64,000 bases of DNA, taken from Candidatus Bathyarchaeota archaeon (lineage in GTDB: Archaea; Thermoproteota; Bathyarchaeia; Bathyarchaeales; Bathycorpusculaceae). Within the stretch, counting starts at the first letter, position 1. Each line of letters begins with the position of its first letter. The notes under the pieces are model-generated. The model was not told the origin of the DNA, searched no databases, and was given only the letters and a program-made list of their open reading frames with translations. The position numbers and the translations under genes were made by a program. The stretch lies in assembly GCA_963717465.1 (NCBI GenBank), contig OY970340.1, positions 1,312,001 to 1,376,000 of the forward strand. Direction: 5' to 3'. Positions 1-64,000 of the stretch are shown here, piece by piece.

Positions 1-22
1 GCTGCGGGACGCTGACAAGATT

Positions 23-595
23 TTGTCTACGTTATCTAAGGTCTGGACTTATTCGCATATCGCTATCTTTTCGACTTTGTATTTTTTGGGTTTTATTTCC
101 ATAGTCACCTATTTTTTGTTTCCTGCAAATGACCGTTTTCTCACTATGGGCGAAGTCTTCTTGATTATAGCTATAATTGCTGCCTTGTTGTATTATGGGA
201 GGAGAAACCGTCGCCGCCGCGCCGAAATTGTGCATTGGAAGTCTGTCCTTGCGTCTTATGTAAAACCTGATAATACTTTGAACAGTCAAAAAGACGGGGA
301 TTCAATACTTGAAGATCTCATGAAGGTTATTTTTGCGTCGGATAAGTGGATATCAAGGATTAAGCGTCGAATCTTCGTTATGCTTGTTTGGTTGACTGTT
401 GCAGTAGCTGTTTTCTTTATGGTTGCTTATCAAGCGAGCTCCTTTCAGGTAGGACTTATCGAAGATGGCTTAGTCGTGTACGCTGCTTCCTTAGCAATAG
501 CTGTTTACTTTAGCGTAAACTGGCGATTTCGTAGTTGGCAAAACAAAGTCGCCAAGTTCAAAAGCTACGCCTTTTCCGCTCTGGATCGCCTGTGA
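23..595 (+). CDS. Membrane protein, unknown function (possibly 5'-truncated by the window edge)
   Basis: 190-aa ORF with about four hydrophobic segments and basic flanks; abuts the next gene. Confidence 0.6.
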   Translation: MSTLSKVWTYSHIAIFSTLYFLGFISIVTYFLFPANDRFLTMGEVFLIIAIIAALLYYGRRNRRRRAEIVHWKSVLASYVKPDNTLNSQKDGDSILEDLMKVIFASDKWISRIKRRIFVMLVWLTVAVAVFFMVAYQASSFQVGLIEDGLVVYAASLAIAVYFSVNWRFRSWQNKVAKFKSYAFSALDRL

Positions 596-892
596 GTGAA
601 TGCCATGTCTGCCACTTTTGAAAAAGACGCCAAACCCGACCTCTACGTCGTTGCACGTTTCCTTGAGAAGCTTATCACTACGGGTGGAAGGCGCCGTAAA
701 ACAGAGTTGCAGATGGCGGTAGGATTGAACTTTAACGTTTATACGAAGTACCTGGATTGGCTTGAAGCCAAAGAGCTCATTCACGTCATAGAAGAAGACG
801 AACGCTCAAAATACGTTGCCTTGACCTCCAAAGGATTAGACACTTACAAAACCTTGGTGCAATGGATAAAAGATGTTGTAGGCACCCCCTAA
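596..892 (+). CDS. Small archaeal winged-helix DNA-binding protein (HTH_45-like)
   Basis: KTELQMAVGLNFNVYTKYLDWLEAKELI...LTSKG pattern. Confidence 0.8.
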   Translation: MNAMSATFEKDAKPDLYVVARFLEKLITTGGRRRKTELQMAVGLNFNVYTKYLDWLEAKELIHVIEEDERSKYVALTSKGLDTYKTLVQWIKDVVGTP

Positions 893-1114
893 ACAGTAAC
901 CTAGCTAACGCTTAGACTAGAAAAAGTCTTAAAAAGACCCGGAAGTTCGCAGACTGAAAATTGACGCACGTGATAATTTCCTTATTTTCTGTTTTATCAC
1001 TGTCTCATTCATTTGACGCGTTAAACCAGCGTTAGGCACACTCTACCGCAAGGTATATCTCTCTTAAAGAATTGTTAACCCATCAATTCAAGTTATGCTG
1101 GAGCATCGCTCGTT

Positions 1115-1801
1115 ATGGTAATAAGAGCAGTAATATTTGATTTAGATGGTACACTGGCAACATTCAACTTGGATTATAAAGCCCTTCGCGGCGACGTAAG
1201 AAGTTACCTGATTCGAGCAGGTGCCCCTGCTTCAGTATTGTCGGTTAACGAAAGCATTTTTGAAATGCTGAAAAAAGCAGAATTATTCTTCAGGCACTCT
1301 GGACGGCAAGATGATTTTTTGGCGATTAAAAATGGAGCGTTGGCTCTAGCTGAAAAATATGAGTTGGATGCGGCTGCAAGTACTAATTTGATGCCTGGGG
1401 CTTTAGAAACGCTAAAGTTGCTTAGTCAAATGGAAATTAAAATTGGGTTGTGCACGATAAACAGCGAGAAAGCCGCCAACCACATTTTGCAGAGCTTCAG
1501 AATTGCAAATTACTTTCCTGTTGTCGTTTCAAGAGAGAAAGTGAAGAACGTTAAGCCGAATCCTGAGCACTTTGAAGCGGCGATTAAAGCGTTAGGAACA
1601 GCACCGAAAGAGACAATGATAGTGGGCGACAGCATTGTTGACATGGAGAGTGCAAAAGAACTCAAAGCTATTGGTGTAGGTGTACCAACAGGTGTCTCAA
1701 CAGTAGATCAGTTAACACGTAATGGAGCTAATTATATTATTACTTCAATAGCGGACCTGCCTGTTCTTATTGAAAACCTGAACAAGTTTATGCAGCAGTG
1801 A
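1115..1801 (+). CDS. HAD-superfamily hydrolase (phosphoglycolate phosphatase-like)
   Basis: Motif I FDLDGTL, KPNP, VGDSIVD. Confidence 0.9.
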   Translation: MVIRAVIFDLDGTLATFNLDYKALRGDVRSYLIRAGAPASVLSVNESIFEMLKKAELFFRHSGRQDDFLAIKNGALALAEKYELDAAASTNLMPGALETLKLLSQMEIKIGLCTINSEKAANHILQSFRIANYFPVVVSREKVKNVKPNPEHFEAAIKALGTAPKETMIVGDSIVDMESAKELKAIGVGVPTGVSTVDQLTRNGANYIITSIADLPVLIENLNKFMQQ

Positions 1802-4800
1802 CAACGTCGTCATGGCATTCAAGCTTTTTCTCTCTTAATAAACGCATGAATATTTCATTAAATACCTCTTTTGCTTGCTCGCCTGAATGGTTTATCCCGA
1901 AGACTTTTGCGGTCTCAGCGATAAGCGAATTGTTACTTATGCTCAAGGCATACTTTGCAATCATCGTCATAGCGTTCTCCACTTCTTCGGGTGGAATGTG
2001 CTCAGGCTTTCTTCTTGATTCAGGAACTCCTTCCATAGGAACGCGAATCGGCACCGATTTAAGCTCAGGCGGCCAAAGAAATTGGCCTTTAAAGACAACC
2101 TTTTGATATCTAAGCAGGCTGCTAAGCGCTTCTCTTATTGCTTGAGTAACTTTAGGGGTAACCCGTTTAACTCCCCACGCCTCGGCTAACCGCTGAACTG
2201 CGTAGTCAAAGTGAATTGGTCCCTCTTTTTCAACAAGCTCCGATAATAAGTCCGTCTGGATCTGCCGATTTTCTGGATAATAAAACTCATTCTTTTGAAG
2301 CTGGGGGCTATGAGACGATTTAGAATAAGTCTTTATGTAAGGCTCGAATGTGGCTTTAAGCGGATGAATCTGGTAAGGTACACAGATTTTTTCTATGCCT
2401 GCAAACTGGACTTTTTGGACTTCAGGTTGAACCAAGCTTTCCACTGATTCAAGAGTTTTTTCCGGCTCTTTTTCAAGCTGCAGTTTCTGCGCTTGCTCAA
2501 GAGCATCTTTCAACCGTTTGACTTCAGAATCACGTCTAGAAATCCACGCTGGCGCCCAGATACGGTGAATTCGCCAACCCAAATTCCTCAACACTTGTTC
2601 TCTTAATCTGTCTCTATCTCTTGCACTGTTACTTGATTTGTAAGCGGCTCCATCAAACTCTACGCCAAGAAGATAACTGCCACTATTAGCTGGGTCAACG
2701 ACACCAAGACCAATTTTAAAGCTGCTGCTACCAACTTGAGGAACAACGGTGTAACCCATTTTTTGAATTTCAAAAGCTACATCCTCATCCAAGGCCGACT
2801 CAAACTCGCCAATCTTAGCCTTAGCAGGCGTCAACGTTTCATGCTCCTTTTCAGCATAATCCAGATATTGACGAAGAGTCTGAACGCCAAGTGCTTTTGC
2901 ATCTGGATCTATATCAGAAGCCTTAATGGAGGTAATCAGAACTATTTTTTCTCGAGCACGAGTAACTGCAACATTTAACCTCCGTTCTCCTCCAGGCTTG
3001 TTTAATGGGCCAAAATTCATTGTCATTTGCCCCTGCGAATCACGTCCATAACCGACGCTGAAGAAGATAACGTCACGTTCGTCGCCTTGAACGTTTTCTA
3101 AATTCTTCACGAAGAAACCTTCCAAGCGGTCTTCTTTGAAGAATTGTTCAAATTCAGGCAACTCTTTTAAGCGGCGATCGATGGCTTCTTGGATTGCTTC
3201 CATTTGAGCAATGCTGAAAGTTACAACTCCCAAAGTTTTCTTCGGGTACAATCTGAAGTGCTCAAAAATCATGTTTACAACGACTTCTGCTTCTTTTTCG
3301 TTATCTCTTTTGCCGCCTCGATCATACACACCATCGGGAACATGGACTAATTTTACGCCAAGAGTATCGTGATTTGCCTGTGCTGCTGGGAAAGTTATGA
3401 GGCTATCATCGTAGAAATTGTGATTAGAGAAAGCTATCAGCGATTCGTGTTTGCTGCGGTAATGCCACTTTAACGTTTTGACAGGTAAACCTATTCCTAG
3501 ACACTCATCTAGTATGCTATCGAAGACTTCAACATCTTCATCGCTCATTTCATCCCAGTCAACATCATCAATCAAGCTTTTCTGGAAAAACGAAGTAGGC
3601 GGCAACTGCTTGTTATCACCTGCAACAACCAGAGTTTTTCCACGATAAATTGACCCGATGGCGTCTTCAGGAACAATCTGCGAAGCCTCATCAAAGAGAA
3701 CAAGGTCGAACCTTGCAAGTTCAGGAGTTAAAAACTGGCTAACCGAAATGGGACTCATGAGCAAGCAAGGCTTAATCTTAACAAGTAAATTCGGAATTTT
3801 CTGCATTAATGTGCGAATCGGCATTAGGCGCCTCTTTTTGGCTGCCTCTTTCATCAGGATTGCAGCTTCCGAATCGTTCGCTTGAATTAGAATATCATGC
3901 GGTTTTCTCTGGTTAGCTACTTCAATAACTCTGCTTGATGTCAAATGAATTAATTCGCGATCAAGCGTTTTGAAGTCAGCGATTAATTGCTCATGGTTTT
4001 CCCTTCGAAACGCGCCAAGCCTTGAATCCTGATTATAGAGGTTGTTTATCCACTCTTGATATGTACCCTTGCGGAAAACGTCGGTTAATTGTGCTGCTGG
4101 AATGCGTTGTTCGACAAGCCGGTTGAAGAATTGGTCTAAGCCTTGAAGGGCAAAACGGTTTTTAAAATTTTTAAAGTCGACCCAAATTTGGAGTTCATCA
4201 ACTCGACTTCTTAACGTTTTAATTCTTTCAGCTAGAACTTGGATAGGTAAGTCACTAATTTTTTGGTTTTGATATTTTAATTCTGTTTCAAAACGCGCTT
4301 TCAGACCTGATAGTGACTGCAACATTGACTCATACTGCTGGTTTAACGGAAGAATTAGCGAGGATGCGTCTGGCGTTTTTGATGCTGTGTTTGCATAGGC
4401 TTCTGGAACAGCAATGTCGCCGAATGCGGCTTTAACTTTTTTAGTCCAGTCTAAGACTGAAATAATTTCAACCCAGTTCGTTTCTAGATCCTTATAGCGT
4501 GGGCCGAATTTCGTTTGAAGAACAGTTTTTTCAGCTTCAATTGCAGCTTGCCTTTTGCGTATTTCCTGGGCGTCTTGCAGGTCAGCTATTAGCTGTTTGT
4601 AATTTGCTGGTTCTGTTTCTTTACATACGGTTAATGTTTCCTTAGTTAATGCAAGCAAATTGTTTAGTTGAGTTTCTGTTTCCTTTGCCCATTCGTCAAT
4701 TTGCGAAAAGAGATTTTGATCGAAGGGTAAGTTGGAGTTTGGCACGATTTTTGGAATCAGGCTGTTCAAGTCTTTTCCGTTTTGCTCCCATTCAGCAATC

Positions 4801-7442
4801 GAATCGGAAAGTTCATCGCCTAGATGCTTGATCATCGGTGAACCTTGTGATGAACTTGTAACAAGCTTAATCAAGCTCTCAGGAACCGGGCGCACCCATG
4901 ATAATTTTTCTACTTCAACCGTTAACTCAACAGCTTTTTCCACTTTTTCAAAATCAGTCTTGTAGCCGCGATAAAAGTGGCCAAGCATATTTCTAACAGA
5001 ATTATCCAGCGCTTCTATTTCGGAACGCAAAATTTTTTGTCTTCGTGCATCCATTAAATCGTTTAGTACTGTTTTGGGGACTTTTCCGTTGAGCGCTGTT
5101 TTCGCGATTTGTTTTTGATCCATCCTGTAACGTGAGCTGAAAATTCGCGTGAAGCTTTTGTAGGATCCATTATAACGTGTTATGAGTTCATCAAGGTCTA
5201 AATCGTAGATGCTTGCAGTGTACGTCTTTTCCAGTTTCGCTCTTAATTGATTGTGTTCTTGGATAGATTGTTTTGCTTTAGGCACTACCTCTTGAAATTG
5301 CATAAAGAATGAGTGGTCGAACCATTGGGGTTCAGGTTTATCTTCAAGGAAGCACAACGTAGCTATTCTAGGCAATTGCTTGACTCTTTCAAGTGTCAAG
5401 TTATCAATTGTAAGTGTCAAGTTATCAATTGTTAACCCAAAGATTTGTGCAAGAGATTGCGCATTTTCACTCCACTTTTTCAGGAGCACTTGCGTGTTTT
5501 TTAAGTGGGCAAGAAGTTTATCACGTTTAGTTAAAAGTTCGCTTTCCTCTAGGCTCCCTGCGGAAAGAGTTTTGCTTAAGGGTGCAAGTGCAACCTGTAT
5601 TTCTTGGGAACGATTGAGAACCAAAGTGAATAATGCAGGCGTATAGTTTTTTGACAATCGAGTTTGAGTATTCTTAATCCATTCGAAACTTGTTTGAAGG
5701 CTTTTAGCCTCCTCAATGAGTTTATCAGAGTCTTTATTTGTTAACCAGTCTGCTTGTGGCAGGGGGCTCTCCGTGAGGAACTTGCCAAGTGATAATAGCC
5801 AGCTTACATTTTCAAGTGTGACTGGCGATTTTAATCCGAGTTGACCCGAACATTTTTCGGATTCATTTTGCAGCTGAGTTATCGTTGAGATGATGCCCTC
5901 AAGGGTGGTTAACAATTCTGACCTAACGTCTAAGTTGTAAGTGTTAGCGCGGTAGCCTGTCCATGGGAAATCTGGTTCCTCAACAACTATCCAGACTTTA
6001 CTGAGTTGAGAAACCATTTCTTCAAGTTCATGCATTTTTTGAGGAGTTAAACCTTCCACGCCCACTAAGCCAACTTGCACAAAGGGGACGCGTTCCAAAC
6101 CGGAAATTAGACTCAGTACTTCATAAGCGCTTTTCTGCAGGTAAGGTCGTCTCTCATGCAAAGCGTTGACGTAACCGTTTAACGATTCCCGGTACTGCAT
6201 CATCTTCTGAAATTCATGAATCGAGGGTAGTTTACGTGGAACAAGATGTTCTTCAAGGCTGCGTTTTAGTTCAGCGACGACTTGCTGCTTATTGGCTTTG
6301 CTGCTGTGGAGTTCAAGGCAGAAATTAGCTAAGCCAGCCTCGCTTAGTCTTTTGTAAACAACTTCAAGAGCAGCCATTTTATCGCTGACGAAAAGAACAG
6401 ATTTGCCGTTAGCGATGCATTCAGCAATTATGTTTGCGATTGTCTGGCTTTTTCCTGTTCCCGGTGGGCCTTCCATCACGAAACTCTGCCCCATCAGTGC
6501 ATAGTCGATTGAAACCCTTTGGCTGCTGTCAGCGTCAAGAACCTGATAGGTTTTTTCTGGAAACTCGATTTTGTCAACATCTTTTTCTTGGGGTAACTGT
6601 TCTAAAACAAGGTTTTGATCTTTTATTCCAACGATGGCGCGGATGATTGGGTGATGAGTAACTAGTTCAGAGTTCGCTTCAAGATCCTTGTAGATAACAA
6701 GTTTATAGAAGGAAAAAAGTCCCAGATCAACTGATAATTCAACCTTCCAACCCATATCAGCTACTGCTTGAGCAACAGAATCTAAATATGCACTTAACTT
6801 TTGGTTTTCCCAATCTTCAGGCAAAGCTGGAAGATCAATCTTAAAATCCATTTTCAGCTTAACTTGCAGAGCTGGGTTTAAAACGGCTTCATCCTCAACC
6901 GGAGGCATTCCAATTGTGAATGGCTGACGGAAGGATTCCTTGAACAATTCAAGCGGCACAAGAACAAGAGGAGATTCAACCTGCTCTTTGGTTTCTTTAT
7001 CAATCCAAATCAGCTTCCCGAAAGCCGCGTATAAAATGCGGACTCCTCGTTCCCTATAATCAAGAAGTGAACGACGCTGCAGATTTTTTAATGTTTTTTC
7101 CAGGTCAGTCCGCTTAAAATTCTCGCTCACCAATTGATTTATTTTTGGCTTCTTTGGTTCTTTGATTGCAGGAGTTTTTTCAGAAGCGTTTTTGAGTTCA
7201 ACCCTCTTAGTCTTGTCGGTCTCCTCCTGTGCTTCTTCTGGAGGTAACCAAAATTCTAAACGGCGCTTTTTTATTACCAGCCCGTTAAAGATTGTTTCAG
7301 CATCAGGACTGGAAATTGGCAGGTTTCCTCGTTTTGTTTTATGGAAATAAAGCAGGTTGTTTCGTTTTGACAGATCGATAAGCCGGCTTTTCCAGTCTTC
7401 TATTCTGCGCATTGGTTGGGACGCGTATGCTTGAGCCATCAA
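1788..7442 (-). CDS. DUF4011 - SF1 (Upf1-like) helicase - Vsr-like nuclease - DUF3320 protein (Hhe-type antiviral architecture)
   Basis: WKSRLIDLSKRNNLL N-terminus, GPPGTGKS, FDEASQ, GDNKQLPPT, HYRS, VQGDERD, RRLNVAVTRA, RDRDRLREQVLRNLGWRIHRIW. Confidence 0.85.
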   Translation of the reverse strand: MMAQAYASQPMRRIEDWKSRLIDLSKRNNLLYFHKTKRGNLPISSPDAETIFNGLVIKKRRLEFWLPPEEAQEETDKTKRVELKNASEKTPAIKEPKKPKINQLVSENFKRTDLEKTLKNLQRRSLLDYRERGVRILYAAFGKLIWIDKETKEQVESPLVLVPLELFKESFRQPFTIGMPPVEDEAVLNPALQVKLKMDFKIDLPALPEDWENQKLSAYLDSVAQAVADMGWKVELSVDLGLFSFYKLVIYKDLEANSELVTHHPIIRAIVGIKDQNLVLEQLPQEKDVDKIEFPEKTYQVLDADSSQRVSIDYALMGQSFVMEGPPGTGKSQTIANIIAECIANGKSVLFVSDKMAALEVVYKRLSEAGLANFCLELHSSKANKQQVVAELKRSLEEHLVPRKLPSIHEFQKMMQYRESLNGYVNALHERRPYLQKSAYEVLSLISGLERVPFVQVGLVGVEGLTPQKMHELEEMVSQLSKVWIVVEEPDFPWTGYRANTYNLDVRSELLTTLEGIISTITQLQNESEKCSGQLGLKSPVTLENVSWLLSLGKFLTESPLPQADWLTNKDSDKLIEEAKSLQTSFEWIKNTQTRLSKNYTPALFTLVLNRSQEIQVALAPLSKTLSAGSLEESELLTKRDKLLAHLKNTQVLLKKWSENAQSLAQIFGLTIDNLTLTIDNLTLERVKQLPRIATLCFLEDKPEPQWFDHSFFMQFQEVVPKAKQSIQEHNQLRAKLEKTYTASIYDLDLDELITRYNGSYKSFTRIFSSRYRMDQKQIAKTALNGKVPKTVLNDLMDARRQKILRSEIEALDNSVRNMLGHFYRGYKTDFEKVEKAVELTVEVEKLSWVRPVPESLIKLVTSSSQGSPMIKHLGDELSDSIAEWEQNGKDLNSLIPKIVPNSNLPFDQNLFSQIDEWAKETETQLNNLLALTKETLTVCKETEPANYKQLIADLQDAQEIRKRQAAIEAEKTVLQTKFGPRYKDLETNWVEIISVLDWTKKVKAAFGDIAVPEAYANTASKTPDASSLILPLNQQYESMLQSLSGLKARFETELKYQNQKISDLPIQVLAERIKTLRSRVDELQIWVDFKNFKNRFALQGLDQFFNRLVEQRIPAAQLTDVFRKGTYQEWINNLYNQDSRLGAFRRENHEQLIADFKTLDRELIHLTSSRVIEVANQRKPHDILIQANDSEAAILMKEAAKKRRLMPIRTLMQKIPNLLVKIKPCLLMSPISVSQFLTPELARFDLVLFDEASQIVPEDAIGSIYRGKTLVVAGDNKQLPPTSFFQKSLIDDVDWDEMSDEDVEVFDSILDECLGIGLPVKTLKWHYRSKHESLIAFSNHNFYDDSLITFPAAQANHDTLGVKLVHVPDGVYDRGGKRDNEKEAEVVVNMIFEHFRLYPKKTLGVVTFSIAQMEAIQEAIDRRLKELPEFEQFFKEDRLEGFFVKNLENVQGDERDVIFFSVGYGRDSQGQMTMNFGPLNKPGGERRLNVAVTRAREKIVLITSIKASDIDPDAKALGVQTLRQYLDYAEKEHETLTPAKAKIGEFESALDEDVAFEIQKMGYTVVPQVGSSSFKIGLGVVDPANSGSYLLGVEFDGAAYKSSNSARDRDRLREQVLRNLGWRIHRIWAPAWISRRDSEVKRLKDALEQAQKLQLEKEPEKTLESVESLVQPEVQKVQFAGIEKICVPYQIHPLKATFEPYIKTYSKSSHSPQLQKNEFYYPENRQIQTDLLSELVEKEGPIHFDYAVQRLAEAWGVKRVTPKVTQAIREALSSLLRYQKVVFKGQFLWPPELKSVPIRVPMEGVPESRRKPEHIPPEEVENAMTMIAKYALSISNNSLIAETAKVFGINHSGEQAKEVFNEIFMRLLREKKLECHDDVVTAA
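5391..5432. repeat. Exact 21-bp tandem duplication (aagtgtcaagttatcaattgt x2), in frame in the helicase gene
   Basis: Read directly; protein shows LTIDNLTLTIDNLTL. Confidence 0.95.
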
Positions 7443-7557
7443 ATCATTTCCGCGCTAATAATTATAACCAGTATGAGTGGATTGTTCTTTAATAGTTACG
7501 GTATAATTTTTGACTTTTCAATATTTGAACCGCAGAACAAAACCGTAGATTTTAGTT

Positions 7558-8181
7558 TCACTTTGATTTGGCACGATTACGAGCTGCAGCTTCTTGAATT
7601 ACTTGTTTTACTCCTTCAAGACCCAAATGCTTGACTTCAAGTACTGGAAGGCCCAGGCGCAGCTTGTATATTTCCTCAATGTTTTTTTCTGCGTTGCCAA
7701 GGGTGTCTATGAGTATGCAGCCTTTTAGTTCACCAAAATAACTTGAAAACTCGTCTTCGTCAACGCCTTTTTTTGCCAGTTTTTCCTTCATGCTCCTGAA
7801 GAAATCTATCCAGCCCGCACTGAAAAACAGGAAGTCATGACGAGGGTCGGCCTGTGAGATTTTTCCTTTTCCGCCTAATTGGCAGTCGATGCAGTTGAGA
7901 GCATCTACTTTTACTATGCCGTATTCTTCAACGAGCTTTTTCATTTCGCCGCATGAGCCGAGGCATAGGTCGCCGTAAACAAGTATTACTCCATCTGGAT
8001 AGATTGGAATGGTTTTTTCAAGAATTCTCCGAATATTCTTCTCGATCAGATCGTAATCGACGTGAAAAAATTTACTTACGTAGATTACATCGAAATCTAT
8101 GCAGCCTTGTTTTTTAAGTTGATTGATTTCTTCTTTTAATGAACTGCATGAAATTAGGCAAATTCTTGGTTTTTTGCTCAT
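7558..8181 (-). CDS. DUF1638-like protein
   Basis: ISCSSLKEEI, LVYGDLC, NCIDCQLGG, GW motifs. Confidence 0.7.
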   Translation of the reverse strand: MSKKPRICLISCSSLKEEINQLKKQGCIDFDVIYVSKFFHVDYDLIEKNIRRILEKTIPIYPDGVILVYGDLCLGSCGEMKKLVEEYGIVKVDALNCIDCQLGGKGKISQADPRHDFLFFSAGWIDFFRSMKEKLAKKGVDEDEFSSYFGELKGCILIDTLGNAEKNIEEIYKLRLGLPVLEVKHLGLEGVKQVIQEAAARNRAKSK

Positions 8182-8191
8182 GCTTCTTCAG

Positions 8192-8593
8192 TCAACATGG
8201 TCTAAAGCAGTAACGTGTCCATTGAGGCCAAGTCTGGGTCTTGTCACACGAGCCAAAATCAATTGTTAAATCCATCCCTATCTTCAATTTTTCTTGTGTG
8301 ACGTCTTTTATCAAGCCTGGAATTCTTAAGTCGCGTTCAAGCTGCACAATGCCAATAGCGTAAGGTGCTTGAGACTGGAATTGAGCTGGTGCAATGTGAA
8401 TTATCGTGTATGTAAGCAATTTTCCTTTTCCAGAAATGGGCATCCAGTCAAAATTGTCCGACAAACAGTTATCACAGAGATTTCTCGGAGGCAAATGAAT
8501 TTTTCCGCATTTAACACATTTCGCAGCCATCAATTTCTGCTCGCTTAGAAACTTGTAGAACTGCTCGATTGTAAAGGGTGGCTTGCTGCTCAT
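8192..8593 (-). CDS. DUF35 Zn-ribbon/OB-fold protein (thiolase partner)
   Basis: CxxC...PPRxxCxxC, GKGKLLTYT; overlaps thiolase stop. Confidence 0.9.
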   Translation of the reverse strand: MSSKPPFTIEQFYKFLSEQKLMAAKCVKCGKIHLPPRNLCDNCLSDNFDWMPISGKGKLLTYTIIHIAPAQFQSQAPYAIGIVQLERDLRIPGLIKDVTQEKLKIGMDLTIDFGSCDKTQTWPQWTRYCFRPC

Positions 8594-9768
8594 TCTTGGT
8601 CGCTCCTGAAAATGTGAACCACTGCAGTTGCTCCTGAACCGCCAACGTTATGCGTTAAGCCGACAGTTGCATCTTTCACTTGACGCGCCCCAGCTTGCCC
8701 AGTTAACTGCAAGTACATTTCGTAGGCTTGAGCTGTGCCTGTCGCACCCACTGGGTGACCCTTAGATTTTAATCCGCCGCTTGTGTTAACGGGAATTCTT
8801 CCGTTAAGTTTTGTTTCACCGCTCTCTACAAGTTTTCCTCCTTCACCTACTGGGCAGAAACCAAGGTCTTCGTACGCCATTAACTCGGCGAATGTGAAGC
8901 AATCGTGAACTTCTGCTAGATTAATGTCACTTGGTTTCATTTTTGCCATTTCATAAGCTGTCTTAGCTGCGAGTTTTGATGCGTAAAGCGATGTTAAGCT
9001 TTGGCGTTCATACAAGCCGATTGTGTCGCTGGCTTGCCCACTGCCGATTATGTGGACTGGTTGGTCAGTGTATTTGTTTGCGTGCTCAGGCTTAGTTAAG
9101 ACTACGCAGCTGGCGCCGTCAGTTATCAAGGAGCAATCGTAGAGTTTTAGTGGCCACGCAACCATTTTTGAAGACATGACTGTTTCAAGAGTTATTTCTT
9201 TTTGCATGTGTGCTTTTGGGTTTTTGATTCCATGAGAATGATTTTTCACTGCTGCAAGTGCCATCTGCTCCTGCGTTGTGCCGTACTCATGCATGTGAGC
9301 AGTTGCCATCAAAGCGAATAATCCTGGGAACGTTATGCCTTGCCATTGTTCAAACGGGTAATCAGACGCCATGGTTAAGTACTCAGTTACTTCAGCAGTG
9401 CTGCGATGCGTCATTTTTTCTACGCCGCCGACTAAGACAACATCGGCTAGCCCTGACATTACAGCGTAAATTCCTGACCGCAAGGCTACACCTGAAGAAG
9501 CGCATGCTGCCTCTGTTCGAGTTGCAGGAATTCCAGTGAGACCTGCCCAGTCTGACGCTGCAGCGCCTGTGTGTCCCTGATGCTCGTATGCTTCTCCCAT
9601 GTGTCCAATGAACATGGCTTTGATGTCATTTTTAGGGTCAAGTTTGGGGCATCGGCTAAATGCTTCTTTTGCTGCTTCTGAGAAGATTTCTCGGGCTAAT
9701 AAGCCGTCGAGTTTGCCAAATTTTGACATACCAGCAGTTACAATGCTGACAAGTGGTTTTCCATTCAA
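8590..9768 (-). CDS. Archaeal thiolase (acetyl-CoA C-acyltransferase family)
   Basis: EAACASSG, EVHDCF, GHPVGATG, HNVGG. Confidence 0.92.
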   Translation of the reverse strand: MNGKPLVSIVTAGMSKFGKLDGLLAREIFSEAAKEAFSRCPKLDPKNDIKAMFIGHMGEAYEHQGHTGAAASDWAGLTGIPATRTEAACASSGVALRSGIYAVMSGLADVVLVGGVEKMTHRSTAEVTEYLTMASDYPFEQWQGITFPGLFALMATAHMHEYGTTQEQMALAAVKNHSHGIKNPKAHMQKEITLETVMSSKMVAWPLKLYDCSLITDGASCVVLTKPEHANKYTDQPVHIIGSGQASDTIGLYERQSLTSLYASKLAAKTAYEMAKMKPSDINLAEVHDCFTFAELMAYEDLGFCPVGEGGKLVESGETKLNGRIPVNTSGGLKSKGHPVGATGTAQAYEMYLQLTGQAGARQVKDATVGLTHNVGGSGATAVVHIFRSDQE

Positions 9769-9953
9769 AACTTGTGTCCCTCTTCTCCTTCAATATTCTA
9801 GATAAAGTGTAAGTACAAGTTTAAAAATGTACCAATTATTCGAGCTTAAAACAGCCCTATTTACCGCTCTTGACTTGTTGTTTCCACCGTTCTTAGGGGA
9901 AAATCTAAATGTTAGTGTTAATCAGAAGTATAACAATTAAGAGTTGGCTGAAA

Positions 9954-10334
9954 ATGAGTGGAAATGTGAAAGAAGACCCAGTTAAGCTGCATAAAGAAGC
10001 AAACAATCTTATGGATGCAGGAAAATACTCAGATGCAAAAGACCTTTTTATTAAAACTGCTGAACTGTATAAGAAAGCACAGAACTATTTTGACTCAGCA
10101 ACCATGTATTACAAAGCTGGAGAAGCCAGTTTCGCATTAAAAGAAAATCAGGTTGCAGTTGAAAACTTTATGAAGTCTGCTAATCTTTCATTCGATAAAG
10201 GTTTTGACCGTTTTGGAGTCAGCGCGCTCGACTACGCAAGAGACTGCTACAAAGCTTTAGGCGACAATGCAAAAGTGGAAGAATTAACAAAGAAAATAAA
10301 AGAAACAAAAGAGAAACTTGAAAGCGCATTCTAA
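9954..10334 (+). CDS. TPR/SNAP-like helical repeat protein
   Basis: Helical repeats AKDLFIKTAELY / SATMYYKAGE / AVENFMKSA; likely ATG at 9954 within track ORF 9909-10334. Confidence 0.65.
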   Translation: MSGNVKEDPVKLHKEANNLMDAGKYSDAKDLFIKTAELYKKAQNYFDSATMYYKAGEASFALKENQVAVENFMKSANLSFDKGFDRFGVSALDYARDCYKALGDNAKVEELTKKIKETKEKLESAF

Positions 10335-10421
10335 ACGCTTGCTTCAAGCAAGCTATTCCTTATTTCCATTTTTCCGACTCAATTTAGACGCAAACACGTT
10401 TTGTAGTAAAGCCTGGTTACT

Positions 10422-12116
10422 ATGCCAGAACATTTTATTGAATTAGCGAAATTGCTGGAAAGAATTGAAACTACAAAAAAACGGTTGGAAATTATAGATT
10501 TAACTGCTAACTTCCTTAAGACGTTGAGCTCAGACGAAGTTGAGCCTGCAATTTCAATGATGGTTGGAAGGTCATTTCCAAAGTGGAGCCAGAAAACGCT
10601 TGATGTAAACTGGTCGACTCTTACCCGCATTCTTCAAAATATAACGCGTTTTAACTGGGACCTCTTTAGGGAAGCGTTCAGCAGGACAGGTGATGTTGGT
10701 TCTGCGACAAAGGCTGTTCTTGAGGAAAGTGCAGTTAAACGGCAAGTTTTGCTGGTAGAGAAATCCTTGACTATACTGGAAGTTAGACGCCTGCTTGAAG
10801 CCATTGCTCAAGCTTCAGGTTCCGGCTCAAGAGAAAGAAAAAACCGGCTGATTACTGTGCTTTTAAGCCAGGCTAAACCGGTTGAAGCAAAATTTCTCAT
10901 TAAAATCCTCACGGGAGAAATGCGTACGGGTTTACATGAGGGTTTAATGGAGCAAGCAGTTGCCTCAGCCTTTTGGGTTCCCTTGCATCTAGTGCAGCGC
11001 GCAGGAATGATTGCCGGTGATATCGGCGAAGTAGCAGCAATAATTAAGGCGAAGGGAAGTGAAGGCTTAGAGAACATTGGCTTTAGAGTTTTTAGACCTG
11101 TAAAACTGATGCTTGCCCAAACAGCAAAGGACGTTCAAGAAGCGTTAAATGTGCAAAGTGGCAAGACAGCGTTTGAATACAAGATTGATGGCGCAAGAAT
11201 CCAAATCCACAAACAGACCAGCGAAGTGAAGATTTTTAGTCGAAGACTAACCGATGTAACTGAGAGTTTGCCAGAAATAGTTGAAAATGTAAAAGGCAAC
11301 GTTACTGCGGACTCTGTTATTATGGAGGGTGAAGTCGTGGCTTTAGACAGTGCAGGTTATCCGATTGCTTTTCAACATTTAATGCGCCGCTTCAAACGAG
11401 TCCGCGACGTAAGTCAAATGGCAAAAGAAATGCCCCTGACGCTTTACTTGTTTGATATTCTCTATTTAAACGGTGAAAGTCTAATTGGGCTGCCGTACTT
11501 GCAGCGTCGGCAAATTCTTGCTCAAAACGCGAAAGAAATCCCCTTGACAAAGCAGGTTATTACTGACCAGGTTGAGCAGGCAGCAAGTTTTCTTAATGAA
11601 GCCCTTGAAGCTGGGCATGAAGGTTTAATGGCTAAAAAGCTTGATAGTCCTTATACTCCTGGAAGTCGAGGAAAGAAATGGTTGAAAATCAAGACTGTTC
11701 TTGAACCATTGGACCTTGTTATTACAGCTGCTGAATATGGTTATGGGCGAAGAAAGGACTGGTTGTCAGATTATTATTTGTCTGCAAGAGAACCAGAAAC
11801 AGGTGGTTTTTTAACTGTGGGCAAAACTTTCAAGGGATTAACTGACGCTGAAATGATTCAAATGACTAAACAGCTCAAAGAGAATGCTCTTGGGCAAGAG
11901 GGGCATCGCGTGGATGTTCTTCCAAAGATTGTTGTCGAAGTACTATATAATGAAATTCAGAAAAGCCCAAAATACAAAAGCGAAATGGCGCTTAGATTTG
12001 CAAGAATAAGCCGAATAAGAGAGGACAAAACCCCTGAGGAATCAGACTCAATCAACAAAGTTAAGGAAATATTTGAAAAACAATTTAGGGTTAAAGGCAA
12101 ATACAAAACCAACTAA
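10422..12116 (+). CDS. lig: ATP-dependent DNA ligase
   Basis: EYKIDGARIQIH (KxDG), EGEVV, FDILY, EGLMAK, WLKIK, LRFARISRIREDK. Confidence 0.97.
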   Translation: MPEHFIELAKLLERIETTKKRLEIIDLTANFLKTLSSDEVEPAISMMVGRSFPKWSQKTLDVNWSTLTRILQNITRFNWDLFREAFSRTGDVGSATKAVLEESAVKRQVLLVEKSLTILEVRRLLEAIAQASGSGSRERKNRLITVLLSQAKPVEAKFLIKILTGEMRTGLHEGLMEQAVASAFWVPLHLVQRAGMIAGDIGEVAAIIKAKGSEGLENIGFRVFRPVKLMLAQTAKDVQEALNVQSGKTAFEYKIDGARIQIHKQTSEVKIFSRRLTDVTESLPEIVENVKGNVTADSVIMEGEVVALDSAGYPIAFQHLMRRFKRVRDVSQMAKEMPLTLYLFDILYLNGESLIGLPYLQRRQILAQNAKEIPLTKQVITDQVEQAASFLNEALEAGHEGLMAKKLDSPYTPGSRGKKWLKIKTVLEPLDLVITAAEYGYGRRKDWLSDYYLSAREPETGGFLTVGKTFKGLTDAEMIQMTKQLKENALGQEGHRVDVLPKIVVEVLYNEIQKSPKYKSEMALRFARISRIREDKTPEESDSINKVKEIFEKQFRVKGKYKTN

Positions 12117-12266
12117 CCCTCACTTTTTAAAAACCTTATTGCTTAAAATTCCTAAGAACTAAAAGAGAAAACTGGCTTTCAAAAATCCTGAAAAAAATAA
12201 GTATAGGCAAGCAAAGACCAACTAGCTTGATGTCTCTGCTATCGCCAATAATGAAAGGTTCAAGCT

Positions 12267-12785
12267 TTATGTGGCAAGCATTTTTATTATTTTCTGAACT
12301 TCTGCAACTTCAGTTCTGAGATCATCTTCAGACGTGATTCCTTGGGCAATCAGTGTTTTTGCGTGAGCTTCAAGATAACTCATCTTAGGATTTTTACGCA
12401 TGAGGTCGACTTCAATCTTCTCGTGTTTAATAACCCAAGCAATGCCGTAAGGATCAAGTTGCTTGTTGATAATGATTGTGTCTTTAGGATATGGAAAGTC
12501 AACTGTGTGTCGCTTCTTATTAAGCCACTTCGCCGCATACCAATTCATTCCGTCATAACCCGAGCCGCCTTTCTCTTCGATTCTTGAATCAACCAAAATT
12601 ACCTTCAACTTCAAGGACTTAGGAACAACAGATCGCTTCTTCATGCTTGGACGAATAATCTTTTTTGGCTTCAGCTGCGCTTCAGACTTAGAGACTGAGA
12701 TGACTTTGCCATTCTCGTTATTGAACAAATCAACAGTAATTTTGCTTTCTTCTCTCAGAGTCGAGGTAAGTGCAAAGTTGCTCAT
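12267..12785 (-). CDS. Hypothetical protein with HExxE...YxxAH motif
   Basis: 172-aa ORF; KHEKIEVDLM...SYLEAH. Confidence 0.55.
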   Translation of the reverse strand: MSNFALTSTLREESKITVDLFNNENGKVISVSKSEAQLKPKKIIRPSMKKRSVVPKSLKLKVILVDSRIEEKGGSGYDGMNWYAAKWLNKKRHTVDFPYPKDTIIINKQLDPYGIAWVIKHEKIEVDLMRKNPKMSYLEAHAKTLIAQGITSEDDLRTEVAEVQKIIKMLAT

Positions 12786-13161
12786 GCCACTTATATCAAT
12801 GCAAGCTGCACGCTTCTTTGTTTCAGTGTACGTCGTAGTAATAATTCCTCAGTATTTCTTTCTCCCAACAGCATGTAAAGCATTTATGAATCTTTAATCA
12901 GAAGCGTCAAACATTAACTATCATCAAACTATTAAGTCATGCGGCAATAGCAATAGCACTAGCAGAATTATTATTGAGACCTCTGCAACGGACAATGAAT
13001 TTCCGGAAACCGCTAAAACAACTCTTAACATAAATTGCATTTTTCGTGTTTCCAAGCTGAATAGTTTCGTCACTTAAGTGGTCGCAATTGTGAACACTTC
13101 AAGTTTATTAAAACACTTAGAACGTATTTTGTGACAGAAGTCGTGCGTGCTCTAAAAATAA

Positions 13162-14025
13162 TTGGAGAAGGTGAATAGAATGAAGTTTGATCCGAATATA
13201 TTAAACGTTAATCCGCTGTTTGCTTTGAACGAGTATATGCCCACGTATGGGGATGAATCGTTCTTTGCTGGTAATGCGGAAGAATATGTTTTGCTGTTTC
13301 TGTCTGATCGTGATGCTCTTCAAGCGGCATTACCTGAGCCTATGTTTAAAGTGGGTGAAAAACCCATTGTGAAGGTGGGGTTTACGTGGTTGAATAATTC
13401 TGCTGAGCTGGAGGGTGTTGGTGAGTATGGGATTTCCGTAGTCTTCGCCTCTGCACGGTTTGATGGGGAAAAAGATCACTTTGAAGGCGACTTTGCTTTA
13501 ATGATGCCTGAGACTAATAATTATGCTGTTGTTCATGGTCGCGAAATGTCTGGTGATGCCAAATTCTTTGTCCATATGCCTAGGCCTTACTCAACGGGTA
13601 GTAATGGCCATATGCGATGTGAGACTCGAGTGTGGAACTATGAGAATAACGCGGCAGAGTGGAAAACTTTGTATGGCGTTGATTTTGAACCAATGAAGGA
13701 ATGTGATAAAGCTGCCAAAGAAGAAATTTCAAAAATGGTTAATTCAGGACACCAGTTCACCTGGAAGGTGATATCATCCGTCGAAGGTGGCATTGAATTT
13801 GCGCATGCATATCGTTATAATTTAACGAGGAAAATAGAGCAATGCTGGCAGGGCAAATCGGGGGAATTATACCTCGGCGACATACCTAATAGAAGCTTGG
13901 TCTTGGAGCGTCACGTGATTGATGCCTTAAAGAAGCTGCCCGTGCGTGAAGTAATCGGGACATTACACTGGCGTGGCTCACTTGAGGCTATTTATGCGAG
14001 CAATCAAGGCGCTAAAATGAAGTAG
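13162..14025 (+). CDS. Acetoacetate decarboxylase-like family protein
   Basis: LQAALPEP, GREMSGDAKF (cf. GRExxGxPK). Confidence 0.75.
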   Translation: MEKVNRMKFDPNILNVNPLFALNEYMPTYGDESFFAGNAEEYVLLFLSDRDALQAALPEPMFKVGEKPIVKVGFTWLNNSAELEGVGEYGISVVFASARFDGEKDHFEGDFALMMPETNNYAVVHGREMSGDAKFFVHMPRPYSTGSNGHMRCETRVWNYENNAAEWKTLYGVDFEPMKECDKAAKEEISKMVNSGHQFTWKVISSVEGGIEFAHAYRYNLTRKIEQCWQGKSGELYLGDIPNRSLVLERHVIDALKKLPVREVIGTLHWRGSLEAIYASNQGAKMK

Positions 14026-14506
14026 CTATCAGATCAAACTGCAAATGTCGTATAGCAGTTGAGTTATCAATAAGATGACCCTCCTCATTTCTTTAAAATA
14101 AAGAGCATTATTTTATTTAGTGAATGAATGAAAGTTTTAATGTTTTTTCCAAACGTTGATTTTTGTTAAAAAATATTTGAGTGCAGTTTGCCCTGATTTT
14201 TAGGTGTGATGAGCGCACATGAATTGGTGGCACCTTTGAACCAATCGAGGATTACTGGTCATCTATTTTTTTTTGGATTAATATCCAATTTCTTTCCGCT
14301 GATTTTCTGCCTAGCCGACACACTTGTTTCTTTGCAACCACTATCCTCTAACCTTCTTTCTCTCTCCATCTCTTCTTCTATGGCCCTATTTTATCTGATA
14401 CAATTAAAGAAAACAAATAATGATAAATAGCATAAATGAAAATTATTGTTAATTGAAAAAATTGATATTTATACACGCGCAGATTGTGCAACAGAAGAGT
14501 TAACGT

Positions 14507-16189
14507 ATGCAGCATGATATGTCTGAAAATGGGAACGCTTGCAAGTGGGATGCTGAAGCTGATGTTATAGTGGTTGGTTTTGGTGCTTCAGGTGCAGCTG
14601 CAGCTTTAGAGGCTGCTCAGCAAGGAGCCTCAGTCTTAATAGTGGATCGTTTTCATGGTGGTGGAGCTACAGCAGCCAGTGGCGGAGTCGTCTACGCAGG
14701 TGGAGGAACAAAATATCAGAAAGCCGTGGGGTACGAGGATACTCCAGAGGAGATGTATCGCTATCTTAGACAAGAGATAAGCGACGCTGTATCAGACGAG
14801 ACACTGCGGCTATTCTGCGAACAATCAGCGGGCAATATTGCCTGGTTGGAACAAGCAGGAGTCCCTTTCGAAGCTTCCCTATGTCCCTTTAAGACTTCTT
14901 ATCCTACAGACAAGTACTTCCTTTACTTCTCAGGCAACGAAAAATACAGCCGCTACAAAGCAAATGCGAAGCCAGCACCACGCGGTCACCGAACCAGAGG
15001 AAAAGGCATTTCGGGCCTCGCACTCTTCCATGCACTGCAAAAAGCAGTACGCAGGCAGAGTGTTCAGGTTCGTTCTCAGACGCGGGTGGACCGGTTAATC
15101 TTCGATGATGACGGACAAGTAATAGGCGTAGAAGGAATATCTATTCCGCCTGGCCTTACAGCACGTCTGCACGGTGGAATCTCCTACGTCAATTCCAAGT
15201 TGACCACTTATTTACCGCCCCTGGCCATGCTGCTTCACGACATAGATAAGTTGCTCCTCAGATTGAAGGCCAAACCCTATCGCGCTAGGGCTCACAAAGC
15301 CATCATTTTAGCAGCTGGAGGCTTCATCTTTAATAAGCAAATGGTAAAAGAGTACGCTCCAATTTACTTGAATTGTTTGCCTCTGGGCACCTACGGCGAT
15401 AACGGTGCAGGCATCCGGTTGGGAGTAAGCGCGGGCGGAGTTACGTCACACATGAACAAGATTAGCGCCTGGCGATTCTATGTACCTCCAGAAGCAATGA
15501 TGCAAGGTGTACTGATCGACAAAAACGCTCAACGCATATGCAGTGAAGACCTCTATGGCGCAAAGCAAGGAGACTTTATCGCAGCGGTTGGCGGAGAAGC
15601 TTACCTGATTTTTGACAGCAAAACCTACAAGGAAGCCGTAGGAAAAATACGCGAGCAGTGCGCCTTGTTCCAGAAAATAACTATGATACCCCTGCTACTC
15701 GTAACCCGCAAGAAAGCCAAATCCTTCGTGAAACTGGCAGCCAAAATCAAAGTGCCACTGGGCGCTCTGGAACAAACAATGTCCGAATACAACACCACTG
15801 CTAGTAAGCACGAAACCGATCCGTTGGGCAAGATCGAGAAGCGCTTCGTGCCTCAGGATAAGCCGCCGTTTTATGCCATTGATTGCTCCTTCAAATCCAA
15901 GAGCGGAATACCTACCGCGTCGCTAACGTTAGGTGGCCTTGTCATTAACGAGAAGACTAGCCAAGTCGTGCGTCAAGACGGCTCATCCATTGATGGTCTC
16001 TACGCCGTAGGGCGTAACGCCGTGGGAATCACCAGCGACGGCTACTTTGCCAGCGGCAGCTCAATTGCAGACTGCATATTTTCTGGTCGACGCGCTGGTA
16101 AACACGCAGCTAGCATCCAAGCATCAACAAAAACTTTGAATGGGCGGATGGAGTTAAAGACAAATATAAACTCAATTAACACTCAATAA
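14507..16189 (+). CDS. FAD-dependent oxidoreductase, 3-ketosteroid Delta4-(5alpha)-dehydrogenase-like (fumarate reductase flavoprotein superfamily)
   Basis: WDAEADVIVVGFGASG, GGATAASGGVVYAGGGT, YFSGNE, TLGGL, GLYAVGR, SGSSIADCIFSGRRAG. Confidence 0.8.
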   Translation: MQHDMSENGNACKWDAEADVIVVGFGASGAAAALEAAQQGASVLIVDRFHGGGATAASGGVVYAGGGTKYQKAVGYEDTPEEMYRYLRQEISDAVSDETLRLFCEQSAGNIAWLEQAGVPFEASLCPFKTSYPTDKYFLYFSGNEKYSRYKANAKPAPRGHRTRGKGISGLALFHALQKAVRRQSVQVRSQTRVDRLIFDDDGQVIGVEGISIPPGLTARLHGGISYVNSKLTTYLPPLAMLLHDIDKLLLRLKAKPYRARAHKAIILAAGGFIFNKQMVKEYAPIYLNCLPLGTYGDNGAGIRLGVSAGGVTSHMNKISAWRFYVPPEAMMQGVLIDKNAQRICSEDLYGAKQGDFIAAVGGEAYLIFDSKTYKEAVGKIREQCALFQKITMIPLLLVTRKKAKSFVKLAAKIKVPLGALEQTMSEYNTTASKHETDPLGKIEKRFVPQDKPPFYAIDCSFKSKSGIPTASLTLGGLVINEKTSQVVRQDGSSIDGLYAVGRNAVGITSDGYFASGSSIADCIFSGRRAGKHAASIQASTKTLNGRMELKTNINSINTQ

Positions 16190-16209
16190 GTTGGGGGCTC
16201 ACCTGAAAA

Positions 16210-17250
16210 GTGAATGCAGCAGAAAAAGAAGCGTTCGCTTCACAATACTACAGTAGGCAAATCACCCTAAAAGAACTAGGCGAAAAAGGACAAAAGCGAC
16301 TATCAGAGTCTAAGGTTGCTGTTGTCGGCGTAGGTGGATTAGGCACAATTTCTTCGCTTTACCTTGCTTTGTCAGGTGTAGGGTACATGCGTTTAATCGA
16401 CCAAGACACTATCGAAACCAAAAACCTTCACAGACAAATCCTATACTCTGCAGCAGATGTGAATTATCCCAAAGCAGAAATCGCACAGAAACGTTTAGAG
16501 CAGCTTAACCCGCTAATAAAAATTGAAGCCGTAACAGAAAACGTACACGCAAGCAATGCTGAACGTCTGCTTAAAGGAGTGGACTGCGTTGTCGATGGAT
16601 TAGATAACATGATGACTCGTTACCTCATTAACCGTGCATGCGTAAGACTAAAAATTCCATATGTTTTCGGCGCGGCTATCGGCATCGAGGGGAACTTATC
16701 TGTTTTTTCTCCGCCTCAAACAGGCTGCCTTGAATGCCTCATGCCTAATTTATCCGACAATAACATGCAGACTTGCAGTACCCGTGGCGTTATAGGAGCA
16801 GCTCCAGGAATAATCGGTTCCATGCAAGCAATGGAAACCATAAAAGTCCTCACAGGCATGGGTTCACCCCTAAAAGGTAAACTCATGGTCTGCGACTTCA
16901 GCGACATGTACTTTACAACAGTTGATATTTCAAGAAACTCCAAATGCCCCGTCTGCCACGGCGACTTATCTTCGCTTGGAGGTCAAGAAAAACTGGCTTG
17001 GCTTTGCGGCAGAGACACGGCAAACATAAACCCTGAAAAACCATTAAACCTAACCCTTGACGCCATCTACCCAATCGTTAGCAAACAGTTTAGTGTCCGC
17101 TTGAAATCGCGTTTAGCGCTATTGTTTGAATACAAAACCTTTGAAGTTAGCCTCTTTAACGGGGGACGCATGCTAATAAAAAATGTTAAAGATGAAAAAA
17201 CAGCTTTAGAAGCTTATCATGAAATACTTAAAAAACTGAATCAGGAATAA
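16210..17250 (+). CDS. moeB: HesA/MoeB/ThiF E1-like adenylyltransferase
   Basis: YSRQI, GVGGLG, NLHRQ, CLEC, active-site TC, CPVC, LCGRD tail. Confidence 0.88.
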   Translation: MNAAEKEAFASQYYSRQITLKELGEKGQKRLSESKVAVVGVGGLGTISSLYLALSGVGYMRLIDQDTIETKNLHRQILYSAADVNYPKAEIAQKRLEQLNPLIKIEAVTENVHASNAERLLKGVDCVVDGLDNMMTRYLINRACVRLKIPYVFGAAIGIEGNLSVFSPPQTGCLECLMPNLSDNNMQTCSTRGVIGAAPGIIGSMQAMETIKVLTGMGSPLKGKLMVCDFSDMYFTTVDISRNSKCPVCHGDLSSLGGQEKLAWLCGRDTANINPEKPLNLTLDAIYPIVSKQFSVRLKSRLALLFEYKTFEVSLFNGGRMLIKNVKDEKTALEAYHEILKKLNQE

Positions 17251-17267
17251 ATGTCGGTATCAGGCAG

Positions 17268-18770
17268 TTGATGAACTTGCAGAACATAGACCCAATTTAT
17301 TTCTTAACCCCAATTATCGTGATAGGATTTAGCGCTGGTTTAGTCGTTTACTGGCACGTAAAAAGAAGATTTACTCTTTGGGTGCTGCTTCTATCCCTTC
17401 TTGCCTACGCAGGCGCAATAATCACTAAAGAAGTCTTCCAGTATTTCACGCTTGTACCTTTCGAATCGGCAGTCGGAGGAAATACTGCAGCTCTCGGCAT
17501 CTACTTTGGTTTGCAGACCGTGATCTTCGAAGTCGGAGGCGCATTTCTCGTAGCTTGGTACGCTTTCTCTCACGGCAAGATTAAAGCTAACGATGCCGAA
17601 GGCTATGGCATAGGACTTGCGTTTTGGGAAAACGCCGTCCTAATAGGTGGATTTTCGCTTCTTCTTCCATACATCATCTACTACGCTACATTATCAGGAG
17701 GAGGATCAGCAGCGCAACTACTCTTCTCCTCTTTGTCTAATGCAGCCCCTGTGCTCTTCTATTCTCCTTCTAGTGCCTTACCCATAATCGGCTTCTCAAT
17801 ACTGGAAAGAGTGTCGTCTCTTCTTGTTCACTTTTCATGGGGATTCCTCTGTGTACTCGCAGTAGCATACAGGAAGAAACTTTTTCTGTGGTTAGCTTTG
17901 CCTATGGGGTTCATTGATTTTCTGGTACCGTATGCCAGCATTCTCGGCGTTCAAGTCTTTGAGACGCTTATCTTTGGATTAAGCTTGTTATGCCTTTTGG
18001 TAGCTTTAGGATTCACAAAGATGACAAGGAAAAATGTCTTGCCAACTTCCTCTTCGATTGAAGGATCCAGCAGGTCTAAATCCCTTTTCCGGACAAACTT
18101 CAAGCGGGCTATAAGCTATGGTGCGGTCTACCTTGGCACTGGCCTCGTGATCTCCATCCTTTTCGGAGGCATCTTTAGTAGTATCGCATCGGTCGGTGGG
18201 TCGGTTCCATTGGCTATATTGGAAGAGTTTCCGCTTATGCTCCCAATGTTTGTTGTCATAGGCTGCTTAGGAGGTTTGATGATCTTTGTGAGCGATAGAA
18301 GCAAGGGAGTGTACGAGTATTTGATTGCTTATGGCGTTAGCACTTACGAGATTTTCTGGTCGACTGTACAGGTCACACTTGGTCTGGTAACCATAATCCT
18401 TGCAAGTTCAATCGCTGCAAATATGGTTATGTCACTTCTGATAGGAGGATCAATACAACCAGTCATGATTGAGTTGTTGCTGATCTATACGATACCGCTT
18501 AGCTATGCTGGTGCAGCATTCATGAGTATGGCTTCTATGCTCTGGTCGTCCCTGACAGTCAGGATGGTGGGAGTTAATAGTCCAGTCGGCTTAGCCCCAA
18601 TCTTGGGGATTGTGCCTGTGCTTGCAGTTTATTTTCTAGCATTGTTTGACTCAAGCGATTTCTTGCTAATTACAGTTGGTGCGACTTTAATCTTAGTAGC
18701 GTTGGTTATCGTAATGATGGTAGTGGCGAACAAGAAGATGAGTAGAGAGAGGTTGCTGTCAGATGCTTGA
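17268..18770 (+). CDS. Polytopic membrane protein: YhfC/PrsW-like intramembrane protease domain fused to an ABC-2-type permease
   Basis: IFEVG, GIGLAFWEN, ERVSSLLVH; C-half DRSKGVYEYLIAYGV; overlaps the ABC ATPase. Confidence 0.6.
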   Translation: MMNLQNIDPIYFLTPIIVIGFSAGLVVYWHVKRRFTLWVLLLSLLAYAGAIITKEVFQYFTLVPFESAVGGNTAALGIYFGLQTVIFEVGGAFLVAWYAFSHGKIKANDAEGYGIGLAFWENAVLIGGFSLLLPYIIYYATLSGGGSAAQLLFSSLSNAAPVLFYSPSSALPIIGFSILERVSSLLVHFSWGFLCVLAVAYRKKLFLWLALPMGFIDFLVPYASILGVQVFETLIFGLSLLCLLVALGFTKMTRKNVLPTSSSIEGSSRSKSLFRTNFKRAISYGAVYLGTGLVISILFGGIFSSIASVGGSVPLAILEEFPLMLPMFVVIGCLGGLMIFVSDRSKGVYEYLIAYGVSTYEIFWSTVQVTLGLVTIILASSIAANMVMSLLIGGSIQPVMIELLLIYTIPLSYAGAAFMSMASMLWSSLTVRMVGVNSPVGLAPILGIVPVLAVYFLALFDSSDFLLITVGATLILVALVIVMMVVANKKMSRERLLSDA

Positions 18771-19671
18771 GCGGCAGAATGGTGCAGAGAAAATAGTTGA
18801 TAAGCGATTGTCCCAAACTGAATCGTTGCCTGTTGTGCTGCTGGATTCAGTTAGCTCAGGTTACTTTGGAAGAAAAGTGTTAGATGGCATCTCTTTTCGT
18901 ATAGACGAGCCAGCAGTGTACGTTGTCTTGGGACCCAATGGAGCTGGAAAGACAACACTGTTCAGGACGCTCGCAGGCATACTAAAGCCGTACACGGGTA
19001 GGATAGAGATAGGCGGATATCCGAGCGAGTCAAAAGAAGCAAGAGAACAGCTTGATTACATCACACACATAGACGGGATACCTGAGGGCATGAACGTCAT
19101 CAATGCCCTGAGATTTTACGCGAATATAGAAGGAGCCACGGAGGCAGACGTGAGCAGAGTGATTGAGCTACTTGAACTCAGAGATCTCAGCGCCAAGCGT
19201 TATGGTCAGCTTAGTCAGGGTCAGAAGAAGAGGGTGTCTGTAGCCAGAATTTTTCTCAAGGAGAAGAAGGTTTACTTGCTGGATGAACCCACGAGCAATT
19301 TGGATCCGAAAATGGCAAGGGAGATAAGGGAACTAATATTGGGACTCAGCAAGGATAAGGTTGTCCTTTACTCGTCTCACAACCTCTTTGAGGCACGCGA
19401 AATTGGTTCCAGGGTAATTGTGATCAAGAAGGGAAAGCTTGCCCTATTCGGTAAGATATCAGAGATTAAAACAGAGAAGTATACGATTGGGATACGTATT
19501 CTCGGCGTGCAAGATGTGGCCGGCTCCATAGGGAAAGAAGGAGACTATCACCTATTTGAGTTACAGGGACCTGAGGAAGTTCCTAGTTTAATCGCCGAGC
19601 TGTCAGGAAAAGGTGTGCAGATTCGAGAAGTTAAAGAAATGCAGAATCCTCTGGAAGAATTGTTTAAATGA
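18763..19671 (+). CDS. ABC transporter ATP-binding protein
   Basis: GPNGAGKTT, LSQGQ, LLDEPT, SSH. Confidence 0.95.
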   Translation: MLERQNGAEKIVDKRLSQTESLPVVLLDSVSSGYFGRKVLDGISFRIDEPAVYVVLGPNGAGKTTLFRTLAGILKPYTGRIEIGGYPSESKEAREQLDYITHIDGIPEGMNVINALRFYANIEGATEADVSRVIELLELRDLSAKRYGQLSQGQKKRVSVARIFLKEKKVYLLDEPTSNLDPKMAREIRELILGLSKDKVVLYSSHNLFEAREIGSRVIVIKKGKLALFGKISEIKTEKYTIGIRILGVQDVAGSIGKEGDYHLFELQGPEEVPSLIAELSGKGVQIREVKEMQNPLEELFK

Positions 19672-19704
19672 GCAAAATGCACGAATGAGTTCGTTCGGCT
19701 ATGT

Positions 19705-20355
19705 TTATGTTCCTTTCTGCTGCTGGACCGTTTCGTAATCTTTTCGTCGGCGTTTAGCTCCACAATTTGGGCATGTCACGTTCCCCATGCCCGGAATGGC
19801 TGAACCAAAACCCATTACCTTTTCGTCCATGGCTGGAGCTTTAAAGACTTGACCGCAGTCAGGACACTTGAGTTGCTTACCGCGGTTGCGCAATACCAGT
19901 ACCACAATGACAACAACAATTACAATTACAATCACCACTGACACTATTGTCAGCAAGTTTGCCCAAGCAGGAGTTTCAACAAAAATCTGGCTCAAAGTAG
20001 CAGTTGCTTGCTGACCAGACGAATCATAAGCTACTGCTGTAATGTTGTATTCCCCAAGTGCATAGCTGTTTGTGTTGAAACTCCAACTAAAAGGCGACGA
20101 TGTATCGTTATCTTGCAAAGTGCCGTTCAGGTAGAATTCGACACGAGTCACATCGCTTGAAACCTGGGCGTTGAGGGTAAATTGCCCGTTTATATCAGAG
20201 CCAAGGCTATATCCATCAATTCTGTTAAGAGTTAACGATATGGTTGGCGTTGCAGAAACTTGAGAAGCAAAGAAGCAATACGCTAAAAAAGTCAGCAAAA
20301 TTACCAATGCAAAGACTGGTTTTAGTTGTTTTGGGAGTCGCTGTTTTTTTGGCAA
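19705..20355 (-). CDS. Membrane-anchored Ig-like domain protein with cytoplasmic Zn ribbon
   Basis: Signal peptide, VTRVEFYLNG...PFSWSFNT...YNITAVAYD, TM helix, CPDC/CPNC. Confidence 0.75.
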   Translation of the reverse strand: MPKKQRLPKQLKPVFALVILLTFLAYCFFASQVSATPTISLTLNRIDGYSLGSDINGQFTLNAQVSSDVTRVEFYLNGTLQDNDTSSPFSWSFNTNSYALGEYNITAVAYDSSGQQATATLSQIFVETPAWANLLTIVSVVIVIVIVVVIVVLVLRNRGKQLKCPDCGQVFKAPAMDEKVMGFGSAIPGMGNVTCPNCGAKRRRKDYETVQQQKGT

Positions 20356-20798
20356 TAAACTTCCTCCAGCTAAATCTGTTATTTAGATTCAGAGTTTCTT
20401 AAAAATATTCTTATCATAAAGAAAAATCTTGTTTTTCTCTATCTAAGATAGAAAAACTGTCCTAACTTAAACCAAAGATTCATCGATTTTTAAGAAATAA
20501 CTGCAGGGTTCATTTTTGGACTATAATTAAGATCAAAAAAAGCTACTCATAGAAAAGTCAAACATTTCCTGAGTTGGAGTATAAAAAGTATCATTTTTCG
20601 GGGTCTTGTTTAGAATAGTTTTAACCTAGGCTTAATTCGATCCATAACACATGCGCGATTAAGCCAAAAAGAGACTTTTTATTCAAGCATTATTTTTTGC
20701 ATTTAAATTGTTAATGGAATGCCTGTTTTTGTTTTGGGATGGATTTGGGTATAATTCTGAAAAAGTTATTTAAGCTTTTTTGAAAAAGTTAAACCGGC

Positions 20799-21755
20799 AT
20801 GGTTAATTTTCCGTTCAAAAGAACCATCCTAATCTTGTTGGATGTAAGAAAAAACGGGTTTATCTATACCCTAAACACTGCATTAATATTTTCTTTTCAA
20901 GCATTAAACCCACGTCGTATATATCTGCCTAAGCAAAGGCTAATCAAAGTTAACGGGTCTTGGATGCTTGTATACCCAAAAAAGAAAGGCATTCAATTAG
21001 ACCTGTATTTGTGTAGGGAAAGAGAGCCTTTATGCACAAAAATCCTACTAAATAATGCAATTATTAAGCAGGGTGACTGCATACTTGACATTGGCGCAAA
21101 CATTGGCTACTATGTATTACTTGAATCCAGACTTGTCGGTGATTTTGGTATCGTGTACGGGGTTGAACCAGTAAAAACAACCTTTGCGCTCTTAAAAGAG
21201 AACGTGTCGTTGAATAGGCGCAGTAATGTCGAATTGCACAATTTAGCTGTTGGCGATAAAAATGAGCAAGCGGAAATTTATGTTTCAGATAAGAGTAATC
21301 TTAGCGCAATGAGGAAAGAAGCTAGCGGCGGCACTATCTTAGGAACTCAAGCAGTTAATGTTATCACTATTGATTATTTTTTGGTAGGTAAACGCTTTCC
21401 CAATTTGATCAGAATGGACGTTGAAGGTTACGAGTATGAAATAGTGAAGGGCATGGAGAAGACACTGCAGAAAGCGGATGATCTTTGGGTAATGATAGAA
21501 CTACATGTATCGCCTAAACAATCAACGTGGGAACACGTTACTGAAATACTTTCTACACTTGAGAAGAACAATTTTAAAATTAGATATGTGATTTATAATC
21601 GTTCAGTGAAGGATAATAAAGTATTTCAGTATTTGCGGCACGGATTTGGGACGCCTTTTCCCTACATAGCAAGGGATATCTCCTACTCCAAGTTGCTAGA
21701 GTTACTTAAAGGTCAGCAAGAAGGCCCAAACATTCTGTTTCAGAAACAGAACTAG
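20799..21755 (+). CDS. FkbM-family SAM methyltransferase
   Basis: LDIGANIGYY, VEP, RMDVEGYE. Confidence 0.9.
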   Translation: MVNFPFKRTILILLDVRKNGFIYTLNTALIFSFQALNPRRIYLPKQRLIKVNGSWMLVYPKKKGIQLDLYLCREREPLCTKILLNNAIIKQGDCILDIGANIGYYVLLESRLVGDFGIVYGVEPVKTTFALLKENVSLNRRSNVELHNLAVGDKNEQAEIYVSDKSNLSAMRKEASGGTILGTQAVNVITIDYFLVGKRFPNLIRMDVEGYEYEIVKGMEKTLQKADDLWVMIELHVSPKQSTWEHVTEILSTLEKNNFKIRYVIYNRSVKDNKVFQYLRHGFGTPFPYIARDISYSKLLELLKGQQEGPNILFQKQN

Positions 21756-21937
21756 CCTTAGCATCCCTTTTTGAGATGGCAACTCAGAAATCAACATTTT
21801 ATTTCACCATCGTATCTTCCACATTAATGCCGCTGCAGTTTTGGCAGAAAACCAGTTTTCCTAACAAACTCGATTTATGACCGTCATTTAAGAAAAAGTT
21901 CAATCTGCGGTTGCTCGGCATGAGAATCAGCAAATTG

Positions 21938-23297
21938 CTAAAAAAGTCTTAACCCTAAACTTAATTCGATCCATAATACTAAAGAAGCCACAGTGACTTC
22001 AACGATGGATAAGACTGCGCCAACTTTTAGGTAACTTTTAAGGCTAATGTTTACGCCTTTTCGCTTCATTGTTTCAAGCCACATCAAAATCGCAAGTGAA
22101 CCCAGCGGAAAGAAATGTGGACCCAAATTGTTTCCGATAATGTTTGAGAAGATTAATCCCGTTAATGCTTGTCCGCTCAACCCCACAGCAGCCTGCTTGA
22201 TCGAGAGCAATCCCAGAATTGTCATTGGCCAATTGTTTATGAAACTTGCACCAACAGTGACAATTAAGCTTGGCACAAGTACGGAGAGTACAGACGGCAA
22301 ACTGCTACCCCACACAAGTGCTCTGAGATACGAAATCTACGATTCCGACATTGTTTAATCCTTGAACAACAATGAAGATGCCAAGCATGAAAATCACCAT
22401 GTCCCAATTGATTTGCTTTATTATCCGCTTGATTCCTTGGGGTTCATCTCTTGGAAAAGAGCCCTTGTTTAACGCGACCCAGTAAACTGCGATGAGAAAG
22501 ATTGCTCCTGAACAGACAACAAATGAAACTGGAACTCTTACAAACGAGGATAAGACATACCCAACATCGACAGCGATTAAAGTGGCGATGCTGATTTTTA
22601 AAAGAGCAGGAGCGATGAAATGTGATTTTTTTGTTAAATCTTCACCAAGCTCTGTAGAGTATGTTTTAGGAATTTTTTTGCGGAAGATAAAGTAGACTAG
22701 CATTAGACTGCTTGCGATAGTGGCAACTGAGACTAGACTCATTATTGTCATGTGGTCGATGAAACTGTACTTGAAAACATCTGCACTTACAATGTTCACT
22801 GGGTTACTCGTAATCAACGGCATTGCGGCGGTATCGGCAATTAACCCCGCGGAGAAAAGATACGCTAATCTTCCGTTAGAGTCAATTTTTAATTGGCTAA
22901 CAATCTCTAAAACAATCGGCGTCAAAATCAAAACTGCACTGTCATTGGCAAAAAGTATACTTACAACCGCAGTTAAGAGTGCAATGTAAAAGTATAATTT
23001 AACGCCGTCCCCATGAGCATAACCTACCACCTTTAGAGCTGCCCACTTGAAAAAGCCCATAGCATCCAAAGTCACAGATAAAGCAACAATGCCCACGAAC
23101 GCTAACGCTGCATCCCAAATAGTCATGACCGAAGTTAACGCGTCGCTAAACGCAACAGTCCCAAGCAGAAGCGAAGCTAAAGCCCCAATTCCCGCAACTA
23201 AACCAAGCTTAATTCCTCTAGGTCTTCGAATCATAAGAAAAAGAGTGGCTGCAAAGATTGAAAGCGAAATCACCGAAACGTAATTCACCCAAGTCAC
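21938..23297 (-). CDS. arsB: ArsB-family arsenite/anion permease, split by a frameshift near 22320
   Basis: FANDSAVLILTP, TSNPVNIV, NNWP, GPHFFPLGSLAILMW over ORFs 22305-23297 and 21938-22315; removing one base joins them. Confidence 0.8.
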
Positions 23298-23411
23298 CCT
23301 TCTTCTCTTAGAGCAACTGCAAAATCTCTATAAAAAACTAACCAACAAAAGAAATAAAAGCGGACCAAACAAACTTGTGAAAACAAAAAATAAGGTTGAA
23401 GAATGGGGTTC

Positions 23412-24495
23412 TTAGAAGATCAGTGGCATTTTAAATGCTTTCTTTGACTTAGGTCTTAGTGAACGTACTGTTGCTCCAGCTCGCCACATTTCGCTTTCGC
23501 CTAAAGTCTTCAATTCGTCTGCAAGTTCCTGCCTGTAGTTTGGTTTGCTGCTTCTTTCAAGAACGATCCGCGTTTCCTCACCTGAAGAGACAAGTTCATA
23601 GAGTGACTCGAAAAGTGGTTTTGTGCCATTGCGAAAGCGCTCCTTCCACCGTAATGCTCCGATGCGTGCTGTTTCGCTGCAGTTGTTGTACATCCAATCC
23701 ATTCCGTTCTCGTCGACAAGGCGAATTAGACTTTGAGTGAGTTCCTCAACTGTTTCGTTGAAAGCTTCACTTGGGCTGTGTCCTTTCTCACGAAGCGTGT
23801 AGTACTGAGCCTCCATGATTCCAGCTAAGGCCCCCATTAAGACGCCTCGTTCACCAGTTAAGTCACTGTAGACTTCTTTTTCAAACGTTGTCGGAAACAG
23901 GTAGCCCGAACCAATAGCGATTCCCAAGGCTTTCGTTCGGTTTTCAGCTTTGCCCGTGGAATCTTGAAAGACTGCGAAGCTGCTGTTTATTCCGCTTCCG
24001 TCGCAAAAGTTCTTCCTAACCGATGTTCCTGAACCTTTTGGCGCAACCAAAATAACATCGACGTTATTTGGCGGAATAACTCCCGTTTGCTCTTTATACA
24101 CTATTGAGAATCCATGTGAAAAGTAAATAGCATCACCTTTTTTAAGTGACTTTTTAACTGTCGGCCAAGCCTCTTTTTGTCCAGCATCAGTTAACAGAAA
24201 CATTTTAATTGTTCCTTTTTCCGCAGCCTCCTTCATCGAGAACAGGTTTTCTCCCGGAACCCAACCATCCTTTACTGCTAAATCATAGTATGCTTTGTGT
24301 ACTCCCGTCTTCTCTTGACCAACGATTACTTTAATCCCATTATCCTCTCATATTTAGTGATTGAGCGCGACCTTGAATACCGTAGCCAAGCGAAACAACA
24401 ACTTCATCTTTTAGAATTTTTTGAGCTTTGGCCACAGTAAACTCTTCACGAGTAATGACGTCTTCCTTAACGCCGCCGAAATCTATTTTCACCAT
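23412..24495 (-). CDS. ilvC: Ketol-acid reductoisomerase, split by one extra base near 24345
   Basis: GYGIQGRAQSLNMR then DNGIKVIVG...WVPGENLF in the next frame; FSHGF, APKGSG, DLTGERGVLMG. Confidence 0.9.
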
Positions 24496-24969
24496 TTTAA
24501 TTGTTCCTCTAGCCAAACACTTTAGCAAATGCTATAATTAAGAATTATGTTGGCATTTCCTGTGATAATTATAGCTCAATGACAAGCCACAGTGTGCTAA
24601 TTTAGATGTTTCACTTCAGCATTAACTAAAAAAGTGTCAATTAAAGCTCAATGATGTATACGCATGTTTCTTTAGAGCATAAATTAAAAATTCTGGAAGC
24701 GAGGTGAGTGACAAGCGCGCACCGAACAGCTAAGCGTTATTTGGATGAGACACGATGGACGAAAACTAAAAAAAAGTTGTTGAAGGAGAGAAATATGATT
24801 GGCAATAAGCAGCATCGATGAGGAAAGTAATATAGTGCAAAGTAGCTCGCTAGGCTTGTAAATATGGGTAAGAGGGATTTTATGAATGTTAAGCAAGCAA
24901 AGCTTAAATCCATAAAATGATATTAAAATAAGCAACCTAGATATCAATCGAAAGAAGAGTTATAAAAAA

Positions 24970-25569
24970 TTGACTCAAACAAGCATGACACAAGCACCAA
25001 AGAAAAAAGGCAAGGTATTCTATGCTGGAGTAATCGCCTTTATCCTGATTGCTGGAGTAATAGTAGCAGTAGTTGAATCTAATTCCAATCCAGGTAACAC
25101 TTCAAGTACTGCACCAATGACTACCCCTTTGACTGTATCGACCTCAATCAATACCCCGAATATAACAATCACATACAGCACAACAGAAGTATCACCGATT
25201 TATTGTGAACCATGTCTCACAAATACTTCACAATCTAGCTATCCTAGCTACGTAATTTTAGTAGTTAATATGACAATACAGAATAATGGATATAACGAAA
25301 GTTTCAGCGCGGCTCCTGGCGATTTCTCTGTCACTGCAAACGGTGTAGCTTACTATTGCAGCTATGGCGCCCTCGCTGTCGTAGGGAACCCACCTTTTGT
25401 TGCTAACAATTTTGATATGGTGGATGTACCCAATGGTGGAACTTATAGCGGTACACTAGTGTTTACTATTCCTGCATCCGCAGACATTTCAGGACTCGCA
25501 TACTTAGGCATGTATTATGAGGACGGCACTGTCCACAACTTTAACGTGGTATTTACTCAGGCAAGTTAA
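24970..25569 (+). CDS. Membrane-anchored DUF4352-like beta-sandwich protein
   Basis: N-terminal TM, Thr/Ser linker, VNMTIQNNG...GTLVFTIP. Confidence 0.65.
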   Translation: MTQTSMTQAPKKKGKVFYAGVIAFILIAGVIVAVVESNSNPGNTSSTAPMTTPLTVSTSINTPNITITYSTTEVSPIYCEPCLTNTSQSSYPSYVILVVNMTIQNNGYNESFSAAPGDFSVTANGVAYYCSYGALAVVGNPPFVANNFDMVDVPNGGTYSGTLVFTIPASADISGLAYLGMYYEDGTVHNFNVVFTQAS

Positions 25570-25887
25570 ATAGGGCTAAATATTGTAATTATAATTGTGT
25601 CTTTGCGCATACTCTGATACTTTCACTCTTCGCTCATCGTAGCATTCTCTAATTATCCCTCGATTTTATAAGTAATTAAATTGTCTCTTTTCGAAAAATC
25701 AAACCGCCTCCTCACTACCAAAAATGACAGAAGATTTCCATAACCCGCCAGTTCGTATTTTATGCAACCGCAAAATCTCTTCAATGGGAAATGACATGGT
25801 AATTGTTATTGTCTTGGTGCAACAGCAAAAAAATATATCTTTTTTCAATTCTCCTATTTTTAGATAAAATTTTTTTGAGGTAGAAAA

Positions 25888-26194
25888 ATGCAAAAATATC
25901 TAGCCTTAATTAAACTGAGTCCCAATAGAACACAATCATTTTATGACTCCTTAAAGAGGATGTTAAGAAGGCCTGTTGCTGGAGTTAAAATCCAAGCATC
26001 ATATAACATCTTTGGAAGCTGGGATTGCGCCATATGGTTTGAAGCTGAAAACAACGATTTAGCAGACCGGTTTTATCGCAGAAAAGATACGCCCCATAAA
26101 CGGAGTATTCGAAACATTAACTATGCCTGCCACACCAATAGAAGAACCTAGCAAAGTACCAACCGACACCGTATTCTCCAGAATCCACACATAA
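25888..26194 (+). CDS. Stand-alone Lrp/AsnC ligand-binding (ferredoxin-fold) protein, frameshift near 26067
   Basis: YNIFGSWD; removing one C continues as FIAEKIRPINGVFETLTMP to TAA at 26192-26194. Confidence 0.6.
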
Positions 26195-26587
26195 AAAATT
26201 TCATCAACAACTCCTTCTTTTTAATACATTCAAAAACACCCTATTGAAGCAAGCAACTAATCCAGATTTACCACTCAGAGCAATCCTCGAAAAGAATCTA
26301 CTATTCATTATAGTAGGTAGTTCCATCCAGATTTAACTTCTCTGGATCAACCCACCTGATCTTATCAGGTTCACCTCACAGCGTTCGCTCGACAGGTTCG
26401 ACGTCGTTCAACCTTGCAGGTTCACTGTTAATTTGCGCATAAGACTCAAAAGCCGCGAAGCGTGCTTGATCGCTTTTAGCTTGAGTACACAGAAAGTTGG
26501 CTTTACGGTTCAACTATACATGGTATTGCAGCAACTGACTTTTAGGCCATGATTTAGTTTTAGCTTTCGCGATTACTACACGAAAAA

Positions 26588-26634
26588 GGTTTTCCGAGAT
26601 TTTCCATGTTATTCGTGGGTTTTCCGAGATTTTC
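26588..26634. repeat. 17-bp exact direct repeat (ggttttccgagattttc) with 30-bp period
   Basis: Copies at 26588-26604 and 26618-26634, upstream of the DUF3795 gene. Confidence 0.9.
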
Positions 26635-26688
26635 AGGACATTCCTGAAAGCCTAAAGCATAATAAATCACTTAGAGTAATACGCTCGT

Positions 26689-27123
26689 ATGGCAAGCAAA
26701 TTCACTCCTGAATTAATTGCGCCATGCGGGATTAACTGCGGAGTATGCAAAAATTACTTAGCCTTTACAAGAAGGGTTCCAACTAAACGAGGAAAAATCA
26801 GTCACTGTAAAGGTTGCATGATACGAGCTAAGAATTGTTACATTAAAAGCGGTTGCAATAAACTCGTCAAGGGGCAAGTAAAGTATTGTTTTGAATGCAA
26901 TGATATGCCCTGCAAGAATATTCAACATTTGGACAAACGTTACAGAGAAAACTATGACATGAGCTTGGTTGAAAACCTAAAGGAACTAAAACTACACGGC
27001 ATAGACGATTTCCTTAAGACACAGGGGGCAAAATATGAATGCCCAGTTTGCGGAGACGTCTTGTCGATGCATGACGGCAAATGCTACCTCTGCTTTCGCA
27101 AAAAACTGGGCTCAAATAGGTGA
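26689..27123 (+). CDS. DUF3795 Cys-rich protein
   Basis: APCGINCGVC, CKGC, YCFECNDMPC, CPVCG. Confidence 0.85.
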   Translation: MASKFTPELIAPCGINCGVCKNYLAFTRRVPTKRGKISHCKGCMIRAKNCYIKSGCNKLVKGQVKYCFECNDMPCKNIQHLDKRYRENYDMSLVENLKELKLHGIDDFLKTQGAKYECPVCGDVLSMHDGKCYLCFRKKLGSNR

Positions 27124-27140
27124 CACTTAAAGTTTAGCAT

Positions 27141-28052
27141 TCAGGTTTTTATGGCGAACATTTTTTCCAGTGAAGCTCGAGCTTTTCTGGCGACTGGCTC
27201 GGCAACTTTGACTACGTATTTTTCTTCTTTTAGTGAAGCATAAAGCCGGTCAAGAGTTGTTAGTTTCATATTTGGGCAAATTGCGCCGTCGTATGACAGT
27301 ATAAATGTTTTGTCAGGATTTTCTTTGCGTAAGCGATGCAGGATGCCTTCTTCTGTGCCTACAATAAATGTTTTAGCGTTTGATTCCTTGACATAACGGC
27401 ACATTTTTGAAGTGCTGCCGACAAAATCTGCCACTTTGCGCATTTCAGCGCTACATTCTGGGTGAACTATTACGCAAGCGTTTGGATGTTTAGCTTTGAG
27501 AACTTGAACGTCTTCAGGCTGGAACAGCAGGTGAGTTGGGCAAAATCCCCATTCCGGAAGTGGAATAATGGTTTTTCCTGTTTTCTCCGCAACGTATTCC
27601 CCAAGGTTCCTGTCAGGACCAAAAAGAATAGTGTCTGCATCAATTGATTTTATAACTTCAACAGCGTTAGCGCTTGTGCAGCATACATCGCAGTAAGCTT
27701 TAGCAGCTGCCAAAGTGTTCACGTAGAGGACGACTGGAGCCTTAGGATAAAGCGCCTTTGCTCTTTTGATTTCGTCCACGGTTAACATTTGAGCCATCGG
27801 GCAACGTGCACCCTGACAAGGCAAAAGCACTTTCTTGTTCGGATTAAGTATAGCAGCTGATTCAGCCATGAAATCCACCGCTGAAAAAACAATAATTTTA
27901 GCATCTTTTTCTTCCATCGCTTTGCGGCTAAGTTCTATGCTATCACCAATATAATCGGCAATATCTTGGATTTCTGGTCTTTGATAATTATGAGCTAAAA
28001 TGACTGCCTTTTTTTCCTTTTTTAAATTGATGATTTTTTCACTTAAATTCAT
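27141..28052 (-). CDS. nadA: Quinolinate synthase
   Basis: ILAHNYQ, CPMA, YVNT, CCTSANA, CPTH, HPEC, CPNMK. Confidence 0.96.
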   Translation of the reverse strand: MNLSEKIINLKKEKKAVILAHNYQRPEIQDIADYIGDSIELSRKAMEEKDAKIIVFSAVDFMAESAAILNPNKKVLLPCQGARCPMAQMLTVDEIKRAKALYPKAPVVLYVNTLAAAKAYCDVCCTSANAVEVIKSIDADTILFGPDRNLGEYVAEKTGKTIIPLPEWGFCPTHLLFQPEDVQVLKAKHPNACVIVHPECSAEMRKVADFVGSTSKMCRYVKESNAKTFIVGTEEGILHRLRKENPDKTFILSYDGAICPNMKLTTLDRLYASLKEEKYVVKVAEPVARKARASLEKMFAIKT

Positions 28053-28223
28053 TATTTCGCCTTAAAGTGAATTATATCAACGTCAAATCATGAGATATAT
28101 ATTTTTACTTCATTCTTACGGCTTTTCATACTTAATCCATCGCATTTCAGACATTTCTGCTCAAATTTTCCCATCGACGATTATTCCGTTTAGGGAATAC
28201 ATGATTTATTAACGATTGATGAT

Positions 28224-29657
28224 ATGGATGGTTGGGCGAAAAGGGGAAGGCTTCAAACTTACATGCGTAAACTATTACCTAGAAGCTTCAAGTCAGTTTA
28301 CTTGCTATTCCTAGTACCTATTTTTCTAGCGGTACTATCCTGGCTTTATTTCCCCACTGTAGCTACCTGGATTATCGCTAACGTATTTCACTACCTGGCA
28401 CCTGCGTCAACAGCAAATCCAGTTTGGATGGGATTTGTCAGTTTCTTTTACAGTTGGTACACTTTAGCAATTGGAATTTCAGGCTTGTGGGTTGTAGCTG
28501 CTTACTTGTCAAGAAAAAAGCAACATGTGGAAAATGGGCATGGATTCAATCCTCTTGTTTCATTCATCATTCCAGCATTCAATCAGGAGAAAAACATTGC
28601 ACGATGCATCCGATGCCTTTTCAAATGCACAGAAAAATACGACGGCATATGTGAAGTCATAATTGTGGATGATGGCAGTACAGATGAAACTTACAAAGCA
28701 GCAGCAAGAGAAATACAACTGGGAAAAACTTCGCATCCGCTCATTGGAGCAAAAATTTGTCGGCATTTGTCAAATTTAGGTAAAATTGAAGCTTTAAAAA
28801 CAGGTAAGAACCGTGCAATGGGCGGTTTAATCGCGATCGTAGATGCTGATTCTGAATGGGCGCCTGAAACTCTGTTTTGGCTTGTAAATTACAAGCTTGC
28901 AAATGGCAAAAAAGCTTTAACAGGTTATGTTCATCCGAACGGGCAAGATTCTCATGGTAATTTGCTTGTAACTTTGCAGCGGTTGGAGTATAGTCAAAGC
29001 TTAGGCGTATGTCGCGCCGCTCAGAGTTTAGGAGATAATGTGTCTGTTGTCTCTGGAGCGATTGGGCTTTACGACGCTGATTTGCTTCGAAACATCTTGG
29101 CAGAAGGAAACATTCACAGTATAACCGAAGATTTGGAAATTACTCTTGAAATGCGTAAAAGAGGCGTAAAAGCCGAATACGTTAATTTTGCAAGAAGTGA
29201 CACTGTTGCACCTGTAAGTTTAAACGCGCTATGGCATCAGCGCTTACGATGGTTTACTGGCTGGTTACATAACACGTCTGGGATTTATCGTGATTTAATG
29301 AAAAAGCGTTCATGGTTCTCGGCCCTTATATGGTACTGTTACATATTCGAGTTTGCAGGCGCATTCATTTATTTGGGAACATTAATTTCATTCCCGTTTT
29401 TGTGGTATTTTTCCCCTGACCCAGTTCAATTCGGATTAAACTTACTAGTGTTTATTCCATACGGCTTAGTGATCAGCGTAATTAATCAAGCAATAGCATT
29501 AAAGTTTGCTTATGGCAGTTATACCTTTGGCGACTTACTATTCTATACACCACTTAACATTTTCCTAAGGTTAATCAACATGTTTGCGCGTTCTGAAAGC
29601 GTAGTCAGATATTTAATGGGAAACAACGGAAATTGGCATGGAAATTGGAAGAGTTAA
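28224..29657 (+). CDS. Processive GT2 glycosyltransferase
   Basis: IPAFNQE, DDGSTD, DAD, TED, QRLRW; flanking TM helices. Confidence 0.9.
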   Translation: MDGWAKRGRLQTYMRKLLPRSFKSVYLLFLVPIFLAVLSWLYFPTVATWIIANVFHYLAPASTANPVWMGFVSFFYSWYTLAIGISGLWVVAAYLSRKKQHVENGHGFNPLVSFIIPAFNQEKNIARCIRCLFKCTEKYDGICEVIIVDDGSTDETYKAAAREIQLGKTSHPLIGAKICRHLSNLGKIEALKTGKNRAMGGLIAIVDADSEWAPETLFWLVNYKLANGKKALTGYVHPNGQDSHGNLLVTLQRLEYSQSLGVCRAAQSLGDNVSVVSGAIGLYDADLLRNILAEGNIHSITEDLEITLEMRKRGVKAEYVNFARSDTVAPVSLNALWHQRLRWFTGWLHNTSGIYRDLMKKRSWFSALIWYCYIFEFAGAFIYLGTLISFPFLWYFSPDPVQFGLNLLVFIPYGLVISVINQAIALKFAYGSYTFGDLLFYTPLNIFLRLINMFARSESVVRYLMGNNGNWHGNWKS

Positions 29658-29706
29658 ACAGCGAAAGATTTTAACTACCCTTCAACTAATGAGGGCTGAA
29701 TTTACC

Positions 29707-30463
29707 ATGATTAAAGCAGTTTTATTCGACTTATTTGATACTTTGCTCTTAATAGAAAAAAGAAAAGGTTATAATTTCCGCGAAAAAAGTCGCCAAGGAG
29801 GCGATGTTGCCTCAGGTTTAAAAAAAATGCATAGTTTCTTAGTTTCAAAAGGCGTTAATGTTACTTTTGAAGAATTCTATCAAGCATACGTGGAGGCTCG
29901 TGATGCCCTTTATGCTAAGGCTGATGTGAATCTTGAGGAGCCTCATTTTAATGTTAGAATTGTTGACACCTTAAAGAAACTTGGCTTTAACTGTGACATT
30001 TCAAGTTCAATTGTGACTGGGGCAACATGCGTTTTTTATGAGGAATTTATGAAATACGTTCAAATTGATGAGTATGCTAAATCAGTTTTAGAAAAACTGC
30101 ATAAGGAAATACAAGCTTGGAATAATCTCAAACTTTGCAATTCCAGAGTGCGCATTAAAATTATTGTCTTTGCACGGTTTGGACGAACTGTTTGATTTGA
30201 TTGTTATTTCTGGTGCAGTTAACAAGCGTAAGCCAAGTCCAGAAATTTTCATGGATGCTTTAAAGGCGCTTGGAGTTTCTGCTTCCGAAGCGGCGTTTGT
30301 TGGTGATACAGCTGATGCGGATGTTGCTGGCGCAAAAGCGGTTGGCATGTGTTCAATTTATCTTAAGAGGCGTCTTGAGGAAGATTTAGAGATGTATCAT
30401 CCTGATTATATCATTGATAGTCTGAATGACTTGCCAGTTTTGCTAAGCAAAGTTAGTTTTTAA
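29707..30463 (+). CDS. HAD-superfamily hydrolase, split by one extra base near 30105
   Basis: FDLFDTL in the first ORF; KLGIISNF, RKPSPEIF, FVGDTADADV in the second frame. Confidence 0.85.
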
Positions 30464-30602
30464 TGAATTTGGTTTTTAATTTTAGAATATTCTAATTATT
30501 GCTGCAATTTCGGAATAAACTTAATATGGATGCATGCTTGTAGGGTGTATTGTGATATATGATATTGGATATTAATATCCAATAAATGGAAGTTATAAGA
30601 AA

Positions 30603-30710
30603 ATGGATGAACAATTAAGCAAAGAAGAAATACGCTGGCTTGTTGTTAAATCAATGCTTGATGAATTTCCAAAATTAAGACGCAAAGTCAAGAATTACCT
30701 TTCTCAATAA
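30603..30710 (+). CDS. Small 35-aa protein MDEQLSKEEIRWLVVKSMLDEFPKLRRKVKNYLSQ (below track cutoff)
   Basis: Translated by hand; amphipathic-helix composition in an otherwise empty intergenic gap. Confidence 0.45.
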   Translation: MDEQLSKEEIRWLVVKSMLDEFPKLRRKVKNYLSQ

Positions 30711-30728
30711 AGATTTCTCAATAAAGAT
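30701..30728. repeat. 14-bp exact tandem duplication (ttctcaataaagat x2)
   Basis: Read directly. Confidence 0.9.
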
Positions 30729-30783
30729 TGTTCTAAATATCTGCGAGGAAACTTCAAGCAAGACGAATTGTAAAACAGAATCA

Positions 30784-31080
30784 TTATTTGCTATTTTGAG
30801 CGTTTCTATTTAACAGTTCATATAAATCATTGTATTGTTTGAGAAAATCAATGCCTTTGGAAGTAGCTAAGTAAATATCTCTGTTGTTTTCGCTGATTTG
30901 TCTTAGCAGGTCAGCATTTATCATGAATTTCAAGTAACCGTTGAGTTGCGCAAAGCTCAAGTTCGCCTTGTACATGACTTGCGTTTTTAAAGACCCATCT
31001 TTCGCTATTTGCAACACTTCTGCAATTATGCTTATCTTATCTCTTCTTTTTGACTTTGCATCCGCCATTATAGTGTTCAC
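30784..31080 (-). CDS. Small archaeal winged-helix regulator (HTH_45-like)
   Basis: RRDKISIIAEVL...KTQVMYKANLSFAQLNGYL...TSKG. Confidence 0.9.
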   Translation of the reverse strand: MNTIMADAKSKRRDKISIIAEVLQIAKDGSLKTQVMYKANLSFAQLNGYLKFMINADLLRQISENNRDIYLATSKGIDFLKQYNDLYELLNRNAQNSK

Positions 31081-31244
31081 GATGCCTTTCTCCTTCCTCT
31101 CGATTTATGTTATAGATCTATGTTATCTCTATTTAATCATGCTTCGAAAGGTAAAATATTTCAAATTCCGTAATGTTTCAGTTTAAATGCAGAATCAGGA
31201 AAAACTTTAACTGCATAAAAAAGAAAACAAAAGATGGTAAAAAC

Positions 31245-31748
31245 ATGAAAATTGGGTTAATCTCAGATACACACGACAACCTGACACAAGTTGAGAAAGC
31301 AATTAAATTCCTTAACAATACAAAAACGGAAATAGTTCTTCACGCGGGTGATTATGTCGCGCCCTTCGTAATCCCAAAATTCAAAAATCTTCAATGCAAC
31401 CTTATTGGTGTTTTTGGTAACAATGATGGAGATCACGAATTGCTTAAAAAAAGATTTAGCGAAACCAAGAACTGCACGATAAAAGACAGATTCGCTGAAA
31501 TCAACGCAGACAACTATAAAATTGGACTTTTGCATGGTGATGAAACAGAACTGCTTAACGCTCTAATTAAAAGCGAATACTTTGATGCAATAGTTCATGG
31601 ACATTCGCATTCAAAAAACATCGAACAGAAAGGAAAAACATTAGTTATAAATCCTGGAGAGGTCTGCGGTTATCTAACTGGGAAGTCTACTTTAGCAATA
31701 TTGGATACGATTAAGCGGCAAGCAGAAATCGTTGAACTGCAAGGTTAA
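31245..31748 (+). CDS. Metallophosphoesterase, YfcE/MJ0936 family
   Basis: ISDTHDN, HAGD, GNND, HGHSH, NPGE. Confidence 0.93.
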   Translation: MKIGLISDTHDNLTQVEKAIKFLNNTKTEIVLHAGDYVAPFVIPKFKNLQCNLIGVFGNNDGDHELLKKRFSETKNCTIKDRFAEINADNYKIGLLHGDETELLNALIKSEYFDAIVHGHSHSKNIEQKGKTLVINPGEVCGYLTGKSTLAILDTIKRQAEIVELQG

Positions 31749-31916
31749 TATCTGGCTGTTTAAAAGCGGGATTTCCTGTAGACTGTTTAATAACGAGACA
31801 GAAAATGAAAAATCCAGAGTTTGTACTGACTATTTAACTTTTGTGGGTTACAGCAGTTTTTTATTTTTTCGAATACTATGTGATATTGTTTTCGTATGCA
31901 GTGAGAGTGATAGCTT

Positions 31917-32534
31917 ATGAACAAAATTGATCTACGAAAGGAGCTCAAAAACCTCTACAATTCTACTAGTGAAGTCGAAGTTGTGGATGTACCAGCAATG
32001 AATTTTCTCAAAGTTGATGGGTCAGGGGACCCGAACAAATCCAAGCAATATCAGGATGCAATAGAAGCCTTGTTTAGTCTTTCTTACACTCTTAAATTTA
32101 TGATTAAGAAGAGCAAACAATCGATTGACTATGCGGTTATGCCCCTTGAGGGCTTATGGTGGAATGATAACCCAGATCAATTCAGTATGGAGAATAAGGA
32201 TGTTTGGAGTTGGACTTCGATGATTATGCAACCGACGTACGTGTCTGAAGCATCGATTAAGGAGGCTGTTGAACATGTCAGAAAAAAGAAGGACCTGGTC
32301 GCACTGCCTAAACTACGTTTTGAGCCCTATCAAGAAGGCTTATCAGCCCAAATAATGCACATTGGACCATACACAAACGAGAAACCTACAATCGAAAGGC
32401 TGCACAATTTCATAAATGAAAACGGCTACAGGTTCAACGGAAAGCACCATGAAATCTACTTAAACGATTTAAGAAAGACCAAACCTGAAAAGCTTAAGAC
32501 CTTGATTAGGCAACCGATAATCAAGAAGCAATAG
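31917..32534 (+). CDS. GyrI-like small-molecule-binding protein
   Basis: GSGDPN, MPLEGLWW, HIGPY, HHEIYL. Confidence 0.88.
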   Translation: MNKIDLRKELKNLYNSTSEVEVVDVPAMNFLKVDGSGDPNKSKQYQDAIEALFSLSYTLKFMIKKSKQSIDYAVMPLEGLWWNDNPDQFSMENKDVWSWTSMIMQPTYVSEASIKEAVEHVRKKKDLVALPKLRFEPYQEGLSAQIMHIGPYTNEKPTIERLHNFINENGYRFNGKHHEIYLNDLRKTKPEKLKTLIRQPIIKKQ

Positions 32535-32640
32535 GCATAATTAGATTAAATTTGTCATGCACCCTTGTTTGTCTTTTTTTCAGCACATTCTCGGTAGGAA
32601 TTTATAGTACTTTTCTTATTTAGCTATCAGTTTCTTCGCG

Positions 32641-33651
32641 GTGCGCGTGATGAATGCGAAAAGTGTGCTTGATCTTATAGGCAATACTCCAATGGTTGAA
32701 GTTAAACGTTTGAATCCTAATCCTAACCTTGAAATGTACATTAAACTGGAAAAATATAATCCAGGCGGATCAGTTAAGGATAGAATTGCTAAGTACATGA
32801 TTGCTCAAGCGGAAAAATCTGGGCAATTGACAAGTGGCAAAACTGTTATTGAACCAACCAGCGGAAACACAGGCATCGGATTAGCTTTAGTTTGCCGTGC
32901 TAAGGGGTATGATTTAATTTTAGTTATGCCTGAAACCATGTCTTTAGAAAGAAGACAAATCTTGATTTCGTATGGAGCTAAAATTCTGCTTAGCGAAGGT
33001 TCAAAAGGGATGGACGGTGCAGAAGATTTAGCACATGAAATTGTGGGTCGAAATCCTGACAAGTATTTTATGCCCAACCAGTTTGCAAACCAAGCAAATG
33101 TCTTAGCTCACTACGAGACAACCGGCGAGGAGATATGGCGAGATACTGCCGGACGCATTACCCATTTTATCGCGGGAATCGGTACCACTGGGACATTGAT
33201 GGGCGTTTCAAAACGGCTTAAAGAATACAATCCAGCAGTGAAAATAATCGGAGTTCAGCCTGAACAAGGCACAATGATCCAGGGATTAAAAGATCTAAAA
33301 ACCCAATATATCCCTGCAATTTGGAAGCCAGAACTGGTTGATGAAATCTACTACGTAAATCCGAAAGACGCTGAAGAAGCTTCAAGACTTCTAGCTCTAC
33401 AAGAAGGCCTCTTCGTAGGCATCAGCTCCGGATCCATATTCCACATTGCAGCAAAAAAAGCTAAAGAAATTGAAAAAGGCGTGCTTGTCGCCCTCGCTCC
33501 GGATGGTGGAGAAAAATACTTGAGCACAACATTATGCGACCCTGCTCTCTGTCTAAGCTGCGTTAAAAAATACGGAATTAAATGCTCATACAGGGACAGC
33601 AGCCCAATCATGAAAGGCGACAAATCAACCGTAGACTCAATTTCCTCATGA
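32641..33651 (+). CDS. cysK: PLP-dependent cysteine synthase (CysK/CysM family) with Cys-rich C-terminal extension
   Basis: NPGGSVKDR, EPTSGNTG, GIGTTGT, GISSG, PDGGEKYLS. Confidence 0.9.
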   Translation: MRVMNAKSVLDLIGNTPMVEVKRLNPNPNLEMYIKLEKYNPGGSVKDRIAKYMIAQAEKSGQLTSGKTVIEPTSGNTGIGLALVCRAKGYDLILVMPETMSLERRQILISYGAKILLSEGSKGMDGAEDLAHEIVGRNPDKYFMPNQFANQANVLAHYETTGEEIWRDTAGRITHFIAGIGTTGTLMGVSKRLKEYNPAVKIIGVQPEQGTMIQGLKDLKTQYIPAIWKPELVDEIYYVNPKDAEEASRLLALQEGLFVGISSGSIFHIAAKKAKEIEKGVLVALAPDGGEKYLSTTLCDPALCLSCVKKYGIKCSYRDSSPIMKGDKSTVDSISS

Positions 33652-33686
33652 CAAAAAGCAGAGATTTTGGATGCTATCAGGGATGC

Positions 33687-34655
33687 TTAAGAAGAGCTGA
33701 TTATTCTACTCATTATTTCAGGAAAATCTAGAATGTTTTCTACGGTAACCATTTTGCAGCCTGAATCTGCTAGCAACTTGTTTCCTTCTATATAGTGGTG
33801 TAAGAATGGATTGAATTTGATGAAATGGATTTGAACATCCATATTTTGCAGGGCGTTAATATGTTCCATCGATTCTTCGACGTCTTTGAGTTCAAAACCC
33901 ATGTCTGAAAAGATTAAGCAGAATTTTGCTTGATTTCGGCTTAGAGGCGCAAATTCTTCCCTTGCGAATCTTACTGCTTTTGCAAGTTCTGTGCCCCCAT
34001 GCGGCTCCATCGCAAGCAACCTGTCTGTAAGTTCCATGGAATCTTTTTTTTCAGCGAATTTTTTAATGACATTTAGCTCATCAGAGAAAAGCGAAATAGC
34101 ACTTTGATCATCTCTTGGCAACCCATGAATTAATATTGCGCCACATATAGCGCTGGAAACTAGAACTCTGTAATCAAAGCTTGCACTCATATCTTGAAGA
34201 TACAAAACACTTCGACGTTCACGCCTAACTTGACGAGTAAGAAAATCATCATAATTGAGCTCTGAAATTTTTTTCCCTTCTGAAAAAGCGCGCTCAAGAG
34301 TTAGCTCAAAATCAATTGCTGAAGGGTCATCAATTCCAACCCTATATTTTCGGTTAGAATAACCCTTTTCCGGACCTTGTCCTGAAACATAAAAATTATT
34401 GATAAAATGTCGGGCATAGTACAATCCTGTTTTAGCCAAAGCTTCTCTTGCTCTTGCTAGTACAATTTTTTTCTCGCTATCATTATAGTCTTCGCGGTTT
34501 CTAAACCAGTCATTGAGCACTTTCTCATCACTGGCTTTGCCCATAATAACTTCGGTCAATTCAACGGCTGCTTGCTTAAGCCTATCTTCACTTGGCGCCG
34601 ATAGACTGACATAGGTTTTGACCGCCAATGACTGAGCTTCAGTCTCTCGTCTCAA
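33687..34655 (-). CDS. VWA-domain protein (MoxR partner)
   Basis: MIDAS DMSAS, GGTEL, FSDMG. Confidence 0.8.
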   Translation of the reverse strand: MRRETEAQSLAVKTYVSLSAPSEDRLKQAAVELTEVIMGKASDEKVLNDWFRNREDYNDSEKKIVLARAREALAKTGLYYARHFINNFYVSGQGPEKGYSNRKYRVGIDDPSAIDFELTLERAFSEGKKISELNYDDFLTRQVRRERRSVLYLQDMSASFDYRVLVSSAICGAILIHGLPRDDQSAISLFSDELNVIKKFAEKKDSMELTDRLLAMEPHGGTELAKAVRFAREEFAPLSRNQAKFCLIFSDMGFELKDVEESMEHINALQNMDVQIHFIKFNPFLHHYIEGNKLLADSGCKMVTVENILDFPEIMSRIISSS

Positions 34656-34872
34656 GATGAGAGGTAATGACCGCAGATTCTACGTAATCCTGCTCAGTTA
34701 AACATTGATGCTGCAAAAGCCTAGTAGTTAATAATCTTGCAATGGCGATGGGTTGTCTTGAACTTGGTTTGAAAGCTTCTGGAATAGTATGGGAACTACG
34801 CATTTGGTTACAGAATTCTTCAGCGAATTTCACTGGATCAACAATGCTTTCTTTATTCAATGCAACCCGCAC
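34639..34872 (-). CDS. Small protein resembling a stand-alone AAA+ lid
   Basis: PSSRQPIAIARLL...EQDYVESAVITS; overlaps both neighbours; paralog of 34853-35155. Confidence 0.6.
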   Translation of the reverse strand: MRVALNKESIVDPVKFAEEFCNQMRSSHTIPEAFKPSSRQPIAIARLLTTRLLQHQCLTEQDYVESAVITSHLETRD

Positions 34873-35155
34873 GCAAATTAGGCTTGATTTTCAAAATTAG
34901 TTTTGCATAAGTCTCTTTAGCTACTTCTTCAGCTATTTTCTGAATTTTAGGAAAAGACGTTACGACCGCTGCATCAACAAAATCTTCTGCTCGAAGCTTA
35001 TTGTTTTTGAAGTACCTGTAGGATAATAACTTTGATATTGCGATAGATTGCCGGGTGCTGGGTATTGTTACATCTTTGCCTTGACTTTGCTCACGAAAAT
35101 TGTTGACAAATTCAACAGAAAATTGTTCGATTAATTCGTGTGCTTCTATTTGCAA
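34853..35155 (-). CDS. Small protein resembling a stand-alone AAA+ lid
   Basis: PSTRQSIAISKLL...AEDFVDAAVVTS; overlaps MoxR stop. Confidence 0.65.
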   Translation of the reverse strand: MQIEAHELIEQFSVEFVNNFREQSQGKDVTIPSTRQSIAISKLLSYRYFKNNKLRAEDFVDAAVVTSFPKIQKIAEEVAKETYAKLILKIKPNLRAGCIE

Positions 35156-36054
35156 GTTAAACTCTTCCTAATCAAGGCTTTCAGGTTAGCCTCATTCCAT
35201 CGGTTATTGCGCTCAGTTACAGACCCTAACAGGGTTTCATACGCAATATCCACGAGAACATCATCAGTTAATAGGTCCATTTCGGCGTATCTTGAAGCCA
35301 CGCGTGCAATGGATATACCAGTTCGAACCGAGACAAACTTGGAAAACTCCTCGTGCTGTCTGGACTGGTCAACTATGTTGTGAATCTTTTGCATTAATTC
35401 GTAGCTAAGTTTGTTCTCTGGAGTGTTTGCAGCGATGATTTTAAGTTCAGTTTCTTTATCTGGGTAGCTTAAGCTTATCCAAACGTGAAGTCGATCTCTT
35501 AGCGCCTCTGAGATTCGGTGAGCTCCGGAGAATTCATAGGGATTTGCCACTGCGATGAAAACAAAATTGTCGCTTGCTCGGATTTTTCCAAGATGAGGGA
35601 TATACAAGGTTTTTTCTTCAAGGGGTTCAAGGAAGCTGTTTTGGCAAAATTCTGAAGCGCGATTCAGCTCCTGCGCGACAAAGACTCCACCGCCAACCAT
35701 TGCAAGTAATAATGGTCCTGGTTCAAAAGCTTCCATACAGTAGCCTTTGTTAACAAGGACTGCAGGGTTGAATGTTCCAACAAGATGGCTTGGGCTCATT
35801 AACTCGTCAAAGAACAATTCATAAAATGGTCTTTGAGTATCGTATGCGAATTTTCTGGCAAGTAATGATTTGCCTACACCAGGTGGACCTATGATTATCG
35901 GCGTTAATTTAGCTGATACTGCGTCATCTAAGAGTTCGTAAGCTTTTTTGTATTGCCCTTCGAGCACAATTTTTATTTCTGAAGGCCTAGGCGCTAAGTG
36001 AAGAGCAAACTGTTCCCTGAACAATTCGTTAGTATCACACTGTTTTTCCGACAT
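35146..36054 (-). CDS. MoxR/CbbQ-like AAA+ ATPase with atypical Walker B
   Basis: GPPGVGKS, FEPGPL, VFVAQELNRA, ANP, ALRDR. Confidence 0.88.
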   Translation of the reverse strand: MSEKQCDTNELFREQFALHLAPRPSEIKIVLEGQYKKAYELLDDAVSAKLTPIIIGPPGVGKSLLARKFAYDTQRPFYELFFDELMSPSHLVGTFNPAVLVNKGYCMEAFEPGPLLLAMVGGGVFVAQELNRASEFCQNSFLEPLEEKTLYIPHLGKIRASDNFVFIAVANPYEFSGAHRISEALRDRLHVWISLSYPDKETELKIIAANTPENKLSYELMQKIHNIVDQSRQHEEFSKFVSVRTGISIARVASRYAEMDLLTDDVLVDIAYETLLGSVTERNNRWNEANLKALIRKSLTCK

Positions 36055-36074
36055 TTTCTTCTCCTCGTCTTTGT

Positions 36075-36332
36075 CTATGGATAAAGCTTCTTTTTTATGA
36101 GATAACTCTGAGCTTTTTTTAACAACTCGTTTTCGTCAATTTTGCATTTTTCTCTTTCTTGACAAGTGTCGCAGATTGACTGGTCAGTTGTGACTCCGAA
36201 AAGTCTTATTCCACTCATTGTAAGCGATTGCTCAGAGGGTATGACGCTTACGGCTATGTTGATGCCTACGCAAAGGTTTATTTCCTTGCCGTTTAAGCCA
36301 TATACTTTTCCAAGCTCTTTTATTTTCAACAT
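36075..36332 (-). CDS. Small hypothetical protein with CxxC-x5-C motif
   Basis: CDTCQEREKC; first gene of the MoxR operon. Confidence 0.55.
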   Translation of the reverse strand: MLKIKELGKVYGLNGKEINLCVGINIAVSVIPSEQSLTMSGIRLFGVTTDQSICDTCQEREKCKIDENELLKKAQSYLIKKKLYP

Positions 36333-36707
36333 CCCCTTGAATATAATTCGATGTTATTAAGGCAACAAAAATTGTCGCTCAACGTGATTTAAAGACTATT
36401 TAGTCTCAAAGGAGACAAACCCGTCCTTGATAGTCGTTTTTTGCTTTAATTTGAATATTGTATTAGACCTTTGAATATGATTGAAAATTACTCTATAAAA
36501 GCATATCTTGTTCTAATTTGGACAAATCAAAGTTCTTGACTAAAATTAGATGCGAGTAATTTTTCCTTTCATTTCAGCGATTTTGTCCAAAAGTCTTTAT
36601 ACCCTAAAAGTAAGTATATACACAAAGCATTAGTATGTGTAAAGCATCGGGCTCGCTTTAGTCAGTATGAGTGTATTAAATAAAGTTGAGGGGTGCGCGA
36701 CGCCTAA

Positions 36708-37650
36708 TTGAGTCTATACAGTGAAAATGGGGAAGAGAATTCTCTCCGCGTCCTAAAAGAAGTGCTTAGAAATATAGGAATTACGGGGAAAGCTGCGACA
36801 ATTTACATTTTCTTATTGAATAAAGGGACACCCCAACACGCGAAAGATATAACGAGACTAATGAGAACAAATAAGGCTTTAGTTTACCGCAGCCTGAAAT
36901 ATTTGCAAGCCAACGGTTTTATACTGTCAACGATGACGTTTCCAGCCAGTTTTGCTGCTATTCCTCTCGGGGTCATACTCGATAATGCCTCAAAAACTAA
37001 AAAAAGAGAAGCTCGGATGCTAGAAAAGGATAAAAAATTGATGAGTACAGTCATAAAATCGTTGAAAATTGCTGATACCCCTGTTGTGGACGACGAGTAC
37101 GCAATTCTTAGGAACCAGCATATTGCTCACCTAAAAGGCTATAGAGATGGTCAAACAAACGACGAATGAATGTTTGATTATATCTGATCGATTAACACGA
37201 CGTGAATATGATATTCCTGAAGGCATGCGAACGGCAGTTGCAGCTACCGTAAGGAAAAAGAAAGCCCAATTTAGGCTTCTAACTAATGTGGATTATTCAA
37301 CCCTTGGTTTAGCTAAGGAAATGGTTGCAAAATTAGGCATGTTAGGCGAGTACATTAAGATTCGGCATTTAAACTTGTCTCCAGCTTTGTTTCCAGGTTT
37401 CACTCTCAGCGATGAAAGTACAATAATCTTGCAATTTGATACGTGGAAGGGGATAGACTCGAAAAGCGCACTAGGGATGGATAAGCTACTTTTGACAAAC
37501 AACAAGGCAATCATTCGATTGGCACGGTTGTTGTTCAATAAACTGTGGGATGAATCAATCGACATCCGCGAAAGAATTGCTGAACTTGAAAGCATGAAGA
37601 AGGTAGATAAGGAAAGCGTTGGTGATTCATCGCTAAAACTAGCTACGTAG
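36708..37650 (+). CDS. TrmB-family transcriptional regulator, split by one extra base near 37137
   Basis: wHTH IYIFLL...VYRSLKYLQANG...PASFAAIP; effector domain with FNKLW in ORF 37147-37650. Confidence 0.8.
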
Positions 37651-37726
37651 CCCTTCCTTTTCAGTTACAAGAGCAACAAATCTATTACAAGTGATTAATT
37701 CCATTTAATGTTGTATGCATGCAAAT

Positions 37727-39058
37727 TTAAAGAGGGTTTAACCGTTTTAGGGAATTAGTTGCGTCTTCAACTAAAGTTAAAACGCCATTGAAGCCTATAA
37801 GTGGTCTATAAGTTAGTATGATTTTTTCAGTGTACGGAAACGACGTTGGTATGAAAGCTTGGTGTTTATGTTCCATTGACTCTAATATTTGCTCCTCAAT
37901 GCTGCTTCCAAGGATTAGATTTGGCGTCTTATCCCTGAGGCTTTCTCTAATCATGTACTGATCAGGGCTAATCAGAACAGTTGTATCTAAAGAGTTTTCT
38001 TTGATGTACTGCTCTAACGAAGCACGGTTGGCATTTCCCCTTTCTCTAATGCCTATGACATCTGGATACATTCCCAAGTACTTATGAAAGAACACTGTAA
38101 GCGGTGCTACTTGTGAGGAGTCGCCAAACACTGCAAAAGTTAAGCCTTTTAATCCACCTGTTAAAGAAGATACGCGTTCCAATGCATTGTAGCATTTCAT
38201 TCTAACGTGTTTTGATTCAAGCTCGATTTTTTGACGAGAAAACCCAAAATAATCAGCAACCTTGCCAAACCAGTTCTCTGAGGCAGCAAGTCCAAATGGA
38301 GCCATTTCGCTTATGCCTAAACTTGGAATTCCGAATTCTGATTCAAGAAACTTTGCAACAGTATCGCCATATTCTTCGTATACAACAAGGTTAAGTTCAG
38401 CTTTGCTTGCCTGCTTAAGATTATCTATCGTTTCACCTGCTGACATGACTGAGAGCACCTTGACTCCGAGAAGATCAAGCGTCCGCTTTAATTCTGCAAC
38501 ATCGTTTTCCCAATTGTAGTGAAAAATGGTTGGTCCAATAATGTTGACGCTGAACGTTATTCTTTCATCGCTCTTTTTCACAATTGCTTTGAGAATTTCG
38601 ATTGTGGCTTTTTTGAAGCCTTCAGCGAATGATCCTGTAAAACCAGTGCTATCAATGGCAACTGTCGGGAACTTTGGCTGGGCGCTTTTTATGAAACCCA
38701 CAAGGTCATCTCCCGTTAATGATGTCCCGCAAGAGTTTATGACGCCTAGTAAATCGTAGTTTTCATTGTTGAGGTCGTGGATGGCACCTTTGATTTTTTC
38801 TTCTGCACCATGAACATAATCGTATTCGTCAATGTATGTGCAGGATGCTCTGGGTTGCCCGAAATGGTAGTTAGTTAAGTATTTTATGATATCGTGTGGG
38901 AAGAACTGTGGATCTTGCAGTTGAATAAGATGTGCTAAGTACGTTTTACATCCCAGAGGGCCATTGATTAATGCATGTGCTTTTCTGATTCCTTCAAAAG
39001 CCGCGACTGCTCCGGCAAGTGAATCTGGCCTATGCGGGGCTGTAAAATAGTCTTTCAT
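37727..39058 (-). CDS. Nitrogenase component-1-like oxidoreductase subunit (NifK/NflD-like)
   Basis: DSLAGA, NGPLGC, NSCGTSLTGDD, VNIIG, AELNLVV, PFGL, PLIGFNG. Confidence 0.85.
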   Translation of the reverse strand: MKDYFTAPHRPDSLAGAVAAFEGIRKAHALINGPLGCKTYLAHLIQLQDPQFFPHDIIKYLTNYHFGQPRASCTYIDEYDYVHGAEEKIKGAIHDLNNENYDLLGVINSCGTSLTGDDLVGFIKSAQPKFPTVAIDSTGFTGSFAEGFKKATIEILKAIVKKSDERITFSVNIIGPTIFHYNWENDVAELKRTLDLLGVKVLSVMSAGETIDNLKQASKAELNLVVYEEYGDTVAKFLESEFGIPSLGISEMAPFGLAASENWFGKVADYFGFSRQKIELESKHVRMKCYNALERVSSLTGGLKGLTFAVFGDSSQVAPLTVFFHKYLGMYPDVIGIRERGNANRASLEQYIKENSLDTTVLISPDQYMIRESLRDKTPNLILGSSIEEQILESMEHKHQAFIPTSFPYTEKIILTYRPLIGFNGVLTLVEDATNSLKRLNPL

Positions 39059-41254
39059 CAGATCTCCAATCCTCTGCGAATGGCATTCTTATTCTAGATA
39101 TCCACTTTTGAACATATATTAGCCCACTGTTAAACCCATATGTTGGGCAAAACGGCAAAATATCGTAGATGGTTTCTTGAGTTGGCGCCTTAATTGGCAT
39201 GAAATTCATTAAAACCAAGTCAGGTTTGTTTTCCACTATGTCTTTTTCATATCTTTCAATGGGGTAGTCGGTTTCGATGTTGACTCTGTCAGAGTACTTT
39301 GACTCAAAATGTCTCTCTTAAGTAAAAGACGTGGGATAAGCATACTTTTTGTATGTTTACGTTTAAATCAAGAAGCGTCGAAATAGCCCAGTCCACGTTA
39401 CTTGTTTGACTGAAGATCATTACTTTCTTGTTAGAGATGTATTTTTTTAGTTTTTGTAAGTTGCTTATCATAGCTGACTCGTGCTTGATTGATTAGGTTT
39501 TCAGCTTCTTCTTCTCTTCCGAATTTTGCTGCTATGGCTCTGGTGAAGGCTTCTGTCTGTTCAAAGGCTATGGGCAATGGAGCCTTAAGCGTAGGTACGT
39601 TGAAACGTTTCTCAAAAAAATCAGACAAGGCTTGAACTACCGGGTCAGTGGTTGCAGGAATGTTTACGCTGCCCTTCTTGAACTGTTTGATGTCATGTAC
39701 GCTTGTTGCCTTGATAAAGCGGCAATTCACTTTAATTCTTAAATGACTTAGGATTTTTTCCAGTTCTTCGTAGTTCCTGTCAGTGGCTGAAGAGAGTGGT
39801 GGTTCCCCAATGATGTTTACTGCATCGACTGAAGGCTGTATGTTTTTGTCTATAAAGTGTTCAGCTATGTTTGTGTAAGCGTTTAGCAATCCATTGTTGA
39901 AGTCTCCTCCCATAACGCCGTCAAAATTAACTCTTAGAACCTCAAGCCCATTCTTATTTAATTGTGCTGTTACCCTGTCAAAGTCTTCTCCGATTATTCC
40001 TGAAGGGCAAGAACTAATCACGAAAAAGGCATTGGGTTTCAACCTACGGTTAGTGTCAATAATCATTTTTTCAAGGTTGCCTTCAGCACCAAAAACTACA
40101 TCGCGTTCCCTCATATCTGTACAGAGAAGATTTGGAAAGATCAAGGTCTCGGGGTTCAAACTTGAACCCGTGCTCATTGTTGTGCAAAAACTATTGAAGG
40201 CACAACCTACTGGTGAATCCATCACGGAAACCCCGTCAAGGATTTGGCTAGCAACTGAATATGCTCCAGCAAGAGAACAGCCGTAAGTAGGTAAACGTGT
40301 TTTGGGAATGCTACGGGTCACATTAGGCTTGCTTGATGCAGCGCTTGTTTGGTTTAAACTTGAATAATTAGTGTTTGTTGCTTCGTTGCTTCTTTGGAAT
40401 TGTGGTACTACACTTTTTCGTGTGATTTTTTTTCCGTAGCAAAATTCGCTAACGAATTCTTCAAGTTCCTCATCCTTTAGAGGTGTGGGTATTACTGGTG
40501 TTTTATTGTTTTCAATCATGTTAGCTATTGATCTGTAAATGTTTGCAAGCTCTGAGTTGGGCGCGTATTCTATTACGGTTTTTGATTCAAGTTCAGCGGC
40601 TTGAACAAGTTCGCTTCTGGGTATGAACCCAATCATTTCGGTGCCGATCTTTTTTGCGAAGGCAGCGATTAGTTCTTGTTCTTTTTTGGTTCCTCGTTCA
40701 TTCCCTATTACTCCCGCCAGCTTGCCGTGAATATTTGAGTGACTTTTCAAGCCCTTGGCGATGTTGTTGGCGGCGTATAAAGACATGAACTCTCCTGAAG
40801 TGATTATGTAAACTTGATCAGCAAATCCTTCTCGCATTGGGACAGCGAAACCTCCGCATACGACGTCCCCAAGAACATCGAAAAAGACGAAGTCAAAATC
40901 GCGGGTGTTTAGCCCTTTTTCTTTGAGAAGGTTGACCATTTGAATTATGCCTCTTCCCGCGCATCCAACGCCTGGTTCTGGTCCTCCGGCTTCGATGCAT
41001 TTGATGCCTTTGTAGCCGGCAAGCATGACTTCATCGAGGCCAACAATTCCTGAAGTATTTAATTGCTCAAGAACGGTTGACTGCATGAAGCCACCAAGAA
41101 CGAGACGGGTTGAATCGTGTTTTGGGTCGCAGCCGATCTGCAGTACTTTCCGGCCTTTCTCAGCTAAAGCGCATGTGACATTTGAAATTATAGTTGATTT
41201 TCCTATGCCACCTTTTCCATAAAAGGCAACGTTTACCAATCTTTTCCCATCCAT
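39030..41254 (-). CDS. nifH: Fused NifH-like Fe protein + NifD/E-like subunit (nitrogenase-like, group IV type); two single-base insertions near 39450 and 39308
   Basis: [45 protein letters not shown]; then [23 protein letters not shown]. Removing one base in each of two homopolymers joins ORFs 39431-41254 and 39030-39236 into about 740 aa. Confidence 0.85.
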
Positions 41255-41552
41255 ACTCCTGAATCTATGAGTGACTGATTATAACTTAATTATCTTCGGC
41301 TGGGAAATAGATTATGTTAGTCAACATTAAAACGCACTGATTCAGCCGCATCTTTAGAATTCCATTGCTACACGAAAAATATGAATTCTATTTAAAAAAA
41401 GAAAAAGATTTGAGCTTGTATCCCTTAAGATATTTATAGTCAAAAAGCTTTTAGTCGCGTGGTCATCCAAGAATTGCTAACTTTTTTTGCATTTTAGACA
41501 AACTAAGGCATTGTTCCCTCAGGTGTAATGATTGTGAGTCACGGGGTAATGT

Positions 41553-42209
41553 ATGACTAAAGACGATGAGTTTAAACTGAGACCAAACATTCAATCGCTA
41601 TCTGATCTTATTTTCGGATTAGCGTTATCAATTGGAGCGTTAACATTGATTGGTCAGCAGATACATAGTTTACAAGGACTGCTTGCCTCACTAATTTTTT
41701 ATGCTTTCAGCTTTCTTATTTTAATTAGTGTTTGGCGAGTTTACTCTACTATAGTTTCCGTGCTGCCGACTGAAACAAACCGAATGATCAACCTCAATAT
41801 TGCACTCCTGCTTTTGGTCACAATTGAGCCTTTTCTTCTAAACTTAGTTCTCACACAAAGCGGCGATTTGCTAAACTATGCCTCTATCATTTACGCCATT
41901 GACTTAGGATCAATGTTTCTAATTTTAGCTTACTTTGACCATGCACTGGCGCAAGAAGAGAAAAACCTGGTTCCCAAAAACTGTATTTCTATTTTTAGAA
42001 ACAATCGTAACTTCGACTTGCTAGTTGCAGGATTATTTTTTATCTCCATGGTTCCAATTTTTGGAGATATACACATTTTCAATCTGACATTAAATGCCAT
42101 AACTTACGGCTTAACCTTGAGAGCGCTTCTTTGGATTATAGTTTTACCATTAAGGCCGATAAAAAACTGGATACTTTACCGTGGAAAAAACCTGAAAGTA
42201 TTAATTTAA
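41553..42209 (+). CDS. TMEM175 (DUF1211) family membrane protein
   Basis: IQSLSDLIFGLALS in TM1, multiple TMs, NLNIALLLLVTIEPF. Confidence 0.75.
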   Translation: MTKDDEFKLRPNIQSLSDLIFGLALSIGALTLIGQQIHSLQGLLASLIFYAFSFLILISVWRVYSTIVSVLPTETNRMINLNIALLLLVTIEPFLLNLVLTQSGDLLNYASIIYAIDLGSMFLILAYFDHALAQEEKNLVPKNCISIFRNNRNFDLLVAGLFFISMVPIFGDIHIFNLTLNAITYGLTLRALLWIIVLPLRPIKNWILYRGKNLKVLI

Positions 42210-42451
42210 AATGAAAGGTTCGGATTTTAAGAGGACATTTTCACAACCAAAAGGCGCCCGAAAAACAAGGCAAAGAATAAAGGATTAGCTAAGCAATCAT
42301 CTAAACGAAGTGGACATGAAAAATACTTGCCCAATTGAACAGCAACAGCTTATATCCATTGAAGAACTGGTTTGTTTCATAATTTACTAGCCACACAATT
42401 TAATTAGCAACGCTAATATGTGATGTAAATCCACTCGTAAATGGGGTATCT

Positions 42452-44119
42452 ATGTCCAAATCTAAGGTGAATTCAAAACCCGTTTTAATTCTAAGAGAAG
42501 GCGCCAGCAGCCATGGAAAAGATGCTCAGTTAAGCAGCATAAGAGCTGCTCGTGCTGTTTCTGAGGTCCTGAAAAGTTCGCTTGGGCCAAAAGGAATGGA
42601 CAAGATGTTGGTGAATAATTTTGGCGATATAATCATTACTAATGATGGTCGTAAGATGATTCAGGAAATGGATCTTCAGCATCCTGCGGCTAGAATGTTG
42701 GTTGATGTTGCTCAAGCGGTTGATAATGAAGTGGGGGATGGTACCACAAGCAGTGTTGTAATAGCCGGCGAGCTTCTAGCAAAGGCTGAGCAGTTAATCA
42801 GTAAGGGAATACATCCAACGATTATTATTGATGGTTATGAGAAAGCGTCTGTCAAAGCTTTGGAGGCACTTGAAAGCATAGCTATCCCATTGACTATTGA
42901 GGATAAGGATGGGCTAGAAAAGATAGCCGCCACCGCATTAGAAAGCAAAATAATTGCCAATCTCAAAGAATCCCTGTCAAAGATTGTTGTGTCAGCGATT
43001 CTTAGCGTTAAACGCGAAGTTGATGGACTAAACATAGCTGATCTGAGCGATGTTATGGTGGAGAAAAAGCTAGGTGAATCGCTGGCAAGCACAAGATTAG
43101 TCAAAGGAGTGATCGTTAACAAAGAGTTGCTTCATCCAGCCATGCCCAAACAAGTCAAAAAGGCGAAAATTGCCCTAATTGATAGGGCGCTGGATATTGA
43201 AAAAGTGCAGTTTGATTCCAAGCTGATGATTGAAAATCCAGAGCAAATGGAAGAATTCATTAAACATGAAGAAGCAATCATTGGACGATTAGTTGATAAG
43301 ATTGCAAATTCAGGTGCTAACGTTCTCATTTTGCAGGAAGACCTGAATAAAATAGCATATTACCTCTTAGCGAAGAAAGGGATAGCTGCAATTAGACGGG
43401 TTAAACAGCCATTAATGAGAAGCATATCCAAAGCCACTGGTGCACATATCGTATCAGATTTTGATGTCTTATCTGAGAAAGACTTAGGCTACGCAGAGCT
43501 AGTGGAAGAGAGAAAGATTGGTGATGACAAGATGCTTTTCATTGAGGAATGTAAAAACCCGAATTCTGTAACTATCCTAATTCGAGGGGCTAACAAGCGG
43601 GCCTTAGATGAAGCTGAAAGATCAATCCATGATGCTCTATGCGTTGTACGGGATGTCATAAAAGAAGAAAAAATTGTTGCCGGTGGCGGAGCACCAGAAA
43701 TAGAAGCTGCAAAAGCAGTTAGAAAACTTGCATTTACTTTTGCTGGGAAGGAACAGCTTGCAGCAATGGCTTACGCGGAGGCTCTTGAAATTGTGCCAGA
43801 GGTTCTCTCAGAAAATGCAGGCTTGAGCCCGATCGATATTCTGCAGGAACTGAGAAACCGTCATGAAAAAAATGAATTATGGGCTGGAGTCAACGTGTTT
43901 GAAGGAAAAGTTCAGGATATGAAAGCTCTTGCAGTCTACGAGCCATTATCCGTCAAAAAACAGGTCGTGAAATCTGCTACTGAAGCAGCTGTAATGATCC
44001 TTAAAGTTGACGAGTTAGTTTCTACAAAAAAGCCGCTTAAAAGAGAAGAGCCCCCTAAAGGCGGACGTGCAAGAGAAGAATATCTGCGTGAACGCATGAA
44101 AACATTTCCAATGTTCTAA
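42452..44119 (+). CDS. ths: Thermosome (group II chaperonin) subunit
   Basis: LGPKGMDKM, TNDG, VGDGTTS, DEAERSIHDA, GGGAPE. Confidence 0.95.
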   Translation: MSKSKVNSKPVLILREGASSHGKDAQLSSIRAARAVSEVLKSSLGPKGMDKMLVNNFGDIIITNDGRKMIQEMDLQHPAARMLVDVAQAVDNEVGDGTTSSVVIAGELLAKAEQLISKGIHPTIIIDGYEKASVKALEALESIAIPLTIEDKDGLEKIAATALESKIIANLKESLSKIVVSAILSVKREVDGLNIADLSDVMVEKKLGESLASTRLVKGVIVNKELLHPAMPKQVKKAKIALIDRALDIEKVQFDSKLMIENPEQMEEFIKHEEAIIGRLVDKIANSGANVLILQEDLNKIAYYLLAKKGIAAIRRVKQPLMRSISKATGAHIVSDFDVLSEKDLGYAELVEERKIGDDKMLFIEECKNPNSVTILIRGANKRALDEAERSIHDALCVVRDVIKEEKIVAGGGAPEIEAAKAVRKLAFTFAGKEQLAAMAYAEALEIVPEVLSENAGLSPIDILQELRNRHEKNELWAGVNVFEGKVQDMKALAVYEPLSVKKQVVKSATEAAVMILKVDELVSTKKPLKREEPPKGGRAREEYLRERMKTFPMF

Positions 44120-44276
44120 CAGAATATTCCCGACTAAACTAAGTCCAAATCCGATAGCTTAAGCCTGTGGAGAGAAAAAAGAATAAGTATTTCATTTTGG
44201 TGGTATTGCGCTTGCCCAACAAATAGCTAGAAGTTCATCCGCTTGTTGTCGTTGCGGTGCAATCACATATTCTTAA

Positions 44277-44552
44277 TTGCTATTCAAAGGGTTAATTAAT
44301 CTAAGAGCTAAAATGGCTATCAACACAAATTTTGAAATTGTACCTAATATTATCCGTTTTTGTGAAAACCCAAAAAATAAGGATAGAATTATGACCAGAC
44401 TAAATTTGAATGATGTTCAAGTACACGCATATTTGGCAATTCTCACTCAAAGTTTGCTCGTTCAAAATAATGGTAAATACGTCATTACGATGAGTGGAAA
44501 AAGTTACATTTACTCCATCGATAGATCGCTGGCAGTTCAAACTTTTTTCTGA
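44277..44552 (+). CDS. Small winged-helix protein (HTH_45-like, degenerate)
   Basis: KNKDRIMTRLNLNDVQVHAYL...YVITMSGK. Confidence 0.6.
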   Translation: MLFKGLINLRAKMAINTNFEIVPNIIRFCENPKNKDRIMTRLNLNDVQVHAYLAILTQSLLVQNNGKYVITMSGKSYIYSIDRSLAVQTFF

Positions 44553-44799
44553 TTTGTTCCAGCGTGCTTTTTTCCGCTTAATACGTCTTATACTTAGTAA
44601 AAAATGTCCCTATCTCGTTGGCAAGAATTATTAAATTCTTGTATCACAATTTTTTGGACTACCAGATTTTTAGAAGAAAAACGGTAGCCCTCTTTTTATG
44701 AAAAACATTCCAGACATTGTCCCCCTCCAACACGTACACAGGAAGAAAGAACCATCTTTTTGTTTGTGTGTCAATGTGTAAGAGTTAAAGTCAGTGATC

Positions 44800-44829
44800 G
44801 GATTAAATTTTAGTCCAAACCAACCAACC
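44800..44829. repeat. Imperfect palindrome ggattaaattttagtcc with ccaa tail, copy 1
   Basis: Same core at 49748-49764; bracketed by 10-bp inverted repeat 44718-44727 / 44874-44883. Confidence 0.85.
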
Positions 44830-45111
44830 AATGCAAATGGGGTTGGATGTACAGGTTGGACGGAGAATATATAGAGGGGGACACAAGGGTGTGTGTTCGC
44901 TACAGGGGAGACGAGCATCTGGAAAAAAAATATCGAACTAACGCATTTTCCGGGGGAAAAATACGTTTAAGCGGTATTTTTTTCGGATGGACAGGTTCTT
45001 GCGCTTTTTTCGTGGAAGGGGTCAGAAAAAGCGCTTATACCTCTGCTCGGTTATCATCATTATCATAAGAAGAAGTAGTAGTAATACCATTACTAATAGA
45101 AACTTGTAATA

Positions 45112-45240
45112 TGTAATACACCTTCCATTCCTGGGATGTGGTACGAATCTTAGTTTGTACCACAAATTTAAAATGTGTTACAAATTAAGATTGTATTACA
45201 AACATGATTTTGTAGCACAGAACAGGAAATGTGGCATGGA
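45112..45240. repeat. Array of TGT-N3-ACA boxes with 18-19 bp period
   Basis: Box starts at 45137, 45156, 45174, 45192, 45211 and degenerate 45230; outlier at 45112. Confidence 0.8.
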
Positions 45241-45480
45241 AAGGGGCAGACTAAAAAAATTTTATAGATAGAGATTAATTAAAATTTTTAATTAAACCCT
45301 ATGCATGTCTTAAAAAGTCGGATTAAAAAAAGAGTAGCGGGTTAAAATAATTCAGAAACAGACAGTTTTAGTAAAACCTATAATGTCTACAGATAAATGG
45401 TTTTTACTAAATGTAAGGCCGCCAAAGGTTCACTTTTTCCCTCGGCACACGGCTATTTGAAATTGATACTTGCGATACGC

Positions 45481-45570
45481 GCACTAATCAACGAAGAAGT
45501 TCTGCTATTAGCAAAATATCTTAGACCTGAAACGAAAGAATGGACACCAAGAATTCCTGCAATTAGATAA
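45481..45570 (+). pseudogene. cas1: Probable C-terminal remnant of an archaeal solo Cas1
   Basis: ALINEEVLLLAKYLRPETKEWTPRIPAIR* inside a 57-aa ORF 45397-45570; resembles the LINEEALLxAKYLRxExxxWxPRI C-terminus I recall for archaeal stand-alone Cas1 (not searched). Confidence 0.55.
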
Positions 45571-45653
45571 AGCGTGCGTCACGTCTGTTACGATATTTTG
45601 TTACAAACTAGTTTTTATTAAATTTTTTTGGGACTGGTTTAAGTGGTGATACT

Positions 45654-46019
45654 ATGTCAAAGTTTAAAAAAAAATCTCCACAAGAGAAGGCTGATGAGCA
45701 AATTGAGAGATTGAAGGCAAAAATAAATGCTGCTGCAAGCCAAATAAAAGGATTTGATAATGCTTTTGTCTATAATTGTACTGACGCACCTGAAGCATAT
45801 CTTATATCGATAGGCAAAGACGGTTCAGTTGAAAAAATCGAAAAAGGCCCTGCCGAAGATTTAAAGGAAAAGGGAATAGCTACAATCAGCTCCACTATTG
45901 ACGATTTTAAGGCACAACTAGATGGTCAACTAGCTCCTATAGCAGGCATCCAAGCTGGTGTAATTCGCGTTGATGGTTCTATGGATGTTCTAATGAAACT
46001 AGCACCAGCATTAATGTAG
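45654..46019 (+). CDS. SCP2 sterol/lipid-binding domain protein
   Basis: DDFKAQLDGQLAPIAGIQAGVIRVDGSMDVLMKL; paralog of 61761-62120. Confidence 0.8.
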   Translation: MSKFKKKSPQEKADEQIERLKAKINAAASQIKGFDNAFVYNCTDAPEAYLISIGKDGSVEKIEKGPAEDLKEKGIATISSTIDDFKAQLDGQLAPIAGIQAGVIRVDGSMDVLMKLAPALM

Positions 46020-46127
46020 TAGGCATTTCAATTTACTCTTTTTTTTGCCGTATTTCAGTCATCGATTCACTTTACTAGCGTGTTAATAGGAAAATTTATT
46101 GAAAAAATTGGTTAACTAAGATAAATC

Positions 46128-46592
46128 CTAACTACTCGGAACAGTTTTTACGAATTTGTTTTCTTCTTCGGCTTTTTCAGCGTCTATTTTATACCATTCT
46201 AACGCTTTATCTCCAGTTAAAAGGTTGCTTAGTTCCGCATCATAGTTGGAAGGTTTAATTATTGCAAGCCAGCCTTTTTCCCAAGGATCATCAACAAATG
46301 CATTAGCACCTATGCGATCAATCTCTGGATTGGTTGCAATAACCGTACCCGAAACGGGAGAAACAATTGGTCCAGTGTATTTGCGAGATTCGATAACTCC
46401 GACTTTTTTCTTTTGCTTTACGATAGTTCCTTCGTCAACCATTTTGATGAAATAAATTTCATGGGCTCCTCTTGCGACAACTTCGTCGAAACCAATTCTT
46501 ACATTGCCATCTTGTTCCTTTTTAACCCAGACATGATCAGTGTTATAGTATAGTTCAGGCTTAAATTCGAAACCAAATACTTTTGTCATCAA
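46128..46592 (-). CDS. gcvH: Glycine cleavage H-like lipoyl-carrier protein (stand-alone)
   Basis: YYNTDHVWV, VRIGF, IESRKYTGPIVSPVSGTV (lipoyl Lys kept), DPWEKGWL. Confidence 0.88.
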   Translation of the reverse strand: MMTKVFGFEFKPELYYNTDHVWVKKEQDGNVRIGFDEVVARGAHEIYFIKMVDEGTIVKQKKKVGVIESRKYTGPIVSPVSGTVIATNPEIDRIGANAFVDDPWEKGWLAIIKPSNYDAELSNLLTGDKALEWYKIDAEKAEEENKFVKTVPSS

Positions 46593-46634
46593 ATCACTCT
46601 CTTCATCGTCATTATTAAAATAAAAAAATGGTGA

Positions 46635-47897
46635 TTATTTCAAAGGTAGTTTGAATAACTCCTTTTCTAATTTCAGCGTTAAATCAATCTTTTCAACTGG
46701 GGTCTGTACATCATAATTGTTGTGTATACTCACTCGTTGTCCTTTTGTTGTTGCTTTTGCACTGTTTACAATTCTCATTAGCTCATTTTTGATATCATCT
46801 GGACTTCCATTAAGGACTGTTCGAGTAGCAGGATAGGTCATTAGTACGACATTTGGATAGTTATTGAGCGTTTCGAAGCCTTGTTCAATTGCACCACTTG
46901 TTTCTGCGAACATAACTCCGCCACCGCCATTTTCTTGCATACATGAACCACAAGCTTCTAGAGTACCTTTTGGACCACCTAAAGCTGTATATGGATACCA
47001 ACCCTTATCGGTAACGTATCTTATGCTTGCACCATAGTGTTCATCGAAATTCTTCTTGAATTCATCAGCTGTCATATAACCTCCAGCGCCATCGCACCAC
47101 CAAACAATGTTACCTTTACCGTTATCATCTAATTGATCCCCAAGTATTGGAAGCATTATATCGATTCTTCTGTGAAGCACAGCAGTTGCACATTTGAAAG
47201 CTAAAGTAGCCAATTCTGGATCAGTTCTTACAGCAAGCAAGAATTCCTTAATGCCTAGCAAGAAGCCTGCGGCGCTAATTTGACCAGGGCAACATGCACC
47301 CCAAACAGAGAATTGGTCGCCTAAGTGTTTGATTCGCATTTTGGTGACCCACATGTTCACTGGGAATAAGCCTTGTTTTGCTGGGTCAGGTAAATTATCT
47401 AATAGAATTGTAGATCTTCTTTTGTTTTAGCGAACGGTTCAACCTGTAATGGTGGACCATGCTCTACAAAACGGAATTTCCGGCTAAGAATATCTTCACC
47501 AAAGGTAACTGGAGAAGAATACAAAGAATCCATTGGAAATCTAGGCATAAAACATTACCTCGCAAATCCACATGAGTGCGGGATTATTTAGTATGTCTTT
47601 CTGTGAAATAACTGGCGGTGATGGGGCAAAAGAGTCTATAACGCGACCAATGAGGTTTTGAGTTACAGAGAAAGTTGCTGGAATATGATCGACTTGTTGA
47701 TCTGTATAGAAGTTTTTAGCTACCAACTCTCTTGGATTGTACTTTTCCTTCTTTATTCTTTCTAAGACTTTTAATCGAGCTTTCTCTATAATTAATTCTT
47801 CGTATTCATTGAAACTAACTCCAATGTTTTTTGCATTCCATGTCTTTGGATAATCACCGTTTACTTCCTTCGCGTCCCATTGAATTACATCTTTCAT
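46635..47897 (-). CDS. UroD/MtaA-fold methyltransferase-like protein, split by one extra base near 47544
   Basis: LPDPAKQGLFP, CCPGQISAAGFLLGIKEFL...DPE, TPVEKID; collinear with the intact paralog at 62979 once one C is removed. Confidence 0.75.
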
Positions 47898-47899
47898 TT

Positions 47900-48622
47900 T
47901 TAACCACCTCCCTTTGATTTTTGTTCTTTTAGTATTCGCATTAATTCACTAACTTTTTTGAGTGCATCCTCAGTTTGTGCACCAAATGCATCTATTTTGT
48001 AAGTTTCTACGTCACCGTAAGAAGCGGCTTGCCCACCATCAATGATTTTTATTTTGTCTCGTATTCCAGCCTTTTCACATTCCTCTGTCACGCTACCTAT
48101 GCCTACTCTGGCCATTCCCATTGAGCAACTGATACCAATTATATCGGCTTTTTTCATCTTGGCTTTTATAGCAAAAACTTTTGGAGGAATATCATAGCCC
48201 AGATCAATTACTTCATAGCCTGCTGCAGCTAACATAGATCCGATAATTTGTCGTCCGATATCATGCACATCTCCCTCAATGGTGCCCAGAATAACTCTGC
48301 CTAGGTTAGCTGCATTGCTATATTTCTTGGCTAATTCTGGCCTTAACACATTTGAGCAGGCAGTAAGACATTCTCCAATCATTATTAAATCAGATAACAT
48401 TATGGGATTTTCATCTTCCTTTGTTTTTGTTTTTTCTTCAAAAATAGTCGCCGAATAATCCCTTTTTGTGATTTCTTTAGTCCAATCGAGCAGATTCTTT
48501 TCAAGCAGATCCATAGGGTCAGCGCCTAAGCCCAAAGCTTTCTGTGTTAATTCTGCACATTTTTTAGGGTCTTGCGCGTAAAAAGCATCTTTTAGTTCTT
48601 TTATTGCTGATTCAACGGACAT
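47900..48622 (-). CDS. Corrinoid (B12-binding) protein, divergent MtaC-like
   Basis: GTIEGDVHDIG (DxHxxG), VIDLGYD, GISCSM, IIDGGQ; N-terminal cap domain. Confidence 0.92.
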   Translation of the reverse strand: MSVESAIKELKDAFYAQDPKKCAELTQKALGLGADPMDLLEKNLLDWTKEITKRDYSATIFEEKTKTKEDENPIMLSDLIMIGECLTACSNVLRPELAKKYSNAANLGRVILGTIEGDVHDIGRQIIGSMLAAAGYEVIDLGYDIPPKVFAIKAKMKKADIIGISCSMGMARVGIGSVTEECEKAGIRDKIKIIDGGQAASYGDVETYKIDAFGAQTEDALKKVSELMRILKEQKSKGGG

Positions 48623-48683
48623 ACTGCTTATCCTCTTTAATCTTATCGACAGGCTAGAAAATGCAAAAATAATTTATAGAGAA

Positions 48684-49598
48684 TTGTTTATATCAAAAGT
48701 TACAGATAGGTCGAAAAAATTGAATGCTCTAAGAGGGAGTAGTATTAGCAAAGATTTGATCGTAAATACTCTTTCAAAAATGGGCTTAAATGAGAAAGAA
48801 GCAGAACTCTATATTCTTCTTGTTAGGTCTGGACCAAAGATGGCAAAAGACCTTAATAATATAATGAAATGTAATAGAGTGCATTTATATCGTATGCTTA
48901 AAGATCTTCAGATGAAGGGCTTGGTTGAATCCACTCTTGATTTTCCAGCCGAATTTAACGCTGTTAAACCAAGGATAGCAATTGACTTGTTTTTAAGTTC
49001 AAAGAAGAAAGAACTCAATTTAATTCAGAAGAACAAGGCACAAATAATTGCATCTTTAGAAGAAATTCAAGCGGAAGAGCCTCTGACAACAATAGGGAAA
49101 TTTGCTGTTATTGAAGGGATGGATTCGCTTGTTTCAAAAAGCTTGCAGATGTCCAAGGAGACCAAAAAGGAGCTTTTATTGGCTCATGACAAATTAGCTT
49201 GGATGATTGAAGACTTTGCTGGTGATTTCGGTGTTCATTTGAGAAATGCAAAGAAAGCACGAGCGTATGTAAGGCTATTAACAACATCAGCTAAAGATAA
49301 TCTACAAATGGTAAATCAAATACGTGCAAAGAATAAATCATTGGAAAATTCTTTTGTTGTGAGGGTTCTTGACTTAGAACCATCACTATTTCAAGATTAT
49401 TTAATAAGGGATGAGGAAGAAATCCTTTTCAGTTTGACTCCTTATGAAGACCTAAAAGTAACGAAATCATCTGAGTACAAAGGATTATGGACAAATAATC
49501 GACAATTTGTACGATCTATGAAAATGCTTTTTGAGAAAAACTGGAAAGAAGCACACGAAATTAAAAGTCTTAGTGAGAAGGGTATTGTGAGCAGTTAG
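48684..49598 (+). CDS. TrmB-family transcriptional regulator
   Basis: GLNEKEAELYILL...LYRMLKDLQMKGLVES; IRDEEE, LWTNN, FEKNW. Confidence 0.9.
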   Translation: MFISKVTDRSKKLNALRGSSISKDLIVNTLSKMGLNEKEAELYILLVRSGPKMAKDLNNIMKCNRVHLYRMLKDLQMKGLVESTLDFPAEFNAVKPRIAIDLFLSSKKKELNLIQKNKAQIIASLEEIQAEEPLTTIGKFAVIEGMDSLVSKSLQMSKETKKELLLAHDKLAWMIEDFAGDFGVHLRNAKKARAYVRLLTTSAKDNLQMVNQIRAKNKSLENSFVVRVLDLEPSLFQDYLIRDEEEILFSLTPYEDLKVTKSSEYKGLWTNNRQFVRSMKMLFEKNWKEAHEIKSLSEKGIVSS

Positions 49599-49609
49599 TT
49601 AGAACTTCC

Positions 49610-49627
49610 CATATGAATATTCATATG
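49610..49627. repeat. Perfect 18-bp palindrome catatgaatattcatatg
   Basis: Read directly, just after the TrmB stop. Confidence 0.85.
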
Positions 49628-49730
49628 TCTGTTTGCTTATTTTGCAATTATAATTGTATGTAATTGTAATTGTGTTAGTGGAGGAGTATGTGTAAGTGAA
49701 AAGAAGTCATAGTCGGTGAGTCGTAGAAGT

Positions 49731-49775
49731 TTGGTTTTGGTTTGGTTGGATTAAATTTTAGTCCAACCAACCAAC
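49731..49775. repeat. Imperfect palindrome ttggttggattaaa-t-tttagtccaaccaa, copy 2
   Basis: 14-bp arms with one mismatch; same core as 44800-44816. Confidence 0.85.
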
Positions 49776-50410
49776 AACACCGTATAACATACACAAAAAC
49801 AGAGTGCGTGCTTGCAGAGACTGTTAAGTTAGAATATGACTTCTTGTTTCATAAATGCTATCTTTATTTATCCACACAGCATAACTGCAGAGTTGAAGTG
49901 AATTGAGTTCGAAAAAGAAAAGTATCCTTTCAAAGAAAACAATGTTTAGTGTAAATCGTTTCCGTACTGGTTCACAACGAATTATAGATACCACAATGAA
50001 AGCCAAGGCTGATCGATCAGCGATTGCAAGGAAAGCTGTAGCGCACAGAAAAAAATGCGCACACGCTATGGTTTAGCACTCAACAAGCTACCTCAATTTT
50101 TTTAACTATAAATCTACATTAAACAGTAGTTTGCCAAGTGCGTTGCATCTCAAACGGTAATAACTTCAGCCTGTTAGCATGCACTTTTGGGTTTGGGATT
50201 AAAGCGTGCGCTTCAATGGTTTTTTTGAGAGAGAGTTAACTTGGCATTTAGCTTAAATTAACAATCATTCTCTATTTTTAAATAGAGCTTTCTCAAACTT
50301 GTCAAAGACTAATGCTGCAAGTCGGTTACGGCTTCCTCTTGGAAAGATCGGAGGCTTAAAAAATAAATAAAAAATTTTCGATTGTTTTTGTTGTAATAAT
50401 TGGGCTCTCC

Positions 50411-51097
50411 TTGTTTGTGGTAGCACTGTTCAGATTACCTAACTGGGATTTTTTTTCGAACGTCACTAATGCCACAAATACATGCGTTAGTTCGGGTGCA
50501 AGCCAGAGTTTAAGCAATGGCGTAGCGCACTTTATCGTTCCGTCGCCTGAAGCAGGAAATTACAGTTATTCGTATCTGCAGAAAAGCGGGTTTACCTCAA
50601 CAGCCAATAGTACCATCACTGCGACCGAAGATGTCTATATTTCTGATGTTCCCAACAGTTACAGGCAAGGCACTGATGCAATATTCTTTTTCTACATTGT
50701 AGATCCGATTGAGGGTGCAAACAGCGGCAACATTGCGGTTGGAATAGACGGTTCAGGCGTTTGGTCGTTATGGATAGGTGGTCACTCACTTTATAATTAT
50801 GTTTTCCAAGCGGTAGGTAATTCTCCAGAGAATGCCACATGGTATCATATCGTTTTATTAGTCAATAATTCTGCCCGAACTGTGACTCTTCAAGCAAACG
50901 GGACAACAGTCATTACAGCAGAACAAAACCAATTCACCAATAAAACGCATCCCATTAGCCTCTGGGTCGGTATCGGTGAAGACTGGTGGTGTAACGGTCC
51001 TAAACTTCTAGAATTAGATGTTACTAACGTAAAGTTGGAAATTTCCCAAGGTTTAACATCAACATATTCAACACTTTGGTATCGCGCGTATACTTAA
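50411..51097 (+). CDS. Secreted beta-sandwich (concanavalin/LamG-like) protein
   Basis: Hydrophobic N-terminus; TWYHIVLLVNNSARTVTLQANGT; true start uncertain. Confidence 0.55.
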   Translation: MFVVALFRLPNWDFFSNVTNATNTCVSSGASQSLSNGVAHFIVPSPEAGNYSYSYLQKSGFTSTANSTITATEDVYISDVPNSYRQGTDAIFFFYIVDPIEGANSGNIAVGIDGSGVWSLWIGGHSLYNYVFQAVGNSPENATWYHIVLLVNNSARTVTLQANGTTVITAEQNQFTNKTHPISLWVGIGEDWWCNGPKLLELDVTNVKLEISQGLTSTYSTLWYRAYT

Positions 51098-51286
51098 GAG
51101 GTAATCGAACGTTCCTGTTTTTTTTATCTACAATGCTCTATATCTTTGGTATAAAGAATGCTAGTTGTTCTCACTCTGAAATACGATAGTCGCTAAGAGC
51201 AATAACACTCACCCATAAGAAATATTTATCAGAATATACTTCTTGTATTATCATAAGAACAATTTTTTTAACGTCGAAATGATCTG

Positions 51287-52470
51287 ATGTTTTTAAAACG
51301 TTGGATCATTTTTGCATGGATATTTTTGGTTCTTCTTTTGTTCTTTAGCGAAGTCTTATTTTGTCAATTATCAACCAGCCAGTTGGTAGCACAAGAGAGT
51401 TTCACTTTGCCCTGCACTGTTGCTATGTATGGGAACGCTTGGGATGGCGTAATTGCCTTTGGATTGTCTGGACCCAGTAACTACTTGGTAGTCATGAGCA
51501 CCCAACGGTACCTTGCTGACTTATCACACTTCCAAGCGGCGTTATGGCGTTGCCAAGAACAATGCTACCGATAGCCTTCTCTTTCAAGGCGAACCTCAAG
51601 TTGATGGCGCCACAACAGCTCCAATTTATGCTACACATATCTGGAACTTTACTTCAAATAGTATCCAATCTTTTCCGAATGTTACTGGACACCACGAAAT
51701 TGATTATGACCCAGTTAACAATACTTTCCTAACTTTACAGAATTATGTCCGAAAGGTTGGAAATAATTCCTATCTTATTGATAAAATTGTGCAGTTTGAC
51801 GTATCGGGTAATGTTCTCTGGCGTTGGGATGCATACGACTATATACCTCTAAGCGAGTCTGATCCATTTAATCTAACCTCCACACTTAACGGAAAGACTG
51901 TGATTGATTTTACGCATGCGAATTCTCTGATCTGGGATTACAACGATAGCATTATTTACCTGAACATTCGAAACACAAACACCTTCTACAAGATTAATCA
52001 AACAACCGGCAATGTAATTTGGGCATGTGGCCAATTTGGCAATTTTTTCCCTCGTAGATTCATGGAACGCAAGTCTCAAGTTTGTGGTACCACAGTCATG
52101 ACCTTGAACAAGTAGCTCCTGATGTTTTTACTGTGTTCAATAATGATTTTGATAACACAACTAATCCAAACAACGCTAGCAGTCAACTGATCGAGGTCTC
52201 ATTAAACGAGCAGAATTATACTGCCCGCGAAACCTTCAGTTGGACTGCACCTGAACAATATTACACTCAATATCTGGGCGCAGCCATAATATTGCCCGAT
52301 GGAGATTGGATGGGTGACTTTGGCAGCTCTACGCATGAATTTTCAGAGAATGCTCCTTGGGACTTCAATAACACAAGAGCAGTTATAGTTGAAGTAAACG
52401 GACTGGGCAAATAGTGAAAACCATAACATTTCCATCTGGCTGGTTGTTTTATCCATTGTGGTCATATTAG
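51287..52470 (+). CDS. Aryl-sulfotransferase (ASST) family protein, multiply frameshifted and possibly truncated
   Basis: GHHEI, VLWRWDA, DFTHANS, NIRNTNTFYKIN, HSHD, VFNN across ORFs 51287, 51513 and 52082. Confidence 0.7.
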
Positions 52471-52692
52471 CAACCGTTTTATTCGTAGCAACGGTTATTT
52501 TCATATCAAGAAGAAAATCAGCTTAATCAAAAAGATTTTACTTCCGTTAAAGTTGATGGATCGCTCTTCTAAACACGACTAGAAAACAAGAAAATTACGC
52601 CTTTTGTTGAAGATGTGGCTAGCAAAAATTATGTTAAATAAAGAGTTGGCTGCTTTGAGAGGCGGGGAATTTCAGCAATTGTCTGGCTGTTT

Positions 52693-52938
52693 TTACTGAT
52701 TTGCGACTAGTTCGTCGAGTTCATTTATCACTACGCAACCATCATTTGCCGCCTTAGCCTTATTCCAATTAAAGACTGCAGTTTTCCAGTGTTCTATTTC
52801 TGAACTGGCCAACCTTTCTAAATCTCTGAGTTTTGTTTCGTCTACTTTGATTCCATTTACTGAAAGTGCCTGTTTGGGGTTTTTTAGTAGCAAAATTAGG
52901 AATACTTTGTTATCAAGAGCCATTTTGAATTCTGTCAC
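52693..52938 (-). CDS. Small protein with NHLP/Os1348-like leader signature
   Basis: ALDNKVFLILLLKNPKQALSVNGIKVDE; GAGGTGA RBS just upstream of GTG at 52938. Confidence 0.5.
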   Translation of the reverse strand: MTEFKMALDNKVFLILLLKNPKQALSVNGIKVDETKLRDLERLASSEIEHWKTAVFNWNKAKAANDGCVVINELDELVANQ

Positions 52939-53307
52939 CAATATCACCTCCGTCAGGATTGTACTCAAATTATGCTAGTTAGGAAAATTATTGGCACTTA
53001 ATTAAGTATTGTGTATTAATAAACAATATTTATGCTTTTAGCCCATACTACATATCGTTTTTTTTATGTTGTTTGTATCGCAATAAAAAATACTTTACCC
53101 TGAAGAATAAAACTTCGAGAACTGCTACAAATGAAAACAGACTTAAACAGTTAATTCCAATTTGTGTAATAAAAGTTTTCTTTTTTGCCTTTTTGTGGAA
53201 AAAAACTGAGTAGATTTTCCTTTTTGTAGAGAAAGACCTTTGGCTTCAGACGCTAAACTACAAATTCGGTAAAAACTATTACTTTATTCGAAAGTGAGGG
53301 AAAAAAT

Positions 53308-54096
53308 ATGCCGGAAAAAAAGGAAAATGTTGATGTAGGCTTCGAAGACAAGAAGGAAATAATGGATAACTCGGTTAACATAGAAGTTGACTTGGAGAAC
53401 TATACGAAATATCCTGTGGTAGATCCTAACAAGAGGTACAAGATAAAAGATGAACCTAAGGACGTACGGGGAGAGATTAAAGTAGACCCGAAAATAAATT
53501 TAAACGACTACAGCGGACCGTTCAAGCCAGATCTAAGGATGACGGATTTCACAAGAGAGGAACTCGCAAGAATGTATTTGATGGTCCATGAATATTTTTT
53601 ATTGTGCATTGAAGCTTGGGGAAAAGAGGTTGCAGTAAGATACGGTCTTGATGCAATGTTGGAAATCCAAAATTCCATTTGGGGCGCTGGGGTGCTTGAA
53701 GAAACAAAAAATATAAAAAGGAACTGGATGAAAATCCAAGGACATAATGTTGAAGCATTCATGAAGGATATTCAAGTTGATAATACAGGAATGTATGGTA
53801 AGTACTTTGAATGTTCCTTTGAATATGATCCGAAAGAAGATGTTGGCACACTGACTTATATGAAATGCAAAGCAGCCACTCAGTGGGAAGAACTTGGACG
53901 ACCAGATATTTTGGAGAAGACGTGTCATATGATCTGTCCGCCCTCTCTGATTGAGACTGCAAAATATTACAATCCTAATATGAAGATTGAAGTTCTAGCG
54001 ATACCTCCTCGAAAAAGCAAAGATGATGTTTGCTGCAAGTTTAGACTTAGCATGAGGAAGCCATCAGACCCTGATTACGTTAAAGTGGACTATTGA
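53308..54096 (+). CDS. DUF6125-like (V4R/ATC-hydrolase-related) Cys-containing protein
   Basis: DFTREEL...W...RYGLDA...C...C...YNPNMKIEVLAIPP...CCKF. Confidence 0.6.
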   Translation: MPEKKENVDVGFEDKKEIMDNSVNIEVDLENYTKYPVVDPNKRYKIKDEPKDVRGEIKVDPKINLNDYSGPFKPDLRMTDFTREELARMYLMVHEYFLLCIEAWGKEVAVRYGLDAMLEIQNSIWGAGVLEETKNIKRNWMKIQGHNVEAFMKDIQVDNTGMYGKYFECSFEYDPKEDVGTLTYMKCKAATQWEELGRPDILEKTCHMICPPSLIETAKYYNPNMKIEVLAIPPRKSKDDVCCKFRLSMRKPSDPDYVKVDY

Positions 54097-54235
54097 CAGC
54101 AGGCGTTAATCTGATTAATTAGAAGCAATATTCTCTTTTTTTATTTTTCCGCTGTTGTTCAATTTGGATGATATTAAAATTTTGAATTTGATCTTCTTCT
54201 TATAGAAGAAAAATTTAAAACAATTACTGGGCACA

Positions 54236-54847
54236 ATGTTTAGTATGAATAAAATTGTGAGCAGGCAAATTACATTAAGCGGAAAAGAAAATCAAAATTC
54301 GAAGTTCACGGTTGATCTGTTGGCGCAATGTGGAAAAACCGACAGAGAGGTTGCTAAAGTCTTAGGAGTAAACAACTCTACACTGTCAAAAAGAAGAAGA
54401 AAGTTAGAGCGGGAAGGCTACATAAAAGAATATACCTTTCTGCCTGACTTCCACAAACTGGGACTTGAAGTTATCGTTTTTTCCTTCTCCTCAACTACAG
54501 AAGTAGTGCCAGAAGAAAATTCTAAATTACTTCGAGAATTGGCTCAGAACACTCCCGAAATGCTATGCCTCTTTGAAGACCATGATGCAGCAGGAACAAA
54601 CTGGTTTGCCATAACTGTGCATAAAAGCTACGATGACTTTGTAGAACTATCTAAAAAAATTCAAAATGAATTAATTAACTTGCCTCGTTTACCGCATATA
54701 GAATCGAAACGTCTCGTATTCCATACGAACAAACTTGGTCCAAAACCATTCTCACTGCGAAACATGGAAGCACTATTTCAACCTACACAACCCATAACTT
54801 CATCAAAGAAGAGAAAGCATAATACGGAAAAGCCTACTGTTTTCTAA
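54236..54847 (+). CDS. Lrp/AsnC-family transcriptional regulator
   Basis: TDREVAKVLGVNNSTLSKRRRKLEREGYIKEYTFLPDFHKLG. Confidence 0.9.
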   Translation: MFSMNKIVSRQITLSGKENQNSKFTVDLLAQCGKTDREVAKVLGVNNSTLSKRRRKLEREGYIKEYTFLPDFHKLGLEVIVFSFSSTTEVVPEENSKLLRELAQNTPEMLCLFEDHDAAGTNWFAITVHKSYDDFVELSKKIQNELINLPRLPHIESKRLVFHTNKLGPKPFSLRNMEALFQPTQPITSSKKRKHNTEKPTVF

Positions 54848-54916
54848 ATAAGCAGCAGCATCAATTAATCCAAAAGAGCATTGGGAAAACGTTTTTTTGG
54901 ATACTATTTGCCAGCG

Positions 54917-55543
54917 TTATGATGGAAGCCAGGCTTTCACTATATCTCCACCTTGAGGAGCCGTGGCGCCATAAGCGTCTGCTCCGATCTCCTCTGCAAA
55001 TTTCTGTGAAACCGGAGCGCCTCCAATAATCACCTTTACCTTGTTTCTTAACTTTGCCTTTTTCAGCGATTCCATAACATCACGCATGCCAAGCATTGTC
55101 GTGGTTAACAAGGCAGACATGGCCAGCACGTCAGCTGAATTTTCTTTAACTGCCTGAACAAACCTTTCAGCGGAGACATCGCTACCAACGTCGATAACTT
55201 TAAAGCCGCTGCTTTCTAAGAGAAATCCAACTAGGTTTTTACCGATATCATGTACGTCGCCGTGAACGGTACCTAAAACTATAACGCCTGATTTCTGGGT
55301 AACTGGACCAGTTAAATGTGGTTTTAATATAGCCATTCCAGCTTTGAATGTGTCGCCAGCCACTGCTAGCTCTGGCACGAAGTAGTTACCTGCTTCAAAC
55401 TGTTTACCTGCCTCCTCGAGACCCGCCATCATAGCCTTGAGACAATCCTCTGATTTTGTGCCGTCTTTAAGTTGCTGATTAATCAGGTCCTCGATATCGT
55501 ATATTTCACCCTTAAGAATTGCATCAAAAATAACTTGTATCAA
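54917..55543 (-). CDS. Corrinoid protein (canonical MtaC/MttC-like)
   Basis: FEAGNYFVPEL, GTVHGDVHDIGKNLV, MSALLTTT, IIGGAP. Confidence 0.95.
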   Translation of the reverse strand: MIQVIFDAILKGEIYDIEDLINQQLKDGTKSEDCLKAMMAGLEEAGKQFEAGNYFVPELAVAGDTFKAGMAILKPHLTGPVTQKSGVIVLGTVHGDVHDIGKNLVGFLLESSGFKVIDVGSDVSAERFVQAVKENSADVLAMSALLTTTMLGMRDVMESLKKAKLRNKVKVIIGGAPVSQKFAEEIGADAYGATAPQGGDIVKAWLPS

Positions 55544-55545
55544 AT

Positions 55546-56742
55546 TTAGTATCTCCCGTATTTTTTAACAGTGCTGAATATAATGTTTAATTTATTTAAG
55601 TCCGTTCCCGGTGGTACCGATCCACAAGCGAGACTAACGCGGACTCGCATGCTGGTAGCCATCTGGCATATTCGCTTAACTACATCCTCCAATTCTGCTG
55701 GAGTTGAATCTCTGAGAAACTTTCCTTGAATCATGTACGAGTAGGTCTTCCCATATTTTTTAGCCATTTTAAATATAATCTCATCATATTCAGGCAGGGA
55801 AACGCCTTGAGGAGTCGTTGGGAAAATATAGTTGGTAAAAGCAAGAGAACCAAGCTTTTTAAGCGTAGGATTAGCCATGAGCTTTTCAAGCTTTTGTGGG
55901 GATGAAACCATGTATGATATACTCACTTTGTTATCCAAAGCTTTGGCTGCTTTTTGTTCATATGGCAGTACATATTTTATATAATCGTCCATGCTGAGAA
56001 CTGGTTCCGCTGCGAACTGATCAACCATCGCAGCTCCAAGCAAGTTAACACCATATTCTTTTGCCATTTTATAGTTTTGAATTACAATCTGCGTAGTTTT
56101 TTCCATAATCGCTGGCCATAAATCAGGGTTTCCGTAAGCTCTAATTTTTTTTCTGCGTTCTTCATCCTTTGATTCTACATAGTCTTTGTAAAGGCGAAAA
56201 TCTCTGGGTAAATGCTGGTCTCCCCTAAGTAACATTGCCGTGTCCCAAGGGCCATCATTAACGTAGAAGAAGAAACTGTTTGGAAAGAGTTGCGGACCTT
56301 TCTTGTACATCTCTAAATATGCCTTGAAATACCCACTTGGCGTCGAAGGTGGAACTATTTTTTGGGCGTCTTCAATGCTACCTATTGGATGTTTTGAAGC
56401 ATAAGGAACTCTGTCATCAGTTATCGTGAATTCCACTCCCATCTCGGCAGTCCCGGTTAGTGTTAGCCCTAGCCACCATGGCACCATTGCTACGTCAAAT
56501 GGGTACTTTTCATTTATTTTACCAAATAGCTCTAATTGTAAATCTGTGCTTTTAGCTAAACTTGTGTAATTGTATTTTGAATCTACAAGGTATGGCTCGA
56601 GATTTCCAGCCGCTATTGAAACAGGCACTTGGTCGGGTATTGTCATTTGTGAAAGCATGAAACGTTCAGCACCAGTTAAAGTTCCTATCCTAAGTTTTCG
56701 CTTAATCATTGCTTTCAATATTGTAACCAAGAGGTTTGCCAT
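55546..56742 (-). CDS. UroD/MtaA-fold methyltransferase-like protein
   Basis: PDQVPV, GPWDTAMLLRG, YVLPYEQK, ACGSVPPGT; 2 bp from the corrinoid gene. Confidence 0.8.
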   Translation of the reverse strand: MANLLVTILKAMIKRKLRIGTLTGAERFMLSQMTIPDQVPVSIAAGNLEPYLVDSKYNYTSLAKSTDLQLELFGKINEKYPFDVAMVPWWLGLTLTGTAEMGVEFTITDDRVPYASKHPIGSIEDAQKIVPPSTPSGYFKAYLEMYKKGPQLFPNSFFFYVNDGPWDTAMLLRGDQHLPRDFRLYKDYVESKDEERRKKIRAYGNPDLWPAIMEKTTQIVIQNYKMAKEYGVNLLGAAMVDQFAAEPVLSMDDYIKYVLPYEQKAAKALDNKVSISYMVSSPQKLEKLMANPTLKKLGSLAFTNYIFPTTPQGVSLPEYDEIIFKMAKKYGKTYSYMIQGKFLRDSTPAELEDVVKRICQMATSMRVRVSLACGSVPPGTDLNKLNIIFSTVKKYGRY

Positions 56743-56821
56743 ACTCGTCTTCTCCTTATGGAGGATTCTATGAGAGGAAATTTAACTCTTTGTTTGTATG
56801 TGATGCATACTAATAATTCGC

Positions 56822-57721
56822 TTATCGTTCATTCGCTAAGTCTGACGGTGCTGGCAGGGGACAAAGTGAACTGCTTCTATCCCAAATTTTATTAAAATAG
56901 TCTTCTAAAGTCTCAGCTATTAATCTACTATTAGTCCAAAGTCCCTTAATTTCTTCGTCTCTAACAATAGTGCGCATATTCGAAAGACCGATGAGAGCTT
57001 CTTCCTTATCCCGAATAATAAAATCTGAAGGCACATTATCAGAAGTTGTATAACGTATTTCTAATCTCAAATTGTAACTCTTAGACAGCTTAAGAATTCT
57101 TGCAGTTTTTGACGTATCCAAAGATAAATTTACAATCATTCTAATTCTTATGTTGTGCTTTCTTGATGCGCATCTAATAAAGAGTTCAATATCCCTCAAA
57201 AGCTCTGTTTCATCTTGTTTCTCGCAATATAGGCATAAAAATTCCGTGTTGCTTTCATTAAGCATTCTTTGAGATCTTGAGAAAACGCGGTCATATCCCT
57301 GCATTACCGCTGCCCTCTCTTCTGAGATAAAAGATTCAGAGCTAAACGATAGCATTTCTGATAAAACATTCAGGTCAGTTATTATTTTTCTGAGTTCATT
57401 CTTTTTGATGTCTATACATAAAGTCTTTAATTTTTTTGGAGAAACTGCAAGAAATTTCTGCGGTCTCTCTAGAGTAGCTTCCACCAAGCCGTTTTTTTGC
57501 AAGTTTTTCAAGTAACCATATGTAAGGTCTCTATTAAATCTCAAATTTCTTGCTATGTCCAGTGCTTTTAGGGGTCCAGTTCTGCAAAGAAATGTATAAA
57601 TGTTCCATTCTCGCTGCGTAAGCCCTAATGAAGTGAACACTCTCTGCTCAGCTTCATTATCACTCGTTGCATCTTTCCTCAAATATGTAGCCAACTTATT
57701 ACCCCCCCTCAATGTAATCAA
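56822..57721 (-). CDS. TrmB-family transcriptional regulator
   Basis: LGLTQREWNIYTFLCRTGPLKA; IIRDKEE, LWTN; close paralog of 60131-61021. Confidence 0.9.
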   Translation of the reverse strand: MITLRGGNKLATYLRKDATSDNEAEQRVFTSLGLTQREWNIYTFLCRTGPLKALDIARNLRFNRDLTYGYLKNLQKNGLVEATLERPQKFLAVSPKKLKTLCIDIKKNELRKIITDLNVLSEMLSFSSESFISEERAAVMQGYDRVFSRSQRMLNESNTEFLCLYCEKQDETELLRDIELFIRCASRKHNIRIRMIVNLSLDTSKTARILKLSKSYNLRLEIRYTTSDNVPSDFIIRDKEEALIGLSNMRTIVRDEEIKGLWTNSRLIAETLEDYFNKIWDRSSSLCPLPAPSDLANER

Positions 57722-57921
57722 GCTTTTTTCAAAATTATTTATAGCTTTTCGTTTTTTGCATATAGGATTAAAACACGCGCTTGTTCATTAAAAAGGTTAA
57801 AACACACTGCTAAATTTAGTCACGGTCAACCGCCATGCTGTTTGACTATCTAATAAGCACTGTAAACTTTGAATTCCACAACAAATAATGCACGCTTAAG
57901 ATAGAATTTAACCGATGCCTT

Positions 57922-59868
57922 TTATTCGAGACCCTGCTCCCAAGGTTCTTTATAATTCTCAGCAGTTTTTTCCATTATTTTAGGCACCATTTTTTGCTCT
58001 ATCTTATCTATGTCCTCGGGAGATTTTGGCTCCTCAGATTCCGGAGTTTCTGATGGTTTTGCAGCCATTAAGTAATCGATTCTTAAGATTAATTCAGCAG
58101 TTTCAAAAGCAGAATTTATCGCTTGCAGTTTAACTCGAATAGGATCACAAACGCCCTGTCTCTCCATGTCACCTGCTTCTTTTCGTGCTGAATTTATCCC
58201 AATCTTTTTCTCGCCTTTTGCATGACTTAATTTTAGCATTGGTAGCGTATCTAGCAGATTCATACCAGCGTTTTTACATAGAACAGCGCAGATGTCTTCA
58301 AATGCTTGAGCAAAAGCGTTAACGGCTAACTGTTCTTTTGTTTTGATTTGGTTGGCGTATGCTTTTAGTTGAGAGGCGATTTCAATTTCAAAAGCGCCGC
58401 CCCCGTAAACGATGCGTGGGTCTTTGTAAAATTCTCTTATAGCGGACAAGCCATCATTTATCCCGCGATATGCTTCATCAACAAATAGTTTTGAGCCGCC
58501 GCGCAAGATTATTGTTGAAGCCAAAGAATCCTCTTTTCCTGTAAAGAACGCGTAGGTTTTTTCGTACAGTTTTTGGGTTAATATTAGTTTGCTTGATCCA
58601 AAGAACTTGGGAGTTAATTCATCTATGTTATCAGTAAGAATGCCCCCAGTGACTTTTTGTATTTTCGTTAAGTCAGGCATGAGAACCCTTTTGAATGCTG
58701 AAATGCCTTTGTTTGAGAAGTATTCCAAAGCTGCATCGTCGATATTCCAATTTGAAATAATTACGTTAGCTCCTGAAGAAGCAATTTTTAGGGCCATTTC
58801 TTGAGCTATTTCTTTCTTCTTTTCTGAAAAACCATCGATATGCTCTTTCTTAGTTACGTCTATTTTTATGAGATTTTCGTATTTTGATAGTTGACCCATG
58901 GAAAAGGCTTCTATTGGTCTTGTGATAAAGGTGATCTTTGCATTTTCAACTCGTTCTGGCATTCCAAAGCGGCTCATCGGAAACTCTATAACCCAACCAT
59001 TAAACACGTAACTCTCAGACAGCAGTCCGTTTTCTATTTTTTCAACTTTAATGTTTGATAAGTCAAGCTTTCTGCCATTTTCTTCTTTTTCAGAGGCTGT
59101 TTGAGTAGCTTTTGCTACCAGATCGGTTATGTGCTTTATAGACTTCTGAGCTATTTTATTACTCATAGCCGTTGAGGCAATTTTTCTAATGGATGCGTTA
59201 TCGTAAGGATCAATTGAGACCGCAAGACTATTTGCTATTTCCACCGTTTTCGCCCACGCTTTTTGATAACCATCAATTATTGTTCTCGGATGCAGGCCCT
59301 CACCGATTAGTTTTTGCGCTTTCTGCATAAGTTTGCCGATGAGGATGATTGTTGTTTTTACTCCGTCGCCTACTTCTGTATCAACTGTTTTTGCGGTTTC
59401 AGTTATTATTTTGCCGATTGGATTTTTCAAGTTGGCTCCATAGATTATTGTGTATCCATCACTTGTTATGTCATTTAAGTTTGGAGCCCAACCTAATTCA
59501 TCTTGGATAACAGTCATTAACTTCTTTGATCCTTTGGGTCCAAATTCTGCCTCAAACATTTCGCCTATAACAGATGATAATCCAATGTAGACATCTCGAA
59601 CCTGCTTAGCATTTAAAGGGGATGTATTGCTAATCTGGCTCTTAGGCGTAAACGAATCTTCTCTAGTATGAAAGTTCTTTCTGTGACTGTTACTCACTGC
59701 GAATGCATCTCTATTCTTTACAATGAAGCAGTAGCTTTGATAGCTATATTCTTTAGTCTTTCTCTCATGAAATGAACATGGTTTATTGCTTAAAGCTGCA
59801 AGAAATTTCATATTTGTCATCGGGGCGGGCGTGAAGCTACGTTTTAAATTTTTTTGCTTCGCGTACAA
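57922..59868 (-). CDS. ths: Divergent thermosome subunit (real start probably near GTG 59697)
   Basis: FGPKGSKK, ITSDG, EVGDGVKT, GLHPRTIIDGY, GGGAFE, LILRID. Confidence 0.88.
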   Translation of the reverse strand: MYAKQKNLKRSFTPAPMTNMKFLAALSNKPCSFHERKTKEYSYQSYCFIVKNRDAFAVSNSHRKNFHTREDSFTPKSQISNTSPLNAKQVRDVYIGLSSVIGEMFEAEFGPKGSKKLMTVIQDELGWAPNLNDITSDGYTIIYGANLKNPIGKIITETAKTVDTEVGDGVKTTIILIGKLMQKAQKLIGEGLHPRTIIDGYQKAWAKTVEIANSLAVSIDPYDNASIRKIASTAMSNKIAQKSIKHITDLVAKATQTASEKEENGRKLDLSNIKVEKIENGLLSESYVFNGWVIEFPMSRFGMPERVENAKITFITRPIEAFSMGQLSKYENLIKIDVTKKEHIDGFSEKKKEIAQEMALKIASSGANVIISNWNIDDAALEYFSNKGISAFKRVLMPDLTKIQKVTGGILTDNIDELTPKFFGSSKLILTQKLYEKTYAFFTGKEDSLASTIILRGGSKLFVDEAYRGINDGLSAIREFYKDPRIVYGGGAFEIEIASQLKAYANQIKTKEQLAVNAFAQAFEDICAVLCKNAGMNLLDTLPMLKLSHAKGEKKIGINSARKEAGDMERQGVCDPIRVKLQAINSAFETAELILRIDYLMAAKPSETPESEEPKSPEDIDKIEQKMVPKIMEKTAENYKEPWEQGLE

Positions 59869-60130
59869 TTTTTCTCTTTTTCTTAGAAAGCATTATTACT
59901 TTAAATATTAGTCAAAAGTATTCGTTCCTAACTTTTTTTCGCAAAAACAGAGTCTTTAATTTTTTTTCGATGTAGCTTTTCAAAATTATTAGTTTAGTAG
60001 TTAGTCTCTTAGTGTACTCCCCTATCCGTATAAATTATTCTCACTATACTCTTTTAAAGAAAAAGTGCACATCTAAAAAGCAAGTTGTTAGGGAACTTAA
60101 GAGGTTGAGGCTGCGTTAGGAGGCAGAGGT

Positions 60131-61021
60131 TTGGTCCTAACTTCAAAAAAGCATGAAAAAAATGAAAATGAAGTTGAGAAAAGGGTTTTCACTTCGTTAG
60201 GAATTACTCAACAAGAATGGGAAATATACACATACCTATGTAGGACTGGACCACTAAAAGCGATCGATATAGCAAGAAATTCAGGGATTAATAGAGTATT
60301 AATTTATAGTTACTTAAAAAACTTGCAAAAAAAAGGCTTGGTCGAAGGTACAATTGGCGTTCCACAAAAATTTGTTGCTGTTCCCCCGAAAAAAATGATG
60401 AGTTACTGCATTGAAAATAAAAAAGATGAGATTCGTGAGATAGCAAAAGATAGAAAGCTAATTGCTAGCATGTTATCGTATAGCGCTGAATCTTTTATTC
60501 CAGAAGAAAGATTAGCAATAATTCAAGGTGTAAGCCGCGTTTTACCGAGAATTAAGAGAATGATTAATGAATGCAAGTCAGAGTTTTTATGGGTAGTATC
60601 CACGAGGCAAGATGAATCTTTGCAATGGGATGATGTTGAACGGTTTATTGAAATTGCTTCAGATAAATCGGATATTGCGATTAAGCTCATCGTCAACTCA
60701 TGCTTGAATACTCATCAATGCGCAAAGATTTTGGAAATATCCAAGAATTATAATTTAAAGCTTGAAATACGCCAATCATATTTTGAAAATGCTCCTAAAC
60801 CTTCACCCTTTGTTATACGCGATAGAGAGGAAGGTTTTTTCACTCTTTCCAGTATGCATACGTATATTAAAAAAGAGGAAGAAATTGGACTTTGGACTAA
60901 CAACAAATCCTTTATCGAAACGTTAGTGTTTCTTTTTGAAAAAATTTGGAACACAAGTAGCCCCGTATGTCTAAGTAAACCCACCGGCGTATTGCCACCC
61001 AAAAATTTTTACCCGCCTTAG
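60131..61021 (+). CDS. TrmB-family transcriptional regulator
   Basis: LGITQQEWEIYTYLCRTGPLKA; VIRDREE, LWTNN, FEKIW. Confidence 0.9.
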   Translation: MVLTSKKHEKNENEVEKRVFTSLGITQQEWEIYTYLCRTGPLKAIDIARNSGINRVLIYSYLKNLQKKGLVEGTIGVPQKFVAVPPKKMMSYCIENKKDEIREIAKDRKLIASMLSYSAESFIPEERLAIIQGVSRVLPRIKRMINECKSEFLWVVSTRQDESLQWDDVERFIEIASDKSDIAIKLIVNSCLNTHQCAKILEISKNYNLKLEIRQSYFENAPKPSPFVIRDREEGFFTLSSMHTYIKKEEEIGLWTNNKSFIETLVFLFEKIWNTSSPVCLSKPTGVLPPKNFYPP

Positions 61022-61085
61022 TAGTAATTTTACTTACAATCAAAAGTATAAAAAATAGTTTTGACAAGTCTTCATAAAAAAAGGG

Positions 61086-61592
61086 TTGTTCAAAATGGCT
61101 GTAATAAAAAGTGACGAAACGTTCGGTTTTGAATTCCGCACCGACTTATACTACAGTAAAGATCATATATGGGTAAAAGTGGAATCAGATGGAAATGTTA
61201 AAGTAGGCTTCGATGACGTAGTCGCAAAAGGTTCACATGAGATTTTCATGATGAAGTTGTTGCCTCCTGGAACAGCTGCAAAAGCAAAGGGAAAAATAGG
61301 CATTATCGAATCAAGGAAATATACAGGTCCAATTGTTTCTCCAGTTGAGGGCACGGTAGTTACCGTAAACCCTGAAGTCAAGAGATTGGGTCCAATCGCT
61401 ATAGTTGATAATTCCTATGACGTAGGCTGGTTAAGCGTGATGAAACCCTCAAATTTAGAAGCAGATTTGAAAAACCTCATGACTGGTGATGCTGCTCTTG
61501 AATGGTTTAAAAAAGAAGCTGAACCGTTAAAGGACGAAATGGAACATTACAACAATGTCCAAAAAGAGAAAAACGCAGTCTATAAAGGATAA
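61086..61592 (+). CDS. gcvH: Glycine cleavage H-like lipoyl-carrier protein (stand-alone), copy 2
   Basis: YYSKDHIWV, IESRKYTGPIVSPVEGTV, SYDVGWL. Confidence 0.88.
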   Translation: MFKMAVIKSDETFGFEFRTDLYYSKDHIWVKVESDGNVKVGFDDVVAKGSHEIFMMKLLPPGTAAKAKGKIGIIESRKYTGPIVSPVEGTVVTVNPEVKRLGPIAIVDNSYDVGWLSVMKPSNLEADLKNLMTGDAALEWFKKEAEPLKDEMEHYNNVQKEKNAVYKG

Positions 61593-61760
61593 AATAGAAA
61601 AACTCTTTTTTACCCATCAACTTAATTTTTTTCAAGAATTGCAAATAAAAATCAAGAAGATAAAGGCTGTTCAAGTTTTTATTTCTGCTAAAGGCAAAAG
61701 CTATAGTTGTTTATAAAATAAAAAAGAAGATATGACGCAAGGAAAGTATTTTAGCAATGT

Positions 61761-62120
61761 TTATTTCATTAACGCAGGGGCTATCTTGATTATACCGTCA
61801 TAACTTCCTTCAATTTTGACTGCGCCGCTTGCTGCTGCGCTTTGGCCGTCAATTTCTCCTGATAACACACCTGATAAGGTGTCTGCTGTTGTCACAAGGG
61901 AAGATACGGCTTCTTTGGCTCTTATCTTCTTCCAAGGTCCTTTTTCAACTTTTTCAACTGTGCCGTCCATTGCTATTTTAATCCACCATCCCATGTCTAT
62001 GTCCTCGAACCCGATTCTGAAAGCTTTGCCCCAGTCTTTCAACGATTCTGTGTTCTTTTTGAGTCTGCTGATAAGTTCATTAACCGAATCCTCGGCTATT
62101 TTTTCTTTATCTTCCGACAT
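61761..62120 (-). CDS. SCP2 sterol/lipid-binding domain protein, copy 2
   Basis: DTLSGVLSGEIDGQSAAASGAVKIEGS; shares DGxVEKxEKGP and KxAPALM with 45654-46019. Confidence 0.8.
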   Translation of the reverse strand: MSEDKEKIAEDSVNELISRLKKNTESLKDWGKAFRIGFEDIDMGWWIKIAMDGTVEKVEKGPWKKIRAKEAVSSLVTTADTLSGVLSGEIDGQSAAASGAVKIEGSYDGIIKIAPALMK

Positions 62121-62247
62121 TCTTTCCACCTTAATACTTTCTCTAAAAAACATCTATTTAAAACTGAACTAATATAATTATTTACAAACAAGAGAATAAA
62201 TGTTGATTTTACATTAACTTTATAGATAGTTTCGACTAACATGAGTA

Positions 62248-62982
62248 ATGGTGAAAAGGGTTATGTCTCTTGACGAAAACACGAAAAAGGAAATTGAAGC
62301 TGCCTTCACTGAACAAAACGATATAAAATGTGCAGAACTAACGAAAAAAGCTCTTGATGCTGGTGCTGATCCAGCTGTAATTCTGGAAACTGAAATAGGA
62401 ATCGTAAAGAAACTTTGTGAAAACAGTTGGTGGACAGGCGGTGTTGAGAAGAGTGCTAAAGAAAGCGAAAAGACTCTTCTACTCTCTGACTTAATAATGA
62501 TTGGAGACTGTTTAAAGACTAGTGCCGAAATTCTTAAGCCTTCTCTAATGGGCAAAATTAGTAAAGCCGGTGGTGGACGAATAGTTACTGGAACGATTGA
62601 GGGCGATATTCACGATATAGGCAAAAACATAGTTGCCGATATCTGGACTTCGGCTGGATATCAAGTTGAAGACTTAGGTTTTGATGTGCCACCTAAAAAC
62701 TTTATAAATTCTGTAAAAGCGGGCAGATGTGACATTGTTGCCATAAGCTGCTCAATGGGTATGGCTAAGACAGGGATTTCAAAGGTCGTTACTGAACTTA
62801 AAAAAATGGGGCTACGTGAAAAAGTAAAGATCATTGATGGTGGGCAAGCATGTTATACCACAGATGTTGAAAGACTTGGAGTTGATGTGATGGGATTAGA
62901 TCAAATAGATGGTTTAAACAAAGCAAATGAATTAATGAGAATACTTAAAGAAGAAAGAGCTAAAAAAGAGGTGAAAGCATGA
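62248..62982 (+). CDS. Corrinoid protein, divergent MtaC-like, copy 2
   Basis: GTIEGDIHDIGKN, AISCSMGMA, IIDGGQ; LSDLIMIGxCL shared with 47900-48622. Confidence 0.92.
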   Translation: MVKRVMSLDENTKKEIEAAFTEQNDIKCAELTKKALDAGADPAVILETEIGIVKKLCENSWWTGGVEKSAKESEKTLLLSDLIMIGDCLKTSAEILKPSLMGKISKAGGGRIVTGTIEGDIHDIGKNIVADIWTSAGYQVEDLGFDVPPKNFINSVKAGRCDIVAISCSMGMAKTGISKVVTELKKMGLREKVKIIDGGQACYTTDVERLGVDVMGLDQIDGLNKANELMRILKEERAKKEVKA

Positions 62983-64000
62983 GTTTAAGAATACCTCAAG
63001 AAATAAACGGTGAATACTTTAGAACTCTTAACAATATTCCATTCACTTATCAGTGGACTGAAACTGAAGAATTCATCATTTCTAAATGCCGCGCAAGAAT
63101 CATGGAAAAGAAGAGTGAAGAGCAATTAACACCAAGACAACGAGTTTCAAGAACTCTTTACAGCAATGGACCACTTGACCGCTTATCCACTGTTATTTCC
63201 GGAGTTCACAATGCAATGCCACGAGTTTTTGATGCCTTCGGTGAAACCCCCTCAGTATTCGGTCAAAAAGACATGATTAATTATCCAAACTTGGATTTCC
63301 TTGGGACAGTGATGTGGACTGCAAAGTTCTGGATGAATGACCAAGTTGCTCCTTCAAATTTCAGTTATGCAGAAGAAGTATTTAGCAGTAAGTACAGGTT
63401 GATTGAATATGGTCCGCCATTATCCATTGAGCCTTTACTGAGAAATAAAGAAGACGCATTATTCTTCCTAGACAACATGCCTGACCCAGCACTACAAGGA
63501 ACTTACCCAGAATATTTGTGGCTGCTTAAACAGGGGCTCAAATTCTTCCCAGAATTCTACCTGTCAGGATCCGTTTGTCCCGGCACCATATCTGGCGCCA
63601 GTTTCCTTAGAGGAATAAAGAATCTCTTGGTTGACATGCGTAAAAATCCTGAAATGGCTGAACTAATACTCAAATGCTCCTCTCAATTCCTTAAGAAAAA
63701 GATGGATAGGATGATACCGATACTGGACCAAGACCTTGATGAGAATGGAAAAGGTAACTTCCTATGGTGGTGCGATGCTGCAAGCTTCTTTAATCTTGAA
63801 GAATTCAAGCGAACTTTGCCTCTCACTTATGGCTCTGATGTTCCTTATGCTGAAAAGAAAGGATTCAGATGCGGATTTGCTCCAGAAGCTCCTCTGGCCA
63901 CAATGGACGTGGTAAGTCAAGTCGCTTCTGAGCACGGTGGATGCATTGGTATCCTTGGGCATAATGAGTCTCCACCAATCGAAGAATGGTACAAGATGAC
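62979..64000 (+). CDS. UroD/MtaA-fold methyltransferase-like protein, copy 2 (runs off the window; absent from the ORF track)
   Basis: ATG overlaps the corrinoid stop (ATGA). Hand translation: MSLRIPQEING...YGPPLSIEP...MPDPALQGTYP...VCPGTISGASFLRGIKNLL...NGKGNFLWWCD, open to the end. Confidence 0.85.
   Translation, partial: MSLRIPQEINGEYFRTLNNIPFTYQWTETEEFIISKCRARIMEKKSEEQLTPRQRVSRTLYSNGPLDRLSTVISGVHNAMPRVFDAFGETPSVFGQKDMINYPNLDFLGTVMWTAKFWMNDQVAPSNFSYAEEVFSSKYRLIEYGPPLSIEPLLRNKEDALFFLDNMPDPALQGTYPEYLWLLKQGLKFFPEFYLSGSVCPGTISGASFLRGIKNLLVDMRKNPEMAELILKCSSQFLKKKMDRMIPILDQDLDENGKGNFLWWCDAASFFNLEEFKRTLPLTYGSDVPYAEKKGFRCGFAPEAPLATMDVVSQVASEHGGCIGILGHNESPPIEEWYKM

Follow-up and report, generated by a model that had tools for sequence, protein, structure and literature searches.

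A pair of adjoining minus-strand genes in a 64,000-nt stretch of the genome of a Candidatus Bathyarchaeota archaeon (hereafter the window) encodes proteins that resemble the components of nitrogenase. This locus raises the question of what such an enzyme would reduce, and whether its first gene, assembled in three frames, is intact. The features considered are the following.

39030..41254, minus strand: whole fused gene (NifH domain, linker and NifD-like domain), in three frames as assembled; about 740 aa when read through
40442..41233, minus strand: NifH (Fe protein) domain, aa 8-271, with the P-loop at aa 13-20 and cluster ligands Cys98 and Cys133
40280..40441, minus strand: low-complexity linker, aa 272-325 (54 aa, of which 20 are Ser, Thr or Asn)
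39033..40279, minus strand: NifD-like domain (component 1, alpha-type) with Cys326, Cys351 and Cys416
39451..39457, minus strand: first +1 frame break, one surplus base within ACAAAAA
39306..39309, minus strand: second +1 frame break, a T4 run where relatives imply T3
37727..39058, minus strand: NifK/NifN/BchB-like partner subunit, 443 aa, intact, with a full-length Oxidored_nitro match
33687..36332, minus strand: possible accessory block of an 85-aa ORF, a MoxR-type AAA+ protein (302 aa), two small paralogous ORFs and a VWA protein (322 aa)

The ORF at 39431..41254 (minus strand) encodes 607 aa. Pfam identifies Fer4_NifH at aa 8-271 (E 5.6e-108) and Oxidored_nitro at aa 326-598, the latter truncated at profile positions 1-263 of 399. 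The P-loop, GKGGIGKS, begins at aa 13, and the NifH domain is 53% identical to a bona fide NifH. Numbers for the three cysteines of the NifD-like (D) domain were counted from the translation plus an offset from P0002, an intact relative. The partner (K-like) ORF matches Oxidored_nitro (PF00148; E 6.2e-70), the sole domain found in it, and shares 29 nt with the end of the D reading frame. Genome-wide, PF00148 matched this pair and one CfbD, and nothing else. These results agree with an earlier note on the window, which had described an intact NifH domain with its P-loop and both cluster cysteines, a Ser/Thr/Asn-rich linker and an overlapping second subunit. As judged from sequence, the locus is a two-gene nitrogenase-like reductase in which a NifH-NifD/E-like fusion is followed by a NifK/N-like gene. 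Its Fe-protein domain keeps the ATP site and the two cysteines for the subunit-bridging [4Fe-4S] cluster.

We then considered whether the fused gene is intact in the organism. Past the 607-aa ORF, the D domain continues in frame +1 (39307-39492, minus strand) and then in frame +2 (39033-39317, minus strand), so the two indels that the earlier note had suspected correspond to the surplus bases listed above. Reading through with an X at each break yields a 740-aa product that is colinear, with no gaps, with P0002 (757 aa) and a second intact relative, P0003 (682 aa). The product matches P0003 at 83% identity up to the first shift, at 90% from there to the second and at 80% beyond it, and the out-of-frame segments contain no stop in their proper frames.

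Two +1 shifts about 145 nt apart within one gene could mark a recent pseudogene, in which case the organism itself would carry both frameshifts and make no D domain. Contigs from two DNA runs cover only parts of 38063-38425 and 39999-41300, and no read or contig covers 39273-39514; moreover, other non-essential genes of the window, one arylsulfotransferase-like and one methyltransferase-like, carry two breaks each. However, the 64-kb window holds at least 11 frame breaks, 9 of the 11 being +1 (single surplus bases), and broken genes include ilvC as well as the only ileS (split in two) and the only mcrA (split in three) of the genome, genes that are indispensable to a living cell or whose joint loss would be unexpected. 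Since the assembly breaks even essential genes, a pseudogene is the less likely reading. Completeness points the same way: the assembly, a single 3.05-Mb contig, is 88% complete, compared with 97% and 96% for two other single-contig genomes of its genus, G003 and G014. Split genes numbered 2 of 23 targets in this assembly (G000) and 3 of 80 in the loci of relatives, a sample too small to carry weight, in which two or three of the relatives' calls resemble paralogue artefacts. The H domain and the K gene are also intact. We therefore regard the pseudogene as unlikely. Because of the breaks across the window, the split ileS and mcrA, and out-of-frame parts as conserved as the in-frame ones, the two shifts are most likely assembly errors, and the gene is probably intact in the organism.

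Programmed frameshifting was also considered, as the second site (TTT TGA G) resembles a shifty stop. We rejected it because P0002 and P0003 are single-frame and the first site has no such motif. More generally, the assembly contains many single-base insertions, and its gene breaks should not be taken as biology.

The fusion itself is widespread. By manual count, about 96 of the best 120 matches to the fused protein carry both Pfam domains (660-1010 aa). Each of the 25 related loci that reach 6 kb or more has an ORF with NifH motifs immediately ahead of the K gene; 23 of these ORFs are 705-779 aa long, one is a short ORF call (678 aa) and one is split. The linker spans 46-94 aa in 24 fused relatives and is unconserved, and relatives include a series of fusions (H-D, H-H-D, H-H and perhaps H-D-K). 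The partner-subunit profile is matched at E 1e-30 by 501 clusters (50% identity). Names among the matches listed include the bacteria Desulfocicer, Acidobacteria, Myxococcales and Oscillospiraceae, and the pair is present in seq­uenced genomes of seven members of the same genus.

To place the pair, we built trees of D and K subunits with reference sequences from a scan of genome contigs with the fused alignment, mostly true nif operons and group IV systems. The first tree took in 9 of 19 chosen fused proteins, selected by a first-Cys motif rule, and a redone tree took in all of them. All 20 fused D domains tested, including that of the window, form one clade (UFBoot 95, SH-aLRT 97). NifD/E (100/100) and the group IV clade (95/86), the latter with a MarD orthologue (L024; E 3e-90 to 9fmg_A), both fall outside this clade, as do ChlN and, weakly, CfbD. 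The partner K subunits likewise form a clade (100/100 with 4 rows in the redone tree; 99 with 7 rows in the first) that is outside NifK/N. The pair does not group with ChlN or ChlB, nor does the window H domain join ChlL. The earlier note had asked whether the protein clusters inside a characterised clade; the fused D domains instead form their own. We conclude from these comparisons that the fusion is real and conserved.

A family of fused NifH-NifD/E-like proteins with a NifN/K-like partner was noted in Archaea, Firmicutes and Deltaproteobacteria in 2012 by Dos Santos (PMC3464626), and corresponds to "cluster 443" of a 2024 study (PMC11237513). In the available text of these two papers, the family comes with neither a tree nor any account of its ligands, genomic context or function ("data not shown"; fused sequences were filtered from the phylogeny). 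The words "fused" and "fusion" are absent from a 2026 review of the field (PMC13474568), and our literature search found no paper on the function of the family. The window pair has the architecture and gene order described in 2012: NifH and D/E-like domains lie in one ORF, a NifN/K-like gene comes next, common descent is evident from the trees, and nothing contradicts membership. The pair is thus a member of this fused family known since 2012, whereas the link of the family to corrinoids, developed below, is a proposal made here.

We next examined the residues that could bind metal clusters. The earlier note had read, by eye, three N-terminal cysteines in the D domain (GCSL, PVGC and SSCP), only two in the second subunit with the first position replaced, and a NIPATT stretch with no His442-like motif in place of the nitrogenase cofactor ligands. 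Alignment bore out each of these readings. The cysteines of GCSL, PVGC and SSCP align with NifD Cys62, Cys88 and Cys154, respectively. In the K-like subunit, Asp12 occupies the position of NifK Cys70, while Cys37 and Cys110 are retained at those of Cys95 and Cys153. The NifD Cys275 position is Thr, within NIPATT, both when the D domain is aligned by HMMER with solved chains of MarD and NifD and in a separate multi-sequence alignment, and the His442 region is a gap in the fused D domain.

In the window pair, five of the six P-cluster Cys positions are filled by Cys (62, 88 and 154 in D; 95 and 153 in K). These five candidate ligands are also compatible with a cluster other than [4Fe-4S]. Across the family, the equivalents of Cys62, Cys88 and Cys154 are all Cys in 10/10 fused D rows, and the Cys275 position is Cys in 0/10. 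Among 127 near-full-length representatives of the partner subunit, 118 rows align at the Cys95 position and 117 of them have Cys there; at the Cys70 position 80 carry Asp, 7 carry Glu and 22 carry Cys, so an acidic residue occupies it in 87/127. These alignments indicate that D and K supply three Cys and one Cys, with a conserved Asp alongside, at nitrogenase P-cluster positions, and that the binding site for FeMo-co (NifD) or an L-type cluster (MarD) is absent from the D domain.

Could the pair nevertheless fix N2? The NifH domain scores 378 bits on the NCBIfam nifH model, near the cut-off of 394. In contrast, the D and K parts fall far below theirs (nifD, 91 bits versus 654; nifK, 47 bits versus 427), and neither protein reaches any NCBIfam Nif cut-off. 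No nifB, nifE or nifN was found among the 66 window ORFs scanned, in line with the earlier note, and nifE and nifN were not found genome-wide, as the PF00148 matches comprise only the pair and CfbD. With the FeMo-co ligands missing and one of six P-cluster cysteines replaced, N2 fixation has practically no chance of being the function. Because it lacks Cys275 and His442 equivalents, scores under the Nif cut-offs and lies outside the NifD/E and NifK/N clades, the predicted enzyme is a nitrogenase-like reductase and not a nitrogenase. The earlier note had gone further, likening it to CfbCD, DPOR and Mar; that it fits nitrogenase-like enzymes better than N2 fixation held, but scores, ligands and clades set it apart from all three.

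CfbCD similarly joins an ATP-driven Fe protein to a catalytic part that offers no site for an M- or L-cluster, and CfbCD acts on a tetrapyrrole. In the redone tree, CfbD branches closest to the fused D clade among the labelled outgroups (96/76, on a long branch), a placement that is unstable between the two trees. CfbD functions with no K partner, and CfbC is not fused to it. The window D domain, which does have a K partner, scores only 40 bits on TIGR03282 (cut-off, 268), and the genome encodes its own bona fide cfbC-cfbD (CfbD, 448 bits) elsewhere, in a cfbA-E/hem cluster.

The pair resembles DPOR and COR in having three Cys from the N/D-type subunit, a carboxylate on the B/K-type subunit and no Cys275 or His442, the likeness to COR being drawn without COR sequences in the comparison. 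Among solved structures, K matches ChlB best (E 1.6e-19), and some relatives adjoin a class I chelatase, as in chlorophyll synthesis. Yet ChlB has its Asp (BchB Asp36) at the NifK Cys95 position, where the window K has Cys, with Asp at the Cys70 position instead. The C-terminal PCP_red domain of BchB was not found in the window K, and scores are well below the cut-offs for BchB (144 bits versus 490) and BchN (41 bits versus 420).

Group VI provides a further comparison. Its NflH shares about 40% identity with NifH and branches as the sister of group V, and its gene clusters are rich in radical SAM genes, with a tetrapyrrole role proposed (Meheust et al. 2020, bioRxiv 10.1101/765248; PMC13474568). 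Like the fused family (D/E-C-P type), it lacks Cys275 and His442, and most members have at most four of six P-cluster Cys; both occur in Myxococcales, and a tetrapyrrole role is proposed for both. Compared by description only, the two differ in the identity of H to NifH (53% for the window), and no radical SAM richness was seen around the fused clade.

The sulfur-scavenging relatives bear on the substrate. A cysteine-synthase-like, PLP-dependent gene lies at 32641-33651, and among solved structures MarD (9fmg_A) comes closest to the D domain in sequence (E 2.5e-24). MarHDK (Group IV-C) shares its overall H/D/K logic with the window pair, and nitrogenase-like genes of Group IV often have sulfur genes nearby, according to the accessible part of PMC13753814. 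The pair might thus reduce C-S bonds for sulfur acquisition, like methylthio-alkane reductase (MAR) or isethionate reductase. MAR, as described in the same part of that paper, has six cluster Cys plus a Cys270/His428 pair and requires MarB. The window pair has five of the six Cys and a Thr at MarD Cys270 (NifD Cys275), its D domain lies outside the clade of the MarD orthologue, and no marB, radical SAM or NifB-like gene adjoins it in the window. Isethionate reductase (Group IV-F) has one Cys in D, at the Cys88 position, and three in K (PMC11423573); this 1+3 pattern differs from the 3+2 of the window, a comparison made by published pattern, with no Isr sequence in the tree. Finally, a counterpart of the cysteine-synthase-like gene is missing from all 33 related loci, and sulfur genes do not recur among the neighbours of relatives (25 loci). 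We consider a C-S reductase quite improbable.

A different possibility is that nothing small is reduced, and that the pair is a NifEN-like scaffold or maturase for a metal cluster or cofactor, for example that of methyl-coenzyme M reductase. NifEN has the same Cys count, with three from the E/D-type subunit and a single one from the N/K-type, and in NifN rows the positions of Cys70 and Cys153 hold other residues. This genome has mcrA, a cfb cluster and, 320 kb away from the pair near mcrA, a NifB-like ORF (315.7 bits, just under the cut-off of 343.65). A MoxR/VWA pair is nearby, and its block lies directly upstream of a fused pair, on the same strand, in a related contig (L147; 54-88% identity). 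However, NifE retains the precursor-holding Cys275 equivalent and belongs to the NifD/E clade, and the fused D domain does neither. NifEN also requires nifB and nifH as separate genes in nif clusters. Moreover, the family occurs in the non-methanogen bacteria named above, and seven same-genus genomes have the pair, yet mcrA is found in 0/60 other genomes of the genus. A maturase is very improbable on this evidence.

Gene neighbourhoods of relatives point to tetrapyrroles. A BtuF/FecCD-type transporter (Peripla_BP_2, FecCD and an ABC ATPase) adjoins the pair in 13/25 loci; 12 archaeal transporter-linked loci are close kin (50-54% identical) and so amount to few independent observations. A chelatase (CobN with ChlI-like and ChlD-like genes) adjoins it in 3/25, CbiD/CbiG/tetrapyrrole methylases in 2/25, and CbiZ and a corrinoid-protein activase (RACo) in 1/25 each. 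Altogether, tetrapyrrole, corrinoid or metal-chelate genes are present in 19/25 loci, one of them with a URO-D-like gene only. In Dialister succinatiphilus, an unfused sister system is followed by CobN, radical SAM protein, ChlI-like and ChlD-like genes. Of 15 loci scanned for riboswitches, one (L161) has a cobalamin riboswitch immediately ahead of the operon (67.6 bits versus a gathering score of 31.5). Modification of a ribosomal peptide or other non-tetrapyrrole substrate could be entertained, as 6/25 loci have no telling neighbour, but it sits poorly with the other 19, and by eye the small ORFs near the pair in the window contain no repeat peptide; we hold it to be highly improbable.

In this window, no transporter, chelatase or cbi gene adjoins the pair; it has around it only corrinoid methyltransferase modules, within 10-25 kb, and the MoxR/VWA block. 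From these modules and the cysteine synthase, the earlier note had suggested C-S bond or tetrapyrrole reduction; the tetrapyrrole half fits the neighbours of relatives, while the C-S half is left with a gene unmatched in 33 loci. Within the genus, CbiD is found in 6/7 genomes with the pair versus 14/29 without it, a weak link to B12 synthesis. As to whether the pair might replace CbiJ, PF02571 is found in 0/61 genus genomes, with or without the pair, but the model matched only 2/14 control genomes, so this absence carries no weight.

On balance, we lean toward the pair being an ATP-driven, [4Fe-4S]-based reductase that acts on a corrinoid or other tetrapyrrole, its locus probably intact. One [4Fe-4S]-type cluster would sit at the D/K interface, as in NifEN, DPOR and COR. 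The tethered Fe-protein domains would dimerise, and ATP hydrolysis would push low-potential electrons through the interface cluster and straight to an organic substrate bound close by. Judging from the neighbourhoods of relatives, this substrate would most likely be a corrinoid or related metal-tetrapyrrole. In this organism an imported corrinoid is the best guess, because the genome has no match to CbiD or CobN and encodes many corrinoid proteins. The step may be reduction of cobalt from Co(II) to Co(I) before adenosylation, or reduction of the ring. A more specific proposal, offered tentatively and as something short of an even prospect, is that the fused family is an ATP-driven nitrogenase-like corrinoid reductase, acting after uptake (BtuFCD-type) or metal insertion (CobN-type). 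It might make Co(I) for adenosylation or reduce the macrocycle, using an interface Fe-S cluster and an Asp/Glu carboxylate at a nitrogenase Cys position.

To our knowledge, nitrogenase relatives of known function are few, being confined to N2 fixation, chlorophyll, F430 and two sulfur-scavenging enzymes. The fused family is a large uncharacterised branch beside them, and two cultured strains, Desulfocicer vacuolatum DSM 3385 and Dialister succinatiphilus YIT 11850, carry a member of the family or of its sister system. As natural tethered complexes, its members may offer a stable electron-transfer unit for structural work on Fe protein docking. If the corrinoid link is true, the family would supply a missing part of the route by which anaerobes handle corrinoids that have been salvaged or newly metallated, and a corrinoid reductase would give cobamide metabolism its first nitrogenase relative.

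The NifH-NifD-like fusion gene and its K-like partner lie on the minus strand of the window, and the partner (K) starts 29 nt before the end of the fused gene. The fused gene runs through three reading frames, and the pair comprises the following features:

39431..41254, minus strand: NifH-D frame before the first break, 607 aa, with PF00142 and PF00148 matches
39307-39492, minus strand: continuation of the D domain in frame +1
39033-39317, minus strand: continuation of the D domain in frame +2
37727..39058, minus strand: K-like second gene, 443 aa, with a full-length component-1 match (E 6.2e-70)

The Fe-protein domain (H) is complete (PF00142, aa 8-271 of the 607-aa frame, E 5.6e-108) and contains a P-loop and both cluster cysteines, Cys98 and Cys133. 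It is joined to the component-1 domain (D) by a linker of 54 residues, 20 of which are Ser, Thr, or Asn. Only about two thirds of the component-1 domain, from its start, lie in this frame (PF00148 match at aa 326-598, profile positions 1-263 of 399). H shares 53% identity with a true NifH. None of H, D, or K reached a curated NCBIfam cut-off. H scored 378 with the nifH model (cut-off 394) and 363 with CfbC (cut-off 402), D scored 91 bits with nifD (cut-off 654), and the best model for K was BchB at 144 bits (cut-off 490).

The frame breaks are more likely to be assembly errors than marks of a pseudogene. The first is one extra base within ACAAAAA at 39451-39457, and the second is one extra base in a T4 run at 39306-39309. 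With X placed at both breaks, the 740-aa product aligned gap-free with two relatives whose genes are unbroken, P0002 (757 aa) and P0003 (682 aa). Over the D part, identity to P0003 was 83% ahead of the first shift, 90% in the stretch separating the two, and 80% beyond the second, and the sequence gave no sign of relaxed constraint downstream of the breaks. At least 11 frame breaks fall within the 64-kb window, a tally that includes a doubtful pair at 34.8 kb; 9 of the 11 are +1. Besides the two in the fused gene, they split the following genes:

21941-23297: ArsB gene, one frame break
23415-24420: ilvC, one frame break
29638-30463: HAD hydrolase gene, one frame break
36708-37650: TrmB-like regulator gene, one frame break
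46635-47897: methyltransferase-like gene in three frames, two breaks
51287-52411: arylsulfotransferase-like gene in three frames, two breaks

Elsewhere in the source genome (G000, contig C1), the sole isoleucyl-tRNA synthetase gene (ileS) is present as two overlapping pieces (G000:C1:1739903-1742435), mcrA is in three pieces in different frames (G000:C1:1663418-1665069; MCR_alpha 200.9 bits), and the orthologue of a transporter ATPase found in relatives is also split. The assembly is a single 3.05-Mb contig with a completeness of 88%, compared with 96-97% for G003 and G014, two further genomes of the genus that are each assembled as one contig. Because no living cell could do without an intact copy of an essential gene, we infer that the breaks in G000 are probably uncorrected single-base insertions. 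Public runs do not span the two shift sites. A real pseudogene is unlikely.

Fusion of H to D is a trait of the family. A length-restricted search gave fused proteins of 660-1010 aa, and both Pfam domains are present in about 96 of the best 120 listed. Bathyarchaeia head the list; its named bacterial members are the intact protein P0113 of Desulfocicer vacuolatum DSM 3385 and proteins of Acidobacteria, Myxococcales, Desulfobacterium, and Oscillospiraceae. With a profile built on the partner subunit, 501 of 1.84 billion cluster representatives were hit at E 1e-30. We examined 25 related loci, each at least 6 kb long, of which 7 are from same-genus genomes and 18 are metagenome contigs. In every one, the K-like gene directly follows an ORF carrying NifH motifs. 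Of these ORFs, 23 are 705-779 aa long, one was called short, and the remaining one is split. The linker of fused relatives is 46-94 aa long (median 59) and unconserved in sequence. Other architectures included NifH-NifH-D (P0063, P0067, and P0083; 948-1010 aa), tandem NifH-NifH (P0064, P0076, and P0092; 486-807 aa), and an apparent H-D-K protein (P0072, 968 aa). Dos Santos et al. (2012, PMC3464626) had already noted a NifH-NifD/E-like fusion followed by a NifN/K-like gene. A 2024 survey of fusions (PMC11237513) places NifH-NifD/E fusions in Methanomassiliicoccales, Methanosarcinales, and Methanomicrobiales, and for Methanosarcinales it reports split as well as fused forms. The terms "fused," "fusion," and "Bathyarchae" are absent from a 2026 review of nitrogenase-like enzymes (PMC13474568), and the only fusions mentioned in the Group VI paper (Meheust et al. 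2020, bioRxiv 10.1101/765248) involve radical SAM genes and a hydrogenase. The fused architecture is thus already known, and the window adds one member rather than a new kind.

To place the family, we labelled tree references by NCBIfam cut-offs (NifD, K, E, N, ChlN, ChlB, and CfbD). One more reference, the Ruminiclostridium hungatei D protein L024, was assigned through its match to a solved structure (9fmg_A, 3e-90), which a search listing links to a preprint on methylthio-alkane reductase. In the careful tree (54 rows, LG+G4; supports are UFBoot/SH-aLRT), all 20 fused D domains formed one clade (95/97). Nearest to it were CfbD (96/76, on a long branch and unstable relative to the earlier tree) and, from Dialister succinatiphilus, an unfused D (98/94). 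Across that split, alongside the K-type rows, were NifD/E (100/100) and the group IV clade that includes the MarD orthologue (95/86). The partner K subunits formed their own clade (100/100; 99 in the earlier tree). The H domain from the window fell within an archaeal fused clade (7 rows, 99), outside CfbC, ChlL, and the clade of NifH and group IV NflH (98). By sequence, the fused family is outside every characterised clade tested; this claim extends to the Nif, ChlL/ChlN/ChlB, CfbC/CfbD, and MarD-type references and not to COR, IsrDK, NfaDK, or labelled Group VI sequences.

The fused D domain retains the P-cluster-site cysteines of NifD and lacks its cofactor ligands. The positions of NifD Cys62, Cys88, and Cys154 are Cys in 10 of 10 fused D rows. 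The Cys275 position is never Cys in these rows (Thr, Ser, Ala, Asn, or Tyr), and the fused rows have a gap at His442; all NifD, NifE, and main group IV D rows, by contrast, have Cys at 275. Aligning the domain by HMMER with the solved chains of MarD and NifD gave a concordant result. In the partner, 117 of the 118 representatives aligned at the Cys95 position (NifK numbering) have Cys there. Of 127 representatives, 80 have Asp, 22 Cys, and 7 Glu at the Cys70 position; at the Cys153 position, 76 have Pro and 32 have Cys. The triplets (70-95-153) are D-C-P (64), C-C-C (21), E-C-P (7), D-C-S (5), and D-C-C (4), the last being that of the window. The partner position at which a carboxylate swaps with Cys looks like a cluster ligand or a cluster-adjacent residue. 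The minimal conserved set is three Cys from D and one from the partner, the same pattern as in NifEN. It also recalls the 3-Cys/1-Asp cluster of DPOR, although the position of the Asp differs. Such a set would hold an interface cluster of the [4Fe-4S] type, without a complex cofactor.

The neighbourhoods of relatives point to corrinoids and tetrapyrroles. In 13 of the 25 loci the pair adjoins one or, often, more genes for Peripla_BP_2 binding proteins, together with genes for a FecCD permease and an ABC ATPase. Transporters of this class import cobalamin, haem, and siderophores. The ATPase next to the fused pair is 442-470 aa long (L100-L106 and L148-L152; also G000:C1:2191223-2192594), and its approximately 200 extra C-terminal residues had no Pfam match at the thresholds used. 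CobN (1235 aa) with ChlI-like and ChlD-like genes occurs at three loci, CbiD with CbiG and four tetrapyrrole methylases at two, and CbiZ, the corrinoid-protein activase RACo, and a URO-D-like gene at one each; six loci have no telling neighbour. Twelve archaeal transporter loci are close kin, and the truly independent observations number perhaps five or six. In D. succinatiphilus YIT 11850, a cultured gut bacterium, the unfused sister system forms the run H-D-K-CobN-radical SAM-ChlI-like-ChlD-like (L077:9992-21758; 272, 441, 426, 1316, 349, 342, and 640 aa, respectively). On contig L161, a cobalamin riboswitch (RF00174, 6257-6381; 67.6 bits, gathering score 31.5) lies directly upstream of an operon of permease and ATPase gene remnants, the fused gene, and its partner, which are all encoded on one strand. 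A second riboswitch on the same strand (4716-4887) precedes two ORFs, one of 105 aa and one, rich in Cys, of 194 aa. L161 was the only one of 15 loci scanned with a riboswitch.

The role of CfbCD in G000 is already taken by a bona fide cfb/hem cluster outside the window (L099, G000:C1:1558000-1577999). This complete-looking F430/tetrapyrrole cluster encodes hemA, hemB, hemL, hemC, a cobA-hemD fusion, CbiX (cfbA-like), a Mur-ligase-like protein (cfbE-like), CfbD (TIGR03282, 448 bits; cut-off 268), a NifH-like cfbC, and CbiA/GATase_3 (cfbB-like). A NifB-like radical SAM gene (327 aa, G000:C1:1672159-1672953; 315.7 bits, cut-off 343.65) lies 7 kb from mcrA, and among 61 genus genomes searched, MCR alpha was found in G000 alone. 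Four other genomes of the genus (G020, G007, G014, and G030; loci L107, L108, L110, and L111) carry a separate cluster of the true-nitrogenase type that is not in G000, comprising nifH, a radical SAM gene of 305 aa, D, K, and a gene resembling HMGL/homocitrate synthase. D in this cluster exceeds the N2-ase-Ialpha and alt_nitrog_alph subfamily cut-offs, and the cluster's nearest relative is a Methanoperedens NifDK.

Downstream of K, on the same strand, are an 85-aa ORF, a MoxR AAA+ gene, two small paralogues, and a VWA protein gene. The same MoxR/VWA block, 54-88% identical, is directly upstream of the fused pair on contig L147, which counts as at most one extra observation because L147 derives from a close relative. 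A cysteine-synthase-like gene at 32641 had no counterpart in 33 related loci. The window also encodes two thermosome paralogues (42452-44119 and 57925-59868) and a 1884-aa protein with DUF4011, AAA_11/AAA_12 helicase, MTES_1575 nuclease, and DUF3320 domains (1791-7442, minus strand).

Judged by their motifs, the two genes encode an Fe-protein domain that has both the ATP-binding site and the cluster ligands. This domain is tethered to a catalytic pair of the D/K type with a 3+1(+Asp) ligand set at the P-cluster site and no cofactor pocket ligands. By analogy with DPOR, COR, and CfbCD, two Fe-protein domains would dimerise around one [4Fe-4S] cluster and dock above the D/K interface cluster, and ATP hydrolysis would gate electron transfer to a corrinoid or tetrapyrrole held in the D/K cavity. 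With one H per D, we speculate that the enzyme could be (HD)2K2, a single Fe-protein dimer serving two catalytic halves. Docking might then alternate, which is compatible with the 46-94-residue tether and the H-H-D forms.

G000 has three B12-binding proteins in the window, with methyltransferase-like genes alongside. They belong to three alike modules (46128-49595, 54920-57721, and 60131-63998), each combining a B12-binding protein with methyltransferase-like genes and a regulator of the TrmB family; a glycine-cleavage-H-like protein is also present in two of the three. Neither CobN nor CbiD had a match in G000. The orthologue of the relatives' transporter is at 2.19 Mb, and none of the four Peripla_BP_2 genes is close to the pair. 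Because G000 uses corrinoids yet appears unable to make the ring, these data point to a role on imported corrinoids rather than in de novo ring synthesis. Reduction of corrinoid cobalt to Co(I) before adenosylation is one chemistry that could account for the uptake context and the chelatase context alike, but ring reduction would match the superfamily precedents just as well.
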